From Candidatus Latescibacterota bacterium (lineage in GTDB: Bacteria; Latescibacterota; UBA2968; GCA-2709665): a DNA stretch of 64,000 nucleotides. Below the pieces are notes generated by a model. The model did no database searches and was not told the DNA's origin. It saw nothing but the letters and a program-made list of their open reading frames with translations. This document shows, piece after piece, positions 1 to 64,000 of the stretch. Both the position numbers and the translations under genes were made by a program. The DNA is taken from assembly GCA_965219995.1 (NCBI GenBank), contig CBDCOX010000002.1, positions 4,448,001-4,512,000 on the forward strand, in the 5' to 3' direction. Within the stretch, counting starts at the first letter, position 1. Each line of letters begins with the position of its first letter.

Positions 1-1208
1 ACGTCATTCCGGATGTCGCGTTCGGTCAGCGGCCAGCCGGCGTTCCTCAGCGCTTCGTATTTCCCGGCGAAAACCGGCGCGATGGCGTTGATCGAATGGG
101 TCCATTTGTAGAGTAGCTGGTCCAGGATCCTCGCGTCGGAGTGCTGCGGCACGAATCCGGATCCGAGCAGTTCGAGGCGCTCCGCCGTGATTTCCCGGAT
201 AATGCTGGGGTTGTTCATGAACCACCAGCAGCCGAAGGGCGTGACGTTCGGGAATTTCCTGGCGGCCACGCAGAGTTCGTGCTGGTTCTCGCGGGATAGC
301 AGCGTGACGAGGAAGTTCACGTCGGGCCAGTCGCGGGCGATGTTCTCGAGTACGGTAACGTCCCATTTCCCCAGGCCGTCGCCGCCGTCGTGAAGCAGGG
401 GGTTGACCCCTCGTCTGACGCCCACCATCATGGCGGCGGGAATCCCGTGATTGCGGGCGGTGGGGAAGACCGCGGCGCCCATCAATTTCGCAACGGCGGA
501 CCCGGACGGATAGGCGAAGTCAGGCGGGAGGGAGATGGCCAGGTAACGGGCAGCCATCCGCGCGATCCAGTCGTCGAAGTAGCGGCGAAGTTCCGCAATC
601 GTCCGGGACGAGAGATTGTCTTGTACGTCGTAACCCAGCGTATTCAACTTCGGGACCGGCGCGGGCCAGCCGACCAGGGCGCTGTCCAGCCGGAGGGCGG
701 CTTCGAACCGCGGGTCCCGCTCGAATCCCGCCCGCCAGACGGGACCCTCGAGGTCGTCCAGGGGATCGTTGGTCATGTAGACGCGGGCGACGCGGGACTT
801 GCTGAAAATGAGATCGACGTAGTCTTCCGGGTCCGTCTGTGAGAAGAGTGCGCGGAATTCGGACAGGGTCCCGGCCCGGGGGTTCAGCCCCAGCGAAGAC
901 ATGACGGTCACAACGCCCAGTTGGGCTTCGGACAGCGGGCTGCCGCTTCCCGCGAAGAGCGTGCGCCAGACAACGTCGGCCTGGTGCGGTTTCGTCAATG
1001 CGTTGAACTGCGCAACGGTGACCCCGGCGGGAAGCTGTCGGCAGGTTTCGACCTTGAGATAGTGGTAGGTCAGCAGTTCGTCGGGTCCCATCAGGCAGAG
1101 CGGACCCATCTGAGTCGGATAGAGGTGGGTGTGAACGTCGACGAAGGCCTGATTCTCCAGGGCGCAGGCGACCGCTTCGCTGACCGAGAAACGGACGGTG
1201 GATGCCAT
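1..1208 (-). CDS. uxaC: Uronate (glucuronate) isomerase, amidohydrolase superfamily; 3' end runs off the window
   Basis: Not in the ORF track (no stop inside the window). Manual translation from the ATG at 1208: MASTVRF...DVHTHLYP...DELLTYHYL...VYMTNDPLDD...LSRENQHELCVAARKF...FGCWWFMNNP...PQHSDARILDQLLYKW, matching the Bacillus halodurans BH0493-type uronate isomerase motifs. Confidence 0.85.
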   Translation of the reverse strand, partial: MASTVRFSVSEAVACALENQAFVDVHTHLYPTQMGPLCLMGPDELLTYHYLKVETCRQLPAGVTVAQFNALTKPHQADVVWRTLFAGSGSPLSEAQLGVVTVMSSLGLNPRAGTLSEFRALFSQTDPEDYVDLIFSKSRVARVYMTNDPLDDLEGPVWRAGFERDPRFEAALRLDSALVGWPAPVPKLNTLGYDVQDNLSSRTIAELRRYFDDWIARMAARYLAISLPPDFAYPSGSAVAKLMGAAVFPTARNHGIPAAMMVGVRRGVNPLLHDGGDGLGKWDVTVLENIARDWPDVNFLVTLLSRENQHELCVAARKFPNVTPFGCWWFMNNPSIIREITAERLELLGSGFVPQHSDARILDQLLYKWTHSINAIAPVFAGKYEALRNAGWPLTERDIRND

Positions 1209-1303
1209 GACACTTCCTCTATTGACTGGACCGCGCACGGGAAAGACGCGGAACGGAGAACGTCGCGCCGAGCCGGTTTACGGAGCCTTCGCGACACCGG
1301 CTC

Positions 1304-2272
1304 TCAAGCCGTCTGGATGAGATATCCCATTTCCTTATCGACCACGTTCATCAGGGGCTCTCCGGCCAGAAAGCGCCGCAGGTTCTCCCTGAAGATTCGA
1401 AGGATATTCCCCCGTCCTTCGGGGGAGTACCCGGCGGAGTGTGGAGCGAACACGACGCTGGGCATGTCCCACAGGGGACTCGAATCCGGCAGCGGTTCCT
1501 CTTCGAAAACGTCCAGGCCGGCCCCGGCGATTCGTTTTTCCTGAAGCGCCCGGACCAGGTCGGCCTCGTTGACGATGGGACCGCGCGCGATATTCACCAG
1601 AAAGGCCGTTTCTTTCATCCGGTTGAAGCACGCTGCGTCGATGATGCCATTCGTTTTTTCGGTCAACGGCAGCGCGACGACGACGTAATCGGCGTCGGCG
1701 ATGGCGGTCAGCAGCGTTTCGGGCCGGAACAGCCGGCGAACGCCGGCGGGCGGTGTCCCAACCTGGGCGTCGACAGCGGTCACCCTGAGGCCGAGGGCAT
1801 CGAGCCGGACGGCGATGCTGCGCCCGATGGAACCCAGGCCGAGCACGCATGCCGTTTTTCCGTGGATCTGAGAGAGCGCCCCGATGTGCCGGTCCCAGAC
1901 GCGGTCCTTCCGGTCGCGTTCGAAGTGCATGAGTCCCCGCGCGTGGACGAGCATGAATGCAAGCGCCTGTTCCGCCATCGCGGCGTCGAAGGCGCCGGCG
2001 GTATTGGTAATGATCACGTCGCTCCGGATCATTTCCGGATACAGCATGGTTTCGAATCCCACGCCGATACTCTGAACCCACCTGAGTCTCTTCGCCTTCA
2101 GAAACGGGTCCCGCGGCAACCGCCCGTAGACGACGTCCGCGTCCGCAATCTCCCGCAGGAGGTCTTCGTCGGAATGCGCCGCGACCGCCCTCACGCACGG
2201 AGAAACGGATTCGAGATCTTCGCGCCACTCCGTCCAGGGTCCGGCCATAATGACGACTTTCACCGTGTCCAT
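1304..2272 (-). CDS. D-2-hydroxyacid dehydrogenase (NAD-binding)
   Basis: GLGSIG Rossmann motif, LVNIARGPIVNE, GAGLDVFEEEPLP, PHSAG. Confidence 0.9.
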   Translation of the reverse strand: MDTVKVVIMAGPWTEWREDLESVSPCVRAVAAHSDEDLLREIADADVVYGRLPRDPFLKAKRLRWVQSIGVGFETMLYPEMIRSDVIITNTAGAFDAAMAEQALAFMLVHARGLMHFERDRKDRVWDRHIGALSQIHGKTACVLGLGSIGRSIAVRLDALGLRVTAVDAQVGTPPAGVRRLFRPETLLTAIADADYVVVALPLTEKTNGIIDAACFNRMKETAFLVNIARGPIVNEADLVRALQEKRIAGAGLDVFEEEPLPDSSPLWDMPSVVFAPHSAGYSPEGRGNILRIFRENLRRFLAGEPLMNVVDKEMGYLIQTA

Positions 2273-3132
2273 CGCGATCCTTCATATGTAGAGAGGAAAA
2301 GATAGAATGCCGAAATCGCGCCAGTCCGCGCCTGAATTCCGTCCGGCGTTTTGCATTCTTACATTCATGCCGACGATCCACCGAACGCTCACCGAAGCGC
2401 CCCTCGAAAGTCGCCGGATTGACACGGGGGAACGCAATATCTATATTGGTAGTTGTTCATTCGGCGCCCGTGGAGCCAGGTTCGTCGCATTGTCGGCGAA
2501 ACTGACGGACAGTATATTTCTTTTGGCGGCGCAAGTCAAGAAGCGGAAAACGGCAGCGCATCGGGGAAGGGAACTCCGGAAGAGGAAGGCGTTCCGTATC
2601 GGAGGCGGCAGGAAACAGATGGACGGCCAACGCCGTTCGCGTACGTGGGACATTGTGGCGAATTGCTCCAGTCGGAAACCCGACCTCAGCCCCGGATTGT
2701 ACGCGAGCCAAATTTTTTTTCCGGGTTTTATTGCGAATTGCCGCGATTTTACTATATTAATAACAGGATTGTCAATAAGCAGGATTGTCGCAATTTTCCC
2801 CTACGTGTTCCATTCCGAACAGCAGCCGGAACAACCTCCCCAGATTTTCGAGCGGTTCGAAGGAAATTCGATAGGACCCGGTCGCAGGAGAATAGGAGAG
2901 GCTGCCTATGGTGACGAAAGAGGAGTATTCTGTACCACTCTCTTTCGCGACGATGATTCGGGCGATTGAGTCCGCGAGTCCGGATCATTTATTCCTCCAG
3001 CAGGTTCAACCCGATTCTGATAAGCGTGAATCGATACACACCGTGTAAAGCCGTTGCTGCCGCCCGCCCAGAGGGATGAATTCAATCGATCATATGCCCG
3101 TTTCGCGAAACCCGAAACAAAGGAATTCCGCT

Positions 3133-5784
3133 ATGTCGTTTTGTTCCAGATTCAAAGTGACGACGTTTGTTTTCAGGTCCGTTGCGCTTACAGTAGCCGC
3201 GCTTCTCTTCATGACAGGCGTCACCTCGTCGCAGGAATCCGAGGCCACGGCCGACACCGATACTTCGGAAATTATCCTCGATGAAATCGTCGAACTCGAA
3301 GAACTGGTCGTGATCGGGTCCCGGCGGCCGCGCTCCGTAACGAAATCGGTCGTGCCCATCGACGTGGTCAGCAGCGAGGATTTCGTCAAGCAGGGCGGCA
3401 CGGATATGACCGACCTGTTGAGAAACGTGATTCCCTCCTATAACGTCAACACCCAGCCCATCAGCGACGCCGGAACGGTTGTCCGGCCGCCGAACCTTCG
3501 CGGTCTGGCGCCCGACCACGCGCTGGTGCTCGTCAACGGCAAGCGCCGGCATCGGGCCGCCGTGATCCACTGGCTGGGCAACGGCGTCGCGGACGGCGCG
3601 CAGGGCCCCGACCTGACCGCCATCCCGGCCATCGCCCTGAAACGTGTGGAGGTCCTCCGTGACGGCGCCTCGGCGCAGTATGGATCCGACGCCATTGCGG
3701 GCGTGCTTGACTTCCGCCTGAAAGACAACAACGAGGGAATGGCAGCCGACGTGAAGGTGGGGAGTTTTCAGGATGGGGAAGGGAAGTTTCTGGGCGACGG
3801 CGAGATGTTCACGGCCGCGTTCAACATCGGTCTGGGCAATGAGAACACTTGGGCCAACCTCAGCCTGGAGTATGGCAATACCGGTGAAACCGTCCGGTCC
3901 GTGCAGCGCAATGACGCTGCGGGCCTGATTTTGGCAGGCAACACCGAGGTGGCGAATCCCGCCCAGATCTGGGGCCAGCCATTCGTCCGCGACGACCTGA
4001 AAATCTTCGCCAACTACGGTGCCACACTGGGAGAGAGCGTCGATTTCTACGGTCATGCGAATTATGCCGACAAGGAAACGGAAGGCGGGTTCTATTTCCG
4101 AAATCCGCATACGCGCAGCGGCGTTTTCAAGGGCCCGTTGATCGATCTGGACGGGGACGGCGAGGCCGAGACCGCATCGCTGCTGGTCGGCGACCTCGAC
4201 GGCGTGGGCCAGGGCGGCGAGTGCGCACCGGTGCCCATTATAGACAACAAGCCCGAACAGAACGCGTGGCTTCAGGTGCGCGACGATCCCAATTGCTTCT
4301 CCTTCCTGAAGATGTTTCCCGGGGGATTCACGCCGCGGTTCGGCGCATTTACAACGGATGAGTCCATCCTCATGGGCATCAAAGGCAGCGGGATCGGACA
4401 GCAGGCGCTGGCGTCCTGGGACCTGAGCATGTCCTACGGCCGTCACGAGGCGGACTACTTCATCTTCAATACGGTGAACGCATCCATGGGGCCCGCCACG
4501 CCCACGTATTTCGATCCGGGTTCCTACGTCCAGTCGGACGTCACCGTGGATTTGGGTGTGACCTATCCTGTGAACCCGCAGGTCTTCCTTGCGGCGGGTC
4601 TGGAATACCGGAAAGAAACGTTTGAGATCGTCGAGGGCCAGATCGAGTCCTATATTATCGGCCAGCCGCTGGCCAGCCAGGGATTTCAGCCGGCGACGAA
4701 CGGCTTTTCCGGCTTCAGCAAAGTGGCCGCCGGCAGGTGGTCGAGACCGAACATCGCGGTCTACGCGGAAGGGGACATTCAGCCCTCGGACCGGGCGTCA
4801 TTTTCCCTTGCTCTGCGCCAGGAGCGTTTCGACGAATTGAAAACGTTGTCGAATACTCCGCCGTTGTCATCCGAGACGTACAATTCCAGCAACTACAAGG
4901 CTGCTTTCAACATCGGCGTAACCGAGGACACCAGGGTGCGCGGCAGTTACAGCACCGGCTTCAGGGCGCCCACGCCGGGCCAGCAGAGCGCCTTCAACAT
5001 CACCACCGAGTTCAACTTCGAGAAGAACGACCTGGTGAACAACGGAACGGTCCCGTCCACCAGTCGCGCTGCGGCGTTGAAAGGGGCAAAGCCTCTGGTG
5101 CCCGAGAAGTCCAAAAACCTCTCGCTGGGTGTCGTCCTGGATATGGGCAATGCAAGCATGACGGTCGATTACTTCGACATCAGGGTGAACGACCGCCTGA
5201 CGGTTTCGCAGGACTTTGCGCTTACTGATCCTGAGAGGGAGCAACTCATCCGGGAGGGTCTCACCAGCGCGGCTGGGCTGCAGGAATTCCGCTTCTTCAC
5301 CAACGACTTTAACTCCAAGACCCAGGGCATCGACGTGGTAATTTCGGTTCCGGTGGGGCTGGGCGCGATGAACGTCGCATACAACTACACGGGTACGAAG
5401 GTTACGGAACACAATCCGGAAATTCTGGACGATCTCCGGCTCAGGGAACTGGAGGAAAACCTTCCCAAACAGCGCGGGAACCTGACCCTGACCCAGACGC
5501 TCACGAGCCGCTGGGACGTGCTGGGCCGCATCAACTATTTCGGCGAATGGTACGACTCCGAAGACGACCAGGTGTACAGCGGCAAGGTCCTGATCGACGC
5601 CGAGACCAGCGTCTCGTTCGACGACTACAGATCGACGATTGCGATCGGCGCGCAGAACATCTTCAATACGTATCCCGACGAACACCAGAAGGCCCGGGAC
5701 AGGACGGGCAACAAGTACAGCCAGTTCAGCCCGTTCGGTTTCGGCGGCGCCTTCTGGTACGCGAAATACAGCTTTAACTATTAA
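3133..5784 (+). CDS. TonB-dependent receptor
   Basis: Signal peptide, EELVVIGSRR TonB-box region, plug motif LVLVNGKRRH, RVEVLRDGASAQYGSDAIAGV, aromatic C-terminus. ATG 3133 follows AGGA; the ORF track starts at 3076. Confidence 0.93.
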   Translation: MSFCSRFKVTTFVFRSVALTVAALLFMTGVTSSQESEATADTDTSEIILDEIVELEELVVIGSRRPRSVTKSVVPIDVVSSEDFVKQGGTDMTDLLRNVIPSYNVNTQPISDAGTVVRPPNLRGLAPDHALVLVNGKRRHRAAVIHWLGNGVADGAQGPDLTAIPAIALKRVEVLRDGASAQYGSDAIAGVLDFRLKDNNEGMAADVKVGSFQDGEGKFLGDGEMFTAAFNIGLGNENTWANLSLEYGNTGETVRSVQRNDAAGLILAGNTEVANPAQIWGQPFVRDDLKIFANYGATLGESVDFYGHANYADKETEGGFYFRNPHTRSGVFKGPLIDLDGDGEAETASLLVGDLDGVGQGGECAPVPIIDNKPEQNAWLQVRDDPNCFSFLKMFPGGFTPRFGAFTTDESILMGIKGSGIGQQALASWDLSMSYGRHEADYFIFNTVNASMGPATPTYFDPGSYVQSDVTVDLGVTYPVNPQVFLAAGLEYRKETFEIVEGQIESYIIGQPLASQGFQPATNGFSGFSKVAAGRWSRPNIAVYAEGDIQPSDRASFSLALRQERFDELKTLSNTPPLSSETYNSSNYKAAFNIGVTEDTRVRGSYSTGFRAPTPGQQSAFNITTEFNFEKNDLVNNGTVPSTSRAAALKGAKPLVPEKSKNLSLGVVLDMGNASMTVDYFDIRVNDRLTVSQDFALTDPEREQLIREGLTSAAGLQEFRFFTNDFNSKTQGIDVVISVPVGLGAMNVAYNYTGTKVTEHNPEILDDLRLRELEENLPKQRGNLTLTQTLTSRWDVLGRINYFGEWYDSEDDQVYSGKVLIDAETSVSFDDYRSTIAIGAQNIFNTYPDEHQKARDRTGNKYSQFSPFGFGGAFWYAKYSFNY

Positions 5785-5836
5785 ACTCTGCCAGCGCGCC
5801 CAATGTAAAAACGGGCGGCGCGCGTCGAGTCGCACT

Positions 5837-5882
5837 AAAAAAAACGCAACGGCAATACATCCTGCCGTGGCGTTTTTTTTTT
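5837..5882. terminator. Bidirectional rho-independent terminator
   Basis: A-run + AACGCAACGGCA-loop-TGCCGTGGCGTT + T-run between convergent genes. Confidence 0.85.
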
Positions 5883-5910
5883 GGTGTCGGGTGGCGTGTC
5901 GGGGCCTGGC

Positions 5911-6690
5911 TTATCGGTAGAACACGGGACAGGTTTCCGTGTTGTCGATGAACTTGGCCAGGGTGCCCTCGGGCTGGCCGGCGGGGTGGGATTTCTCCGT
6001 ACGCATGTGGATGGCGAAACTCCTTCTGGGCGCTCCGGAGCGGTTGGGACGGCTTCCGTGAAAGGTGAGACAGTGGTGGAACGAAACGCCGCCGGGTGGA
6101 AGGACGGCCTCGACCTCCCGCCACGTTTCGCCGGTGGGAAGGGTGATCTGCTCGCGCTGCATTTCAATGTCGTCGAAGTAGAAGGCGCCCTGGTTGAGCA
6201 GCCCCCACCTGTGAGAGCCCGTGACGAATGCCATGGGGCCCGTATCGGGTCCCACGTCGGATACGGCAACCCAGGCTGTAAATAACTCGCTGCCCTCCCG
6301 CCATGCCTTCCAGTACTGCCGGTCCTGGTGCCAGCCGACGCTCACGCCGGACTCCGAGTCGTTCCTTGCAGGCGGCTTGGACAGGAGTTGGACCCACCAG
6401 ACCTGCACCCTTTTCGCACCGGTGACTTCCGCGGCAAGCCTGCCGAGATCGGGGTGGCTGACAAGCTCCAGGATGGCGCGGTTGGCGAGTTGGGGCATTT
6501 CGACTTTGCCCAGCTTGTCCGGGTCGTCGCCGGGGTTCCAATAGGAAGGCTGCGGGGGAATGCCGGTCTCGTATCTCCCGGCCAGCACGTCATCCATCCC
6601 CTCCATGGCGCGGCGGACCAGGTCTTCCGGAATCACCGGTCGTGGGTGGATGACGTAACCATCCCTCAGGTAGTCTTCGTTTAATGCCAT
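5911..6690 (-). CDS. Phytanoyl-CoA dioxygenase (PhyH) family Fe(II)/2OG oxygenase
   Basis: WHQD (HxD), AWVAVSDV, FHHCLTFHGS, PRR. Confidence 0.9.
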   Translation of the reverse strand: MALNEDYLRDGYVIHPRPVIPEDLVRRAMEGMDDVLAGRYETGIPPQPSYWNPGDDPDKLGKVEMPQLANRAILELVSHPDLGRLAAEVTGAKRVQVWWVQLLSKPPARNDSESGVSVGWHQDRQYWKAWREGSELFTAWVAVSDVGPDTGPMAFVTGSHRWGLLNQGAFYFDDIEMQREQITLPTGETWREVEAVLPPGGVSFHHCLTFHGSRPNRSGAPRRSFAIHMRTEKSHPAGQPEGTLAKFIDNTETCPVFYR

Positions 6691-6718
6691 CGGCTACTCC
6701 TCTCAGCCCTTCGCGCTT

Positions 6719-8356
6719 TTACCATGCCACAGCATAGCCGTCCCGGCGCGGGTCCGACCCGCCAATGAGTGTGTTGGTTTCCGGGCGCATGCGGATGGCC
6801 TGTGCGCTGCCGGGGCCGTCCCAGTCACCCAGGATGCGGAGGTCGTGGCCCCGCCGGGAGAGGCCCTCGCGGACCTTTTTCGAAAACCTGCCCTCGAGTT
6901 GAAGGACGTCTTCGCAGGTATGCGGGACGGTGGATTCCATCGGGTTCTGCAGACTGCGCCATCGGGGCGCCTCTACAGCCTCCTGCGGGGTCATGCCGAA
7001 ATCCAGAATATGCGTGATGAGCTGGAGATTGGTCTGTACCTGGGTGTCGGCGCCGGGCGTGCCGCACACGAGCACCGCTTTGTCGCCTCTCGTTACAATG
7101 ACCGGGTTCATGGTATGGCGCACCCGTTTCCCGGGCATGAGGCAGTTGGGGTGGTCCTCTTCCAGGTGCCAGTACGTCATCCGGTTATTGAGGAGAATAC
7201 CCGTGTTTCCCGCGAGCAGGCCGGCGCCGAATCCGGACTGGATGGACTGCAGTACGCAGACGGCGTTTCCCCACCTGTCCGCCGTGCAGAAGCACGTGGT
7301 GTCCTCGTGCGACTCGGGCCTGCCTGGGGGGACGTCGGTGGCCGCGCGGTCCGGGTCGATGCGCCGCGCCTGTTCCTCCGCATAGGCCTTGGAAAGCAGG
7401 CCGCTGATCGGGATATCCAGCCAGTCCGGATCTGCGACGTAGGCTTCCCTGTCTGAAAACGCGAGCTTCTTGGCCTCCACCATCAGATGGACGCACTCGG
7501 CCGTGTTGCATCCGAGGGCCTGGAGATCGAATCGCTCCACGATATTGAGTTCCTGGAGCAGGATGTGGCCGCTGGAATTCGGCGGCATCTCATACACGGT
7601 GTGGCCGCGGTACGTGGTGTGGATGGGGTCAGCCCACCCGGCCCGGTGGTTCGCCAGGTCTTCCATGGCCAGCAGGCCGCCATGGGAACGGCTGAAGGCG
7701 ACAATGGCTTCCGCGAGTTCTCCCTCGTACAGGGCCGCCCGGCCTTCCGCGGCGATCCGGCGCAGCGTGGCGCCCAGGTCGTTCTGACGCAGGACGTCGC
7801 CAGCGGCGATGGGCCGGCCGTCCTTTGTAAACACGTCGCGGGTGAGAGGGTCCGAGGCGAAGTTCGCTGTCCAGGCGCGCAGGCTGCCGGACAATTTGTG
7901 GCTGACGGGAAATCCGTCTTCGCAGAGGGAGATGGCGGGTTCCAGGACCCGTTCGAGACCGAGAAGACCGTGGCGCTCGTGAGCGACGAGCCAGCCGTCC
8001 ACGAGGCCGGGGACGGAAACGCTCAGAATGCCCCTCATTGGAATTCCGCCGCGTTTCAGATAGAATTCCCTGGTGGCGGCGCGCGGCGCGGCGCCGGTTG
8101 CATTGACGGCCGAGACCTCGCCGGTATCGGCTTTGTATATCAGAAGATAGCCGTCGCCGCCCGCGCCCGACGCGGCGGGTTCGACCACGCCCAGCGCGGC
8201 GGCAGTGGCGACGGCGGCGTCGATGGCGTTGCCGCCGGCCATCAGCGCGGCGATGCCGGCCTGGGACGCCAGGGCATGGCCGGAAGCGACGAGTCCGTTG
8301 TTGCCCATCACCGCCGGGCGAAAAGCGTGGTGGCCGATGCCGTGAGGCGATTGCAT
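6719..8356 (-). CDS. ggt: Gamma-glutamyltransferase family protein
   Basis: GGNAIDAAVA, EMPPNSSG, DTT (Ntn nucleophile Thr), GILLNNR, PGKRVRHTMNP, GGSDPRRDG. Confidence 0.93.
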   Translation of the reverse strand: MQSPHGIGHHAFRPAVMGNNGLVASGHALASQAGIAALMAGGNAIDAAVATAAALGVVEPAASGAGGDGYLLIYKADTGEVSAVNATGAAPRAATREFYLKRGGIPMRGILSVSVPGLVDGWLVAHERHGLLGLERVLEPAISLCEDGFPVSHKLSGSLRAWTANFASDPLTRDVFTKDGRPIAAGDVLRQNDLGATLRRIAAEGRAALYEGELAEAIVAFSRSHGGLLAMEDLANHRAGWADPIHTTYRGHTVYEMPPNSSGHILLQELNIVERFDLQALGCNTAECVHLMVEAKKLAFSDREAYVADPDWLDIPISGLLSKAYAEEQARRIDPDRAATDVPPGRPESHEDTTCFCTADRWGNAVCVLQSIQSGFGAGLLAGNTGILLNNRMTYWHLEEDHPNCLMPGKRVRHTMNPVIVTRGDKAVLVCGTPGADTQVQTNLQLITHILDFGMTPQEAVEAPRWRSLQNPMESTVPHTCEDVLQLEGRFSKKVREGLSRRGHDLRILGDWDGPGSAQAIRMRPETNTLIGGSDPRRDGYAVAW

Positions 8357-8371
8357 GGCGTTCTCCGTGAG

Positions 8372-9655
8372 TCAGTGCTGGAAACGGAACATCCGCGAAT
8401 AGGGCACCGGATCGAGGAACATGCCGCCGCTTTCCCGGTAGTAGTCCTCGTCGAGGACGAATGCGCCGGACCTGGGCGTGAGCCACGACGCGTCGGGAAT
8501 GGGATAATCGGTAAGCAATTCGGCCCAGTTGCCGTAGTTTTCGGGCCCGTTGGATTCGATCAGCCCGCCTCTGATTCCCGGGAATGCGGGCAGGCGGGCC
8601 GCGACGTTCTTGTTCCACTCCACCAGGAGGGGAATGCATCCGTTGTCGGCCACGAAGCACGACACCCCGGCCTCCGTCGCGGCGCGCACCATCCGGAACG
8701 CCAGCGATAGCGTCTTTCCCGCGGGCTTGATGGCAATCGCGCCGTACCCCTGGCTGGTCCGCGTGCGCACGTCCTCAACGATCTGCACGCTCTCGTCGGC
8801 CGCGAACCGGCCCGGAAGGTCGGCGACGTCGATCCCTTCGGGATTTCGAAACGGCTCTTCGATGATGAGGATGTGTTCGTGAATGCCGGCCTTGTGCGCG
8901 TGGTCCAGCAGGCGGGCCATGGAGTCCTTCTTCTCGTATCGTGCGTTTGCGTCGAGATAGTAGACGACGTTCCCGGAGTCCGTCATCGGCGTGTCGTACC
9001 GTGCGGCGAGGCCATGGATGCGGTCGAGCCACGCGATGTCCTTCCGCACCATATCGGACTCCTCGCCGGGTTGCCCGATCTTGATTTTCAGAATGTAGAC
9101 GCCCGTGTCCAGAATATCCCGCAGTTCGTCCATGGGCATTCCATAGCCAACGGCCGGGGCCACCGCGAGACGGGTCTGGCGGCTCGCAAGATACGGTCGG
9201 TACGCGCGAGGAATGAGATCGTCGAAGGTTTCGATCCCGTTGCGCTTTGCGTGGAGCAGCCACGCGGCGTTGTCCAGGGCCACGAGAGCGATGAGGGTGA
9301 AACTGAGCCGCAGGTTCGGATTGCCGGTGACGGTCCTGCCGTAGTCGTGAACCTCCGGGACGAGCTCCGAAAGCAGGGCGGGCGGGTCCGCGAATTCCCG
9401 GTCCACCGCCTGCTGAAGCGCGAATTCGAGAACCGCGGACATGAGGATATTGCCGCCAACTTCGGTATGGTTCGAAAACACGTCGGGGTCGGACCAGAGC
9501 ACGGCCGTGCCGCCCACACCCACCGCCTCGTTATCGTCTTCGTCTCTCAAGCGTACGACCAGGTTCCACTTCTCGTGGAAGGCCGCGCCCTTGAACGCGA
9601 ACGGCCTGGCGAAAGGCTGACGCTGCATTTCCAGGTCGGCGTGGACGATTCGCAT
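8372..9655 (-). CDS. Enolase-superfamily enzyme (mandelate racemase/Ala-Glu epimerase-like)
   Basis: LKIKIG (KxK), YLDANA, IEEPF, AADES metal-ligand pattern. Confidence 0.8.
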   Translation of the reverse strand: MRIVHADLEMQRQPFARPFAFKGAAFHEKWNLVVRLRDEDDNEAVGVGGTAVLWSDPDVFSNHTEVGGNILMSAVLEFALQQAVDREFADPPALLSELVPEVHDYGRTVTGNPNLRLSFTLIALVALDNAAWLLHAKRNGIETFDDLIPRAYRPYLASRQTRLAVAPAVGYGMPMDELRDILDTGVYILKIKIGQPGEESDMVRKDIAWLDRIHGLAARYDTPMTDSGNVVYYLDANARYEKKDSMARLLDHAHKAGIHEHILIIEEPFRNPEGIDVADLPGRFAADESVQIVEDVRTRTSQGYGAIAIKPAGKTLSLAFRMVRAATEAGVSCFVADNGCIPLLVEWNKNVAARLPAFPGIRGGLIESNGPENYGNWAELLTDYPIPDASWLTPRSGAFVLDEDYYRESGGMFLDPVPYSRMFRFQH

Positions 9656-9662
9656 CCGAGCG

Positions 9663-10673
9663 TCAATCCCAGCGGGTGAGGTCCAGGAGGACGCCGAGCC
9701 AGGCGTCCTTTTCCTCCAGCAGGCCCCGGTAGGCCGCGGCGGCGCCGGAAGCCGGCAGGACGTGAGTGAGCAGGGGGGCGACCTTCAGGCGCTCCCGGGC
9801 GATGAAGTCCAGCATGAGATCGTCGGGGTCCGGATCGCCGAACTGCGCCGCGTCGACCTGCCTGGAGCCATGCGCGCCGATGAGGGACACGCCGGTGCGG
9901 TGAAGGTCGAAATAGAGGTCGACTTCGGCGCTACCCCGCGGGCTTCCCAGCAGGACGACCTGCCCCATCTGCGCCGCGGTCCGGATGGCCTGCGGGGCCA
10001 CGTCCGGATTGCCCGTGGCCTCGACCACGATCTGGCAACCCGCGCCGTTCGTCAAGGCATCGATGCGATCTCCAAGGCCCTCCGCGGCCGGGTTTATACA
10101 GGCCTCGACGCCGCAGGCCTTCGAGACGGACAGGCGTTCGGGTACGGTATCGATGCCGATGACCAGGCGTGCGCCCGAAAGCGCCATCAACTGCGCGGCC
10201 AGATTGCCGACGAGACCCTGGCCGAACACGGCGACCGTATGGCCGAGACGGATGCCGGACAGGCGCACGGCGGTAAGCGCGATCTTCGCCATGACCGCAA
10301 ACGGCGCCCGTTCGAGCGGCAGGTTCTCCGGGAGCTTGAGCAGAGACCGGCTTGAAGCGATCAGTGCGTGGGAGGCGTGCTTTCCCCGCACGTAGACCAG
10401 ATCGCCTTCGACCACGGTGTCCACGTCGCGGCCGGCAAGCAGTACGCGGCCGACGGACGCGTACCCCGGATAGAAGGGGTAGCTGGCGTAGGCAAAGTCC
10501 GCCAGCCGGAAGCCCACGTGCGTCTGCGTGAACATCGCCAGTTCCGTACCGGGGCTGATCAGGCCGTAGAGGTTTTGGACCAGGACTTCGCCGGGTCCCG
10601 GGGTGTCCCGGACCTCGACGTCGACGGTTTCCACCTTCTCTCTTTCAGGAAAAACAAGCTGTCTGACCTTCAT
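9663..10673 (-). CDS. MDR-family (zinc-binding alcohol dehydrogenase-like) oxidoreductase
   Basis: ISPGTE, YPGYASVG, GQGLVG Rossmann motif, VVEATG. Confidence 0.88.
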   Translation of the reverse strand: MKVRQLVFPEREKVETVDVEVRDTPGPGEVLVQNLYGLISPGTELAMFTQTHVGFRLADFAYASYPFYPGYASVGRVLLAGRDVDTVVEGDLVYVRGKHASHALIASSRSLLKLPENLPLERAPFAVMAKIALTAVRLSGIRLGHTVAVFGQGLVGNLAAQLMALSGARLVIGIDTVPERLSVSKACGVEACINPAAEGLGDRIDALTNGAGCQIVVEATGNPDVAPQAIRTAAQMGQVVLLGSPRGSAEVDLYFDLHRTGVSLIGAHGSRQVDAAQFGDPDPDDLMLDFIARERLKVAPLLTHVLPASGAAAAYRGLLEEKDAWLGVLLDLTRWD

Positions 10674-10746
10674 AACGAATCCTCAATGATTCGCGCACGG
10701 GCAACCGCGCCCGGGTTCCAGGGCTCGCTGGCGGATCGCTCCCGCG

Positions 10747-12099
10747 TCAGTGTCCCAGTCCGAACCCGGTCAGGCGGGATGTATCCACAACCCCGTCGGT
10801 GATGTCGAAGGCTTCGGGAAACCGGTCCGCCCAGACACCGTTCGCATCCGGGCAATACTGACGCGCGTTGCCCTCGATGGCCGTCACCGAGGGGACGCGC
10901 GCGGCCAGGCCCGCGGAGTGAAGAAACGAGGCCCCCGGACAGGTGAGGTCCTGGACGCAGAGAAACATGCCGTGTTTTTCGGCGGCGGCGCCCATCAACA
11001 GGGCCTGCGACTGCCCCTTGCAGGTCTTGAGCGCCACGCCGGAATAGCCGAGGTCGCGGGCCAACAGCAGGCTCTCGAAATCCTCGAGGGACTCGTCGAT
11101 CACAACGGGCCGGATTCTGGCGGCTTCGTGCATCCTGTTTCCCGGGTTGGCGCGAAGGTCGCGCGCCGTGGGCTGCTCGATGTAGGCCACGCGTTCGAGG
11201 GCGCCGCCGCTTCTTTCCTGTATCTTTGCCAGGAAGTCCAGGAGGTAGCCCACGTCGCGGCATTGTTCGTTGAAATCGAGGGAGTATGCCCAGTCGGAAA
11301 CGGCGCGTTCGGCCTGTGTCTGGGAGGTGACGGCGTGGATGTCGCAGACGCGGTCCACGTCCCAGTCGAGGTCGTCGCCGTTGAGTTTGATTTTGAGGTG
11401 GGTGAGGCCGTCCGCGCGGATCCATTCAGGCAGGGTCTCGGGCAGGCCGTCGTCCACGCGCTGATCGACGTCGGCGTCCGCGAGCGGGTCCAGGGCGCCC
11501 ACGAGGTGGTACAGCGGCATTCGCGGCGTGGGGTTCCGGAGGGTATACCGGTCCAGGTATTCGCCGCTGAAGTCCTCGTTGAGATAACGGGCCAGGTCGT
11601 GGTTCATCCACCGGTCGGACAGGCCGTCGTACGCGTTGATCCGGTTGGCCTTACCGAAGGCGTCGTGCAGCGCGGCGTCGATCGGGCTGGCGGTAACCAG
11701 GGTGCAGAGTTTGGGAACCGGCTCCGCAAGGTCCAGGTCCGCGCCGGTTTCCGCGGCAAGTTCGAGAAACCGCAATTCCAGGTCCACCATGATGTCGACG
11801 GGATGACCGCTATCGCCGTAGGTGCGGGTGTACGCGACCATGCGTTCGCCGAGTTGGACCATCGCCCGCATCGTATCGTCGAAGCCGACGGTCTGAGAGG
11901 GAAAGGACCAGGCGTTCCCCAGCGGCATGGACCCGAAACCGGACGCCCGCGCGCCGGCGCCGTTCTCCACGTCGACGGTCACGTTCATCAGTTTGCAATG
12001 CGTGGTGACCACGCCGCCGAATTTCAGCGGGGTACGGTAGGGGTATGCCTCGAAGTCGAGTTCGACGTTGAGGATGCGGATATCGGAAGGCTTTGGCAT
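10747..12099 (-). CDS. Enolase-superfamily enzyme (mandelate racemase/muconate lactonizing family)
   Basis: HLKIKLNG, LDFNE, YIEQP, VIDES, ALKTCKG. ATG 12099 is preceded by GGAG. Confidence 0.85.
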   Translation of the reverse strand: MPKPSDIRILNVELDFEAYPYRTPLKFGGVVTTHCKLMNVTVDVENGAGARASGFGSMPLGNAWSFPSQTVGFDDTMRAMVQLGERMVAYTRTYGDSGHPVDIMVDLELRFLELAAETGADLDLAEPVPKLCTLVTASPIDAALHDAFGKANRINAYDGLSDRWMNHDLARYLNEDFSGEYLDRYTLRNPTPRMPLYHLVGALDPLADADVDQRVDDGLPETLPEWIRADGLTHLKIKLNGDDLDWDVDRVCDIHAVTSQTQAERAVSDWAYSLDFNEQCRDVGYLLDFLAKIQERSGGALERVAYIEQPTARDLRANPGNRMHEAARIRPVVIDESLEDFESLLLARDLGYSGVALKTCKGQSQALLMGAAAEKHGMFLCVQDLTCPGASFLHSAGLAARVPSVTAIEGNARQYCPDANGVWADRFPEAFDITDGVVDTSRLTGFGLGH

Positions 12100-12121
12100 T
12101 GTCGCTCCGTTCTGCGGGTCC

Positions 12122-14806
12122 CTATCCGCCCAGCTGCCGTTCCACCCCTGCCTTGAGGGCGGCATCGATGCGTGCAGCGCTCTCCTCCAGGTGGGCGCGG
12201 GTGTGGCGGTCCAGTCCGTTGGGGGAAAGAGCGTTCCGGATCGCGGTCTTCAGTACCACAAGGTCGGCGCGGGCAAGGGAAGTGGCATCGGCAGGCGCGT
12301 CGCGGGGCGGCTTTACGACCAGAACGACAACGCGGTCCAGGTGCAGGCGCTGAAGGTTTCTCCGGAAGCTGTTGATGTTGCTTCCGGAATCCAGCTCGGC
12401 CCAGATGGCCTCCCGGAGGCCGTCGAAGAGTTCCGGCATTCCGAATACGTCGCCCCGAGCCCAGAGTCCCACGTCCTGCATCCGGCCCAGCAGCAGCGGA
12501 TGATACAGCGCACTCAGGGGGCCGCGCTGGATGCTCAGAATCCGGCTGTGGATCGGATAGTCCAGCCGCTGCATGCGCCAGACCGCGCCGGTAAAGCCCC
12601 AGAGGCGTTCCGGCGCGAGTTTCCGCATCAACCCGGGCGGAAACTCGAAGGCGTCCGGGCCGAAGATGTGAGTTTTCAGAAACTCGAACGCCTCCCGCTG
12701 CCTGGCGGCATCGACCGGTTCGAACGGCAGCCGGTTTCCGGGGTCGCCCACGTGGTCGCGCCGGTGGTGGATGCCGCCGATGTATTTGGTGACGTTCCGG
12801 GCGGCGAGGAAGTACTCCGTCAGGCCCTGACCGAACACTCTACGCAGCTTCTGATACCGCCTTCCGGAAACCTCGAACTCGCCCTCCATTTTTCGCCAGA
12901 GTTCCTTCGCCAGCGCGATCCGATTGCGGTGGAACGCCAGTGGGTCCGCGCCCAGGTCCCAGCGATTGACCGTTGGATCGATGCCACGGGGCGCGCCGAA
13001 CGCGTCTTCATCCGTGCCGTACGCGACCCGGGGATCCGCGACCTTGGACGCGATTTTGTCCAGTTCTTCCCGTTCCGCTTCGGGATCTTCCGCGTCGATC
13101 GGCTTGTAGGCGTATTCGATCGCCCATTTGTCGTAGGGTCCGAGTATTACGGGGAAATAGTGGCCCTGCTTTTCTCCCTCCGCCGCGATATTCGGCGGCA
13201 GGTAATCCATCACCGAACTGGACAGGTCCTTTACGGTGTCCTTGTCCTGAAGGCGTGCCGCGGGATGCAGTGTGCTGGCCCTGAAGTTGTGGCGCAGGCC
13301 CAGGGTGTGCCCCATTTCGTGCGCGGCGATCATGGTCAGATAGTCGTTGATGAACTCCTGGCCCTCCTTCCCGGCCAGATCGATTTCTCCCCGGGCAGCC
13401 AGCAGATTTCCCGCGAAGGCGGCCTGGTGGGCGGCGCCGTCGGCGTAGTCGCAGAATCCGCGCCAATAGTGCCGCGTTCGATCCTGCGCCGGCAATGGGC
13501 CGCCGCCATCGGATACGGGATCCACGAATTCCTCGTATTCGCGGAACATCACACGCGGAAAGTCCGCGCTGAAGCGGATGCTTGCGTGCAACAGTTCGCC
13601 GGTGAGCGGGTTGGCGCGGGAGGGTCCCTGGGCATATATTCTGCGTGGATTCACGAACCAGCGGACCATGTTGTAGCGCGCGTCTGCGGCATCCCATTCC
13701 GCGTCGTCCGGCTGCTGCCTGACCACGATCGCGTCCTTGAAACCGATTCGCTCGAAGGCCTCATTCCACATCAGGAGGCCCTTTTTCAGGGCTTCCCGGT
13801 ATTTCACGGGGACCGTCTTTTCCAGCCAGAAGACAATCGGATCTCTGGGTTTCGAGAGTCTTTCGCGCGAATTCTTTTTCTCCAGGTGCCATCGTTCCAC
13901 GTACCGCGTGTAGGGAGTCTCCTTCTGAACCGTGCTGTAATCCTGGTACATGGTGAGAAAGTGGCCCACCCGGTCGTCTCCCAGCCTGGGTCGGTAGCTC
14001 GTCCGCGGCAGAGTGGAAAGGCTATAGTGGTAGACGTGCTGAAAACTGCGCGGGTCGGGGAAGGTGTAGGCCTCGAATTCGGGGGTGGCCGTATTGAAGT
14101 GCAGGACCACTTCGATTTCCGTGTTCAGCGGAAAGGACTTCACCTTTCCGAAGTAGCTGTTCTTGCCGTCGAACCGGTACTTCACCTTGCTGTTTCTGAA
14201 CGCCGCCGCCACCATCGCCAGATCCTGAATGAAGAAGCCGCCTGCGTCTACAAGGATGCTCTTTCGTTCCGGATGGGGTTCGCTGTCTACGATTTTCGCG
14301 ACGCTGAGGATGGAATTCGTGACGCTCCGCTCTAATGCACCCGTGATCGGTGCGTCTTCATCCGCCCGGAAGTAGACGTTCTTGTGAAGGAACTGCACGT
14401 TCTTTCCCACGCGTTTGAGAACAAAGGGAAAGCCGTAGTTCATGAAACTGGGAATCAGGGCCGTGGCGTCGAAGAAATAGCCGTCGGCCGCCTCGCGCGT
14501 GACCGCGCACAGAAAGAGCCTGTCGAACTGCCTGGGCCTGATCTCCATGTAGACCTTGGCCTCGTCGTCCTTGCGATAGACCGTAAAGAGACCCGGGACG
14601 ACTTCGAAGTCCTTTGTGACGTCCTCGAAGGTCTTCTTCTTTTTCTTCTTGTCCTTTTTCGCGGTCGTGTCCGCTTTTGTCTCTGTGGCCTTGACTTTCG
14701 CGGTATCCGCCGACGTGGTGTCGGGTCCGGCTTCTTCCGCATGGACGGTTACGGCCAATATGGAGGCGAAGAAGATCTGGGTGAACGTGACGATCAGCGG
14801 TCGCAT
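12122..14806 (-). CDS. Secreted zinc-dependent metalloprotease (EcxA/DUF4953-DUF5117-like)
   Basis: Signal peptide, HEMGHTLGLRH zinc motif, SSVMDY Met-turn, DDRVGHF. RBS AGGAGGA before ATG 14806. Confidence 0.88.
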   Translation of the reverse strand: MRPLIVTFTQIFFASILAVTVHAEEAGPDTTSADTAKVKATETKADTTAKKDKKKKKKTFEDVTKDFEVVPGLFTVYRKDDEAKVYMEIRPRQFDRLFLCAVTREAADGYFFDATALIPSFMNYGFPFVLKRVGKNVQFLHKNVYFRADEDAPITGALERSVTNSILSVAKIVDSEPHPERKSILVDAGGFFIQDLAMVAAAFRNSKVKYRFDGKNSYFGKVKSFPLNTEIEVVLHFNTATPEFEAYTFPDPRSFQHVYHYSLSTLPRTSYRPRLGDDRVGHFLTMYQDYSTVQKETPYTRYVERWHLEKKNSRERLSKPRDPIVFWLEKTVPVKYREALKKGLLMWNEAFERIGFKDAIVVRQQPDDAEWDAADARYNMVRWFVNPRRIYAQGPSRANPLTGELLHASIRFSADFPRVMFREYEEFVDPVSDGGGPLPAQDRTRHYWRGFCDYADGAAHQAAFAGNLLAARGEIDLAGKEGQEFINDYLTMIAAHEMGHTLGLRHNFRASTLHPAARLQDKDTVKDLSSSVMDYLPPNIAAEGEKQGHYFPVILGPYDKWAIEYAYKPIDAEDPEAEREELDKIASKVADPRVAYGTDEDAFGAPRGIDPTVNRWDLGADPLAFHRNRIALAKELWRKMEGEFEVSGRRYQKLRRVFGQGLTEYFLAARNVTKYIGGIHHRRDHVGDPGNRLPFEPVDAARQREAFEFLKTHIFGPDAFEFPPGLMRKLAPERLWGFTGAVWRMQRLDYPIHSRILSIQRGPLSALYHPLLLGRMQDVGLWARGDVFGMPELFDGLREAIWAELDSGSNINSFRRNLQRLHLDRVVVLVVKPPRDAPADATSLARADLVVLKTAIRNALSPNGLDRHTRAHLEESAARIDAALKAGVERQLGG

Positions 14807-14909
14807 CCTGTCCTCCTGGCGGTTTATATATTTCCCCGACACCAAATCGGGTGTGGCTCGAGCGTCTGTCATCGGGACCGCGCTCCGCAATTCGCGAGGT
14901 GATTCCGGT

Positions 14910-15383
14910 TTATCCCGGGCGGGCCGACCACAGCCTCAGCATGACCCGCACGGCAAGGCCGGTAATGCACCCCGCTGCGGCGGCCGAGAATACCACCCAT
15001 CCGCCCTCCAGCAACACAAGCAATACAGCGCTGATGCCGAGCGAAAGCCCCCAGAAGAGACCCGCGCCGAGGCTCCAGTCCAGAAGCACCCACACCAGGC
15101 CGACGCCCATGGCCGCGGGTATGGCCGCGACGAACCCGATGATCACCCCGTCGAACGGACCCCAGTAGACCCCCGCGCCGGCGCCAAGCCCCAGCACCAT
15201 GCCAACGCCCGTGCTGATGTCGCTGCCCATCCCCACGATCAACCCCAGCGCCAGACCCCAGCCCAGCCCCAGCCCCGCGGCGTGTTGCCAGCCCGGCTGC
15301 CCGACCATAAAGTGCGAAAACGGTCCCATCAGGACAAAGGCCACGCCGAAAACGAACCCCCCATGGATGACTTTCCGCAACAC
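14910..15383 (-). CDS. Gly-rich multi-pass membrane protein, function unknown
   Basis: Hydrophobic GxGxG-repeat helices; co-oriented with neighbours. Confidence 0.6.
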   Translation of the reverse strand: MLRKVIHGGFVFGVAFVLMGPFSHFMVGQPGWQHAAGLGLGWGLALGLIVGMGSDISTGVGMVLGLGAGAGVYWGPFDGVIIGFVAAIPAAMGVGLVWVLLDWSLGAGLFWGLSLGISAVLLVLLEGGWVVFSAAAAGCITGLAVRVMLRLWSARPG

Positions 15384-15446
15384 CGCTGCTCCTGGCTCGT
15401 GTCTTCGGTTTCCGGTGCGGCTATGATCGGCCGATCGCCGACACTG

Positions 15447-15839
15447 TCATGCCGGGGACACCGGTTCGACCAGGTCGTCCATCGACACGTCGAGCGCGGC
15501 GGCGAGTCTGCGAAACAGGTCGAGCGCGCCGGCTTTGTGCCCGTTTTCGATCTGTGACAGGTAACCCCTGGAAACGCCTGCCTGCGCTGCCAGGGAGGCC
15601 AGCGTCAGCCCTCGGTGCTTCCGCCACGCACGCAACGGCGATCCGCCGTTCAGTATGGCCTTAACGACGTCGCCGGGAACCGTATCGCCTGCAGCATCGT
15701 CTGCCCATGCCCTGTCGATGGCCGCGGAATCATCCGCGTCTTCGAGCGCTGCCGCCATCCGGCGGTACGCCTCGATCGGAACAACCGCGTATTCGGGCGC
15801 CCCGTCCTTTACGATGATTTGCACCTGCTGTTCGTTCAT
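15447..15839 (-). CDS. XRE-family HTH antitoxin/regulator
   Basis: LRAWRKHRGLTLASLAAQAGVSRGYLSQIENG HTH_3; N-terminal PEYAVVP segment; ATGA overlap with the upstream toxin remnant. Confidence 0.85.
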   Translation of the reverse strand: MNEQQVQIIVKDGAPEYAVVPIEAYRRMAAALEDADDSAAIDRAWADDAAGDTVPGDVVKAILNGGSPLRAWRKHRGLTLASLAAQAGVSRGYLSQIENGHKAGALDLFRRLAAALDVSMDDLVEPVSPA

Positions 15840-15948
15840 CGGTAAATCTGCCCCCTCGTTTCAACTTTCGCGACCAGCAGTACCCTTTGTTCGTCGTTGA
15901 TCGTGTAAATCACGCGCCAGTCACCCAACCTTAGCCGAAAGTCGCGGT
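15836..15948 (-). pseudogene. C-terminal remnant of a RelE/ParE toxin
   Basis: Reads DFRLRLGDWRVIYTINDEQRVLLVAKVETRGQIYR*, with the stop overlapping the antitoxin ATG; the space for the N-terminal half is occupied by the 3' end of the upstream gene. Confidence 0.8.
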
Positions 15949-17235
15949 CTAATCGGCCTGCAAAACCGTGTCGATGGCGGCGCGGACGATCTTCTCCGAC
16001 TTCCCGGACACGAAGGCGTCCACGGGCTCGTATCCGCCCTCGTCAAAGGACGTTTCCATCGTAATGTATCCCGTTCCCAGGTCTCCGTATCCCGCCACGG
16101 CGACGAAGGCGTCCGGCCGGCTCTCCTGAGCGTGCAACTGGTATTCGATGAAGATCTCCCCGGGCAGATTGACCACCGCCACCGCATCGTTCAGGTGCAT
16201 ACAGGTGAAGGGGATGGGCCGTTCCCGTCGCCGGACGTACGTCAGCATGAGGGCGGTCTTGCTGTGCACCTTGTCGCCTATACGGGTTGACGCGATCTGC
16301 CCCAGCAGGTTTTCCTCGACGAGGTCCTCTCTCGGGGGCAGCCGCACGGGCTCGACCGTCCAGCGTATCCCCTCCAGCGCCTGTCGCTTACTGCCCTGTT
16401 CAGACTCCACCATGGCGGAATGGATGCGCCCGGTAAATAGCTCGCGGTTGTCGGACACGCCGTCGTTGTATTTGCCCGCGGTAACGTTGCCCGCGCACCC
16501 GGTGAAGTAGATGTGCGGCACCCCGCTTTCTGTCGTGCGGCGGTTGCGGGCCAGGCCGACGAACTCGGGCGTGACCAGCCCGGTACCATCCATGCTGGTT
16601 GGATGCGTGGCATAGTAATGAACGAGGGCCAGCGGCTTATCCTGGTTATAATAGCCGATCGTCTTGAGCATGGGGTCGATGACGCCCTCCGGAGCGGCCC
16701 GCACCTCCGGATCGGGCGTCTTGGTCCAGCGCACAGCGGCCACCTTCCCGTCCGGCCCCATGACCCGCCTGTTGGAGGCAATCCTGTCGACTCGGGCTTC
16801 GCCTGTCGAAACATGCGTGCAGGGCTGCAGCCGGTCCATGGCCTCGCCCGCTGCCGCTGCCGCCTGCGTGCGAACGCGTTCGGCCCAGTCTCCGGCCATG
16901 ATGACATCGGTATGGCCGTACGAATCGAGAATATGCTGCGCATCTCGGTCAGGCCAGGGTGTATCGTGGGCGTGGGTGCAGTGCACGGCCACGCGGTCCG
17001 CCCCCGTGCCCACGGCAATGGCCAGCGCTTCGCGCCATCGGTCGTAGTCGCCGTTGCTCAGTTCCGCCCAGTCCAGTGCGCACAGGACGATTGGCGGCTG
17101 GTCGTCCGGTACGATCACGAGCCCCAGCGCGGAAAGCGGGTCCAGGATGCCTTTGGCGGAAGGATACCATCCCGCGCAAAGCGGATGCCCCAGCGGCGGC
17201 GTCACGTCGGATTGAAAGGTGGCGATCCGGGTCAT
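15949..17235 (-). CDS. Neutral/alkaline ceramidase-like metal hydrolase (hypothetical)
   Basis: DVTPPLGHPL, VHCTHAHDTP, HYYATHP, YFTGCAGNV, LPGEIFIEY, GGYEP. Confidence 0.7.
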   Translation of the reverse strand: MTRIATFQSDVTPPLGHPLCAGWYPSAKGILDPLSALGLVIVPDDQPPIVLCALDWAELSNGDYDRWREALAIAVGTGADRVAVHCTHAHDTPWPDRDAQHILDSYGHTDVIMAGDWAERVRTQAAAAAGEAMDRLQPCTHVSTGEARVDRIASNRRVMGPDGKVAAVRWTKTPDPEVRAAPEGVIDPMLKTIGYYNQDKPLALVHYYATHPTSMDGTGLVTPEFVGLARNRRTTESGVPHIYFTGCAGNVTAGKYNDGVSDNRELFTGRIHSAMVESEQGSKRQALEGIRWTVEPVRLPPREDLVEENLLGQIASTRIGDKVHSKTALMLTYVRRRERPIPFTCMHLNDAVAVVNLPGEIFIEYQLHAQESRPDAFVAVAGYGDLGTGYITMETSFDEGGYEPVDAFVSGKSEKIVRAAIDTVLQAD

Positions 17236-17614
17236 GGTTTCTCCGTATTGAGCCGGCCCCGGCATTGCGCGCGGGCTGCGCCGTCGCAACAGGGGATTCC
17301 GGAGATCTGAACAAAAAAAGGGTGGGCGAACGGCAAAGTACGGCGGGGATTACAACCTGTCAACCCGAAACATGGATCGAGGCGCTTGAGATATAGTAGG
17401 CAAGGAAACTCACATGGATGGACAGGATGGGCAGGATAAAACCGTAAAAGCACGAGAAAGGCACGAGAGAACGAGTAAAGGCAATGTACGAAAAGCGGTG
17501 GGGGATTTCAGCGCGTTTCGTCAACGGGCAGCATAAGGTTATTACCAGCAGCAGTAAACAGTTGACGTCTTAAGCTCCTGCCAAGGTGTGAAGGGACTTG
17601 CCCGAACGGGGACG

Positions 17615-17700
17615 CTGAGCTTGTCGAATCGCCCGCGTTTCGGCGCCTATATGACCCTTCGCCGACCCTTCGACAAGCTCAGGGAGCGGCTCAGGGTGCC
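17615..17700. repeat. REP-like palindromic element (TTCGACAAGCTCAG family)
   Basis: CTGAGCTTGTCGAA (17615-17628) and TTCGACAAGCTCAG (17669-17682) form a perfect 14-bp inverted repeat; the motif recurs near 44.6 kb and at 46.1-46.5 kb. Confidence 0.75.
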
Positions 17701-17878
17701 AGGTCAATGGCGTGAGATATTGTGAACGGTAGTGTGCTCCCTGCAATAAGTGAACGCGCTTTGAGAAGAAGCCTCGCTCTAAGACCCCTTCGTGTATTCC
17801 ATTGTCTCCAAAAAGCCGGTATATTTGACGCGACCAATCCCTGGCGATCAGTCCGAGTTGTCTCAAGCGAATACCGCT

Positions 17879-20077
17879 ATGGAGCGTTTTACAGTAGAAC
17901 ATCTGCTTCAATTGAAGGTGCCGGCAACGCGGATACCCTTTGATCTCAGTTCCGATGGGCGGTTTCTGGCGCTTACGATGGTGGCCGTCGGCCGCAGCCC
18001 ATCAGTATTGAGATCCGGAGAGCATTCGGGCGTTCCACAGGAAGTCATGCGGCCTACGGTGGTCGTCGTCGATACCGAGGCGTCCGATTTTGTATATCCA
18101 TTCGGCGAAACCGCGGTCTCCTGGGCGCCTCAGTGGTCACCGGACGGTCACCGTCTCGCGGCATACATTCAGAAAGATGACAATCCGGCCTGCCTGGCGA
18201 TATGGGACCGGAACACGTCGACGACGGAAGTGTACGAGGACGCGAAATACGTCGGCGATTACGGGTTTGAGGTCCCCAGGTGGACAAACGACGGACGCCG
18301 GATTCTGATGAAAGCGGATCCCGGGAAACAGGATGCCGGCGCCGAAGATTCCGGAGAGAATGGCATTCAACGGCGGACTTCCGCCGAATCGGTTGTCGTC
18401 CCGATTGATGACTGGGAGAAGCGGGGAGACCTCATCGCGGTGGACGTGGGGTCGCGGGAGGTTTCGGTGTTGGCGGAAAACTGGTCGTTTCGATGCTGGC
18501 GCCCGTCCCCCGACGGGACTCACGTTGCCTGTTTGCGCATCGAGGGACACAATAAGGTTTCTGGTGGGAACGTAAGCGGTCTGATGGTCATCGACATCGA
18601 CCGTCGGAAGACGCTGTGTGCCGCCCGCGGGATCGTGCAGTCGTATACGACCGCATTCAACTGGTCGCCGGACGGCACGCGGCTATGCTATATGACGTGG
18701 GGTGGGGAGAACTCCGGCCATCTCCATGTGGTCGAGAAGGATGGAGGGAGCGGACCGATCGATATTGCGGGTGAAAGCGGCGCGTACATCAGAAAAATCG
18801 ATGCGTTCTACGAAGCGCCGCCAAGGTGGCGCCCAGATTCCACGGAGATACTGCAGCCGGTCCCAGGGGGAATCTGGGTTATCGAAGCATCCGGGGCGGC
18901 TCAGCGAAAACTGCCGGTACCGGACGGTTACAGGGTGTCCACCTGGTTGCTCCAGCAAGAAAGTCCGGTTGTGAATGGCGGCAGGATACCCCTCGCCGTT
19001 ACTCGTAAGGATGAGACGCTCTGTATCGCGGAGCTGGACCTCGAAAGCGGGGCGTTTCGGGAGATGCTCGAGTTAGACGGCGCCATCCAGTCTTGTACGC
19101 TGCTGAATGAGGCGTCAGGTGACGGCGGTACGATATTCATCGCGCGGGAAACCGCAATAAAGCCGCCTGAAGTCATCAGAATCTGCCGAAGCGGCGGCGT
19201 CACGGGCGTTTTCGATCCGCTGCCTTCGATCGATTCTATCAGTATGGGCACGCCGGAGCTTGTTGAGTTCGAATTGGACGACCAGGAGAGCTACAAGGCG
19301 GCTCTGATGCTGCCACCCGGTTTCGATGGAAGGCGTCCCCTTCCGGCAATCACCGTGGTCTACGGCGATTCCTCATACTCGGAGGATATAAACAGATTCG
19401 GATTTATGGAAACCCCATCCGAGGACAACGCCCACTTTCTGGCGCACCGGGGTTACGCGGTGGTGTACCCGGATACCGACCTTTCTGGACGCGACCCGAT
19501 GATTGAGATTGCGGCCAGAACGACGCCCGTGATCGAGCACCTGATCGATCGGGGAACCATCGACCCGAACCGGATCGGACTGTACGGTCACAGTTACGGC
19601 GCTTATTCCGTGCTGGCGCTCCTGGCCCAGACAAAGCTCTTCACGGCCGCCGTATGCAACGCGCCGATTGCGAATTTGACCAGTTTCTACAGTCAGCAGG
19701 ACTGGTACTGGTTCGAGTCGGGACAGGGTGGAATGGGAAAGCCGCCCTGGGACGATCCCGAGGCGTACGTCCGCAACTCACCCCTGTTCCTTCTGGATCA
19801 AATCGAGGCGTCGTTGCTGCTCGTCAACGGCAGCGAAGACACCGCCGCTTCAAGGCAGGCCGAGGAAGTGTTCAAGGGGCTGTTGAGGCTCGGACGGAAA
19901 GTGGAGTGGATCCAATATGAAGGCGCAGACCATTTCACGCCTGAGTGGGAGCACACGAAGCTCGAACATCTGTGCAATACCATGCTCGACTGGTTCGATG
20001 AACACCTGTGGAGTCATTCCCGGTTCTCTACGCGTCCTCCCTCGTATCCCTCCGCATTCTTCCAATTCCAACCTTGA
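17879..20077 (+). CDS. S9 prolyl oligopeptidase / acylaminoacyl-peptidase family
   Basis: PD40-like propeller repeats (WSPDG), GHSYG nucleophile motif, GSED Asp, ADHF His. Start uncertain (ORF track 17792). Confidence 0.88.
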   Translation: MERFTVEHLLQLKVPATRIPFDLSSDGRFLALTMVAVGRSPSVLRSGEHSGVPQEVMRPTVVVVDTEASDFVYPFGETAVSWAPQWSPDGHRLAAYIQKDDNPACLAIWDRNTSTTEVYEDAKYVGDYGFEVPRWTNDGRRILMKADPGKQDAGAEDSGENGIQRRTSAESVVVPIDDWEKRGDLIAVDVGSREVSVLAENWSFRCWRPSPDGTHVACLRIEGHNKVSGGNVSGLMVIDIDRRKTLCAARGIVQSYTTAFNWSPDGTRLCYMTWGGENSGHLHVVEKDGGSGPIDIAGESGAYIRKIDAFYEAPPRWRPDSTEILQPVPGGIWVIEASGAAQRKLPVPDGYRVSTWLLQQESPVVNGGRIPLAVTRKDETLCIAELDLESGAFREMLELDGAIQSCTLLNEASGDGGTIFIARETAIKPPEVIRICRSGGVTGVFDPLPSIDSISMGTPELVEFELDDQESYKAALMLPPGFDGRRPLPAITVVYGDSSYSEDINRFGFMETPSEDNAHFLAHRGYAVVYPDTDLSGRDPMIEIAARTTPVIEHLIDRGTIDPNRIGLYGHSYGAYSVLALLAQTKLFTAAVCNAPIANLTSFYSQQDWYWFESGQGGMGKPPWDDPEAYVRNSPLFLLDQIEASLLLVNGSEDTAASRQAEEVFKGLLRLGRKVEWIQYEGADHFTPEWEHTKLEHLCNTMLDWFDEHLWSHSRFSTRPPSYPSAFFQFQP

Positions 20078-20102
20078 CGGCGGAATCGAAAAATACTATA
20101 CT
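20074..20102 (+). promoter_or_regulatory. Sigma70 promoter (copy 1)
   Basis: TTGACG-N17-TATACT. Confidence 0.6.
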
Positions 20103-20611
20103 GATGTGCAGTATGTTGATTTTCTTTAATGAGTTTGCACGTCTCGTCAGTCAGGACCCGTTTTTCCGGCGAATTTGAAGCAGGTCAGGGAGTTGATTTC
20201 GAAGACATTCGGAGACCGGGAAGCGTTATTTGACCTTAAGGTGCGGGCTGTCGTTGGTAAGAATCTCGTTGCCAGGTGGCATTCTTCGCCCGAAAGAGTG
20301 CCGGAGGTCGACCTGTTGACGTTATCCGTGGAATCCAACAAGACAAACCGGGTAGAAATCGTCGGGTGAAATCTGCGAATCCTACAACGAGAAGAACGTG
20401 GCGAATGAATAGACTTGACTTTTCGCTGTTTGTTCAGAAAGACCCTTGTTAGTCACGCCCTGGTCGCGTATATTTCGGTTAGTCCTTGTCAACAATCAGC
20501 GTAATCCGCGGGTCGGGCAGTCAGCCGAATACAACAACCACCGACCCCGTTGAGGGGTAAGCGCCCCGATACCTTGCGGTGTCTGTAGCGGAAAACTGCT
20601 CAGGGTGTATA

Positions 20612-20818
20612 ATGGATGCGGTCATATGGATAAATCTCGCGGGTGTGCTGGCTATCCTGGGCCTGGGGTGGCGTGGATACAGCAAGCTCGACAGCAAGAT
20701 AGATACCCTGGGTAGCAAACGGGAGGAAAGAATCGCCAACCTTGGCGAGCGAGTTGCTCGCATCGAGGGTATGATGTCTGTGACGTATCGCCACGAGGAG
20801 CCGAAGGAACCAACCTGA
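20612..20818 (+). CDS. Small membrane-anchored coiled-coil protein (probable IS passenger)
   Basis: MDAVIWINLAGVLAILGLGW TM segment followed by ERVARIEG; lies convergent to the IS1595 remnant. Confidence 0.5.
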   Translation: MDAVIWINLAGVLAILGLGWRGYSKLDSKIDTLGSKREERIANLGERVARIEGMMSVTYRHEEPKEPT

Positions 20819-21117
20819 CCGATCAAGTCCCTGTATTTGAGCCGTCCGCCAACCATCACCGAGACGAACACGCCCATCCGGTCGCTCACGAAATTCCCAA
20901 CTGAGCACTTTTCCGATCGATTCCTCACGCCTCGCGTCTCCGGTCAGCCTGGAGCGATGTCCCCATATCCGGTGGCGTTCCCTTCCGCGTGCCACGCCAA
21001 GTAGCCCTTCCCTGCAGCTCCTGCAATTACTTCGGTAACCTCAACATCGCCGTTCGTTATTCTGTGCCGGATCCCCGCGACAACGGACTTGCCAACCGTG
21101 CAGCGTCCTCCGTTCAA
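20818..21117 (-). pseudogene. Degenerate IS1595-family transposase fragments
   Basis: LNGGRCTVGKSVVAGIRHRITN...HAEGNATGYGD resembles the IS1595 GRGxVGKxxVxG...DR.TN...GATVYTD segment; MVGGRLKYRDLIG resembles the family C-terminus; the intervening sequence is deleted or degraded. Confidence 0.65.
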
Positions 21118-21385
21118 TATTAGCGGGTCTGTGTTCCAGGTGATATCGGTATTGGCGAGTTGCCCTCAGACGGATACACGGGATAACAGCACCGGAACTC
21201 ACGCGATCAGTGGGTCTCGGTCTTTGTCCTGTCTATCCTGCCCCTTTAAATCAAGAAAACAGAACCTACACGGATGGAAAGGATGGAAAGGATAAAATCC
21301 GAACAGGCGGAAGCATGCTACCTATTCTCTGCTTTAGCGATGAATCCGCCCACCCTGAAACCCCGATGCTTCGACCGAATCCAAC

Positions 21386-21414
21386 TTGACATCGATCTGG
21401 TAAAATACTATACT
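21386..21414 (+). promoter_or_regulatory. Sigma70 promoter (copy 2)
   Basis: TTGACA-N17-TATACT. Confidence 0.65.
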
Positions 21415-21449
21415 AACGTGCACTATTTTCTTTCTTCGAACGAATTTCC

Positions 21450-21524
21450 ATGTCCCGGAAGAGCGCAACCGAGTGGGTCAACGGTGCCTGTAACCCGGTT
21501 GCCGGACGGACAAAGGTCAGCCTC
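21450..21524 (+). pseudogene. Diverged copy of the first 25 codons of the DUF5131 gene
   Basis: 58/75 nt identical to 21704-21778 (MSRKSATEWVNGACNPVAGRTKVSL vs MSRKSAIEWTNATWNPVTGCTKVSP). Confidence 0.8.
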
Positions 21525-21703
21525 ATAGGTTCAAAACATACGGAGTTACTGCATTTGTTGATTGCAAGTCTGGCTTCGTGATTTCCTGGTGTCGGTTGTT
21601 CCCCGCATAGTCAGTATAATACGCAGTCTGTCGTATTGGTTTTTCGCTTTCATCCTGTTTGTCCTGTGCATCCATGTTTCCAGTCTGAGCAAAGGGAAAC
21701 CAA

Positions 21704-22573
21704 ATGTCCCGGAAGAGCGCTATTGAGTGGACAAACGCCACCTGGAATCCGGTAACCGGATGCACGAAGGTCAGCCCCGGCTGCGACCACTGCTATGCCG
21801 AACGGCTGTCCGAGCGGTTCCGAGGCGTCGAGGGACACCCGTTCGAGACCGGCTTCGACCTGACGCTTCGACCCGCGCGCCTGGAACAGCCGCTGGGGTG
21901 GCGTCGGCCACAGCTCATTTTCGTCAATTCGATGAGCGACCTCTTCCACAAGGATATTCCTGCGGACTACATTCATGGCGTATTCGACACCATGGAACGC
22001 GCGGACTGGCACATCTACCAGGTGCTCACCAAGCGCAGTTCCCTGATGCGCCGCTTCGTCGAAGAACGGTATCCGAACGGACCGGCGCCACCACATATCT
22101 GGCTCGGCGTCTCCATCGAGAACGACGCGGCGCTCACGCGGCTCCGACATCTCAAGGAGACCAACGCATCCGTCCGTTTCGTCTCATTCGAGCCCCTGAT
22201 CGGCCCAATCGGGACGGTGAATCTTGAGGATGTTCACTGGGTGATTGCGGGAGGGGAAAGCGGACCCGGAGCGCGTCCGATTGAGGCAGAATGGGTACGT
22301 GAATTGCGGAACCAGTGCGAGACCCAACACGTGGCCTTCTTCTTCAAACAATGGGGCGGACGGACACCAAAAGCGGGAGGCAATACTCTGGACGGAAGGC
22401 AGTGGATGGAGTATCCGGGGATTGAGCCTGGCGCAATATCAAACTCAACTCTGCAAGCGGCCGGTGCACCGGTAGATGACGAAATCGTTACGATGAATGT
22501 CGATGCGTCGTTAACCAAGAAACGCAAGTCCCTCCGGTATAAGCCATGGCGGCCTTACTACCAACGATCCTGA
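21704..22573 (+). CDS. DUF5131 / phage Gp37Gp68 family radical-SAM-like protein
   Basis: IEWT..TWNPVTGCTKVSPGCDHCYAE, FVNSMSDLFH, LTKR, SFEPLIG, WVIAGGESG, FFFKQWGG. Confidence 0.92.
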   Translation: MSRKSAIEWTNATWNPVTGCTKVSPGCDHCYAERLSERFRGVEGHPFETGFDLTLRPARLEQPLGWRRPQLIFVNSMSDLFHKDIPADYIHGVFDTMERADWHIYQVLTKRSSLMRRFVEERYPNGPAPPHIWLGVSIENDAALTRLRHLKETNASVRFVSFEPLIGPIGTVNLEDVHWVIAGGESGPGARPIEAEWVRELRNQCETQHVAFFFKQWGGRTPKAGGNTLDGRQWMEYPGIEPGAISNSTLQAAGAPVDDEIVTMNVDASLTKKRKSLRYKPWRPYYQRS

Positions 22574-22701
22574 CGTGAGGCAGAGCCGGGGGACATCGTA
22601 ATCGCGTTTCGCGCCAGATATGAAGTCGAGACAGACGCTCAAGAGTTCGCAGTCTCGAAATTCATCGTAATGCCAGGTTCGGATTCTTTACAGGGGATGG
22701 G

Positions 22702-23745
22702 ATGGCCAACCTTAGATACACCTCGGGTGGATTCCCGTCGGATTTATGGCCCAATCTGAAGGAACCGAGCCATCTGGAGGTATCGTGGGTGGAAATGGTC
22801 TGGGCTGCAATTACCGTAGGACGCGAAAGCATCTATGACGTATATGGGCACGGGTTTGAGTCGCTGCTGGAAATAATTTACCGATCAGCGATGGTTCGGG
22901 CGAATCTGAGCTCTTCGCGTATAGAAGGATTTAATAAAACGGACGCATACAAGGATCTTGATCCATCGGAAAAATCTGCGGTTTCGTATTTCTTGGGACT
23001 CTCCGTCGCAAAGCTCGCGGCCCACCGGTTATTTGGGATACCTTGGCTTATTCATCTGGATCGTGTTCCTGACTGCGGCAAAACCCTAGAGGGAAAAAGC
23101 CGTCCGGACCTCGTTGGCCTGGATAATGCGGGAAAATGGTGTGTTTTCGAAGCAAAAGGTCGAACAGGTCCCATCGACAATGACACGATTCGAAGGGCGA
23201 GGGAGCAAACTCACGGATTAACGAGGATATATGGAAACGCTCCATCGATTAGAGTTGCTGCCATCTCCCATTTTCGCAATGGAGGACTTGAGTTACACTT
23301 GGAAAACTCAAATGGAGTCGACTCAGTTACCGACGATCCTGAAATACCCGACGGAGAAAATTACTTCTTGAGATCCTATTATGGACCCTTTGTGTCTCTT
23401 ATTGAATACGCCACATCCCTTTTCGATGAAACCAGTACTCGGAGGATAGAATTCGAGCATGAAGGAAATCGAAAGATAAATGCAGTGGAACTCTCTGCAT
23501 TGGGTCTGATCGTGGGAATGGATTCTTTCGTACAAGAAGCACTTAAGCAGGGCGCTCGGGAGCAGGACGCCTTGAACCGCGATGCTGGTCTAAGGTATCG
23601 ACTTGCAGCACAACCTAAAGCTATTCCTGAATTCCAAGCCGAAGCCCAGGTCGGTGTTTCGCGATTCGATGGATACGCGTCATTCTTGGGACCTGACGGG
23701 ATATTTGTCGGCCTCGGGCCGTCGTGGGACCAAGTGAAACAGTAA
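22702..23745 (+). CDS. Uncharacterised putative PD-(D/E)xK nuclease
   Basis: SRPDLVG...WCVFEAKGR motif with a downstream AREQ helix; 347 aa; lower GC. Confidence 0.65.
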   Translation: MANLRYTSGGFPSDLWPNLKEPSHLEVSWVEMVWAAITVGRESIYDVYGHGFESLLEIIYRSAMVRANLSSSRIEGFNKTDAYKDLDPSEKSAVSYFLGLSVAKLAAHRLFGIPWLIHLDRVPDCGKTLEGKSRPDLVGLDNAGKWCVFEAKGRTGPIDNDTIRRAREQTHGLTRIYGNAPSIRVAAISHFRNGGLELHLENSNGVDSVTDDPEIPDGENYFLRSYYGPFVSLIEYATSLFDETSTRRIEFEHEGNRKINAVELSALGLIVGMDSFVQEALKQGAREQDALNRDAGLRYRLAAQPKAIPEFQAEAQVGVSRFDGYASFLGPDGIFVGLGPSWDQVKQ

Positions 23746-23987
23746 GGGGACCTACAGTCAACTGAACCGGAAGTGCTGTGAAGTCAAGCTCCTAGCGTCG
23801 CGGACCAACCGATGCTGGCGACGAGTTGGTATTCGCCATCGATTGACACAGCCTGAGATTTACATTATGATATCGGTCCAGATTCCGCTGGAGATATCGG
23901 CCATCTATGGGTTTGAGCGGGCAGGGTGCGGTGGGCCTCGATTGAACGCATCGTGACCGCCAATGTATGTGGATTTGGGGGTGTCGG

Positions 23988-24494
23988 ATGGAAGCCATGT
24001 CAGATCGAAACAACCAAGCTGGAAAGTTGACCGTTGTGTTCTTCACTCTTGTCGTTCTGGCAGGATTCCAACCCGGATACACGGAGGAACTGGTATCTGA
24101 GCAGTTACGTGAATCTGCGGGGCACGGCGACATCATCGCTCAACTTAAACTCGCCGCGTACTTGAGTGGGCTCGAGGCGCACCGGCATCACGTAGAGGCT
24201 ATAAGGTGGTATCGGATGGCCGCCGAACAGGGAAGTGTCACCGCACAAGTCAGACTGGCCGAAATGCACGAAGATGGCAAAGGAGTGCCGAAGGATGACC
24301 GGGAGGCCGTGATTTGGTACCGTAAAGCTGCCGAACAGGGAAATTTCGCAGGTCAGGCGAACTTGGCTCACATATACAGAAATGGTGAGGGAGTGCCGGA
24401 GGGTGACCGGGAGGCCGTGAAATGGTACTGGAAGGCCGCCGAGCAGAAGCCGGGGCTTCAGTCGCCTCGGCTTTTATTATGGGCTAAATTGTGA
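23988..24494 (+). CDS. Sel1-repeat (SLR) protein, probably 3'-truncated
   Basis: N-terminal TM/signal; repeats EAIRWYRMAAEQG, EAVIWYRKAAEQG, EAVKWYWKAAEQ; the last repeat degenerates. Confidence 0.8.
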   Translation: MEAMSDRNNQAGKLTVVFFTLVVLAGFQPGYTEELVSEQLRESAGHGDIIAQLKLAAYLSGLEAHRHHVEAIRWYRMAAEQGSVTAQVRLAEMHEDGKGVPKDDREAVIWYRKAAEQGNFAGQANLAHIYRNGEGVPEGDREAVKWYWKAAEQKPGLQSPRLLLWAKL

Positions 24495-24544
24495 AGGGTT
24501 TCGGAGTACGGTCGTCAGGACACCTCTGCCAATTGAGCGTGTCG

Positions 24545-25435
24545 TTAGCGCCGAAACCTCGGGGTCCAACTGTCCATCAATGCTTCGTCAGAATCTTGTT
24601 CTTCGATATAGCTATCATAATCCAAATCAGGGCAGGTGAGAACCGTCAGCACGCGCCCATAGTTCCCAAGTTCAACTACTTCCTCCTGGGCCACGACTGA
24701 CCTGTGGCCGCCAAGCCAGGTCGCGATCTCGACCTCACCATTGGCACGCGATTCCTTCGGTTCGCCATCGGTACCGTTTAAAACTGACTCAGTAACGGTT
24801 TCCGACGGCACCAGCATACCCTTTCGCGGCCAATCTATACCTCTCAACGACTTCATCTTATCGGACATAAAACAATAGTCAACTGTGCCACTGCTGCTGA
24901 CAACGATGGCCACAGCCCCGTCTGTAAGCCCAACATATCGGATCGCCGCTGCAGTAAGAGAGGCTATCGCCTTTTCTCGAACGGCCTCGATACATTTGAG
25001 ACCGGCATCCGTGCCATATATGACTTGGCGAACGAGAGTAGTCGGCATCAACAGACCAGCTGCGAAGTAGTCTGCCTCACGTTCGTAACGATCAATAGAG
25101 ACAAATTCTGCCCGTGAATGATGTTCATCCTCTTCGAAAGGAATATGATCAAGATGACCGTCGATAAAGTAGTGCCCGAGTTCATGGGCGATGCTGAATC
25201 GCTGAAAACCTTCGTTCGGAACTCGAGTGGAGTAAAGTATCCCAAAGGAATCGCCATGGCGAAGCAGCATGCCCGATACGCCTTTTCTTGGCGATTGCAT
25301 CGTTTGTACAATTATCCCGCGGGTCTGTGCTAATGTCTTTAGATCCACGGGCAGAGCCAGAAGGTTTTCTTCTTTAAGTAACCGTTCGGCTTGGCGCAGA
25401 AGCGACTTACCTCGATGTTCGGATACGAGATTCAT
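24545..25435 (-). CDS. capP: ImmA/IrrE-family metallopeptidase (CapP-like CBASS regulator)
   Basis: QRFSIAHELGH, EREADYFAAGLLMP; overlaps the HTH gene; divergent from CBASS. Confidence 0.82.
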   Translation of the reverse strand: MNLVSEHRGKSLLRQAERLLKEENLLALPVDLKTLAQTRGIIVQTMQSPRKGVSGMLLRHGDSFGILYSTRVPNEGFQRFSIAHELGHYFIDGHLDHIPFEEDEHHSRAEFVSIDRYEREADYFAAGLLMPTTLVRQVIYGTDAGLKCIEAVREKAIASLTAAAIRYVGLTDGAVAIVVSSSGTVDYCFMSDKMKSLRGIDWPRKGMLVPSETVTESVLNGTDGEPKESRANGEVEIATWLGGHRSVVAQEEVVELGNYGRVLTVLTCPDLDYDSYIEEQDSDEALMDSWTPRFRR

Positions 25436-25791
25436 CGCTCCTCACTGTCGTGTTGCCCACGGTCTCGAGCGGCCAGAAAGCGCAAGAAGTCCTCGGCGGT
25501 TTGGCGGTTCTCGCCGGTAAGATTCACAACGTCACGATACAGCGGGTCGGCCGAAACCGCCGTGTTGGGATCATCAGCTCTTCCAACTAGATAATCCGTC
25601 GTCACATTAAGTGCGTTCGCTAGTTTTCTAAGGTTGTCAAACGACGGCTTTCTGTTGCCGCCCTCGAAATGGGCGATGGAACTGGGTGGCAGCCCGACCG
25701 CTTTTGCGAGCTCAGCTTGAGTCATGCGTCGCAGGTTTTCTCGTGCTGAACGCAGGCGGTATTGGAAAAATTCGGACGGTCTTTGGGGCAT
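25432..25791 (-). CDS. capH: XRE HTH repressor (CapH-like)
   Basis: MTQAELAKAVGLPPSSIAHFEGGNRKPSFDNLRKLANAL; context next to CapP and CBASS. Confidence 0.8.
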   Translation of the reverse strand: MPQRPSEFFQYRLRSARENLRRMTQAELAKAVGLPPSSIAHFEGGNRKPSFDNLRKLANALNVTTDYLVGRADDPNTAVSADPLYRDVVNLTGENRQTAEDFLRFLAARDRGQHDSEER

Positions 25792-25804
25792 TTTTCTCTT
25801 TTTA

Positions 25805-25854
25805 TGTCGATTTCGACAATATAACTTGACGAATATATCGAAATCCTGTATCTT
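25805..25854 (+). promoter_or_regulatory. CBASS promoter with candidate CapH operator palindromes
   Basis: TTGACG(25826)-N17-TATCTT; TGTCGA-TT-TCGACA at 25805-25818; GATTTCGA...TCGAAATC flanking the -35. Confidence 0.6.
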
Positions 25855-25948
25855 CATTTATCAAGATAACATAACAGGGGTCATTTTTGCAAGCGCCAAT
25901 TTTTCCGAGGGGATTTTGTGGCTTTCTGTAGGGGAGAAAACCGAAAAT

Positions 25949-26932
25949 ATGTGTAAGCCTTTTCACATTTTGTCCATTGATGGCGGCGGACACCGTGGGA
26001 TTTTTGCTGCCCACATATTGAAGAGAATGGAAGAGGAGTGGCAGATTGATTGGCAACGACAATTCGGAATGCTGGCAGGCACCAGTTCAGGTGCAATTTT
26101 GGCTGCCGGATTGGCTTCTCAGATTTCAGCAACGCACCTAACTGAATTCTACGAGACCCATGGAAGCGACATTTTCACGCCAAGAAGACGGGCGTACCCA
26201 GATCCTTTCAAGCTATTCACGAGCCGGTATTCAAGCCCGAAGCTAAAGAAACTCCTTGAGAAGGAGTTCGGTGAAACGCTGCTTGGCGAGATAAAGATCC
26301 CGCTCATTCTACCTGCTGTCGACGTCGGCAACGGATGCGTACATGTCCTTAAGTCCAGGTACGATCCTTCGTTTACCAGGGACTATAGGGTGCGTGTGTC
26401 GGATGCTGTTCTAGCGTCGTGCTCTGCGCCGACTTACTTCGACCCTGTTGTAATTGATGACAAATACCGGCTTGTTGATGGGGGACTCTGGGCTAACAGT
26501 CCGTCTCTAGTGGCAGCAATTGATGCCAACTACCGCCTCAAAATTCCACTTGAGAAAATCAGAGTGCTTTCCATTGGTACCGGAAAAAGCAAAGTGTTCT
26601 ATCCTAGGAGCGATGGTAGGTTTAGAGACTACTTACTTCGAAGTTGGCAGGGTTGGGGCTTTGTGACTCGTTGGCAGCGCAGTAAGTTCATTGATCTAAT
26701 CCTGAATCTTCAGTCAGAAAATGCCCACAACACGCTCTGCCTTATGTTTGGCGAGAGTCCGATCAATCCGAAACGGGTTCTCCGCTTAAATTTCGAATCG
26801 GATCGGCCGTTGCCCCTGGACTCAGTTAGAAAGCAAAGCGACTGGATTTCTGAAGCGGACCGTACTTTCACCCACCAGTCGGATAAAATAGCACGATTCT
26901 TGTCTGTCAAAGGAGGAAATCAAGATGAATAG
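25949..26932 (+). CDS. capV: CBASS patatin-like phospholipase effector
   Basis: ILSIDGGGHRG, GTSSG (GxSxG), SAPTYF, DGGLWANSP; directly upstream of the CD-NTase. Confidence 0.88.
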   Translation: MCKPFHILSIDGGGHRGIFAAHILKRMEEEWQIDWQRQFGMLAGTSSGAILAAGLASQISATHLTEFYETHGSDIFTPRRRAYPDPFKLFTSRYSSPKLKKLLEKEFGETLLGEIKIPLILPAVDVGNGCVHVLKSRYDPSFTRDYRVRVSDAVLASCSAPTYFDPVVIDDKYRLVDGGLWANSPSLVAAIDANYRLKIPLEKIRVLSIGTGKSKVFYPRSDGRFRDYLLRSWQGWGFVTRWQRSKFIDLILNLQSENAHNTLCLMFGESPINPKRVLRLNFESDRPLPLDSVRKQSDWISEADRTFTHQSDKIARFLSVKGGNQDE

Positions 26933-28160
26933 TTGGGACCGTCACCGGCAATTGAATCAGATCTTTGAAGATCTTGTGGAGGAAATCGCTCTACCACCGT
27001 CGCGGTACCACGAGGCCAGAGAGCGCTACAACGCGGTCGGAGCCTGGTTGGATGCACCGGACTCCGAACTTGCGCTGTACAAACCCATCATTTCCCCGCA
27101 GGGATCATTCGCGTTAGGCACGGCCGTGCGCCCTATCGGCAGTGATGAGACCGACGTAGATGCCGTGTGCCTGCTCCAGCTTTCCCCCATTCAGGTCACC
27201 CAGAGGCAGTTAAAGGATTTGGTTGGGGATCGCCTCAAGCATCCACAAAGCCGTTACAAGAACATGATTGAACCCAAAGGAGGCGGACGCCGATGTTGGA
27301 CGATTCGGTACGCGGATCAAGCCAGATTTCATCTGGATGTGCTCCCGGCTATTCCGGATGACTATCGGTGGCTTGTGAACTTAGGGGTTCCGGAAGTGTG
27401 GGCTGAGACAGCCATCCGCATCACCGATAGAGAGACGTGGGATATCGACCCGGAGTGGCCGCGAAGCAATCCAAAAGGCTATGCGGCTTGGTTCATTAGC
27501 CGCATGCAGACGCGTCTCGATGAGGCCAAATACGCCTATGTACGGGAAACACGCAAGGACCTCGACGAGACCATTTACGCACACGAGATGGAAATTCGCG
27601 CAGAAGTAGAGAAGATTCAAGATTTCGACGTAAGTACACCCCTGCAGCAACTCATTCAGATCCTCAAGCGTCACCGTGACCTGCGCTACAACGGTGACGA
27701 CGATAAACCCATTTCGATCATCATTACCACTCTCGCAGCGATGGCGTACGATAACGAAGCCAGCATCGGAGAAGCGATAGCGAATGTCGTACCGAATATG
27801 CGAACAGCAATTGAGTACCGTAACGGTGTCTACTGTGTTTCAAATCCTGTGAATCCTAAGGAGAACTTTGCCGACAAGTGGGACGAATGCCCACGAAAAG
27901 CCGAGCTGTTTTTCGAATGGCTAAACGCCGTAGAGCGGGAATACCAGAATCTCCTTACCGATACAGGATTCGAAAAAGTTGGAGGGTATCTGATCGAAAC
28001 GTTCGGACGCAGAGAAAGCGAGGAGACAATGGCTAAATTTGTAGCCCGGACGTCTCCCGGTGTTGCGCCAGCAGTGGTACTCACTCCGCGCAAGACCCAG
28101 CAGACAGCCAAACCAAAGATTGAGGCACCATCGAATCCAAGCAAACCTTGGGGACGTTGA
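26925..28160 (+). CDS. cGAS/DncV-like nucleotidyltransferase (CD-NTase)
   Basis: PQGSFALGTAVRP...TDVD, FHLDVLPA, SNPKGY, ILKRHRD, NPVNPKENFADKW; flexible tail ending KPWGR. Confidence 0.9.
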   Translation: MNSWDRHRQLNQIFEDLVEEIALPPSRYHEARERYNAVGAWLDAPDSELALYKPIISPQGSFALGTAVRPIGSDETDVDAVCLLQLSPIQVTQRQLKDLVGDRLKHPQSRYKNMIEPKGGGRRCWTIRYADQARFHLDVLPAIPDDYRWLVNLGVPEVWAETAIRITDRETWDIDPEWPRSNPKGYAAWFISRMQTRLDEAKYAYVRETRKDLDETIYAHEMEIRAEVEKIQDFDVSTPLQQLIQILKRHRDLRYNGDDDKPISIIITTLAAMAYDNEASIGEAIANVVPNMRTAIEYRNGVYCVSNPVNPKENFADKWDECPRKAELFFEWLNAVEREYQNLLTDTGFEKVGGYLIETFGRRESEETMAKFVARTSPGVAPAVVLTPRKTQQTAKPKIEAPSNPSKPWGR

Positions 28161-28164
28161 TCCA

Positions 28165-28926
28165 ATGGAAGAGGCAACCGCGCTGCTGGTGATGAGCCAG
28201 ATGACAGAGGTCCAAGCTCAACATCCGAGTCTGGAACTTATGCTTAAATCAGGTGAAGTGAGGATTCGTGGGGAGATAGGTTTCTGTTTTGACCATAACT
28301 CCCGCACGATTGAAGATACCTACCAAGTCGAGATTCAGATACCGGATGACTATCCAGAATCGCCGCCAAACGCGTTTGAAACCGGAAATAAGATCGACGA
28401 GAGTTTTGAACACTTTTTGATCGATGGGAGCCTATGTCTCGGGGCTCCACTAGAGATACGCCGAAAATTCCTGCAACACAAGAATCTCCTGCGGTTCATT
28501 AACGAACTGCTTGTCCCGTACCTATTTTCGTATAGTTGCAAGCGAGACTTCGGTGAGACGCCGTTCGGCGAACTTGCCCATGGCTGTACGGGAATAAGAC
28601 AATACTACCAGGATCTGTTTCGGGTTGAGGATTACGTAGCAATACTCGGCCTACTGAAAGTGTTGGCGGACGACAACTACCGGGGCCACCTTAAATGTCC
28701 CTGCGGAGCACGATCGAATGTGCGCCGATGTCATGGGTCACAGTTGCGGGAACTATCTTCCTTTCAGTCTTGCGATCAGTTTATTTGGGACGCATTTTCT
28801 GTTTATGAAACTCTTTCCGAGAACGAGCGTAAAGTAGCAATTGGCAGAAAACTATTGCCGAAGAGGCTATTGAAGAAAATAAACCGAATGGCGGGATCCA
28901 GACAGTATCGAGCAGAGGCGAAATAG
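28165..28926 (+). CDS. Bacterial E2 (ubiquitin-conjugating-like) + SEC-C zinc motif, type II-short CBASS ancillary protein
   Basis: IPDDYPESPP, HFLIDGSLCLG (E2 catalytic Cys region), PFGELAHG, CPCG...RCH. Confidence 0.8.
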   Translation: MEEATALLVMSQMTEVQAQHPSLELMLKSGEVRIRGEIGFCFDHNSRTIEDTYQVEIQIPDDYPESPPNAFETGNKIDESFEHFLIDGSLCLGAPLEIRRKFLQHKNLLRFINELLVPYLFSYSCKRDFGETPFGELAHGCTGIRQYYQDLFRVEDYVAILGLLKVLADDNYRGHLKCPCGARSNVRRCHGSQLRELSSFQSCDQFIWDAFSVYETLSENERKVAIGRKLLPKRLLKKINRMAGSRQYRAEAK

Positions 28927-29052
28927 CAATTCGTTCAAACATCACCAGTCCATAATTGGATAGGTTTCTCGAAGACACGATATGGCGTCTTCAAAATGCG
29001 CGACTCCAATGACGCTATTTTCAGATTTCCCGCCTGCTGGACGGCAACTCTG

Positions 29053-31370
29053 TCACTCCACGCTTCTACCTGTCAAAGTCAATATCCCCGCAATCCGCCT
29101 CCCTACCTCCGCAAAGTACTGTACTTCCTCGGGCTTGAGCGCTCGGTCGAGCACTTTGTGTTCACGATATGAAAGCCATTTCTTGAGTACCTGATAGCCG
29201 CCGAGTTTGTAGTTCCATACCGCGGCGGGGACGTTGCGCCAGAAGGCTTTGTCATTCAGGTATATGTCGAACGTATTGTCACCCAGCACTGATTTCGCCG
29301 AGCCCAGCGCCTGGTTTTCATCCGCCGTGTATTTTCGTTGTTCAGCGTGCCCCTGTCCCGGCATCACGGCTTCGCCCGATCCGTAATGACCCCACCCGGC
29401 GGTGACCGCGAAGTCGTCACCCGACATATTACGATTATCGACAGTAGAGGGTTCGGCAATGCCCACGATTTCCGGTCGCAGTGTGCCCTCGGTCACGCCC
29501 GGAACAGGCGTGTCGGGATCAAGTAGACCTGCCAGTTCGCGGCCCCTCATTGCCGATGCTCTAAGAAACTCCGCTGCGCCTTCAGTCTTGCCATCGGGCC
29601 AACCAGGTAGCGGGATGCGGGGCCAGCCCATGCGTAATGCATCCGCATTAGCTTGCCGATACGTGGGATCGTGCATCACGGCCAATATATGATGAAATAT
29701 GTCTTCGACGTGGATCCCCAAACGTTCAATGTAAACTTCAGCGGCGGCCGATAGGTTCGGACGGTGTTGAAGCCCGTAGCTACCCAGTCCTAGACCTTCG
29801 TCCCGGAGATATGCTGGAAACAGAGCGGCGCCACTTTCTATTAGGTGAAAAGACCCAATGTGCGTCGTCAAGAAAGCTTGTGGTTCTGACCCATCTTTCC
29901 TGAGGCGTTTGGCCGAAGAAAACCATCTGTTGCCATGGAAAACATGCCGTTTATAGTCCGGAGCGGGCGCGGTTAGCAGTCGACGGTCTGCCTCCCAATA
30001 AAGCCAGCGATTGTCAAATGGTCGATATGTGACTCGAATGAATCCAGAATCACCTGGTCCGCCACGTGAAAGTAATGCTTCACGTGTCGTCCGCGCATCG
30101 GAAATCCTAAACGCTGACGAGTTTCTCATTGCTGCAGGACAACATCGCCTGATTTCTTCGTGGCTTAGTGCAGGATTGAAGTAGTCGGCAACTCGCTTAC
30201 GTAGGTGATCCTCGTCAATTCCAACGAGTAGTCGGTCTCGCCCTGTGTGGACACCCGGAAATGAAACCGGTACCAGATCGGGCAGAGACGGCCACTCGAA
30301 CCAGTCCTTGCTAACGGCCATAGGGCAAAATGGGAGCCCAAGTGGCAGGATGGGCTCGATACGGTCGTAAAGAACACGTGGTTTTACTTCCGCTGTCTGA
30401 ATCAGTTCCAATGGTTTTGCAATTCCCCAAAGTTGACGAAACTCCACCGACTCGGTCGGAGCATGATTGGTTTTGCGCACAAGGGTTGCAATAGCAGTGC
30501 CGACCTGGATGCCGACCGGGTCGCCTTCGGTCGAGAAGATGCTGGGGTCTGGCGCGCCCTTCGGCGTGACTTTGCCGGTTTTGTATTTGTCGCCGTTCAA
30601 GCAGTCAATGCGGATCGCATCGAACGTATCCAGATATCGCTCTCGCATCCCCGAAAAGGACATGCCATCGAGCCAGGAGTAGTTGGAGATGAAGCAAACA
30701 ACGCCTTGCCCCGTTTTCTCAGTGATGCGGCGTTCCGCCACGCGGAAAAATCGTACATAAAGATCATTCAATGCTCTTGAATCAGTGAGACTTACTTGTA
30801 TAGGTGTTCGGTACGCCTCCAACAGTTCATGTTCCTCTTCGATTGCAACTCCAGCGAAGCCGTTGTAGGGCGGATTGCCCAAAATCACAAGGATCGGTTT
30901 GTCCTGCTTTACCTTCCCGGCCCGGTCGCGTTCCTCTTGCAGTTCAGGAAAGGCAACGGTCTGAGATCCCTCGCCTGCACTCTCCCAGTCCGTCAGTGCA
31001 TTTGTAAGAAAGATCCCCGCACGCTCCGTTCCGTCATCCGACAGGGCCGCGTCGAGATCTCGCAAAGTAAGGTCGACCTGAAGATGGGCTACAACATAGG
31101 GTGCAGGCAAGATTTCGAACCCGAAAACGCGCTCTGTCGCCGCCTGCTTGACTCTTGCGCCTGCGAGCGCACCGAGGCCGCGTCCTTCGAGATTGGCGGC
31201 GATTCGGCGCAGTGCTTCGGCGAGATAGGCCCCGGTGCCGCAACACGGGTCGAGTACGTAGACGTTTTCTGCGGCGAGTCCGTCCGCGATGCCGAGGTCG
31301 CCCTTGAGCGCTTTATCGACTCTGGCGACCATGTATTGCACCACTTCTAACGGCGTGTACCAGACGCCTA
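29053..31370 (-). pseudogene. 3' part of a Type IIG/ISP-like restriction-modification enzyme (N6-adenine MTase + TRD), IS630-interrupted
   Basis: LGVWYTP resumes at the IS junction; DPCCGTG (motif I), GNPPY (motif IV), YRPFD, LGGYQVLKKWLSYRE. Confidence 0.88.
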
Positions 31371-32528
31371 GTACTTACTTGACAAAGAAAGCGAAATAAT
31401 ATATCTTGGGCTCATAGGGAATCGATCTCAATTCAATTGTGGAGAGGAGACCGCCTATGAGCCGCCCCGCCGTGTTGATCACGTTGAGTGACGAGGAAAA
31501 AGAGACGCTGTTGAGTTGGAGCCGTTCAGGCAAGACGCAACACCGTTATGTGCTACGCGCCCGGATTGTTCTTTCAGCATCGCAGGGCATTGCGAACCGT
31601 GACATCGCCAGGGACCTGGGAACGCGCGAGGCCACGGTGTGCAAGTGGCGCCGGCGCTTTCACGAGTCGGGTCTTTCCGGGTTGCAGGACAAGGCGAGGT
31701 CGGGTAAGCCTGCCAAGTACGATCTTTCAAGCGAAAGGCGAATTTTGGAGTCCTTGGACGACGCCCCGCCCAAGGGCTATGGAAACTGGACCGGTCCGTT
31801 GTTGGCCGACAAGCTGGGGATTTCTGTCCACTATGTCTGGCAAGTATTGCGCAACCACGGCATCTCACTGGCCAGAAGGCGCAGCTGGTGTATCAGCACC
31901 GATCCCGAATTTGCCGCCAAGGCCGCAGCCATTGTGGGGTTGTATCTGGAACCTCCCAAAAATGCGATTGTCTTGTGCGTCGACGAAAAGCCCGCGATCC
32001 AGGCGTTGGAAAGGGTACAGGGATGGCTCAAGCTGCCCAACGGCAAGGCCGTGACCGGCTTTAACCACGAATACAAGAGAAACGGCACCACCACGTTATT
32101 CGCCGCATTGAACGTCGCCACCGGCCTCGTCAAGGCCGGGCATTACAAAAGGCGCAAACGACGCCAATTCTTGAGCTTTATGAACGAACTTGTCGCCGAA
32201 TACCCCGATCAGGAACTCCACATCATCCTCGACAACCTGAACACCCACAAGCCCAAGAACGACCGCTGGCTGCCACGCCATCCAAATGTCCACTTCTACT
32301 ACACCCCTACCCACGCATCCTGGCTGAACCAGATCGAAATCTGGTTCAGCATCCTGTGGAGAAGCGCGCTCAAAGGCGGCTCCTTCACCTCGATTCGAGA
32401 CTTACGCACCGCCATCAATCACTTCATTGACGCCTACAACGAGAACGCACATCCCTTCGAGTGGAAAGCCACAAAAGTCCGACCCAAAGCCCTTGAAGAA
32501 AAATACTCTAATTTAGCCAATTAAGTAC
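31371..32528 (+). mobile_element. IS630-family insertion sequence (1158 bp) with TA target duplication
   Basis: TIRs GTACTTACTTGACAAA vs reverse complement GTACTTAATTGGCTAA (13/16); TA at 31369-31370 and 32529-32530 in CTAG context; removal restores KELGVWYTP in frame. Confidence 0.93.
31457..32524 (+). CDS. IS630 transposase
   Basis: N-terminal HTH, CVDEKPAIQAL, ILDNLNTHK, SWLNQIEIWF (DDE). Confidence 0.95.
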   Translation: MSRPAVLITLSDEEKETLLSWSRSGKTQHRYVLRARIVLSASQGIANRDIARDLGTREATVCKWRRRFHESGLSGLQDKARSGKPAKYDLSSERRILESLDDAPPKGYGNWTGPLLADKLGISVHYVWQVLRNHGISLARRRSWCISTDPEFAAKAAAIVGLYLEPPKNAIVLCVDEKPAIQALERVQGWLKLPNGKAVTGFNHEYKRNGTTTLFAALNVATGLVKAGHYKRRKRRQFLSFMNELVAEYPDQELHIILDNLNTHKPKNDRWLPRHPNVHFYYTPTHASWLNQIEIWFSILWRSALKGGSFTSIRDLRTAINHFIDAYNENAHPFEWKATKVRPKALEEKYSNLAN

Positions 32529-33581
32529 TAGTTCCTTTCGCAGGTCGGGGTCAAATGCTTCCAGGAAGGGCTCGTAGAAATAGGTAACGGCTTCTCCCTC
32601 GTTGAAGCGAGCGAAGAAGGCGTCGCGGTCCACCCGGTCAAGCGCGGCGGACGTCCAGTCGAGCACCTCCACGAGGCCGAGCTGCTGCAGCCGGCCTGGC
32701 TGCGAAATCTGCTGAAACAGAGCCTGCATCACCGGCGTGCGCAGATGCCACACTGCCTCATGCCAATTGAACGTGACCCCCGGCGCAGGTTTCTTTCGTG
32801 CCCACAGAACCCACGCGGAGAAGATTCCGTAGAATAGCGTCTGCACGAGTGTCGAGTGGAAAAAGCGCTCGCCTTGTTCGTCCTCGAATTGGACGCCGAG
32901 TGACTCTTCCAGCGCGGAACGTATCGCGTTGAGCGACGGAGAGTCGTCGGCGGCTACGACGCGTGCCAAGCCGTCCCGTGCGTAAGACGCGAGTAACCAG
33001 GCGAGGTCTTTCGATTCGGTGATCGCCGCTAGGTGAGACAATGCACGAATCAGGTATTCACTCAGGCCTGCGCCGACTTCGCGGGCGAAGGCGTGTGGCT
33101 TCTGCAACCTGCGGTTAAACTCCTCGTCGGTGCCAGCGAGGCTATAAGATTCGAAATCGGTCTCATTTCCGGCTCCGTCGCGACCGACAAGAGTAAACCC
33201 ACGAAAGTTGGTCATCAACACCAGGTGGTACCGGGTCCAATATCGTGTCACCTGACCACGAACCTCCGGCGTGCCCATATTTTCCGCTGTAGACTTTACT
33301 TCCACGACGCCGCGTTCAGGTTTCTGTCCGGAGCGCGGATTACCCTTCTGCACCTGATTTGCGGAATAAAGACCGAAATCCGGATGTCCCCCTCCTTGGT
33401 CTGCCATTTCGCTAACACAGAACACCTTCGGCTTTAGTGTCTCCCCGACGGCGTTCAGCAGATTCTCCAGCGGGCCAGAGTTCGAGCGCTCGCCGGTTCC
33501 CCCGCCCGTGGCGCGGATTCGTCCCAGTTGCTCGAAGTATTCCGCAACCGCTGTGGTCAGTCTCGTTGTCGATTTGGCCAT
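32529..33581 (-). pseudogene. 5' part of the restriction-modification enzyme (nuclease + helical domain)
   Basis: HPDFGL...GVVEVK PD-(D/E)xK, TLVQTLFYGIF, YFYEPFLEAFDPDLRKE(L) up to the IS junction. Confidence 0.88.
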
Positions 33582-33680
33582 AATACGTTATGCTCTTTCA
33601 ATTGGCTCAAGTTCGGGTATCGCAACCGAAAGCCGGATGCTCTGTTTGGAAAGTCATTGCTGGTAGTCTTCCAACAGGAA

Positions 33681-36600
33681 TTACATCAAGCCGCGTCTCG
33701 CAGCAATTTCCCTCAGCCTTTGTTTGAATTCACAGGAAAGGTCTGATCGAAGAAGCTCCTCGATGAGTTCTTTGCCGTTGGGCCAAGCAAGCGGCCGAGA
33801 TTTGATCTGGTCCAGGTAAGATAGGAGTTTAGCGACCGCTTTGGGATAATGTTTCCAGAGTTTGTTCCTGTAAACCAAATATACGACCTGGCTACTATTG
33901 GCACTTTGGATTTTTGATTCCACGGGTGGCATCTTGACTGCCAAATCAACGGCTTCGGGAAACACAGCCTTCAGATCAGGCAACCAGCAGAGCTTAATCC
34001 ACGTCTCGTCAGCGTTAAGTGGCGCTGGGACGCCTTGAATCCGGTATTCCCAATAGCGTTTGACCCAATGTTCCCACCACTCGCGTTGCTGCGAATCACC
34101 CATGTGATCGAGGCGGTTTCCGATTGTTATCGCAAAGTAGCGCCGAGAATGGTCGCCGGCGTGCTCAATGAACCTGGGAATCCAGACTTCCAGCGGATCG
34201 TCGGCAAAGTACCCCAATATGTCGATATAACGCGAGATAAATTGCTTTCGCCCTTGACCCGAGAAATCTTCCTCCATTCGAGAAACGGCTTTAAGAAATG
34301 CCACACCCATGAGTTCGGCCACTGCCGGGCTGAGACGCCCATACAAGAAGCCGTCCCAAATTGCACGATAGTCCTCAACGTTGGAATGATCGGTAAAACG
34401 AGGTACAAGATTTGTCTCTGTCCAATCTCGATCGACACCTACGAGAAAGGAAAGATACCGTGCAAGGACAGCTCTACCCAACCTTCCTGCGAGTGTCGTA
34501 TCCTCGACGATTTCTGCTAGTCCGTCACGATAGTTTGAGTGTAGGCCTTCGGACGGCTCGGCTTGCTGTCTTCGCCAGCAATTCAGGCTATGCAACCAGA
34601 AACCGGCGAGAAGCCCCGCGGTGCTGTTAATCGCCGCTGTAAGCCAGGACCCGATTTCCCTTCGCGCATCGTCGCGGTCCACGTGGCTCCAGAGGTTAGC
34701 GGCGGTCTGGTTAACCTGTGTAAGCGGTATGAGGTAATGTTGGGTCTTGTCATCTGTCACCAAGTTGTACAGGAATTCAGCGATAGTACGTGCACATTTT
34801 CTTTGTAATTCGACCCTTTCCAATTGCTGAATGACTTGACGAACTCGATTCTGATCTAGTTCAGTCTCTGACCACAACCGCAATAGAGTGTTCCATAAAT
34901 CGGTATCCCAGTTCCGCCTCTTGGCCAACGCATCCGCCAATTCGAGTCCCCACTGGAAATCCCGCTTTGCCGCATCCGAGACGGCTATGTTAAGCCCGAG
35001 ACGGTCTGGTTCATTAATTCCTGTATCCTGGAATGACAATAGTTTCTCGGCCCATTCTTCAGCGGATTTCGAAAGAAGCTCGTCTACGTTCCATGGGCTC
35101 TGGTGGCCTCCAGGGACGGAACTCATCCAGTGAGTGAGGTCTGGATGTTCTTGCGGTCGAAAGTCGGGGTGTCGCCTTAATACATCCTCCAGAGCTGCCT
35201 CAGCGACGCGACAATTAGGTGCCGCATTATGGATCCAATGGAGCCAGTTGAAATGAACGTATGCAGCGCCGTCTTCCTCAGCGTGCTCATTTTCTACAGA
35301 CGGCTGGCGATAGGCCTGTATCGCCTCAATAACGGCCGTTCGACGATCCTCATCAGCATTCGGATATATTGCCTTCATTAACTGAAACAGCTCATGATGT
35401 GCCGAAGAGTCGTGCAGATCAGTTACACTTAACAACCAATCAATCTTCTCATTTGGATTCATATCTCGGCGCTCGATTAGAGTATGCACTGCCAATCGGC
35501 GAAGTAGCGGCACCCCTTCATTGACAAGCCGATCCGACCATGCGGCCGCCACTTTTGGACGATTTGTCGCCAGCCATCCCAGGCAGTCTCGGGCGGCATC
35601 GATCAATACGTCAATTGTCTCCGGGTATTTGTCCTGTTCGTGCGGTTCGATGGCGCTTCGGCTATAACTGACCGGATTCCAATCGCGATTGGCCTCCTGC
35701 CACGCGTTGAGTGTCCAGTGTTGCGTCGTCAGGCGCCCAATAACGGTCGCAAGTAGCGTCTCCGCTACACGGTCGAGATTCGGCTTCAATCCGTCAATCC
35801 AAAGTTTGTTAATCGTGAAGTGATCGCTCACAAACCCCAATTCCACATCAATACGCGGACTCTGTTCTTTCTCATCTGAATCAGGCCAGGAAAACCCCCG
35901 CTTGACCACAACGCGGCTTGCTGCCATCGCATCGAAGACGTCGACGACACGATCCAACAGCTTGTTCTTTGTGCAACTTTCTCCCAACCAAAACAACGGA
36001 TGCTCCGTCTCCAATTGATCTGGAGCGGTAGCAAGGAGAAGGGAAACCCAACGGGACAAAGTATCTGCATCAAAGGACGGTTCGTCCCGTAACGCGACTG
36101 ATCGACATAGTGCGTCCCAGAATTTCGGATTTAGCTGAGCATGCCGCCGACCGATCAACAGAAAGAGCTCATCTGCGTGTCTGTATGCGAATTTCTCGGC
36201 TAGCCAGCTTCCCAATAGTCCATCACGTTCACTTAGCTCGCCGGTTCCAAAGAGTCCATCTAGATGATTGCGCTCATCGAGCCAAGCGACCCATTCAACC
36301 GAGGTCGCGGCATCGGTGAAAAACCGTGTCTTCGACTCGTCTGTGAGCGCATCCACAATTAAATCTGTTTCCTCTTCGTCAACGGTGGGTGGTTTCTTTG
36401 CGATTTCGGCTATTTCCCGCTGCCAATCAAGAATACTGCGTCTTGCGTGATTAGCTATGCCGCGAACGCCAGCGTAAAGTGCACTGTGAACATCACCGCG
36501 TGATCTGGGATAATGAATCGGCTCGATACCGAGAACGTGCCATCGGTCGCTGTCAGCCTCGGGCGAGAGCACGTAACGCTTTTCAGACTCTTCTACCGGC

Positions 36601-37226
36601 AAAGCACGTGACAAATAGTTCATTATGGAGTCGTTGTGGCTATAGCCGACAAAAAGAACGGTGAATGAACGAAATAACTCGACAAGAAAACTCCGTGCCC
36701 ACCCCTCTGTGAGATATGCGCGGCCAAAGTCTGCGTCTGTGAGAACCATCTCGTCAGGGCGATCAAGAGCACCGTGAACATGAACAATCCCGCTAAATTT
36801 CTTTCCTAAGGGCAGGGCGGGAGCTCGAAATACGTCCGGTTCCGCGTCAAACAGGCCGTCGACCGCCTGCTCAAACAACAGATCGAAATTGGTGGTGACG
36901 ATCAGGGGTGATTTGGATTTCGGATATAGCCTCAGAAGATCCCGGTGCAAATCGGTTGGGTGGGGGTTCTCCTGAGAAAGCTCTTGTTTTGCTCGAGTAT
37001 GTACGTCCGCACCGCTGTATTGAAGCCGACCCAGGAATTGGTCTTCGGACTCGTCGTCCTGCAAGGTTCTTCCCGTACCGCAAGCGATTGCCCTTGTTAG
37101 GCCTCGGAAGCTCGGAAGGTTTGCCGGGTCTCCCATTGATACGCCTGCGCCAGCGAATACGACTAGCTTGTCGTCGCGTAACGCGTTTACTATCTGTCTG
37201 GGAAAATCGATGCCTTTTATTTTCAT
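33681..37226 (-). CDS. Large SIR2-domain defence protein (Dsr1/DUF4020-like NADase)
   Basis: VFAGAGVS, IVTTNFD, VHVHG, DFGRAYL, VLFVGYSHND; about 900-aa helical C-terminal region. Confidence 0.85.
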   Translation of the reverse strand: MKIKGIDFPRQIVNALRDDKLVVFAGAGVSMGDPANLPSFRGLTRAIACGTGRTLQDDESEDQFLGRLQYSGADVHTRAKQELSQENPHPTDLHRDLLRLYPKSKSPLIVTTNFDLLFEQAVDGLFDAEPDVFRAPALPLGKKFSGIVHVHGALDRPDEMVLTDADFGRAYLTEGWARSFLVELFRSFTVLFVGYSHNDSIMNYLSRALPVEESEKRYVLSPEADSDRWHVLGIEPIHYPRSRGDVHSALYAGVRGIANHARRSILDWQREIAEIAKKPPTVDEEETDLIVDALTDESKTRFFTDAATSVEWVAWLDERNHLDGLFGTGELSERDGLLGSWLAEKFAYRHADELFLLIGRRHAQLNPKFWDALCRSVALRDEPSFDADTLSRWVSLLLATAPDQLETEHPLFWLGESCTKNKLLDRVVDVFDAMAASRVVVKRGFSWPDSDEKEQSPRIDVELGFVSDHFTINKLWIDGLKPNLDRVAETLLATVIGRLTTQHWTLNAWQEANRDWNPVSYSRSAIEPHEQDKYPETIDVLIDAARDCLGWLATNRPKVAAAWSDRLVNEGVPLLRRLAVHTLIERRDMNPNEKIDWLLSVTDLHDSSAHHELFQLMKAIYPNADEDRRTAVIEAIQAYRQPSVENEHAEEDGAAYVHFNWLHWIHNAAPNCRVAEAALEDVLRRHPDFRPQEHPDLTHWMSSVPGGHQSPWNVDELLSKSAEEWAEKLLSFQDTGINEPDRLGLNIAVSDAAKRDFQWGLELADALAKRRNWDTDLWNTLLRLWSETELDQNRVRQVIQQLERVELQRKCARTIAEFLYNLVTDDKTQHYLIPLTQVNQTAANLWSHVDRDDARREIGSWLTAAINSTAGLLAGFWLHSLNCWRRQQAEPSEGLHSNYRDGLAEIVEDTTLAGRLGRAVLARYLSFLVGVDRDWTETNLVPRFTDHSNVEDYRAIWDGFLYGRLSPAVAELMGVAFLKAVSRMEEDFSGQGRKQFISRYIDILGYFADDPLEVWIPRFIEHAGDHSRRYFAITIGNRLDHMGDSQQREWWEHWVKRYWEYRIQGVPAPLNADETWIKLCWLPDLKAVFPEAVDLAVKMPPVESKIQSANSSQVVYLVYRNKLWKHYPKAVAKLLSYLDQIKSRPLAWPNGKELIEELLRSDLSCEFKQRLREIAARRGLM

Positions 37227-37389
37227 TTTCGACTCGGCGAGTTATCGGGATCTACCTGCAGCAGCGCTCCGGGTCTCCGCGGCACTTGAGTTTTACCCGT
37301 AATTCGCATATTTTTCGGACATCGCCGGTAGGTTACCTGTCATCAACCCGCGAAAACTTCCTCTACGCGCGCAGGTCGTCGACATGCAA

Positions 37390-37812
37390 ATGAAAACCTC
37401 CCAATCCCTGGAACAGCGTATCGCGAGCCTGCTTGAGCCCCGCCACGAGGTTCTGGAGGCTTATCTGTTTGGTTCACACGCGCGCGGGACGGCACAACCC
37501 CACAGCGATGTCGACGTCGCTGTATATGTGGATGAAGCCAGAGTCAAAGAAAGCACGTTCGGGTATCGGGCGCAAATTACGACGGAAATAATAGCCGGCC
37601 TCCACAACAACGACGTCGATCTACTGATTCTAAACCAGGCTCCCCCTGTTCTTTACTACCATGTGCTGCGAGACGGTATCCGCCTCCTGTCCCGTGATCT
37701 GGCGGCGACGACGACGCGGGAAGGTTACGCGGTTTCCCGATATTGCGATTTCGGTCCCCAGCTTGCAAAAATGGACGCGGCATGGCGTTTGCGCGCCGGT
37801 GGCGAAAGGTGA
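37390..37812 (+). CDS. mntA: MNT nucleotidyltransferase antitoxin (type VII TA)
   Basis: GSX10DXD: GSHARGTAQPHSDVD; VDLLILN. Confidence 0.85.
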   Translation: MKTSQSLEQRIASLLEPRHEVLEAYLFGSHARGTAQPHSDVDVAVYVDEARVKESTFGYRAQITTEIIAGLHNNDVDLLILNQAPPVLYYHVLRDGIRLLSRDLAATTTREGYAVSRYCDFGPQLAKMDAAWRLRAGGER

Positions 37813-38246
37813 CTCCCGGACGCCCAAATGACCTCGTCGTGCGGCGGCATTTGACCGCGTTGAGGTCCGCCGTTGGCAACCTGCGTCGGCATTCGGATTC
37901 AACCGGCGCTCAGCTCCGCGACAATTCCGACCTTCGCTGGTTGGTCGAACGCGGCCTTCATCTCTGTGCCCAGAACGCGCTCGACATAGCAACCCATCTG
38001 GCATTGTCCGCCGGCCTTGATGCGCCGGATTACGCAACCGCCATAGACCGACTTGCAGAGATAGACGTGTTGCCTGAAGATTTCGCGGCGCACTTCCGAG
38101 CCGTGGCGGGTTTCCGTAACGTACTTGTCCACGGCTACCTTGACGTCGACCTCGATCTGATCGGGCAACTCCTCGCCCGACAACTGGATGACTTCGAGAC
38201 GTTTGCTCGCCACGTCGAACGATCGCTTGCCAGACCTGGCGAGTGA
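37809..38246 (+). CDS. hepT: HEPN (DUF86) RNase toxin
   Basis: RX4HXY: RNVLVHGY; GTGA overlap with mntA. Confidence 0.85.
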   Translation: MTPGRPNDLVVRRHLTALRSAVGNLRRHSDSTGAQLRDNSDLRWLVERGLHLCAQNALDIATHLALSAGLDAPDYATAIDRLAEIDVLPEDFAAHFRAVAGFRNVLVHGYLDVDLDLIGQLLARQLDDFETFARHVERSLARPGE

Positions 38247-38275
38247 GGAACTGCCCGTTGACAGGAGTCGAACCG

Positions 38276-39376
38276 TCATTCCGTCCCTTCGCTGACGCTG
38301 TCCCTTTCCCAGATTTCCCCGAGCGAGTATTCCTCCACCCATGAGTCGAGATCTTCGGCCTGGGGTCTCTTGAATTCCGTGGCTTCCTGATTTCGTTCCA
38401 CGACCACGATGTCGTCCGGTTCGAAGCTGTCCACGAAGGCGCTGGACTGCGTGCTTACGAGCACCTGCGTATGCTCGCTTACGGAACGAAACAGGGAGGC
38501 GATCACGTCCACGGCGCAGGGGTCCAGGCCGAGTTCCGGTTCATCCACGACAATCAGGGACGGCAGCTTCTCGGTCGGCTGTAACAGAAGCGAAATCAGG
38601 CAGATCGCCCGCAACGTGCCGTCCGAGAGCTGATGCGGGCCGAAAACCAGATCGGACTCACGGTGCCGCCAGTTGAGGATGACGTCCCGCGACTCCGCGG
38701 GCTCCAGATCGAAGTCATCGAAGAACGGCGCCACCTGCCGGATGGTGGTTACAATCCGCCTGTATGCGGTTTCGTCGCTGGACCTGAGCGCACAGAGTAT
38801 CGCCGCGAGATTGCCCGCGTCGGGCTTGAGCCAGCGGTTGTCCCCGATGTATCCGTATTGCCTCACCCTCGACGTCGGCGACGTGTCATGAAAGTGATAG
38901 GCGCGGCAGCGATTCAACAGGACCCTCAGTGTTTTCGCCGTGGGCTCTCCACTCTCCGCCACTTCTCCAATCTTCGTTTCCAGATGGCCGACGCCCAGCT
39001 GTACGATCTTGGGGCTGGGATACCCCGACTGGTGGAAGGAGAGGGTTTCTTCGGCAAAAATCAGGGAATCGCCCGCGGCGTGGAAGAGTCTCATCGAGTA
39101 CGTGTCCGTTCCGTTCTCCACCTCAAACAACATCCTTGCCTCCAGTTGCGGCGTCACTCTGGGCCCGAAGTGCAGGTTCCCCGTGGCCCGTCCGGTCGAC
39201 CCGATATGCTGCTGGAGGCGTCCGCCCATCAGTTCATTCACCAGCTTGAAGAAGGCAATGAGATTGCTCTTGCCGGCACCGTTGGCGCCGATGAGGACGT
39301 TGACCGGCCTGAGTTCCAACATCATCTCCCTGATGGACCGAAATCCGCTAATCTCGATACTCTTCAGTGTTGTCAT
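38276..39376 (-). CDS. ABC/SMC-like ATPase (AAA_21-type)
   Basis: IGANGAGKSN Walker A, LSDGTLR signature, VVDEPE Walker B, STQS. Confidence 0.87.
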   Translation of the reverse strand: MTTLKSIEISGFRSIREMMLELRPVNVLIGANGAGKSNLIAFFKLVNELMGGRLQQHIGSTGRATGNLHFGPRVTPQLEARMLFEVENGTDTYSMRLFHAAGDSLIFAEETLSFHQSGYPSPKIVQLGVGHLETKIGEVAESGEPTAKTLRVLLNRCRAYHFHDTSPTSRVRQYGYIGDNRWLKPDAGNLAAILCALRSSDETAYRRIVTTIRQVAPFFDDFDLEPAESRDVILNWRHRESDLVFGPHQLSDGTLRAICLISLLLQPTEKLPSLIVVDEPELGLDPCAVDVIASLFRSVSEHTQVLVSTQSSAFVDSFEPDDIVVVERNQEATEFKRPQAEDLDSWVEEYSLGEIWERDSVSEGTE

Positions 39377-39487
39377 GGTGTAACTCCTTGCTATTCACAC
39401 GATGTGTTAATACGCCAACGGCCTATGGTTCTATTTTTCGATGCGTTCCTTCACCGGTCTGTCACATAGACGTCCCCCTCGGCGTCG

Positions 39488-42400
39488 TCAAAACACGTAC
39501 CGGATGCCGACCTGGACTTCGCGCGGATCGCCGAGTCCGGACTGGACGGTGCCGTCGAAGTTGAACAGAAGGCCGGCAGTGGAGGGGTCGCGGTAGTTGT
39601 CCGTATTGAGCAGGTTGAAGACCTCGACAATGGCCTCAATCGTGCCGTTGCCCAATGGAATGGGGCGCGTGAGGCGCATGTCCCACGAGAAGAACCCGCG
39701 GTCCTTGCGCAAGGTGTTGCGCTGGACGATGCCGCCGTCGGCGCAGACGCGGTCCGAAGTGGGCCCCCATGGGTTCGTCGAGGGACGGCTGGATGCCCGA
39801 TTGTTGTCGCCGCAGGCGGCAGAGACCGGCTGCGGCGAATAGAAGCTCACACGGTTGTTCATATAGACGTCGCCGGGCAGGATAGCCAGCGCCCAGGCGT
39901 TGAAGCGGTGGCGCTGGTCGCGGTCCGAAAACCCCCATTCGCGGTCCAGCCGGGTGGGATCCACGTAGCGGAAGGTGAACGGGTCGCGCTCGTTATCGTC
40001 ATCGGATTTGTCCCAGGACAGCGTGTAGTTGATTTGGAACTGAAGCTGTTCGTGCATGGTCCGCCGCAGCCCCAGGCTGAGGCCGTTGTAGCGCGATTTC
40101 GCGGAGCTCTCGGCCGTGATCAGGTTGCCGATGCCGTTGCCGCCGTCCGGGCCCAGTCCGGTCGACCACGGAGAACCGAACGCGGCGTCGTTGCGATTCA
40201 CGAAACGCGTGAGATTGTCGGTACGTGCGTAGGTATAATCGACGGAACCCACAAGTCCCGATGCCTGAAACTCATGCTCGATACCCGCGTTCAGGCTGAC
40301 GGTTCGCGGGTTCTGAAAATTCTCGTCGAAGACGTATATGTTGGGCTGGAACGGGCCTCCTTCGGGCGAGGGCAGCAATTCGCCCCACGTCGGGGGCGGC
40401 CCAAGGATTGGGGTCAGTTCGCTGGACCGGAATAAAGACTGCCCGCGGGAGCCGTTGGTCGAGCGGGTGCTGGCCAGGTTCAGTCCCGGAATGCGGGCGT
40501 AGTAGACCCCTGCGCTGGCGCGCAAGAGGGTACTGTTGTCACCGCGCGCGTCGAAGGCCAGGCCGAGTCGAGGCTGGAGCATATCCAGGTCGGAGGGAAT
40601 CCTTCCGTTGGACGGGAACCTGTGTGCCTCCGCCCCGTTGCTTACGGTCTTCCCGATGAAACCGGCGAAGAATACATCGGATGGATCTGTGATCGGGTCG
40701 GGCTGAATCTGCGCCTCCCAGCGCAATCCGTAGTTGACCGTCAGTCTGCCGGACGCCTGCCAACTGTCCTGCACGAACAGGGCCAGTTCGTGCTGCGGGA
40801 TGCTCTGGGTGCCGGCGTCTTCCACGGACAACGCGCCGACGCCTGCCTGCTCCAGGTAGAACAGCACCGGTCCCGTGATTCGCGCGCCCGCCGCGCAAAC
40901 GCCCTCGGTGCTGACGCTTCCATCCGAACATTCGACGTAGCGGTTGCCCTTTTCCACGAAGTTGAGAAACCCGTCCACCGAGTCGAAAATGAACCGTCCA
41001 TTGGCGAAGCCGATAAAGGTCTGCACAGACTCGACGCGATTCCACTCCACGCCGGCCTTGAACAGGTGGCCGCCCCTGGCGAGCGAGACATTGTTGAGCA
41101 ACTGGACGCGGGTGTCGTAGTATTCCGTCGGTATGAAGAAGGGCATGCCGAGGCGATAGCCGTTCCTGAAGTCCATGCCGGTATCCGGGAAAGGGCGGCC
41201 TGTATCGGGATTGATCGGTCCCGCATAGGGACGAGGACGGTCCTCGCGGGAGATCTGGAACCGGAACTCATTGACGGTGGTTGGCGAGAGAAGCGATACG
41301 AGGCTGCCGTTGAACGCATGTGACCAGTCTCTTTCAATCGCGTTGGCGCTGCGCGCCCATGAATCCACGTCAAAAGTCCCGTTTTCCTGTTCCGACCACG
41401 TGTAGTTGTACTTGAAAGTTGCGGAGTGGTCTTTCGAGAGGTGGAGGTCCACCTTGGCCAGGAACGCGCGGGCGTCGTTGGTGCGGTCGATGGGTCCGTA
41501 GTCTTCCCGCAGCGCCCCGTTGAACGCCGTGTCCATAAAGGTCCGCAAGCTGGGGTCCATGCGCCCCGCGTCGCTCTGCCGGGTGTCTCTCAACACCTGC
41601 TGGTCGTACGCGGCGAAGAAGAACGCCTTGTCACGCTTCAGCGGTCCGCCGAGCGTGAAGCCGAACTGCCCCTGCCTGAAGCTGGGCCGGCGCTCGGCGC
41701 CGTTGTGCCTCGCGGTCTCCGACAACGCGTCGTGCTTGCCGAAAAAATGCGCCGATCCGCTGATTCTGTTCGTGCCCGACTTCGTGATGACGTTCACGAA
41801 TCCTCCGCCGGAGCGCCCGAATTCCGCGTTTGCGCCCTGCGGAACCACAACGATTTCCGCAACGGCGTCCAGATTGAAGGTGAAAGCGGGGCGCTGACCC
41901 CCGCGCTGCTCGCCGAAGAACGGGTTGTTGAAATCCGCGCCGTCCACCGAGATGTTGTTGTGGATGCCGCGCTGGCCGGCAATGGTCAGTTCGTCGCCGT
42001 CCGGACCCTGGACGATACTCACGCCCGGGGTCAGAAGCGTGAGGTTGAGAAAATTACGGCCGTTGTTGGGCAGGTCCTGCACTGCCTTCTCCGGCAGGCG
42101 CGTGGCCGTCTCCGTTCGGGTGACGTCGACCGCGGGCCTCCTTGCCACAACCACGAACTCCTCCATCTCGATAATCATCTTGATGATCAGTTCAACCGTC
42201 TCTCCAACCCGGACTTGCACACCGGTCTGCCGTGCTTCGGCCCATCCCTCGGCGCGTACCGTGACGTCGTAGAAGCCGAGAGGAAGCAGCGTCGCGGTGA
42301 ACAGTCCCACGTCGGACGTCGCGAGGATTCTCTGGTAATTGGTGCCCGCCTCCCTAAGGATGACGGTGGCGCCTTCGATGGGATTGTCAAACGGGTCGCA

Positions 42401-42499
42401 TACGAGGCCCCGGATAACGCCCGTGGTCGCCTGGGACTGGGCATCCGCCGGGTGGCCCATCAGGCTTATCGACAGCAGAAGGAGGTTAATCGTACGCAT
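39488..42499 (-). CDS. TonB-dependent receptor (Oar-like, N-terminal carboxypeptidase-regulatory domain)
   Basis: Signal peptide, LPNNGRNFLNL, NAEFGRSGGGFVNVITKSGTN, C-terminal PREVQVGIRYVF. Start uncertain. Confidence 0.9.
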   Translation of the reverse strand: MRTINLLLLSISLMGHPADAQSQATTGVIRGLVCDPFDNPIEGATVILREAGTNYQRILATSDVGLFTATLLPLGFYDVTVRAEGWAEARQTGVQVRVGETVELIIKMIIEMEEFVVVARRPAVDVTRTETATRLPEKAVQDLPNNGRNFLNLTLLTPGVSIVQGPDGDELTIAGQRGIHNNISVDGADFNNPFFGEQRGGQRPAFTFNLDAVAEIVVVPQGANAEFGRSGGGFVNVITKSGTNRISGSAHFFGKHDALSETARHNGAERRPSFRQGQFGFTLGGPLKRDKAFFFAAYDQQVLRDTRQSDAGRMDPSLRTFMDTAFNGALREDYGPIDRTNDARAFLAKVDLHLSKDHSATFKYNYTWSEQENGTFDVDSWARSANAIERDWSHAFNGSLVSLLSPTTVNEFRFQISREDRPRPYAGPINPDTGRPFPDTGMDFRNGYRLGMPFFIPTEYYDTRVQLLNNVSLARGGHLFKAGVEWNRVESVQTFIGFANGRFIFDSVDGFLNFVEKGNRYVECSDGSVSTEGVCAAGARITGPVLFYLEQAGVGALSVEDAGTQSIPQHELALFVQDSWQASGRLTVNYGLRWEAQIQPDPITDPSDVFFAGFIGKTVSNGAEAHRFPSNGRIPSDLDMLQPRLGLAFDARGDNSTLLRASAGVYYARIPGLNLASTRSTNGSRGQSLFRSSELTPILGPPPTWGELLPSPEGGPFQPNIYVFDENFQNPRTVSLNAGIEHEFQASGLVGSVDYTYARTDNLTRFVNRNDAAFGSPWSTGLGPDGGNGIGNLITAESSAKSRYNGLSLGLRRTMHEQLQFQINYTLSWDKSDDDNERDPFTFRYVDPTRLDREWGFSDRDQRHRFNAWALAILPGDVYMNNRVSFYSPQPVSAACGDNNRASSRPSTNPWGPTSDRVCADGGIVQRNTLRKDRGFFSWDMRLTRPIPLGNGTIEAIVEVFNLLNTDNYRDPSTAGLLFNFDGTVQSGLGDPREVQVGIRYVF

Positions 42500-42657
42500 C
42501 AGCGATCGCGGTGGCCGGAGTGCCGGAGCTCGGTCAATGTTGAATTGATTCACCGCCGTTGCTCGTTTTCTCGCGTCTATATCGTGCTTTTTGGTTTTTG
42601 TACTGTCCATTCTCTGCATCCATGTAAATTGTCGTATTTTCAATTCAGTTGGCCAAC

Positions 42658-42681
42658 AAAAAAAGCGACCCGTAAGTCGCC
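42658..42681 (-). terminator. Rho-independent terminator after the ferredoxin gene
   Basis: GCGAC-TTACGG-GTCGC followed by a T-run on the minus strand. Confidence 0.7.
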
Positions 42682-42714
42682 ATGGTTCACATCACTCAGC
42701 CATCTGCGCCGCGG

Positions 42715-43227
42715 TCATGCCGCCGAGCCCGGCCGGCGCAACTCGACCCGGCCGTGTTCGAGAAGGGTGACCACCCTGGCCTCCGAACACTGCATCTGCG
42801 CGGCGACCTGCGCGACGGTCTTTCCTTCGTCCCGGTAGAGGCGCACGGCTTCGTCCCGGTCGAGTCCAGGTACGTATCCCTTTTTGCCCTTCAACCCGGC
42901 GTGTTTGGTCACCTGGATATCTCCGGTCACGTCTACCTGGCAAGCGAGGCGCAGGTTCCCCTTCAGCAGCAGAAAGCGAAGGTTCTCCCTGGCGCCCTTG
43001 ACGCTTAGGCCGTCCTGCGGGATGACCTCGACCGTGCAGGTGCCGCACAGCCCGTTGCCTTCGCAGTTCACGAACCGGGTGATTCCGTTATAGAGATTGA
43101 TGTCGTTGTCTATTGCCAGTTGCCGGAGGTTGGTGTGCGGTTTGCACTCGACCGTCTTGTCCCAGTTGGTGAACGTAACCTTGCAGACCTTTTTTCGCTC
43201 CGGCAGGCTGCCAATGAAGGTGGACAT
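42715..43227 (-). CDS. 2Fe-2S ferredoxin fused to a C-terminal HTH
   Basis: NCEGNGLCGTC...RLACQ; then AVRLYRDEGKTVAQVAAQMQCSEARVVTLL. Confidence 0.8.
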   Translation of the reverse strand: MSTFIGSLPERKKVCKVTFTNWDKTVECKPHTNLRQLAIDNDINLYNGITRFVNCEGNGLCGTCTVEVIPQDGLSVKGARENLRFLLLKGNLRLACQVDVTGDIQVTKHAGLKGKKGYVPGLDRDEAVRLYRDEGKTVAQVAAQMQCSEARVVTLLEHGRVELRRPGSAA

Positions 43228-43246
43228 AAAACCTCGATCAAGAAAG

Positions 43247-43288
43247 CCAGCTGTCAGCATTCAGCTCTCAGCCGTCAGCCATCAGCCA
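43247..43288. repeat. Heptamer tandem repeat (TCAGCNN) x6
   Basis: CCAGC/TCAGC at 43247, 43254, 43261, 43268, 43275, 43282; related copies at 48643-48680. Confidence 0.75.
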
Positions 43289-43581
43289 AAAACAAAAATC
43301 GAAAACCAGACAGCGATGTCATTCGGCAAACGTAGGCCCTGTGGGGGCGACCCGCGGGATCGCCCGCGCATTGGATTCCTGCGGCCTACAAGGTATTGAT
43401 TTTGGCCGCAGAACACAAGTGGAAAACGGCGCCGGGAACAATCCCGCCGAATATCGTTTGATGTGTGCGAAACATGGTCGAATTTGGTATATTAGAGTAC
43501 TTCCGACGGGCGGGTTCCTTCCAGGTACATCGCGACTGTCAGCAACGAAGATGCGCGTTTCCTATGGACGAAAGCGAAACC

Positions 43582-44466
43582 ATGTCGACTCCATCAGGCG
43601 AGACGGCCGTGCGCCGTGCCGTCACCTCTCACCCGAGGCTGTTCGAGAATAACCGGTACGTGTATCCCGTACTCTCGCGTCGCTCCGGGGGCGTCTCGGT
43701 CGGTATCAATCTGAACCCCGACAAGATCTGCAACTTCGACTGCATCTATTGCCAGGTCGACCGCACGGTTCCTCCGGTTTTGCGGGACGTGGACGAAGAC
43801 CGGATCATCGATGAACTGGAGGCCCTGCTGGGGGACGTCCTGAGCGGCAGAATCTTCCAGCAACCGGCGTTCTGCGGAATCCCGGACCGTCTCAAGCGGA
43901 TCAACGATATCGCTTTCTCGGGCGACGGCGAGCCCACAACCTATCCCCGGTTCAGGGAGGTCGTCGAAAAAACCGCGGACGTCAAGGGGCGGTTCGGCCT
44001 TGATGACGTCAAAATCACAGCCATCACCAACTGTACCCGTTTTCACGTCCCCGCGGTGCTCGATGCCTTCGAAATCATGCACCGGAACAACGGTGAAATC
44101 TGGGCGAAACTGGAGGCCGGCACGTCCGAGTACTACCACCTGGTGGAACGCACCCGCATCTCCTTCGAGCGGATCATCGAAAACCTCAAACTGGCCGCGC
44201 GAAGATGGCCTCTGGTCATCCAGAGCCTGTTCATGCGCGTTCACGGCGAGCCCCCGCCGGATGACGAGATCCTCGCCTTCTGCAACGTCCTCTCCAACGT
44301 GCTGGACGAGGGCGGTCAACTGAAGAACATCCAGGTCTACACGGTCGCCCGAAAGCCCGCCGAATCGTACGTGACCGCCCTGACCGACGCCGAAGTCGAC
44401 CGCATCGCCGAAATCACCAGACGAATCCTCCCCGGCATTCCCGTCGAGGCCTACTACGGCGCATAA
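43582..44466 (+). CDS. Radical SAM protein, function unknown
   Basis: YVYPVLSRRSGGVSVGINL, CNFDCIYC, FSGDGEPT. Confidence 0.9.
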   Translation: MSTPSGETAVRRAVTSHPRLFENNRYVYPVLSRRSGGVSVGINLNPDKICNFDCIYCQVDRTVPPVLRDVDEDRIIDELEALLGDVLSGRIFQQPAFCGIPDRLKRINDIAFSGDGEPTTYPRFREVVEKTADVKGRFGLDDVKITAITNCTRFHVPAVLDAFEIMHRNNGEIWAKLEAGTSEYYHLVERTRISFERIIENLKLAARRWPLVIQSLFMRVHGEPPPDDEILAFCNVLSNVLDEGGQLKNIQVYTVARKPAESYVTALTDAEVDRIAEITRRILPGIPVEAYYGA

Positions 44467-44572
44467 CCCGCAACTACCTACATGAGATGGACAGGATAGT
44501 AGTGCGTGCTCATTGTCACTTCTATCTTGACGTATCCACATTCCCCGCCCAATACGCACACATATCGCCATC

Positions 44573-44690
44573 CTGAGGCGCTCCCTGAGCCTGCCTGCAT
44601 TGCTTGTGCTGAGCCTGTCGAAGTAAGCTTGTCGAAATGTCGAAGGGTCGGTGTGGGTTAGTCGAAACACGGTCGCTTCGACAAGCTCAG
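44573..44690. repeat. REP-like element cluster (TTCGACAAGCTCAG family)
   Basis: CTGAGCCTGTCGAA at 44609-44622 and TTCGACAAGCTCAG at 44677-44690. Confidence 0.7.
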
Positions 44691-44783
44691 CGTCCACGTT
44701 ACTGCCGGCAGGCCTTAAACGTCATGTCCTATTCTATTGCGTAGTAGTTACAACCAAAGGTCTGGGGACGATGGAGAAAAGAC

Positions 44784-45026
44784 ATGAAAACCCGTCTGCA
44801 GAAATGCGGCGACGAATTGACCGTACGTATTCCCAGACGATTTGCTGATCAGATCGGACTCGAATCCAATTCGCCGGTTGAACTATCGCTCCGCGGCAAA
44901 GAGTTGGTCATCAAGCCGGTCGCGCCGCCCGAGACGGATTTGGACGACCTTCTCGCCGGGGTGACGGAGCGCAACCTGCACGGTGAAGTGGATACCGGAT
45001 CCCCGATGGGCCGTGAAGCCTGGTGA
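44784..45026 (+). CDS. mazE: MazE/AbrB-type antitoxin (orphan)
   Basis: MKTRLQKCGDELTVRIP...LDDLLAGVTERNLHGEVDTGSPMGREAW. Confidence 0.8.
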   Translation: MKTRLQKCGDELTVRIPRRFADQIGLESNSPVELSLRGKELVIKPVAPPETDLDDLLAGVTERNLHGEVDTGSPMGREAW

Positions 45027-45124
45027 TGTAAGTCACTATGTTAACTCCGCTTATGCCGCAGGTGGCCTCCGCTGAGACCGCGCCACTGGTGCTCTCGGGA
45101 ACGGGATCTGGTGAGATTTCAGCC

Positions 45125-45170
45125 TTGACATTGTATCCCAAAGTGTGCATATAATGTGTACACTTTGGGA
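45125..45170 (+). promoter_or_regulatory. TA promoter with palindromic operator
   Basis: TTGACA at 45125 and TATAAT at 45150 (19-nt spacer); perfect 11-bp inverted repeat TCCCAAAGTGT...ACACTTTGGGA (45136-45170). Confidence 0.7.
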
Positions 45171-45179
45171 GGAGGATAT

Positions 45180-45425
45180 ATGAAAGCGTCCATTCTTGAC
45201 TTGAGGCGGAGAATGAAAGACGTCCTGCTCGCGCTCGACCGAAGCGAGGCGGTTACCATTTATTATCGAGGCAAGGAAAAGGCCATCCTGACGCCCAGCC
45301 GGCAGCGGACGCACACTTCCGTATCAGACCATACGGCCTTCGGAATGTGGAAAGACAGGAAAGATATGGCGGACGTCGGTGCGTACGTCCGCAATCTGCG
45401 CAAAGGCCGCCTGGATGATCTTTGA
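45180..45425 (+). CDS. Phd-like antitoxin
   Basis: MKASILDLRRRMKDVL...VTIYYRGK; AFGMWKDR; overlaps vapC. Confidence 0.75.
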   Translation: MKASILDLRRRMKDVLLALDRSEAVTIYYRGKEKAILTPSRQRTHTSVSDHTAFGMWKDRKDMADVGAYVRNLRKGRLDDL

Positions 45426-45792
45426 TACCGATGTTCTGATATGGGTATTCAAGGGTCACGAAGGGGCTGCACGAATTATTGAACGAACCGATGATCGCCG
45501 GATATCGCTCGTCACGTATGCGGAGCTGATCCAGGGTGCGAGAAGCCGCGAGGAATTGAGGGAAATCAAGTACTTCCTCAAAGATCACGCCTTTCAGACC
45601 TTGCCGCTCACTGAAAACATCGGACACAGAGCTTCCGTGTATATGGAAGAATATACCCTCAAGACCGCTCTCTCACTGGCTGATGCACTCATCGCCGCAA
45701 CCGCAGTCGAAAACCATCTGACGCTCTGTACGGCGAACAGAAAACACTATCGAGTCATCAACGAGCTCAATCTGAAATCCTTTCGGGCATGA
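45415..45792 (+). CDS. vapC: VapC PIN-domain toxin
   Basis: MIFDTDVLI, TYAEL, LADALIAATA, TANRKHY. Confidence 0.9.
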   Translation: MIFDTDVLIWVFKGHEGAARIIERTDDRRISLVTYAELIQGARSREELREIKYFLKDHAFQTLPLTENIGHRASVYMEEYTLKTALSLADALIAATAVENHLTLCTANRKHYRVINELNLKSFRA

Positions 45793-45891
45793 AATAGGAG
45801 AGACGTTAAGACATCGGGGATCTCACGCCAGGGAGCACGAAACCTCGCGCCGATCCTCCCATCTCGACAGTTCGACTCGAAGACAGCCAAG

Positions 45892-45928
45892 AAGCCCAAC
45901 GGTCATAGCGAAACCGTTGGGCTTTTTC
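45892..45928 (+). terminator. Rho-independent terminator
   Basis: AAGCCCAACGG...CCGTTGGGCTT followed by T residues. Confidence 0.7.
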
Positions 45929-46080
45929 TCGTCAACTTGCCAATTCTGTAGACCCTGCCGACCGGGTCACCCTCACACGTTCCACCATTAGCGCGACTGG
46001 ACGTATCGGAGTTTTTTGGCCTTCCATTTGTAGGAATCGCCGGGGATTGGAACGGCTACAGCGACGTCGCCTCCGTCCTG

Positions 46081-46619
46081 CGTGATTGCGGGCACTTCGA
46101 CAAGCTCAGTGACCACGCATAGTATTCGCCGTTGAATGGTTTTTCCCAAATTGCTAACGCAAGTAGCACAAGCAATGACTGCACCTTGCTACCGTTGGGT
46201 GGCTCTTGAAAACCCTTCACCGACCCTTCGACTCTTCGACAGGCTCAGGGCACCGCAAGCTCCGGGAGCGGCTCAGGACCCCCCTCCGGCGCGGCTGCGG
46301 GCTGGCGCCCTTGCCTTGCCGACTCCCCCTCAAGGGGGGAGTGATGGGGAGGTGGCGGCGTGGCGTCAGCTCGCGCAAACTGACAGTTTGAGTTACGGAA
46401 AAACGCGGGTAACGCTCAGGGAGCGCTTGCGAAAACGAGCGAGTCGAAGCGCGGGCATTTCGAGCATTTGCAGGCTCAAGGCGCCGGCTCACGCCCCCCT
46501 ACCGGCACGATTGCGGGCACTTCGACAAGCTCAGTGACCACGCATTGTTTTTGCCGTTGACAGGTTTTCTCGAAATTCCCAACACAAACAGCGCGAGCAC
46601 CGACCGCGCTTGGCCTACC
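46081..46619. repeat. Composite intergenic repeat: two ~110-bp imperfect direct repeats enclosing REP-like palindromes
   Basis: GATTGCGGGCACTTCGACAAGCTCAGTGACCACGCAT at about 46084 and 46509; inner ACTCCCCCTCAAGGGGGGAGT hairpin at about 46322. Confidence 0.75.
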
Positions 46620-46647
46620 TTTCGCCAGGCTTGGAGAAAATGCTCGG

Positions 46648-47430
46648 CTACGGCCAGACCTGGGGGAAGTGTTCCCCCTCCATCAGCGCGCCGTCGGGGA
46701 CCTCAACGAAGGGTTTCATGACGTGCTGTCCGGAGGCCACGTAACGGGTTTCGTCGGTCATATAGTGGATGGCGATGGCGCGGCGGGGGCGGTGGCTCGT
46801 GTTGGCGTGCGACCCGTGCCAGGTCAGCGCGTGGTGGTAGTGCACCTCGCCCTTCCTGACAGGACACCTGACGATTTCCACGCGGCGCCCGTTCCATTCC
46901 CCCGGCATGTCCTCGTAGTTCTCAACCGACCGGATGAAATCGATCTGGTTTCCCCACTTGTGGGAACCGGGGACCATACTCATGCACCCGTTTTCCTCGT
47001 CCACGTCGTCCAGCGCCACCCAGGCGCTCACCTCCGTCATCGGTTCGATAATCGGCCACAGGGGCGCATCCTGGTGCCACATGGTGACGCCGCCCCGCTC
47101 CGCGGGCTTGTACTGGATCTGATCGTGCCACACCCGCAACCGCCTGGCGCGGGTCAGCTGCGCCACGTCTTCCACGATCCTGCGCATCCCGATCAGTTCC
47201 CGAAACGGCTCGCTCGCGGCCCAGATATTGACGATCTGCCAGACCGGCGTCTCCGGATTGCGGTTCAGGTTCCGAAGGTGGACCGGCTGCGGCACGTCCG
47301 TGCGGTCCCTTTCCGCGATGACCCGGTCCAGTTCACGTCGCAGCGTGTCGACCCGGTCGCCGTTCAGGAGCCGGCCTCCGTTCAGGAAGCCGCGCTTGTG
47401 AAACTCGGCGGTCTGCTCGTCCGTCAGCAT
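46648..47430 (-). CDS. PhyH family dioxygenase
   Basis: WHQD, SAWVALDD, NGCMSMVPGSH, YHHALTWHGS. Confidence 0.9.
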   Translation of the reverse strand: MLTDEQTAEFHKRGFLNGGRLLNGDRVDTLRRELDRVIAERDRTDVPQPVHLRNLNRNPETPVWQIVNIWAASEPFRELIGMRRIVEDVAQLTRARRLRVWHDQIQYKPAERGGVTMWHQDAPLWPIIEPMTEVSAWVALDDVDEENGCMSMVPGSHKWGNQIDFIRSVENYEDMPGEWNGRRVEIVRCPVRKGEVHYHHALTWHGSHANTSHRPRRAIAIHYMTDETRYVASGQHVMKPFVEVPDGALMEGEHFPQVWP

Positions 47431-47471
47431 CGTCAATCCCCCATCGATGTCGGAAGTCACGTGAGTCCCCG

Positions 47472-48284
47472 CTACGGTGTGCCCGCAAGTACGGGGTGAA
47501 GCGGGTGTTCCCACGGCCCTCCCTGCGCCATCTCGTCGCCGGCACCGGCCGCTTCCTTTCCTCCGGTGAACCGGACGAAGTCGGGAATATAGATGATCGC
47601 AAAAGCCCGGCGCGGCCGATCGGTCAGGTTGGGGCCCGCGTGATGAAAGTTACATCCGTGATGAAAGGTCACCCCGCCCGCCGGCATCTCCATCGCGACG
47701 GGTTCGGCCACTTCATGTCCCTTTTGCGCCATCCTGTCCACGATGCTTTCACCCGCAACCCCGAGCGCGATCGGCTCCTGCGGGCCCAGTTTATGCGAGC
47801 CCGGCACAAAATGCAGACATCCGTTCTCGACGGTCACGTCGTCCACCGCCACCCAGGCCGACAGCGCGCCGTCCGGCTCCATGGGCCAGTAGGGCATATC
47901 CTGGTGCCAGTTGGTCGCGCGGCTGCCGGCACCGCCGGGTTTGACCATGGCGTGATCGTGGTAGATCCGTACGTGGCGGCAGGCGGTCAGCCGCCTCGCG
48001 GTTTCGGCCAGGGCGTGGTTGAACGAGTAGGCCCTTACATCCGGAAAGTCTGTCCAGAGGTTTACCATCTGGTTGAAGACCTGCTCGTACGCCTCGGACG
48101 TCCGGCCGCCGCCCGGCGCGCCGACAATGCGCTCCCTGTTGGTCTCGACGGCTCTGTCGATGGCTTCTCCGAGCGCGGCAATCTCGTCCCGTGAGAAGAA
48201 CTCCGGATACCTGATGAAACCGTTTTCCTGATAAAACGCCACGTCGTCCGGTGTCGCCGGGCACTGTTTATCCTCAACCGACAT
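47472..48284 (-). CDS. PhyH family dioxygenase
   Basis: WHQD, NGCLHFVPGSH, FHHGCNFH. Confidence 0.9.
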   Translation of the reverse strand: MSVEDKQCPATPDDVAFYQENGFIRYPEFFSRDEIAALGEAIDRAVETNRERIVGAPGGGRTSEAYEQVFNQMVNLWTDFPDVRAYSFNHALAETARRLTACRHVRIYHDHAMVKPGGAGSRATNWHQDMPYWPMEPDGALSAWVAVDDVTVENGCLHFVPGSHKLGPQEPIALGVAGESIVDRMAQKGHEVAEPVAMEMPAGGVTFHHGCNFHHAGPNLTDRPRRAFAIIYIPDFVRFTGGKEAAGAGDEMAQGGPWEHPLHPVLAGTP

Positions 48285-48434
48285 TCCTTTCTCCCCGATG
48301 GCATACCGCGTTCAGCCTCGTACCAAAAAACCGCCGGTATTCGATGCACCAAGTTACACATTGCGAGCATCGGTACCAACGGTTTTTTTTGGAATTTCAG
48401 GTGACGAAAGCCGGAGGATACGCGGCCGGTTCCG

Positions 48435-48620
48435 CTAGTATGCGATTCGATGTCTATCGCGGACGATCAATCGGTAGCCGACGTAGATCAGCAACAGCGG
48501 AACGGCGAGCTTGATCGCGAACCAGATCAGGCCCAGCGCGATTCCGATGAGTCCTCCCAGAAGAAACAGCGCCACCAGTCCGCCGGCAGCCAGCATGCAA
48601 AAACCCAGGAATTTCGCCAT
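48435..48620 (-). CDS. Small two-helix membrane protein downstream of pspA (LiaI-like)
   Basis: Hydrophobic 61-aa ORF with GGAGG RBS; co-oriented with pspA. Confidence 0.7.
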   Translation of the reverse strand: MAKFLGFCMLAAGGLVALFLLGGLIGIALGLIWFAIKLAVPLLLIYVGYRLIVRDRHRIAY

Positions 48621-48840
48621 CGTCGATTCCTCCACGAGAAATGGCTATCAGCCATCAAGAACAGCTATCAGCAGTCAGCCAAGAGCGCCCCCCCTGCCCC
48701 TGGGTAGACGTAAGACGTGAGACGTGAGAGATTGTCCGCCCTGTGTCGTTTCATCTCTTGCCGGAGGCGTTCAGGAAGAATCATTCGGGCATAGACGTCA
48801 TCTCCCGTCTCACGTCTCCCCTCTCCCCATCATAATGCAG

Positions 48841-49515
48841 TCAACTGTCATCAGCCAGCTTCTGTTTCATCGACTTCAGCTGCGCCTCGATACGCTGCTT
48901 GCGCGCCAACTTCTCGCAACGGTCTTCGAGGTCCGGGTCTTCGCCGGAAATCTGCTCATAGACCTCTGCCGCCGCTTCCTCGTGGTCGACCCGCCGGCAG
49001 AGCGCGTCGAACCGCTCGAACGCCTCTTCGCGAATCCGAACGGAGGCGTCGGCGGCTGGGGCGTATCCTCCCGCCGCGCGGCTTCTGACCACAAGGTTCC
49101 GCTGGCGCGTCCTGGCCTCCCGGAGACGGCGTTTCAGACGTGCGCATTGCCGCTCGAGCTGCCCGGTCGCATTCCCGGCCTCGGCCAGCGCCGTCTCAAG
49201 CTCGGCGGCCTCCGCCTCCACCTCGGCCTTCCGCTCCAGCGCGAGGCGGGCGAGGTCGTCGTCGCCCTGCGAAACGGACCGTTCGGCCGTCCGGTCCCAG
49301 GCCGCCGCATCCGCCTGCCGCGACTTCAGCCTTCGTTCGAGGAGCCGCTGGCCGGCCATGGCATCCGCCACGGCGGCCACGGCGTCGTTAACGGCGTTCT
49401 CCATTTCCGTCAACATCAGTCGCGACATCTTTTCCGGGTCCTCCATCCGGTTCAGCAGATCGTCCACGTCCGCTCGGATGATATTGGCGATCCGCGTCAA
49501 TGTCCCCGCGGCCAT
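48841..49515 (-). CDS. pspA: PspA/IM30 family protein
   Basis: RIANIIRA..DLLNRMEDPEKM, GDDDLARLALERK, coiled coil. Confidence 0.9.
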   Translation of the reverse strand: MAAGTLTRIANIIRADVDDLLNRMEDPEKMSRLMLTEMENAVNDAVAAVADAMAGQRLLERRLKSRQADAAAWDRTAERSVSQGDDDLARLALERKAEVEAEAAELETALAEAGNATGQLERQCARLKRRLREARTRQRNLVVRSRAAGGYAPAADASVRIREEAFERFDALCRRVDHEEAAAEVYEQISGEDPDLEDRCEKLARKQRIEAQLKSMKQKLADDS

Positions 49516-49588
49516 GTCAGTCTCCTTTCACAAGTGGGTGAACTTTCGACTGCGACGGATGGTCTTGTTCCATCCTTCCCCCTGTGAA

Positions 49589-49604
49589 TACAAATGCCGT
49601 GCCA
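49589..49604 (-). promoter_or_regulatory. Sigma54 (-24/-12) promoter of pspA
   Basis: TGGCAC-GGCAT-TTGTA on the minus strand; AT-rich tract (49610-49655) upstream. Confidence 0.8.
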
Positions 49605-49747
49605 GAAGTTGATTATAACGTTAAATTATTGTTTATTAATATTATAAATAGAAAATCCCAAAGAAAGGCCGCCCGGGATGTTGGCGTGAAACGCCTGCCC
49701 GGGCGGCCAAATCCGCCACTTCGAATTCGGTGAGAGGGAAGAATAAA

Positions 49748-49772
49748 GGGCAACCACAAGGGTTGCCCCTAC
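49748..49772 (-). repeat. GTAG-type REP
   Basis: GTAGGGGCAACCCTTGTGGTTGCCC on the minus strand; a related copy GTGGGGGCGACCC...ATCGCCC lies at 43341-43365. Confidence 0.75.
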
Positions 49773-49829
49773 ACCTGCAAGCCATCCGGAAGGTTTTTGG
49801 TGGCAGAGCAGTCTATATGATTCAGGCGT

Positions 49830-50945
49830 TCACGTTGCCACGCGGGCGTCGGCCAAAGACCTGGCCCCATGCGTGGGTTTGCCGCCGGAGCGGCGCGCCT
49901 GGATGAGTTCGGAGACCACGCTGATGGCGATTTCCTCCGGGGAATCCGCGCCAATGTCCAGCCCGATGGGCGCGTGAATCTCGTCGAGGCGCTCCCTGCT
50001 GATTCCCTTCGCCTCCAGCTCCTTCCACATCAACGCGATCTTGCGCCTGCTGCCGATCATGCCGATGTAGGCGGCGTCCGTCCATACCGCCTGTTCCACC
50101 ACCGGCTTGTCGTGCTGGTGCCCCCGCGTCACCGCCGCGATATAGGACAGGTCGTCGATTTCCAGATGTTCGAACGCCGTCTCCATGTCCAGCGTGAGGG
50201 TCTCGTCCGCCATCGGAAAGCGCTCCTTATTGGCGAACATGGGGCGGTCGTCGATGACGACGATTCGAAAACCCACGGTGGCCGCGATCCGGGCGATGGC
50301 GAACGAAACGTGCCCGCCGCCGAACAAATAGAGCGTGGGCTCCGGGCAGACCGACTCCATGAAGACCTTCAAGGGGCCGCCGGAATCGGCCGCGTACAGC
50401 GAGACCACCTCCAGCAGGTCCTCCGGAATCGTTACCATTTCCGCCACTTCGCTCAGGATCGCGTTGTCGGCCTCCGGGCACCCCAGCGACCCCACGGTTG
50501 TCCCGTCGGCGCGCACCAGGAGCTTGGCGCCCCACTTCGAGGGATCCCCTCCGGAAACGAGTGTGGCCAGCACCGCCGATTCCCGTGTCTTTCGGACCTC
50601 CGCCACGGTCTCGAGCATGTCTTCGGACTGTCCCCGGTACAGAGGCTCCGTGAAAATCTCAACGTTGCCGCCACAGTTCAATCCGTTTTCGCCCGCATGT
50701 TCCTCGGTCAGGATAAAGCGCTGAAGCGTGGGAACACCCGTTTCCATCACGTCACGGGCTTCGGCCCAGACGTCCGCCTCGAGGCAACCGCCGCCAACCG
50801 TACCCACAATCCGGCCGTCGGGACGCACCAGCATCTTGGCCTTCTTGCTCATTGGCAAGGATCCCTTGCTGGAGACAATCGTCGACAGCGCGGCGTTCTG
50901 TCCTGACGAAATCAGGTCCAGGGCTTCTGAGAACACGTCCTTCAT
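49830..50945 (-). CDS. XdhC/CoxF family molybdoenzyme maturation factor
   Basis: GTVGGGCLE, GLNCGG, LFGGGHV, TRGHQHD, YIGMIGSRRK, APIGLDIGA.SPEEIAIS. Confidence 0.92.
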   Translation of the reverse strand: MKDVFSEALDLISSGQNAALSTIVSSKGSLPMSKKAKMLVRPDGRIVGTVGGGCLEADVWAEARDVMETGVPTLQRFILTEEHAGENGLNCGGNVEIFTEPLYRGQSEDMLETVAEVRKTRESAVLATLVSGGDPSKWGAKLLVRADGTTVGSLGCPEADNAILSEVAEMVTIPEDLLEVVSLYAADSGGPLKVFMESVCPEPTLYLFGGGHVSFAIARIAATVGFRIVVIDDRPMFANKERFPMADETLTLDMETAFEHLEIDDLSYIAAVTRGHQHDKPVVEQAVWTDAAYIGMIGSRRKIALMWKELEAKGISRERLDEIHAPIGLDIGADSPEEIAISVVSELIQARRSGGKPTHGARSLADARVAT

Positions 50946-51012
50946 CAGAACCACCCCCTTCTGAATTCCGGATGACGGATTTGGGATTCGGTGAATTTGA
51001 GCATCGCCGGTC

Positions 51013-52170
51013 TCATCGCCAGACCGAACGCAACGTCTTCGCCAGCTGCACGAGACTCTCCAGATTGTGCGCGGCCATGAAATGATCCAGGTAGGGCAAC
51101 GCCGTCTTCATGCCCAGACAAAGCGGCTGGTACCCGGGGCTGCCCAGCAAAGGGTTCAACCACATCAGCTTATGGACGCGTCTGCGAAGCCGCTCCATTT
51201 CCCGCCGCATGAGGTCCGCGTCTCCGCGGTCCCAGCCGTCGCTGACGATGATCATGACGGTCTTGGCTTTCAACATCTCCCGGGCGAACCGGTCGTTGAA
51301 CTCCCGCAGACAGCCGCCGATATCCGTTCCCCCGGCCCAGTCGTGGACCGTATCCGCCACCTCCCGGAGCGACTCCTCCACGCTCTTGTTCTTCAGCAGC
51401 CTGGAGATCGGGGTCATCCGCGTGGAGAAAACCCCCACCTCGACGTCGCGTATTTCCCGCTTCAGCGCGTAGATGAATTGAATCAGGAACTGGCTGTAGC
51501 AGTCCATGGACCCGCTGACGTCGCACAGCAGCATCAGCTTCGTTTTCTTGATCCGCCGCCTGCGCCGTGCGAGGGCGACACCGTCCCGCCCGTACAGGGC
51601 GTTTCTGCGCCAGGTCCTCCTGAAGTCAATCTCCACGCCCCGTTTCTGCGGCTCCCGCCGCCGGCTGCGCCGGTTTGCGATGATGTCCACAATCTGTGCG
51701 ATGACCTGCCTGGCTTTCTCGATTTCCTTGTCGCTCATGGCCGCCAGGTCCTTGCTCATCAACGCTTCCTCGGGGCTGTACCCCACCTCCTCGGAGTCAC
51801 CCTCCCCGTCCGTGTCCTCCTCCTCCGTGACGGTGTCGACCGGCTCGTCGAGTTGATCGGACACTTCCAGGTTCTGATCGTCTTCGTCGTCCGCGACCTC
51901 CATCTCCATGGTGCTGACCGGAGCGCTCCAGAATGCGTGAAATACGCGATCGAACGTGTCCAGGTCGTCGAAGCGGGACACCAGCGTGGCCCTCGCGGCC
52001 GCGTAGAAATCGCCGCGCCTGCCGATGTCGATGAACCTGAAACTCTGACAGAAGTCGATCAGATTGCCGGAATTCACATCCACACCGGCCCTGTGCAGGG
52101 CCCGCGAAAAGGCCACAACCCGGCCCATCATACTCCTGTCTTCAACCCGTCCTGCATTCATGCGGTCCAA
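51013..52170 (-). CDS. CoxE-like VWA protein
   Basis: LCDVSGSM MIDAS motif, WAGGTDIG, SDGWDRG, WLNPL. Confidence 0.9.
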   Translation of the reverse strand: MDRMNAGRVEDRSMMGRVVAFSRALHRAGVDVNSGNLIDFCQSFRFIDIGRRGDFYAAARATLVSRFDDLDTFDRVFHAFWSAPVSTMEMEVADDEDDQNLEVSDQLDEPVDTVTEEEDTDGEGDSEEVGYSPEEALMSKDLAAMSDKEIEKARQVIAQIVDIIANRRSRRREPQKRGVEIDFRRTWRRNALYGRDGVALARRRRRIKKTKLMLLCDVSGSMDCYSQFLIQFIYALKREIRDVEVGVFSTRMTPISRLLKNKSVEESLREVADTVHDWAGGTDIGGCLREFNDRFAREMLKAKTVMIIVSDGWDRGDADLMRREMERLRRRVHKLMWLNPLLGSPGYQPLCLGMKTALPYLDHFMAAHNLESLVQLAKTLRSVWR

Positions 52171-52202
52171 TCCCCGGAATCGCTCCTGATTACGTTTTCG
52201 CG

Positions 52203-53117
52203 TCAGTTCTTCAGCCGCATCGCCCGATCCTTCAAGGCCCGCGCCTTTTCGATGATCTGCGGCAGGCCGTCCTCCTGGAGCTTTTCAATGTCCTCCTTGT
52301 ACTTCAGCACGCAGCCCAGCGTGGCGTTGACGGTGTCGGAATCGAGGTCGTCGATTTCCATCTGCATCAGCGCCAGCGCCCAATCGATGGTTTCCGCGAT
52401 CCCCGGGCGCTTGTAGAAATCCCGTGTGCGCATCAGCTGCATGAACCCGCACACCTGCTGGGCAAGGCCCGTTTGAATGCGGGGAACCCGTGAGGCGACG
52501 ATTTCCATCTCTTTCTTGAACGTGGGATAGTCGATCCACAGATAGAGGCAGCGCCGCTTGAGCGCATCGTGCAGTTCGCGGGTGCGGTTGGAGGTGAGCA
52601 CCACAAACGGCACCTTCTGCGCGGAAATCGTGCCGATCTCCGGGATGGTAATCTGGAAATCCGACAGCACTTCCAGCAGAAATGCCTCGAACTCCTCGTC
52701 CGACCGGTCCACCTCGTCGATCAGCAGCACGGGCGGGTTGCTTCCGCTGCCCTGAATGGCCCGGAGAAGCGGTCGTTTCAGCAGGAAGTCCTCGCTGAAA
52801 ATACTGCGGCCGATCTCCTGTTTTTCGATGCCCCGGGCCTCTTCCAGGCGCATCTCCAGCATCTGTCTCGGATAGTTCCACTCGTACAGAGCCGTATTGG
52901 CATCCAGGCCCTCGTAACACTGCAGCCGGATCAGGTCCGTTTCCAGGATCTGCGCCATGACCTTGGCGACCTCTGTCTTTCCTACCCCCGGCTCTCCCTC
53001 CAGAAAAATCGGTTTTCCCAGCGCCACGGCCAGGTAGACCGTTGTGGCAAGCGTCCGATCGGCGATATACCCCTCCCGACCGAACCGCGTCTCCACTTCC
53101 TCGATTGATTTTAACAT
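52203..53117 (-). CDS. CoxD-like MoxR AAA+ ATPase
   Basis: LEGEPGVGKT, RLQCYEG, LIDEVD, TSNRTRELHDALKRRC. Confidence 0.92.
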   Translation of the reverse strand: MLKSIEEVETRFGREGYIADRTLATTVYLAVALGKPIFLEGEPGVGKTEVAKVMAQILETDLIRLQCYEGLDANTALYEWNYPRQMLEMRLEEARGIEKQEIGRSIFSEDFLLKRPLLRAIQGSGSNPPVLLIDEVDRSDEEFEAFLLEVLSDFQITIPEIGTISAQKVPFVVLTSNRTRELHDALKRRCLYLWIDYPTFKKEMEIVASRVPRIQTGLAQQVCGFMQLMRTRDFYKRPGIAETIDWALALMQMEIDDLDSDTVNATLGCVLKYKEDIEKLQEDGLPQIIEKARALKDRAMRLKN

Positions 53118-53138
53118 CCGACCCGTTTCTCCCCTTTC

Positions 53139-53693
53139 TCAGCCCCGGGACCGATCCATCGAACGGCTGCTTTCCTCAGATCGCGCCACCCACGCGCGAA
53201 GCGCTTCGACCGTACTTCGAAACGCCAACTCAGACCAGGGAATGCGGCCTGGAGGGTACGTCCGGACTTCCAACGTCTCGAAGTTTCCCTTCAGATTGCC
53301 TCCGACCACGACGCCCGTGTACACAACCAGTACCGTTGTTTCATTGGGGTACGAATAGATGCCGAGCAGGTCTTCGATCTCGACCTCCAGCCCGACCTCT
53401 TCCATGGCTTCCCGCGCCGCCGCGGATTTCACCGGTTCGCCGCGGTCGACGTATCCGCCCGGAAAGACCCATTTCCCCATCCCGGGTTCGATGCCCCGCT
53501 TCAGGAGCACAAGCTCTTCATTCAGCGTTACGATCACGCCGGCAGCCACTTTCGGGTCCAGGTAGACCACGAAGCCGCAGGCCGGACAGACGGGGCGAAT
53601 GCGGTCATCGACCGGTTTCAACACCAGCGCCGCGCTGCATCTTTCGCAGAATCGGGCGCCGTCGGCGTGATGCGCGGTATGGTCGCTCGCCAC
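53139..53693 (-). CDS. NUDIX hydrolase with N-terminal zinc ribbon
   Basis: FCERC...CPACG; Nudix box GGYVDRGEPVKSAAAREAMEEVGL. Start uncertain (GTG 53693; ORF track 53783). Confidence 0.85.
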   Translation of the reverse strand: MASDHTAHHADGARFCERCSAALVLKPVDDRIRPVCPACGFVVYLDPKVAAGVIVTLNEELVLLKRGIEPGMGKWVFPGGYVDRGEPVKSAAAREAMEEVGLEVEIEDLLGIYSYPNETTVLVVYTGVVVGGNLKGNFETLEVRTYPPGRIPWSELAFRSTVEALRAWVARSEESSRSMDRSRG

Positions 53694-53868
53694 CGGGAAG
53701 AGGCCCTCCAGCCAGTGTTCTGTCCCGGAAACAAGCCGCCTGAATCTGCGGAAGAATGGTGAGGTATTTTCGGGACAGAACACCAGTTGCGCCTGAACGT
53801 CTAAATATACGGGTTTGGAACTGCTTCACAAGCCCTTTTTCCTAACCATGCAGCCTTGGGCTATCCAC

Positions 53869-53891
53869 AAAAAACCGCAGCCGGCTTGCGG
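53869..53891 (-). terminator. Probable terminator of the pst-phoU operon
   Basis: CCGCA-AGCCGGC-TGCGG-TTTTTT on the minus strand. Confidence 0.6.
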
Positions 53892-53976
53892 CATGCGTTC
53901 GTAAATTCAGACGTGGGGCCATCGGCTTCACGCGGCTCGACGCAGTGCGTTCGTCAGGGTTCGTCCAAACCCTGAT

Positions 53977-54657
53977 TTATTCTTCCTCTCCGATATTCTC
54001 CTTCTGGTGACGCACGATCCGGCCCTGCACCAGGAACACCGCGTTCTCGGCGATGTTGGACGCGTGGTCGCCCATCCGCTCAAGATGCCTGGAGACCAGA
54101 ATCAGGTGAATCGCCCGATCGACCGCATCCGCTTCCTCCGGGTAATGCAGATAGGTCAGCAATTCTCTGAAGATCTGATCCCTGAGCGCATCCACCACGT
54201 CGTCTCGACGACGCACGTCGTTTGCCAGGTCCACGTTCCGGTTGACAAAGGCGTCCAACGCATCCTTGACCATGCCCCGGACGAGTTCCGCCATTCTGGG
54301 GATGTCGATCAGCGGCTTCAGGAGGGTTGCCCGGTTCAATACAAACGCCCGCTGTGCGATATTCACCGACTGATCGTTGATCCTTTCCAGGTCGTAATTG
54401 ATCTTCATCAGGGTCGCCATCAGGCGCAAGTCGCCGGCCACGGGCTGCCGCACCGCCAGCAGCTTCAGGCACGCATCTTCGATGCGTACCTCCCAATCGT
54501 CAATTGCCGCGCCGCCGGCAACTACGGTATTGGCGAGATCGTTATCCCGTTCGAGCAAGCTCTTCACGGCCTGGTCGATGGACGCCTCCACCGCGCCGCC
54601 CATTGCCAGCAACTCGCTCTTCAACTGTTCCAACTGCTGATCCAATGTCCGTTCCAT
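53977..54657 (-). CDS. phoU: Phosphate signalling complex protein PhoU
   Basis: QPVAGDLR, DLERIND, LERMGDHASNIAE. Confidence 0.95.
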   Translation of the reverse strand: MERTLDQQLEQLKSELLAMGGAVEASIDQAVKSLLERDNDLANTVVAGGAAIDDWEVRIEDACLKLLAVRQPVAGDLRLMATLMKINYDLERINDQSVNIAQRAFVLNRATLLKPLIDIPRMAELVRGMVKDALDAFVNRNVDLANDVRRRDDVVDALRDQIFRELLTYLHYPEEADAVDRAIHLILVSRHLERMGDHASNIAENAVFLVQGRIVRHQKENIGEEE

Positions 54658-54695
54658 TATCAGCCCCGTTCGTTGAAGTCCGACCGACCTGACGG

Positions 54696-55490
54696 CTATC
54701 CGAACCTGCCGGTCACATAGTCCTCCGTCTGTTGCAGATTCGGGTTCGTAAACATCTCTTCGGTACGAGCGTATTCAACCAGCTTGCCGAGGTAGAAGAA
54801 TGCTGTCCGGTCCGAGATACGGGAAGCCTGCTGGAGATTGTGGGTCACAATCACGATCGTATACCGGCTCTTCAACTCATTGATCGTCTCTTCAATGCGT
54901 CCGGTGGCGATCGGATCCAGCGCGGAACAGGGCTCGTCCATCAGGATTACCGACGGCTCCACCGCGATCGCGCGCGCGATGCAGAGGCGCTGCTGCTGTC
55001 CCCCGGACAACCCCAGCGCGGACTCGTCGAGTCGATCCTTGACCTCGTCCCAGAGTGCCGCCGCCCGGAGGCTTTTCTCGGCCACCTCATCCAGAACGGG
55101 ACGCCGGTTCTCCCCGGCGATGCGCAACCCGTACACGACGTTTTCGAAGATTGACTTGGGAAACGGATTCGACTTTTGAAACACCATACCCACCAACCGC
55201 CGGAGTGATATGACATCGTATCCCTGGGCGTAGATGTCTTCTCCCTCGATCCGGACCCCGCCATCGATCCTTACCGAGTCGATCAGATCGTTCAAACGGT
55301 TCATACAGCGGAGCAACGTAGACTTCCCGCAACCGGACGGTCCGATAAACGCGGTGACGTTGTGCCGGGGTACGTTCAGACTGATGTCGAACAGCGCCTG
55401 GGCGTCGCCGTAGTGCAGACTCAGGGATTCGACCTCGACGACCGGTTTCTCAGGTGCGGTGTCGACCTGCTTCGTGGGTTCCACGCCCAT
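54696..55490 (-). CDS. pstB: Phosphate ABC transporter ATPase
   Basis: [40 protein letters not shown]. Confidence 0.96.
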
Positions 55491-55540
55491 CCTTATTGAC
55501 TCCCGATTGAAAGACCGTCTGGAGAGCTGTCGAAATGCCG

Positions 55541-57145
55541 CTACAGTCCGACTCTCTGGTATCGTTTGCGCAAGCGCGACCTGACCTGGATCGCCGTCAG
55601 ATTCAGCGCCAGCACGATAAACATCAGCAACAGCGTGGTGGTATACACCATCGGGCGGGCGGCCTCGACATTGGGCGACTGGAATCCTACGTCATAGATG
55701 TGAAAGCCCAGATGCATGAACTTGCGCTCCAGGTGAAAAAACGGCCAGTTGCCGTCCACGGGCAGCGTGGGCGCGAGCTTCACCACCCCCGTAATCATCA
55801 ACGGCGCAACCTCGCCCGCGCCTCTGGCCACCACCAGCACGATTCCGGTCAGAATGCCGGGTAACGCCGCGGGAAGAACGACGCGCCAGATGGTCTGGAA
55901 CTGGGTCGCACCCAGCGCAAGAGAACCCTCCCGGACCTCTCCGGGCACGGATGCCAGCGCCTCCTCAGAAGCCACGATCATCACCGGTACGGTCAACAGC
56001 GCCAGCGTCAGCGAGGCCCACAGAATGCCCCCGGTTCCGAACGTGGGCGCAGGCAGCGCCTCGGGGAAAAAGAGCAGGTCCAGACTCCCGCCCACTCCGT
56101 AGACGAAGAATCCGAGTCCGAACATGCCGAAGACGATCGAAGGTACTCCAGCGAGGTTATTCACCGCGATCCGGATCGCCCGCACCAAGGGCCCCTGCTT
56201 CGCGTATTCACGCAGATACAGCGCCGCCAGGACGCCAAACGGCACGGCCGCCAGACTCATCAGAATGACCATCATGACCGTACCGAAGATCGCGGGAAAC
56301 ACGCCGCCTTCGGTGTTGGACTCGCGCGGTTCCGCGGAGAGGAATTCCCAGACCCTCTCCAGGTATATGCCCGTCTTGCCAAAGACACCCAACCGGTTGG
56401 GCCGATACGCGCGCACGACGTCAGCCACCGCCAACCGTCGTATCTCTCCGCCAGCCAGCCGGACCTCCAAATGAGGGACTTCGCTCTCCGCCCTGAGTCG
56501 GTTCAGGTCAGCGGCCAACGATTCATAGCGCGTCCAATATCGGCGGCTTGCCGCGTCCAGCTGCGAAATCCGTTCCTGCTGCGCGTCATCCGCCAGTTCA
56601 CGCCTTCGTTTTTCCAGGCGAAGCTGTTCGATTCGCCGGTTGAGATCCGATATGGCGTTGTACTCGATGTCGCGGATTCGATCCAGAAGCACGCCCGTTC
56701 GCCGCATCTGCTTCTGAAACGCCGCCCAGCCGGCCGTGCCGCCTCCGGCGACTCTCTCCTCACCCTCGAACACGCCGTCCAGAAACCCGAACAATTTTCC
56801 CCATTCGCGCCGCTCAAACACAACCGCGCTCTCGGGAAATGTCCGGTCCTGAATCCGCGACTCGTCGATCCACCGGAAGTCAACGCCGTATACGTCCCGG
56901 TTCGCCATTTTCAGTTGAACCCGGAATTCCCCGTCCCGGTTGGGAATCTCCTGCCTGTCCCACAACTGCCCCATCACAACCGCGTTGTCTTTCAGGCCAA
57001 TTGCGGTCAGGTCGGCCGGCCAGAAAAAGCCGAGCCCGTTATAGACTACCAGGCCGATCAGCCCGACGATCATCAGCACACAGAAGGCCAGCGCACCGCC
57101 CGTCAGCCAGATATATGCCTGCCCTGATTTCCAGAATCCGTTCAT
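55541..57145 (-). CDS. pstA: Phosphate ABC permease PstA (long form)
   Basis: [39 protein letters not shown]. Confidence 0.93.
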
Positions 57146-57171
57146 TCAACTCGCTCCGGACGGATCGGGAT

Positions 57172-59424
57172 TCATATCCTGCTGTACCGTTCGCGCAGCC
57201 GCTGCCGCACGATTTCCGCGAGGGTGTTGACGACGAAGGTGACTCCCGCAAGCAGCAGGCCGGTGAGAAACAGGACCCGGTAGAGTGTTCCTTCGTGCGG
57301 CGCCTCCGGGATTTCCACGGCGATATTGGCCGACATGGTGCGCATCCCGTTGAAGATGCTCCAGTCCATAATCGGCGTGTTCCCGGTCGCCATCAAGACG
57401 ATCATCGTTTCGCCGACCGCCCGCCCGAACCCGATCATCGTAGCAGAGAAAATGCCCGGACTGGCGGTCGGGAGCACGACGCGGACCGCCGTCTGCCACG
57501 GCGTGGCGCCCAGCGCCAGAGACCCGGCGCGAAGGTGTGACGGAACGCTCGTCAGCGCGTCTTCGCAGATCGTGTAAATGATGGGAATGACCGCAAAACC
57601 CATTGCGAATCCCACAACGATGCAATTCCTCTGGTCGTAGCGGGTCCCGGCGGAATCCGCGAGCCATCTCTGGAAATTCCCGCCCCACAATGCGCCTTCC
57701 AGCCATGGACCCAGGGCCAGTGCCAGCCAGATCCCGACGAGAGACACCAATACGTAGAAAATCTCCGGGCCCGGCAGACGGTTCATTGCGCGGCGCGGCA
57801 GCCGGGACCAGACCCAGGAAGCTGCAATTACCGTGAGCGCAACCGTCGGCAGCAGCAGCAGAACCCCCACCACCTGGCGTTCCAGCAACGGCGCCAGCCA
57901 GAGACCCCCCAGAAATCCGAGAATCACGCTTGGCAGCGATGCCATCAGCTCCACCGTGGGTTTGACGACGTTGCGCACGCTCGGGCGGGCGAACTCGGAC
58001 GTATAGATGGCGGCAAGTACAGCCAGCGGAAGGGCGAAAAACATCGCGTAGAACGTGCCCTTGGCCGTGCCGTACGCCAGGGGGACGATGCTCAGCTTCG
58101 ACTCGAATTCGTCGGTGCCGCCGGTGGACTGCCAGACGTACTCGGGTTCGGTATATCCCTCGTACCACAGTTTGCCGAACAGCGTTTTCAGCGTCACTTC
58201 CGGGTGCGGATTGGACAGCCGGTAATGGTTTAACGTGCGGCCGGCGTCCAGAGAAAGGAAGCCGTCTGCCTTGGGTGCGAACGCCAGATCGGTGACGCCG
58301 GATCCGTCCACCAGTTCGAAAAAAGTCTGACCAGATGTCATATGGTGCAGCATGACGTGTCCGCCCGCGCTACCGGTCAAAAACTGTTTGTCTCGGGCGG
58401 ACGGCGCAATCGCACGCACCGCCGTGCGATGGGACCGGAATTTGTGCACTCTCCGGAAAGTCGTAGAACCGCCCCCGGCAGGTCCGCGCACGGGTGACCA
58501 CGTACTCACGCGGCCTCCGGCGTCGCCGATCGCCACGGATACGTCGCCAAGCAAATACACGACCGCCGTAATCGCCAGGTCCGATGCACGAAATCGCTGC
58601 ACGAGGGACGGGGCCGCCTTGGCGTTCGAAACGTCCCAGCAGTACACCTCTCCGCGGTCCGTACCCGCCAGAAGACGGCGGCTGTTTCCGTCGACCAGAA
58701 CCGCTGTCGGCCTGCCGTCGACTTCATTCGTCAATTCGTGGACGTACGTGGCAAGCTTACCCCCGCCCAGCAGCCCCCTCTTTTTCTGTCTGCAGGCCAC
58801 GAGCAGCCGGCCGGACGCCGTGATTCCGGCCGCGGTGGACCGCCGTGCCCCGTCGGAGCGAAATACAACCTGAACGATCGGTTCGCCCATTACGTCCAAC
58901 GGCACATGTTCCTTGACCTGAAACTCGGGCGTGACCCGTCGTTTGCCATCCGGGTAGGTTATACGATAGTTTACCGCTGCCACGGCGACGCGGCCATCCG
59001 ACAACCCCAGACCATGATTTCCGTCGGTAAGCGACGAATGCACCGATATCACACGCCGGCCCCGAAATTCGTCGCCACGTACCCGGCTGATCGTTTCACC
59101 GGATGCCAGTCGGATAAAATCAATGCCTTCCGGCCGGACCAGAAACGCCACTTCACGATAGGGGTCCGTGTTTACGGCCAACGTCCGTTGGGCATCGCTT
59201 CGGTCGAGTGTGTGGCGATTCACAATCGTCGCCGGAGCAGGCGACAGGAATAGCGGAAAGGATTCACGAAATACGAAGGCCAGAATGCCCAGCACCACCA
59301 GGATGACCCCGACGCCGCCTATGGCGATCACCCATCGGCCGAGACGGTCCATTGTGCGCGCCGCGGGCGTGATGCCGGGGCGAGAACGGGGTCCGCCTGC
59401 ACTGTTTTGGCTCGGTTGCGCCAT
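57172..59424 (-). CDS. pstC: Phosphate ABC permease PstC (long form with beta-propeller-like domain)
   Basis: LWYEGY..P.YVWQSTGG, KPTVELMASLPSV, GRAVGETMIVLMATGN. Confidence 0.9.
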   Translation of the reverse strand: MAQPSQNSAGGPRSRPGITPAARTMDRLGRWVIAIGGVGVILVVLGILAFVFRESFPLFLSPAPATIVNRHTLDRSDAQRTLAVNTDPYREVAFLVRPEGIDFIRLASGETISRVRGDEFRGRRVISVHSSLTDGNHGLGLSDGRVAVAAVNYRITYPDGKRRVTPEFQVKEHVPLDVMGEPIVQVVFRSDGARRSTAAGITASGRLLVACRQKKRGLLGGGKLATYVHELTNEVDGRPTAVLVDGNSRRLLAGTDRGEVYCWDVSNAKAAPSLVQRFRASDLAITAVVYLLGDVSVAIGDAGGRVSTWSPVRGPAGGGSTTFRRVHKFRSHRTAVRAIAPSARDKQFLTGSAGGHVMLHHMTSGQTFFELVDGSGVTDLAFAPKADGFLSLDAGRTLNHYRLSNPHPEVTLKTLFGKLWYEGYTEPEYVWQSTGGTDEFESKLSIVPLAYGTAKGTFYAMFFALPLAVLAAIYTSEFARPSVRNVVKPTVELMASLPSVILGFLGGLWLAPLLERQVVGVLLLLPTVALTVIAASWVWSRLPRRAMNRLPGPEIFYVLVSLVGIWLALALGPWLEGALWGGNFQRWLADSAGTRYDQRNCIVVGFAMGFAVIPIIYTICEDALTSVPSHLRAGSLALGATPWQTAVRVVLPTASPGIFSATMIGFGRAVGETMIVLMATGNTPIMDWSIFNGMRTMSANIAVEIPEAPHEGTLYRVLFLTGLLLAGVTFVVNTLAEIVRQRLRERYSRI

Positions 59425-59476
59425 TTCCTGATCCTACGCCCTTCCTGCCGGACCCGGAACGGGGTTCGGCCGCGGG

Positions 59477-60454
59477 TTACATGCCGGACGCTTCCAGCTT
59501 CGCGAGTTCTTCTTTAACGACCTCGAACGGCACCGGCATGTAACCGTCCTTGATGATGACTTCCTGGCCTTCTCTTGAAAAGATGTACCTGCAGAACTCA
59601 CGCACCATCGGGTCCAGGGGCTTACCGGGAGTCTTGTTGATGTAGATGAACAGGAACCGGCCCAACGGATAAGTGCCGTCCAGTACATTCTCCATGCTGG
59701 CGTCTCTGAATCCATCCTCCGGATCCTCCGCAAGAGGCACCACACGCACATTCGACGTCCTGTATCCTATTCCACTGTATCCAATCCCGTACAGGTCTTC
59801 CGCCACACCCTGGACGACCGAAGCCGACCCCGGCTGTTCCTTGACCTCATCCTTGAAATCCCCCTTGGAAAGGGCGTTCTTCTTGAAGAAGCCATAGGTG
59901 CCGGAGGCCGAATTGCGGCCGTACATGCTGATCATCGCGGATGCTTCCTCTCCGGTCCATCCCACCTCGTTCCAGCGCGTGATGTCATTCGGATGGCCCT
60001 TTCGGCGGGTCTTCGAAAAAATCGCGTCGACCTGCTTCAGCGTCAATCCATTGACCGGATTGTCCTTGTTCACGAAAACCGCCAGTGCGTCCAGAGCCGT
60101 TCGCAACGCCGTGGGCGGGTAGCCGAATGCATGCTCGAACTTATCCACCTCCGTCGCCTTCATCGCACGGGACATGGGTCCGAACTGCGCCGTGCCTTCA
60201 ATCAGCGCCGGCGGAGCGGTGCTGGAACCCTTGCCTTCAATCTGGACGTTCACATTCGGATAGTATTTCCGAAAGCCCTCGAGCCACAGGGCCATCAGGT
60301 TATTCATTGTATCCGATCCGATGCTGCTGGCGCTTCCCGAAATTCCCCTCGCCTTTGTGTAGGCCGGAATTCGCGGGTCGACCTCCACGGTCTGCGCGCT
60401 TACAGGAACGACGGCGAACATCAGAAAGATCAGACCGGCGACTGTTTGAAACAT
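59477..60454 (-). CDS. pstS: Phosphate-binding protein PstS
   Basis: GSDTM, GKGSSTA, GRNSASGT, GIGYSGIGY, YPLGRFL. Confidence 0.93.
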   Translation of the reverse strand: MFQTVAGLIFLMFAVVPVSAQTVEVDPRIPAYTKARGISGSASSIGSDTMNNLMALWLEGFRKYYPNVNVQIEGKGSSTAPPALIEGTAQFGPMSRAMKATEVDKFEHAFGYPPTALRTALDALAVFVNKDNPVNGLTLKQVDAIFSKTRRKGHPNDITRWNEVGWTGEEASAMISMYGRNSASGTYGFFKKNALSKGDFKDEVKEQPGSASVVQGVAEDLYGIGYSGIGYRTSNVRVVPLAEDPEDGFRDASMENVLDGTYPLGRFLFIYINKTPGKPLDPMVREFCRYIFSREGQEVIIKDGYMPVPFEVVKEELAKLEASGM

Positions 60455-60563
60455 GTCTGCACTCCTCCTTGATTCAGGGTGATCGTCTGAAGATATTCGG
60501 GCGTCAATGTAACCGGCCAATGTTACGTTCGTGTGTCGATTGCCGGACGTCCGGAGAAAGCCA

Positions 60564-61538
60564 TTAGAATTTGTAGAACACCGTCATACGCGGGATGACC
60601 TCGGTATCCGCGTCCGAGGACGCGTAAATCGTAGCCATTACATTGGGCATGATGTGAATATTCCCGGCCGGCGCGATGTCGACGCCTCCGATGACCATGG
60701 TTTCCCCGTCCTGCTCCGTGCTCTTGTCGGGATCGTAATAGTCGAGGCGGGCGAATAGTTGGACCCGGGGCCTGACGTTTGCGGCGCCGAATACCGATGC
60801 ACCTCGTATCTGCACGTCGCCGCCGCCGCTCCCGTTCCGGTTCATTCTGAAAAACCCTTCAATTCCCCCACGGAAAGCCTCTCCTGACATACCCAGCATA
60901 CCGGCAAACGTGACGCGGTCTCTCCCTTCGGGTTTGCCTTCCCAGTCCAGGTAGACCGTGGCTTCGATGACGTCCGTCGGTTTCACGTGAAGTAACGTGT
61001 ACAGCTTCTTGCCGTTGTCGACTTCCGGCCGCTGTCCGCTCCCGTTGCCGAACATCAGTTGAGCGTTCACCCTTCCCGAACCATCCAGCCTTCCCTTGAA
61101 TCCCACCCCGATGTCTGCGGACGAGCCGATCTTGCGCATATCCATGATCGTTTTTGCGATCGACCGGTAGCCCCAGATTCGTTCGGACACGTTCCAGGTG
61201 GGCGTGCCGAACAGCCCCATATTGACGGCCCGACCGTTCGCCCGGTACCGCAGATAACCGTGCTTGACGAACGGCCGCATCTTGTCCTCTCGGCCAAATC
61301 CCGCATCATTGGCTTCGTAACGTACCCGGCCGGACCAGCGGTCGTTCCATTTCATATCGTACGTCAGGTATATGCGCCGGAACCTGAAGCCGTTTTCGTT
61401 CTTGTCCGTTCCGCTCGCAACGTAGTAATAGTCGCCGAAAGCCACCCCCTTGATCTTGCCTTCGACGCCTTCGGCAGTTCCGAACAGGCCGAGGCTCAAC
61501 ACGGCGACGATTCCCAGGATGGTCCCGTTTAGTCGCAT
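60564..61538 (-). CDS. Outer-membrane porin (probable phosphate-selective)
   Basis: Signal peptide, FRFRRIYL, beta-strand pattern, terminal F; first gene of the pst operon. Confidence 0.7.
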   Translation of the reverse strand: MRLNGTILGIVAVLSLGLFGTAEGVEGKIKGVAFGDYYYVASGTDKNENGFRFRRIYLTYDMKWNDRWSGRVRYEANDAGFGREDKMRPFVKHGYLRYRANGRAVNMGLFGTPTWNVSERIWGYRSIAKTIMDMRKIGSSADIGVGFKGRLDGSGRVNAQLMFGNGSGQRPEVDNGKKLYTLLHVKPTDVIEATVYLDWEGKPEGRDRVTFAGMLGMSGEAFRGGIEGFFRMNRNGSGGGDVQIRGASVFGAANVRPRVQLFARLDYYDPDKSTEQDGETMVIGGVDIAPAGNIHIMPNVMATIYASSDADTEVIPRMTVFYKF

Positions 61539-61721
61539 TTCTCCTCCCTGCTGTCTTCGGTTTATCGATCGACCCGCGCCGATTCCCGGCGGTTGCGGCG
61601 GTTCACCCCGTGATGGTCCGGGGGCGGCGGCTCGCCCGGAAGGCTGAACGCCCGAATTTTGACCTCGAACGCAGACCCGTTGCCCCCCGTCTTCCGCATC
61701 CTGAACCAAGGTGTACAATAT

Positions 61722-61771
61722 GTTACGCTTTCATTACGATCGGGTGGCAGTTGTGTGACGAACAGGTTACG
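61722..61771 (-). promoter_or_regulatory. Pho-box-like 11-bp direct-repeat array facing the porin-pst operon
   Basis: Plus-strand hexamers GTTACG/ATTACG/GTGGCA/GTGACG/GTTACG at 61722, 61733, 61744, 61755, 61766 (exact 11-bp period). Confidence 0.75.
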
Positions 61772-61871
61772 ATCTCCGGGTCGGACCCCGCCAGAACGCG
61801 GCGGGAAGCCGGCGGAGGCACAAGCGGCAGTCCCGTCCCGGAATCAACCCCCGTCGGATACCCTGCGAAAA

Positions 61872-61910
61872 CGTCATTGAATCGTAACGATTCCGTAACC
61901 CGGTCTAAAC
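61872..61910 (+). promoter_or_regulatory. Pho-box-like 11-bp direct-repeat array facing the TonB receptor
   Basis: CGTCAT/CGTAAC/CGTAAC/CTAAAC at 61872, 61883, 61894, 61905; -10-like TACTTT at 61922. Confidence 0.72.
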
Positions 61911-62015
61911 AACCGGTTCGTTACTTTGACGCCGATCAGAGGGAGCGGGGCCGCCGACACGTTGAATCCGGAACGCGACGGCCTGAAGAAACATCAGCCG
62001 AGGAGCGAGAATCCC

Positions 62016-64000
62016 ATGTTACGAATCGCGATCATGCTGTTGTCTGCCGTAATGGTGCTTTCACTCTCCGCCGAGGAGATGGGAGTTGTTCAGGGGCTGA
62101 TTGTCGACGGCGAAACAGGCGAGCCGCTGATTGGGGCCAACCTGATCGTCTACGACACCGGGGGCCGGCCGGCCTTCGGCACGACGACCGACCTGGACGG
62201 GAGGTTCAGCCTCAGACTGCCGTCCGGCAGGCACAGCATCGAGATTTCCTATGTGTCCTACGCGACGAAAACGGTTACCGGCGTCGAGGTAGAAACCAAC
62301 GGGACTTTCCAACTCAGCGAAGCACTTTCGCCGGAAGCAATCGAAGTCGAAGCGATTACGGTCACGGCCAGACCCGAGCGCTCCAGCGAAGTCTCGATGC
62401 TGGTTATCCAGCAGAAGGCTGGCGTGGTTACGGACGGCATCAGTTCGGAACTGATGAGCAAGGCTTCATCTTCGGACGCCGGGGATGCGCTCAAAAGGGT
62501 GACCGGAATTACCGTGGTGGGCGGGCGCTACGTTTACGTTCGCGGCCTGGGAGAGCGCTACAGCAATACACAGGTCAACGGCGCGCAGATGCCCAGCCCC
62601 GAGCCGAACCGCCGCGTGGTTCCGATGGATATTTTCCCGGCGGGACTCCTGGAGAATATCCAGGTGGCCAAGACCTTCTCTCCCGACCAGCCGGGCGATT
62701 TCTCGGGCGGATCGGTCCAGATCAGAACGAAGGATTTTCCGGACCAACTGACGCTCTCACTCTCGGCCTCCACCAGCTTTCATTCACAGACCAGCTTTGA
62801 AGATATCCAGAGCTACACGGGCGGTTCGTGGGACTTCCTGGGCGTTGACGACGGTGGGCGGGACCTGCCCGAACTGGTAAAAACACAGGCGGCGGAACAG
62901 GCCGTTCGCAAGCGCGGGCGCTTTTCCACGTCGGGTTTTACCGCTGAGGAAATTCAGACCCTCGGCCGGTCGTTCAACAATGTCTGGTCGCCGGAAACCC
63001 GGACGGCCCCTTTGAACCAGAGCTACAGCTTCAGCGTCGGTAACGCCCTTTCTTCCGAAAACAGGGAACTGGGCTTCGTGCTGTCCCTGACGTACGACAA
63101 CAGCTACAGGAACGGGAGTCAGGAATGGAACAGCTACCGGCTTACGGCCAAAGACGGCCGGGAATTCCTCTCCCCATTCACCAGTTACACGGTCAGCGGC
63201 ACCACCAATAACGTGCTGTTGGGGGCTCTCTTCAACAGCAGCTTCCGTTTCTCGCCGCTTCACAAGATCAGCCTGAAGACAATCTACAACCGCAACACCG
63301 ACGACGAAGCCCGCGGCTATACCGGGTTCAACTCCGACCGCGGCACCGACCTTCGCAACCTCAGGCTTCGCTTCGTGGAGCGCGGCGTATTTACGGGGCA
63401 GCTTGGCGGAGAACACCACATCGATCCCCTGTTCAAATCGAACCTGAACTGGCAGATCGGCTATGCCGAAGCCACGCGAGACGAACCGGACAACCGCGAA
63501 GTCGTTTACGAAATGCGGAATCAGCGATGGACTTTTTTCGACATCACCCAGAGCGGAAGCCGGTTCTATTTCGATCTTGCCGACAGGGAGTGGAGCGGAA
63601 AGCTTGACTGGACGGCGCCTATCCAGTCTCCCGCCGGCCTGCCCGCCAAATTCAAGCTCGGGGGTGTATGGCGAAAGAAAGACCGCACCTTCGACGCCCG
63701 GCGCTTCCGCTTCGAACAGTCCAGCGGCATTCAACGTCACGTGGACCTGACGGCCGACCCGGAAATCATCTTCGCCGAGGAAAATATCGCGCCCGGGCGC
63801 TTCGAACTCAGGGAAACCACCCGCGCCAACGACAACTACTCGGCCAGACAGGATCTCTCGGCGGGTTATATGATGGTGGACATGCCCGTCGCGGCTTCGT
63901 GGCGCCTGGTGACCGGGGTCAGGGTCGAATCGTCCAGACAGGAACTGAGATCATTCGACCCCTTCGCGCTCAATACCGAGCCCATCGTCGTCGTACTGGA
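62016..64000 (+). CDS. TonB-dependent receptor, 3' end outside the window
   Basis: Not in the ORF track. Manual translation: MLRIAIMLLSAV...VDGETGEPLIGANL...TDLDGRF...DAGDALKRVTG...VYVRGLGERYS...KTFSPDQPGDFSGG. Confidence 0.9.
   Translation, partial: MLRIAIMLLSAVMVLSLSAEEMGVVQGLIVDGETGEPLIGANLIVYDTGGRPAFGTTTDLDGRFSLRLPSGRHSIEISYVSYATKTVTGVEVETNGTFQLSEALSPEAIEVEAITVTARPERSSEVSMLVIQQKAGVVTDGISSELMSKASSSDAGDALKRVTGITVVGGRYVYVRGLGERYSNTQVNGAQMPSPEPNRRVVPMDIFPAGLLENIQVAKTFSPDQPGDFSGGSVQIRTKDFPDQLTLSLSASTSFHSQTSFEDIQSYTGGSWDFLGVDDGGRDLPELVKTQAAEQAVRKRGRFSTSGFTAEEIQTLGRSFNNVWSPETRTAPLNQSYSFSVGNALSSENRELGFVLSLTYDNSYRNGSQEWNSYRLTAKDGREFLSPFTSYTVSGTTNNVLLGALFNSSFRFSPLHKISLKTIYNRNTDDEARGYTGFNSDRGTDLRNLRLRFVERGVFTGQLGGEHHIDPLFKSNLNWQIGYAEATRDEPDNREVVYEMRNQRWTFFDITQSGSRFYFDLADREWSGKLDWTAPIQSPAGLPAKFKLGGVWRKKDRTFDARRFRFEQSSGIQRHVDLTADPEIIFAEENIAPGRFELRETTRANDNYSARQDLSAGYMMVDMPVAASWRLVTGVRVESSRQELRSFDPFALNTEPIVVVL

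Follow-up and report, generated by a model that had tools for sequence, protein, structure and literature searches.

A type II-short CBASS operon with a CapH/CapP pair, and a cyclase tail motif that accompanies long zinc-knuckle E2 enzymes

Within one clade of CBASS cyclases, the motif at the C-terminal end of the cyclase switches in step with the partner enzyme, which may be a long E2, a short E2 or the E1-E2 protein Cap2. This is the new point arising from our analysis of an operon of a Candidatus Latescibacterota bacterium, located in a 64,000-nucleotide stretch of DNA (hereafter the window). The operon is an intact, five-gene type II-short (E2-only) CBASS, a known kind of system, and every one of its modules (CapH/CapP, CapV, CdnG and an E1-less E2) has already been described, the locus being ordinary as a system. 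Starting from gene identities, protein fold, conserved residues and the co-variation of tail and partner, all directly observed, we consider it probable that this is a working type II-short CBASS under a CapH/CapP switch, and that its E2 belongs to a class of long zinc-knuckle enzymes which reads a [KR]-P-W lying two residues short of the cyclase terminus and can do without a linkage glycine. The searchable literature yielded no experiment that deals with this locus or with any other long-E2 system.

Results and Discussion

Gene content of the operon

The interval 24545-28926 extends exactly from the stop codon of capP to that of the E2 gene. It holds capP and capH on the minus strand and, diverging from them on the plus strand, CapV, the CD-NTase and the E2, all five called by PADLOC, NCBIfam or Pfam (E-values from 1e-24 to 7e-117); coordinates and profile matches agree for all of them with the gene content and order proposed in an earlier, sequence-only reading of the window. 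The frames are intact throughout, and a second genome carries a copy with 98-99% identity. The same reading had claimed that E1 and JAB genes are missing, and indeed our profile search found neither within the window. Genome-wide, the sole Prok-JAB match is situated ~535 kb beyond the window's end and the closest of three ThiF matches ~276 kb ahead of its start; PADLOC E1-E2 models match the window's E2 at 1.7e-26 at best, covering the E2 part only. A CD-NTase catalytic signature (GS...[DE]xD...D) with an adjoining effector gene identifies the locus as CBASS, and an E2-like gene in an operon without ThiF or JAB peptidase places it in type II-short, or E2-CBASS. Around the locus, the DNA forms a mosaic defence island, which includes an IS element.

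The long E2 enzyme

The E2 gene (28165..28926, plus strand) encodes a protein of 253 aa of the long class, matching the PADLOC E2 profile PDLC00871 at 3.7e-72; its start is the ATG at 28165, as in homologues, rather than the GTG at 28060. The protein comprises a UBC/UEV-fold domain (residues 1-135), a helical C-terminal half, a zinc knuckle and a basic tail. Absence of a UBC fold from this third gene had been named in advance as a refuting result. The fold is present in the structural model (pLDDT 92.3), where residues 1-139 align with the TSG101 UEV domain, UFC1 and UBE2S at VIA Z scores of 9.4-11.7. Cys91 (28435-28437), His83 and His139 are found in the UBC-domain region. In the E2 alignment C91, H139 and G140 are invariant, and C178, P179, C180 and C189 nearly so. 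The catalytic-Cys pattern occurs in 177 of 223 family members, all 177 of which have a His 3-14 residues upstream, while HG follows 35-60 residues downstream in 170 and C-x-C...C in 173. The invariance of Cys91, together with the retained upstream His and downstream HG, suggests that catalysis has been kept.

The zinc knuckle, C178-x-C180...C189-H190 (C178-P-C180), is encoded at 28696-28734. It had previously been called a SEC-C motif, which is only partly upheld: the C-x-C...C-H pattern is there at residues 178-190, but Pfam SEC-C (PF02810) gives no match in the window's E2 at E <= 1. The Pfam model does match 13 of 25 aligned family members (best 3e-6), and with the family profile a match to the zinc peptide of SecA (1ozb) is obtained at an E-value of 0.002. 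The long-E2 family numbers 2,030 cluster representatives at E <= 1e-10, and C-x-C...C-[HC] is found in 115 of its best 150 representatives.

The cyclase tail and its partner

The CD-NTase (26925..28160, plus strand; PADLOC cyclase, 7.2e-117) is a clade-G-like enzyme of 411 aa, of which residues 380-411 (28062..28157, plus strand) form a tail that is disordered in the monomer model, with pLDDT below 50 at residues 380-407 and 409-411. It ends in ...PSNPSKPWGR, with K407-P408-W409-G410-R411 at 28143-28157, and 6 Pro and 4 Lys among the last 30 residues confirm the Pro/Lys-rich tail KPWGR pointed out in the sequence-only reading. In the alignment of cyclase homologues (A1) P408 is invariant and W409 at least 90% conserved. 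A [KRQ]-P-[WY] motif stands near the end of 116 of the 120 closest homologues, with exactly two residues after the aromatic one in 105 of the 116. The residue after the Trp is variable (Arg 60, Gly 21, Ser 15, Lys 9, Met 5 and four others; n = 116), and at least 13 changes between glycine and non-glycine are placed at this position on the homologue tree. Judged from these alignments, glycine is not what the long-E2 class conserves at the putative linkage position.

A set of 81 related loci, 61 of which had a partner (41 long E2, 13 short E2 and 7 Cap2), shows how regularly the tail follows its partner. Tail type agrees with partner type in 61/61 loci having one, a count obtained with tail-class patterns written after the data had been seen and with short-E2 and Cap2 profiles built from the same loci. 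Beside long zinc-knuckle E2s, [KR]-P-W plus a few residues ends the cyclase in 39 of 41 loci, the other two being cyclase-E2 fusions; beside short E2s, which are of the size of Serratia SmE2, the tail is aromatic-Gly in 13/13, with the glycine kept in all 13; beside the E1-E2 protein Cap2, the end is GF[AG] in 7/7. The number of residues after the aromatic one ranges from 1 to 7 across the 81 loci, and the cyclase-E2 fusion of locus L019 retains TTQPWSP at its junction.

Comparison with the Serratia system

The CdnG-E2 system of Serratia marcescens resembles the window's in several respects: an E2-only operon without E1 or JAB, a long, disordered cyclase tail with an aromatic-Gly-X end, a cyclase of clade G (the window's cyclase model has SmCdnG as its best structural match; PDB 8HSB, 8YJY, with 9KKB also given in the sources), and an E2 of UBC fold whose Cys has a His upstream. 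The analogy to E1-less E2 processing drawn in the sequence-only reading is apt. According to the available text on this system (bioRxiv 10.1101/2022.05.25.493364; mLife 2026, PMC12948482), the Serratia cyclase ends in Y405-G406-E407; by means of C101 and H87 the E2 takes off E407 and becomes linked to G406, needing neither E1 nor ATP; the product is 3'2'-cGAMP. Gly or Ala is required at position 406, where G406R abolishes both linkage and immunity, whereas Y405A leaves linkage unaffected (same sources).

The two systems nevertheless differ. The Serratia operon has a 2TM-SAVED effector and an exonuclease gene and is devoid of capH/capP, in contrast to CapV and capH/capP in the window. SmE2 is a protein of 162 aa whose C-terminal loop carries H152 and K159, whereas the window's 253-aa E2 has its helical half, knuckle and basic tail; no invariant Lys equivalent to K159 appears in the E2 alignment, helices and the zinc knuckle replacing that loop. 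SmE2 and the window's E2 have no detectable sequence similarity, and the long-E2 family profile does not match SmE2 at E <= 1, so that the Serratia mechanism is transferred through fold and motif only.

That the E2 clips the terminal Arg to expose a Gly, as the sequence-only reading had proposed, can be kept for the window's own protein, where W409-G410-R411 has the same geometry as Serratia Y405-G406-E407 and removal of Arg411 from Gly410 would fit. It does not extend to the class, as the glycine, invariant beside short E2s (13/13 loci), is present in 21 of 116 homologues beside long ones. Since G406R is lethal to the Serratia system and most class members carry Arg, Ser or Lys at this position, the linkage residue, or linkage at all, is uncertain for long E2s.

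One way of accommodating the variable residue is to move the cut, such that the long E2 would cleave after the conserved Trp, Gly-Arg would leave and the cyclase would be carried on Trp409. Strong conservation of P408 and W409 next to a variable position, the spread of 1 to 7 residues past the aromatic one, as a leaving group predicts, and the QPW ahead of the linker in the L019 fusion are all in line with such a cut. We nonetheless regard it as rather unlikely: the two terminal residues of 105/116 homologues reproduce the Serratia arrangement, in which an aromatic residue is followed by the linkage residue and one leaving residue, no precedent for a thioester on bulky Trp was found in the E2 literature consulted, and linkage withstands Y405A in Serratia.

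Alternatively, the long E2 may not conjugate at all and may instead bind the KPW tail without a covalent link, serving as inhibitor or scaffold, its zinc knuckle docking the pair on another partner. SEC-C motifs in SecA are partner-binding zinc modules, to which the family profile match noted above relates the knuckle, and the extra C-terminal half of 115 residues (helical, zinc-knuckle and basic) is absent from SmE2. The non-glycine residue of most homologues, at a position where G406R kills linkage in Serratia, points the same way. Against this stand the invariant, catalytic-type Cys91 with its upstream His (177/177) and downstream HG (170/177), as well as natural cyclase-E2 fusions, as reported for E2-CBASS, and we hold a non-conjugating role to be distinctly improbable.

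Returning to a catalytically active long E2, we tentatively raise the possibility, which we consider open to considerable doubt, that the long zinc-knuckle E2s are a branch of E2-only CBASS with a mechanism of its own. Such enzymes would read [KR]-P-W instead of aromatic-Gly and form the acyl-enzyme on a non-glycine residue, mostly the Arg that is lethal in Serratia; the zinc-knuckle and basic module would replace the self-parking lysine loop of SmE2 and set where or when the cyclase is conjugated.

Cyclase clade, second messenger and effector

The catalytic residues G60-S61, D77 and D79 (GS...DVD) and D138 of the cyclase are invariant in alignment A1. Its closest match by sequence among solved structures is VcCdnG (9woo, 1.8e-58), followed by SmCdnG (8hsb, 1.2e-27) and BdCdnG (7ljn, 8.6e-12); the family profile matches 9woo at 1.4e-82, the alignment ending before the tail. 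A Foldseek search with the model returned 8hsb, 8yjy and 7ljn at the top, the first six rows being SmCdnG and BdCdnG, ahead of CdnB, CdnD, CdnC, DncV and CdnE. By its best matches the cyclase groups with clade G, all three solved enzymes that come closest to it in sequence being CdnG. In the region matching the protease-sensing loop of clade G (~residues 195-232), the model shows a helical hairpin, in which low confidence is confined to a short turn.

The sequence-only reading gave the second messenger as unknown, but the question is not wholly open, given that the closest solved cyclases are all CdnG and that VcCdnG and SmCdnG make 3'2'-cGAMP. By analogy, the messenger would be a cGAMP-type dinucleotide, most likely 3'2'-cGAMP. 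VcCdnG belongs to the CdnG-Cap5 system of V. cholerae (9WOO), which is described as making 3'2'-cGAMP and has as effector the HNH-SAVED nuclease Cap5, as against CapV in the window; the available text of that report mentions no E2 and has 0 occurrences of 'Cap2' (PMC12804361).

The capV gene (25949..26932, plus strand) encodes a patatin-like phospholipase effector of 327 aa from the ATG at 25949 (reading frame open from 25724) and overlaps the cyclase start by 8 nt. It matches NCBIfam CBASS_lipase (NF041079, an equivalog model) at 4.4e-66, with 223.3 bits against a cut-off of 200, and the PADLOC phospholipase effector at 4.9e-83; its translation contains the CapV motifs GGGxxG (DGGGHRG), GTSSG and DGG, and its closest solved chains are cGAMP-activated phospholipases (3e-43). 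The V. cholerae DncV-CapV system likewise has a patatin-like CapV, cGAMP-activated in Vibrio, and its VcCapV (8zr9) is matched at 9e-25. That system possesses the E1-E2 protein Cap2 and the JAB protein Cap3, compared with E2 alone in the window, and its cyclase DncV, of clade A, falls far below the CdnG enzymes as a Foldseek match to the window's cyclase. DncV makes 3'3'-cGAMP, the only compound for which the available text gives CapV activation as established, in Vibrio (PMC12804361), whereas the window's cyclase is clade-G-like.

The capP/capH pair and the control region

The minus-strand gene capP (24545..25435) encodes an M78/IrrE-type zinc peptidase, of the ssDNA-activated type, with 296 aa and an HELGH motif, matching PADLOC capP at 1e-60 (profile positions 5-241 of 242) and Pfam Peptidase_M78 at 6.1e-12. 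The HTH repressor gene capH (25432..25791, minus strand), whose stop overlaps the capP start as ATGA, yields 119 aa from the ATG at 25791. Its reading frame is open to 25857 (141 aa), and the PADLOC capH match (1.4e-24) starts at residue 28 of this longer frame; Pfam HTH_3 matches at 2.6e-15. The divergent control region (25792..25948) shared by both transcription units spans 157 bp and contains the palindrome TGTCGATTTCGACA at 25805-25818, a second, imperfect palindrome at 25849-25868 and, on the plus strand, a promoter-like pair TTGACG (25826-25831) and TATCTT (25849-25854). The latter is a candidate only, as a scan gave 4 such sites against a shuffled mean of 4.0, no better than chance. The first palindrome adjoins the -35-like box, just upstream of it, which makes it a candidate operator, and relatives have TGACGAnnnCGTCA-like repeats at the equivalent place. 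These features together identify a CapH/CapP pair.

A divergent HTH repressor and HExxH M78 peptidase that share a promoter region with the CBASS core, with an operator (a candidate in the window) just upstream of the -35 box, are likewise found in E. coli MS115-1. The core of that system consists of HORMA/TRIP13 with a nuclease effector. It is classed as type III, as opposed to type II-short in the window, and capH/capP are described both in CBASS of types I, II and III and beside phospholipase effectors (Lau et al., bioRxiv 10.1101/2022.04.27.489752). In E. coli, the reported binding site of CapH is a conserved element of 22 bp situated upstream of the -35 box, and CapP reportedly has a cysteine switch, from which some CapP homologues are exempt (bioRxiv 10.1101/2022.04.27.489752; Calloji et al. 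2026, bioRxiv 10.64898/2026.05.16.725639). Unlike E. coli CapP, the window's protein lacks any Cys in the translated segment that separates HELGH from the EREAD stretch; this is compatible with membership in a CapH/CapP pair, given the switchless homologues.

The sequence-only reading suspected that this combination of control, conjugation and output might be uncharacterised. In nature it is not unusual: capP-capH diverging from capV-cyclase-E2 recurs in 8 of the 81 related loci, in several phyla (L001, L003, L004, L009, L014, L053, L051 and L055). The same recurrence bears on whether the two genes are rather an independent repressor/antirepressor pair from a neighbouring mobile or defence element, without control over the CBASS. 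HTH and M78 pairs are common outside CBASS, PADLOC RmrA and control-protein models match both proteins too, and the surroundings are a mosaic island with an IS element. However, capP and capH are the best PADLOC models, far above RmrA (1e-10 to 4e-13), the promoter-sharing layout persists in eight loci of distant lineages with varying outer neighbours, and the palindrome stands beside the plus-strand -35-like box; independence thus appears very improbable.

A proposed course of events

If capH and capP do control the operon, a CapH dimer bound to the palindrome that lies just upstream of the -35 box would, as in E. coli, hold capV, cyclase and E2 expression low. Single-stranded DNA arising through DNA damage or during phage replication might then activate CapP, which would cut CapH and derepress the operon. 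By analogy to Serratia, the E2 would act as an E1-less cysteine protease and transferase, Cys91 with His83 attacking the cyclase tail, so that Arg411 would be released and the cyclase held as a thioester on Gly410; its passage to lysines would prime cyclase activity. A late phage cue could finally set off synthesis of a cGAMP-type dinucleotide, to judge by the clade most likely 3'2'-cGAMP, which would activate the CapV phospholipase, destroy the membrane and abort the infection.

Conclusions

The locus offers an entry point to the question of how an E1-less E2 picks and processes its substrate, which the sole E2-CBASS model studied so far leaves unanswered. At the position for which the Serratia enzyme needs Gly or Ala, the long-E2 class accepts Arg, Ser or Lys; should conjugation proceed via such non-glycine residues, the known chemistry of bacterial ubiquitin-like transfer would be widened and the role of the zinc knuckle would become directly testable. 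And if long zinc-knuckle E2s do form a distinct branch, the operon of the window, in which a CapH/CapP switch is joined to CapV as output, would lend itself as a test case.

The CBASS operon and its control region

The operon occupies window positions 24545-28926 and comprises five genes, all intact, which correspond in full to the set described in the sequence-only reading (capH and capP, a patatin, a CD-NTase and an E2, with neither E1 nor JAB). The minus strand carries capP (24545-25435; 296 aa, with an HELGH motif; PADLOC capP, E 1e-60; Pfam Peptidase_M78, 6e-12) and capH (25432-25791; PADLOC capH, 1.4e-24; Pfam HTH_3, 2.6e-15), which are joined by an ATGA overlap. Diverging from them on the plus strand are the patatin lipase gene capV (25949-26932; NCBIfam equivalog 'CBASS cGAMP-activated phospholipase', 223 bits against a cut-off of 200), the CD-NTase or cyclase (26925-28160; 411 aa; PADLOC cyclase, 7e-117) and the E2 (28165-28926; 253 aa; PADLOC E2, 3.7e-72). 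Homologue starts favour the ATG at 28165, four bases past the cyclase stop, as the E2 start codon and disfavour an upstream GTG. No E1 or JAB gene was found in the window, and the single Prok-JAB match and three ThiF matches of the whole genome each lie hundreds of kilobases away. The locus is an intact, ordinary-looking type II-short CBASS under CapH/CapP control and with a CapV effector.

The combination had been thought possibly uncharacterised, a suggestion that did not survive comparison with related loci. The same divergent layout, capP-capH against capV-cyclase-E2, occurs in 8 of 81 loci (the best 80 of 561 cyclase matches plus one), with a long, zinc-knuckle E2 like that of the window in six (L001, L003, L004, L009, L014 and L053) and a short, SmE2-sized one in two (L051 and L055). 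The record titles of these eight loci name Latescibacterota, Marinacidobacterales, Bryobacterales, Smithellaceae, Nitratireductor and Nitrospira. Moreover, capH/capP are reported to accompany CBASS of types I, II and III, and also phospholipase effectors (Lau et al., bioRxiv 10.1101/2022.04.27.489752), and the kind of CBASS to which the operon belongs is already known. Two of the related loci show modified gene structures. In L009, a capH-capP fusion (3566-4801, minus strand), a single 412-aa ORF matched by PADLOC capH at residues 9-110 and by capP at 132-385, lies upstream of a capV-cyclase-long-E2 operon. L010 appears to hold a decayed copy of the operon, with only partial matches for capV and the cyclase (the latter over residues 98-410) and in-frame TGA stops within the match to the E2.

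The 157 bp gap between capH and capV contains a perfect 6+6 palindrome, TGTCGATTTCGACA (25805-25818), just upstream of a -35-like TTGACG, which is followed 17 nt further by a -10-like TATCTT; TGACGAnnnCGTCA-like repeats are found at the corresponding gap in relatives. For CapH of E. coli, the binding site described is a conserved element of 22 bp that precedes the -35 box (Lau et al.; Calloji et al., bioRxiv 10.64898/2026.05.16.725639). Because the promoter scan performed no better than chance (4 sites observed, 4.0 expected), the palindrome is only a candidate operator. The CapP of the window has no cysteine of the 'cysteine switch', which according to the same two papers is also missing in some CapP homologues.

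Genomic setting

The operon is situated in a stretch of lower G+C, at roughly 20-39 kb of the window, with values mostly of 0.49-0.56 and a maximum of 0.58 (31-33.5 kb); the left flank has 0.57-0.64 and the right flank 0.57-0.60. This stretch is a defence island, which holds a DUF5131 gene, a 347-aa ORF, a Sel1-repeat gene (23967-24494, plus strand, between the preceding pair and capP), the CBASS operon, a restriction-modification gene of type ISP/IIG, a SIR2 protein resembling Dsr1 and, at its far end, an AAA_21 (AbiEii-like) ATPase (38276-39376, minus strand), beyond which a TonB-dependent receptor follows (39488-42643). The restriction-modification gene is in two pieces on the minus strand (C-terminal, 29053-31344, Type_ISP_C 3.5e-40; N-terminal, 32508-33581) because an IS630-like element was inserted (31368-32531; DDE_3 transposase at 31439-32524; 19-nt terminal inverted repeats at 31368-31386 and 32513-32531). 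The Dsr1-like gene (33681-37226, minus strand; 1181 aa; PADLOC Dsr1, 1e-70; Pfam SIR2_2 and DUF4020) directly adjoins this broken gene. The window yielded no tRNA gene and the interval 19000-39000 no match to Rfam, so an integration site could not be assigned to the island.

The DUF5131 gene (PADLOC PDC-M41B/M30B, about 1e-100) and the 347-aa ORF lie in this order at 21704-23745 on the plus strand. The ORF had no match in Pfam, NCBIfam or PADLOC; its translation includes a D...EAK stretch resembling the PD-(D/E)xK nuclease motif, and the protein-atlas clusters closest to it are unnamed (0.96-0.97), the nearest named ones being restriction endonucleases at only 0.79.

The CBASS genes are 98-99% identical to a copy in a public Latescibacterota MAG record. 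A strong E2 match was obtained in only one of 14 further genomes from the genus, and the E2 family is matched at E <= 1e-10 in 20 of 168 sampled genomes of the phylum, a patchy distribution as expected of an accessory defence gene. A look-up of public sequencing runs listed 13, none of them of RNA.

The cyclase and its product

The closest solved relatives of the cyclase by sequence are VcCdnG (9WOO, 1.8e-58), the Serratia marcescens cyclase SmCdnG (8HSB, 1.2e-27) and BdCdnG (7LJN). Foldseek with the cyclase model (mean pLDDT 78.8) likewise placed SmCdnG and BdCdnG first, followed by CdnB, CdnD, CdnC, DncV and CdnE chains. Because 3'2'-cGAMP is the reported product of both VcCdnG (PMC12804361) and SmCdnG (bioRxiv 10.1101/2022.05.25.493364), a cGAMP isomer would, by analogy, be our best guess for the messenger of the window cyclase.

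A protease-sensing (tripwire) loop has been reported in clade-G cyclases (Hobbs and Kranzusch preprint). The region matching this loop is modelled as a helical hairpin (helices 195-210 and 217-230, with a mean pLDDT of 62 in the turn), which neither favours nor rules against a protease tripwire in the window cyclase. In this region (residues of about 195-232; window 27507-27620), between the GYAAWF and TPLQQ helices, the window cyclase has additional residues relative to VcCdnG. The monomer model shows the 32 C-terminal residues as disordered.

A long E2 with a zinc knuckle

In the E2 model, derived from 25 family members (mean pLDDT 92.3), residues 1-135 are predicted to adopt a UBC/UEV fold, as anticipated for the third gene, with VIA-align Z of 9.4-11.7 against the TSG101 UEV domain, UFC1, UBE2S and other E2s (rmsd of about 3 A over 111-123 residues). 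The C-terminal half is modelled as helical, with a C-x-C...C-H knuckle and a basic tail. The alignment shows no variation at Cys91 (in LCLGAP), His139-Gly140 (ELAHG), Pro68 or Glu72, and almost none at Cys178, Pro179, Cys180 and Cys189. The family profile matched the SecA C-terminal zinc peptide (E 0.002), and Pfam SEC-C matches 13 of the 25 aligned members, the E2 of the window not being among them. The family is large (2,680 cluster representatives at E <= 1e-3, 2,030 at <= 1e-10 and 725 at <= 1e-30), and 115 of the best 150 representatives display the knuckle pattern. The Serratia E2 (SmE2) was not recovered by sequence, using either the single window E2 or the family profile, and was absent among the 50 matches listed each for Foldseek and VIA, an absence that is not evidence against a shared fold.

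Cyclase tails and their partners

The gene following the cyclase was typed with custom-built profiles, and 30 ORFs were checked with PADLOC, in 81 loci consisting of the best 80 of 561 confirmed cyclase matches and one locus found via its E2. A long E2 is the partner in 41 loci, where 39 tails are of the KPW type and the remaining two cases are cyclase-E2 fusions. All 13 loci with a short E2 (130-187 aa) have a tail of aromatic-Gly plus 1-9 residues, all seven with an E1-E2 Cap2 end in GF[AG], and the 20 with none of these partners comprise 12 AGS-C-type, six other, one KPW-type and one GF[AG] tail. The pattern is clean across the 81 loci despite several caveats, namely that the tail patterns are post hoc, written with the sequences in view, that the short-E2 and Cap2 profiles were derived from the same loci, and that the relatives are non-independent and several are cut at contig ends. 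The Serratia system falls into the class with a short E2 and an aromatic-Gly tail, whereas the window belongs to a separate long-E2, KPW class, for which we found no paper on a zinc-knuckle CBASS E2 (judged by titles) or on a KPW tail with a CD-NTase.

Natural cyclase-E2 fusions are found at L019:5980-7830 (616 aa) and L049:5971-7833 (620 aa), and two more (616 and 660 aa) occur among the E2 representatives. The L019 fusion retains the tail motif at the junction (TTQPWSP), about ten residues ahead of the E2 domain.

Glycine in the cyclase tail

SmCdnG is described as ending in Y405-G406-E407, from which the 162-aa SmE2 cleaves off E407, joining G406 to its own C101 and then to K159 or other cyclase molecules, with need of neither E1 nor ATP (bioRxiv 10.1101/2022.05.25.493364); the substitutions G406V, G406L and G406R are reported to abolish linkage or immunity (same preprint; PMC12948482). 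The window cyclase ends in W409-G410-R411, the same geometry as in Serratia, whose residues are those in the preprint text rather than from a direct tail alignment to SmCdnG. A PDB sequence search with the tail alone returned nothing at E <= 10. The shared geometry makes clipping of Arg411 a fair reading, and the proposal that E2 removes the terminal Arg to expose Gly is therefore plausible, by analogy, for this protein; it does not extend to the class, in which the glycine is not conserved. The motif [KRQ]-P-[WY] lies within the last 14 residues in 116 of the best 120 cyclase homologues (the other four being three longer AGS-C fusions and one protein extended past KPWGP) and is followed by exactly two residues in 105 of the 116. 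The first of the residues after the motif is Arg in 60, Gly in 21, Ser in 15, Lys in nine, Met in five, Cys and Gln in two each, and Asn and Thr in one each. Natural cyclases with a WRP tail are encoded in, for example, the L003 and L004 operons. On a FastTree of the 116 homologues, built with the tails removed, the state changed between Gly and non-Gly at least 13 times. What deserves to be pursued is the class of long E2s with a zinc knuckle, whose partner cyclases combine a [KR]-P-W tail with a non-glycine residue at the putative linkage position.
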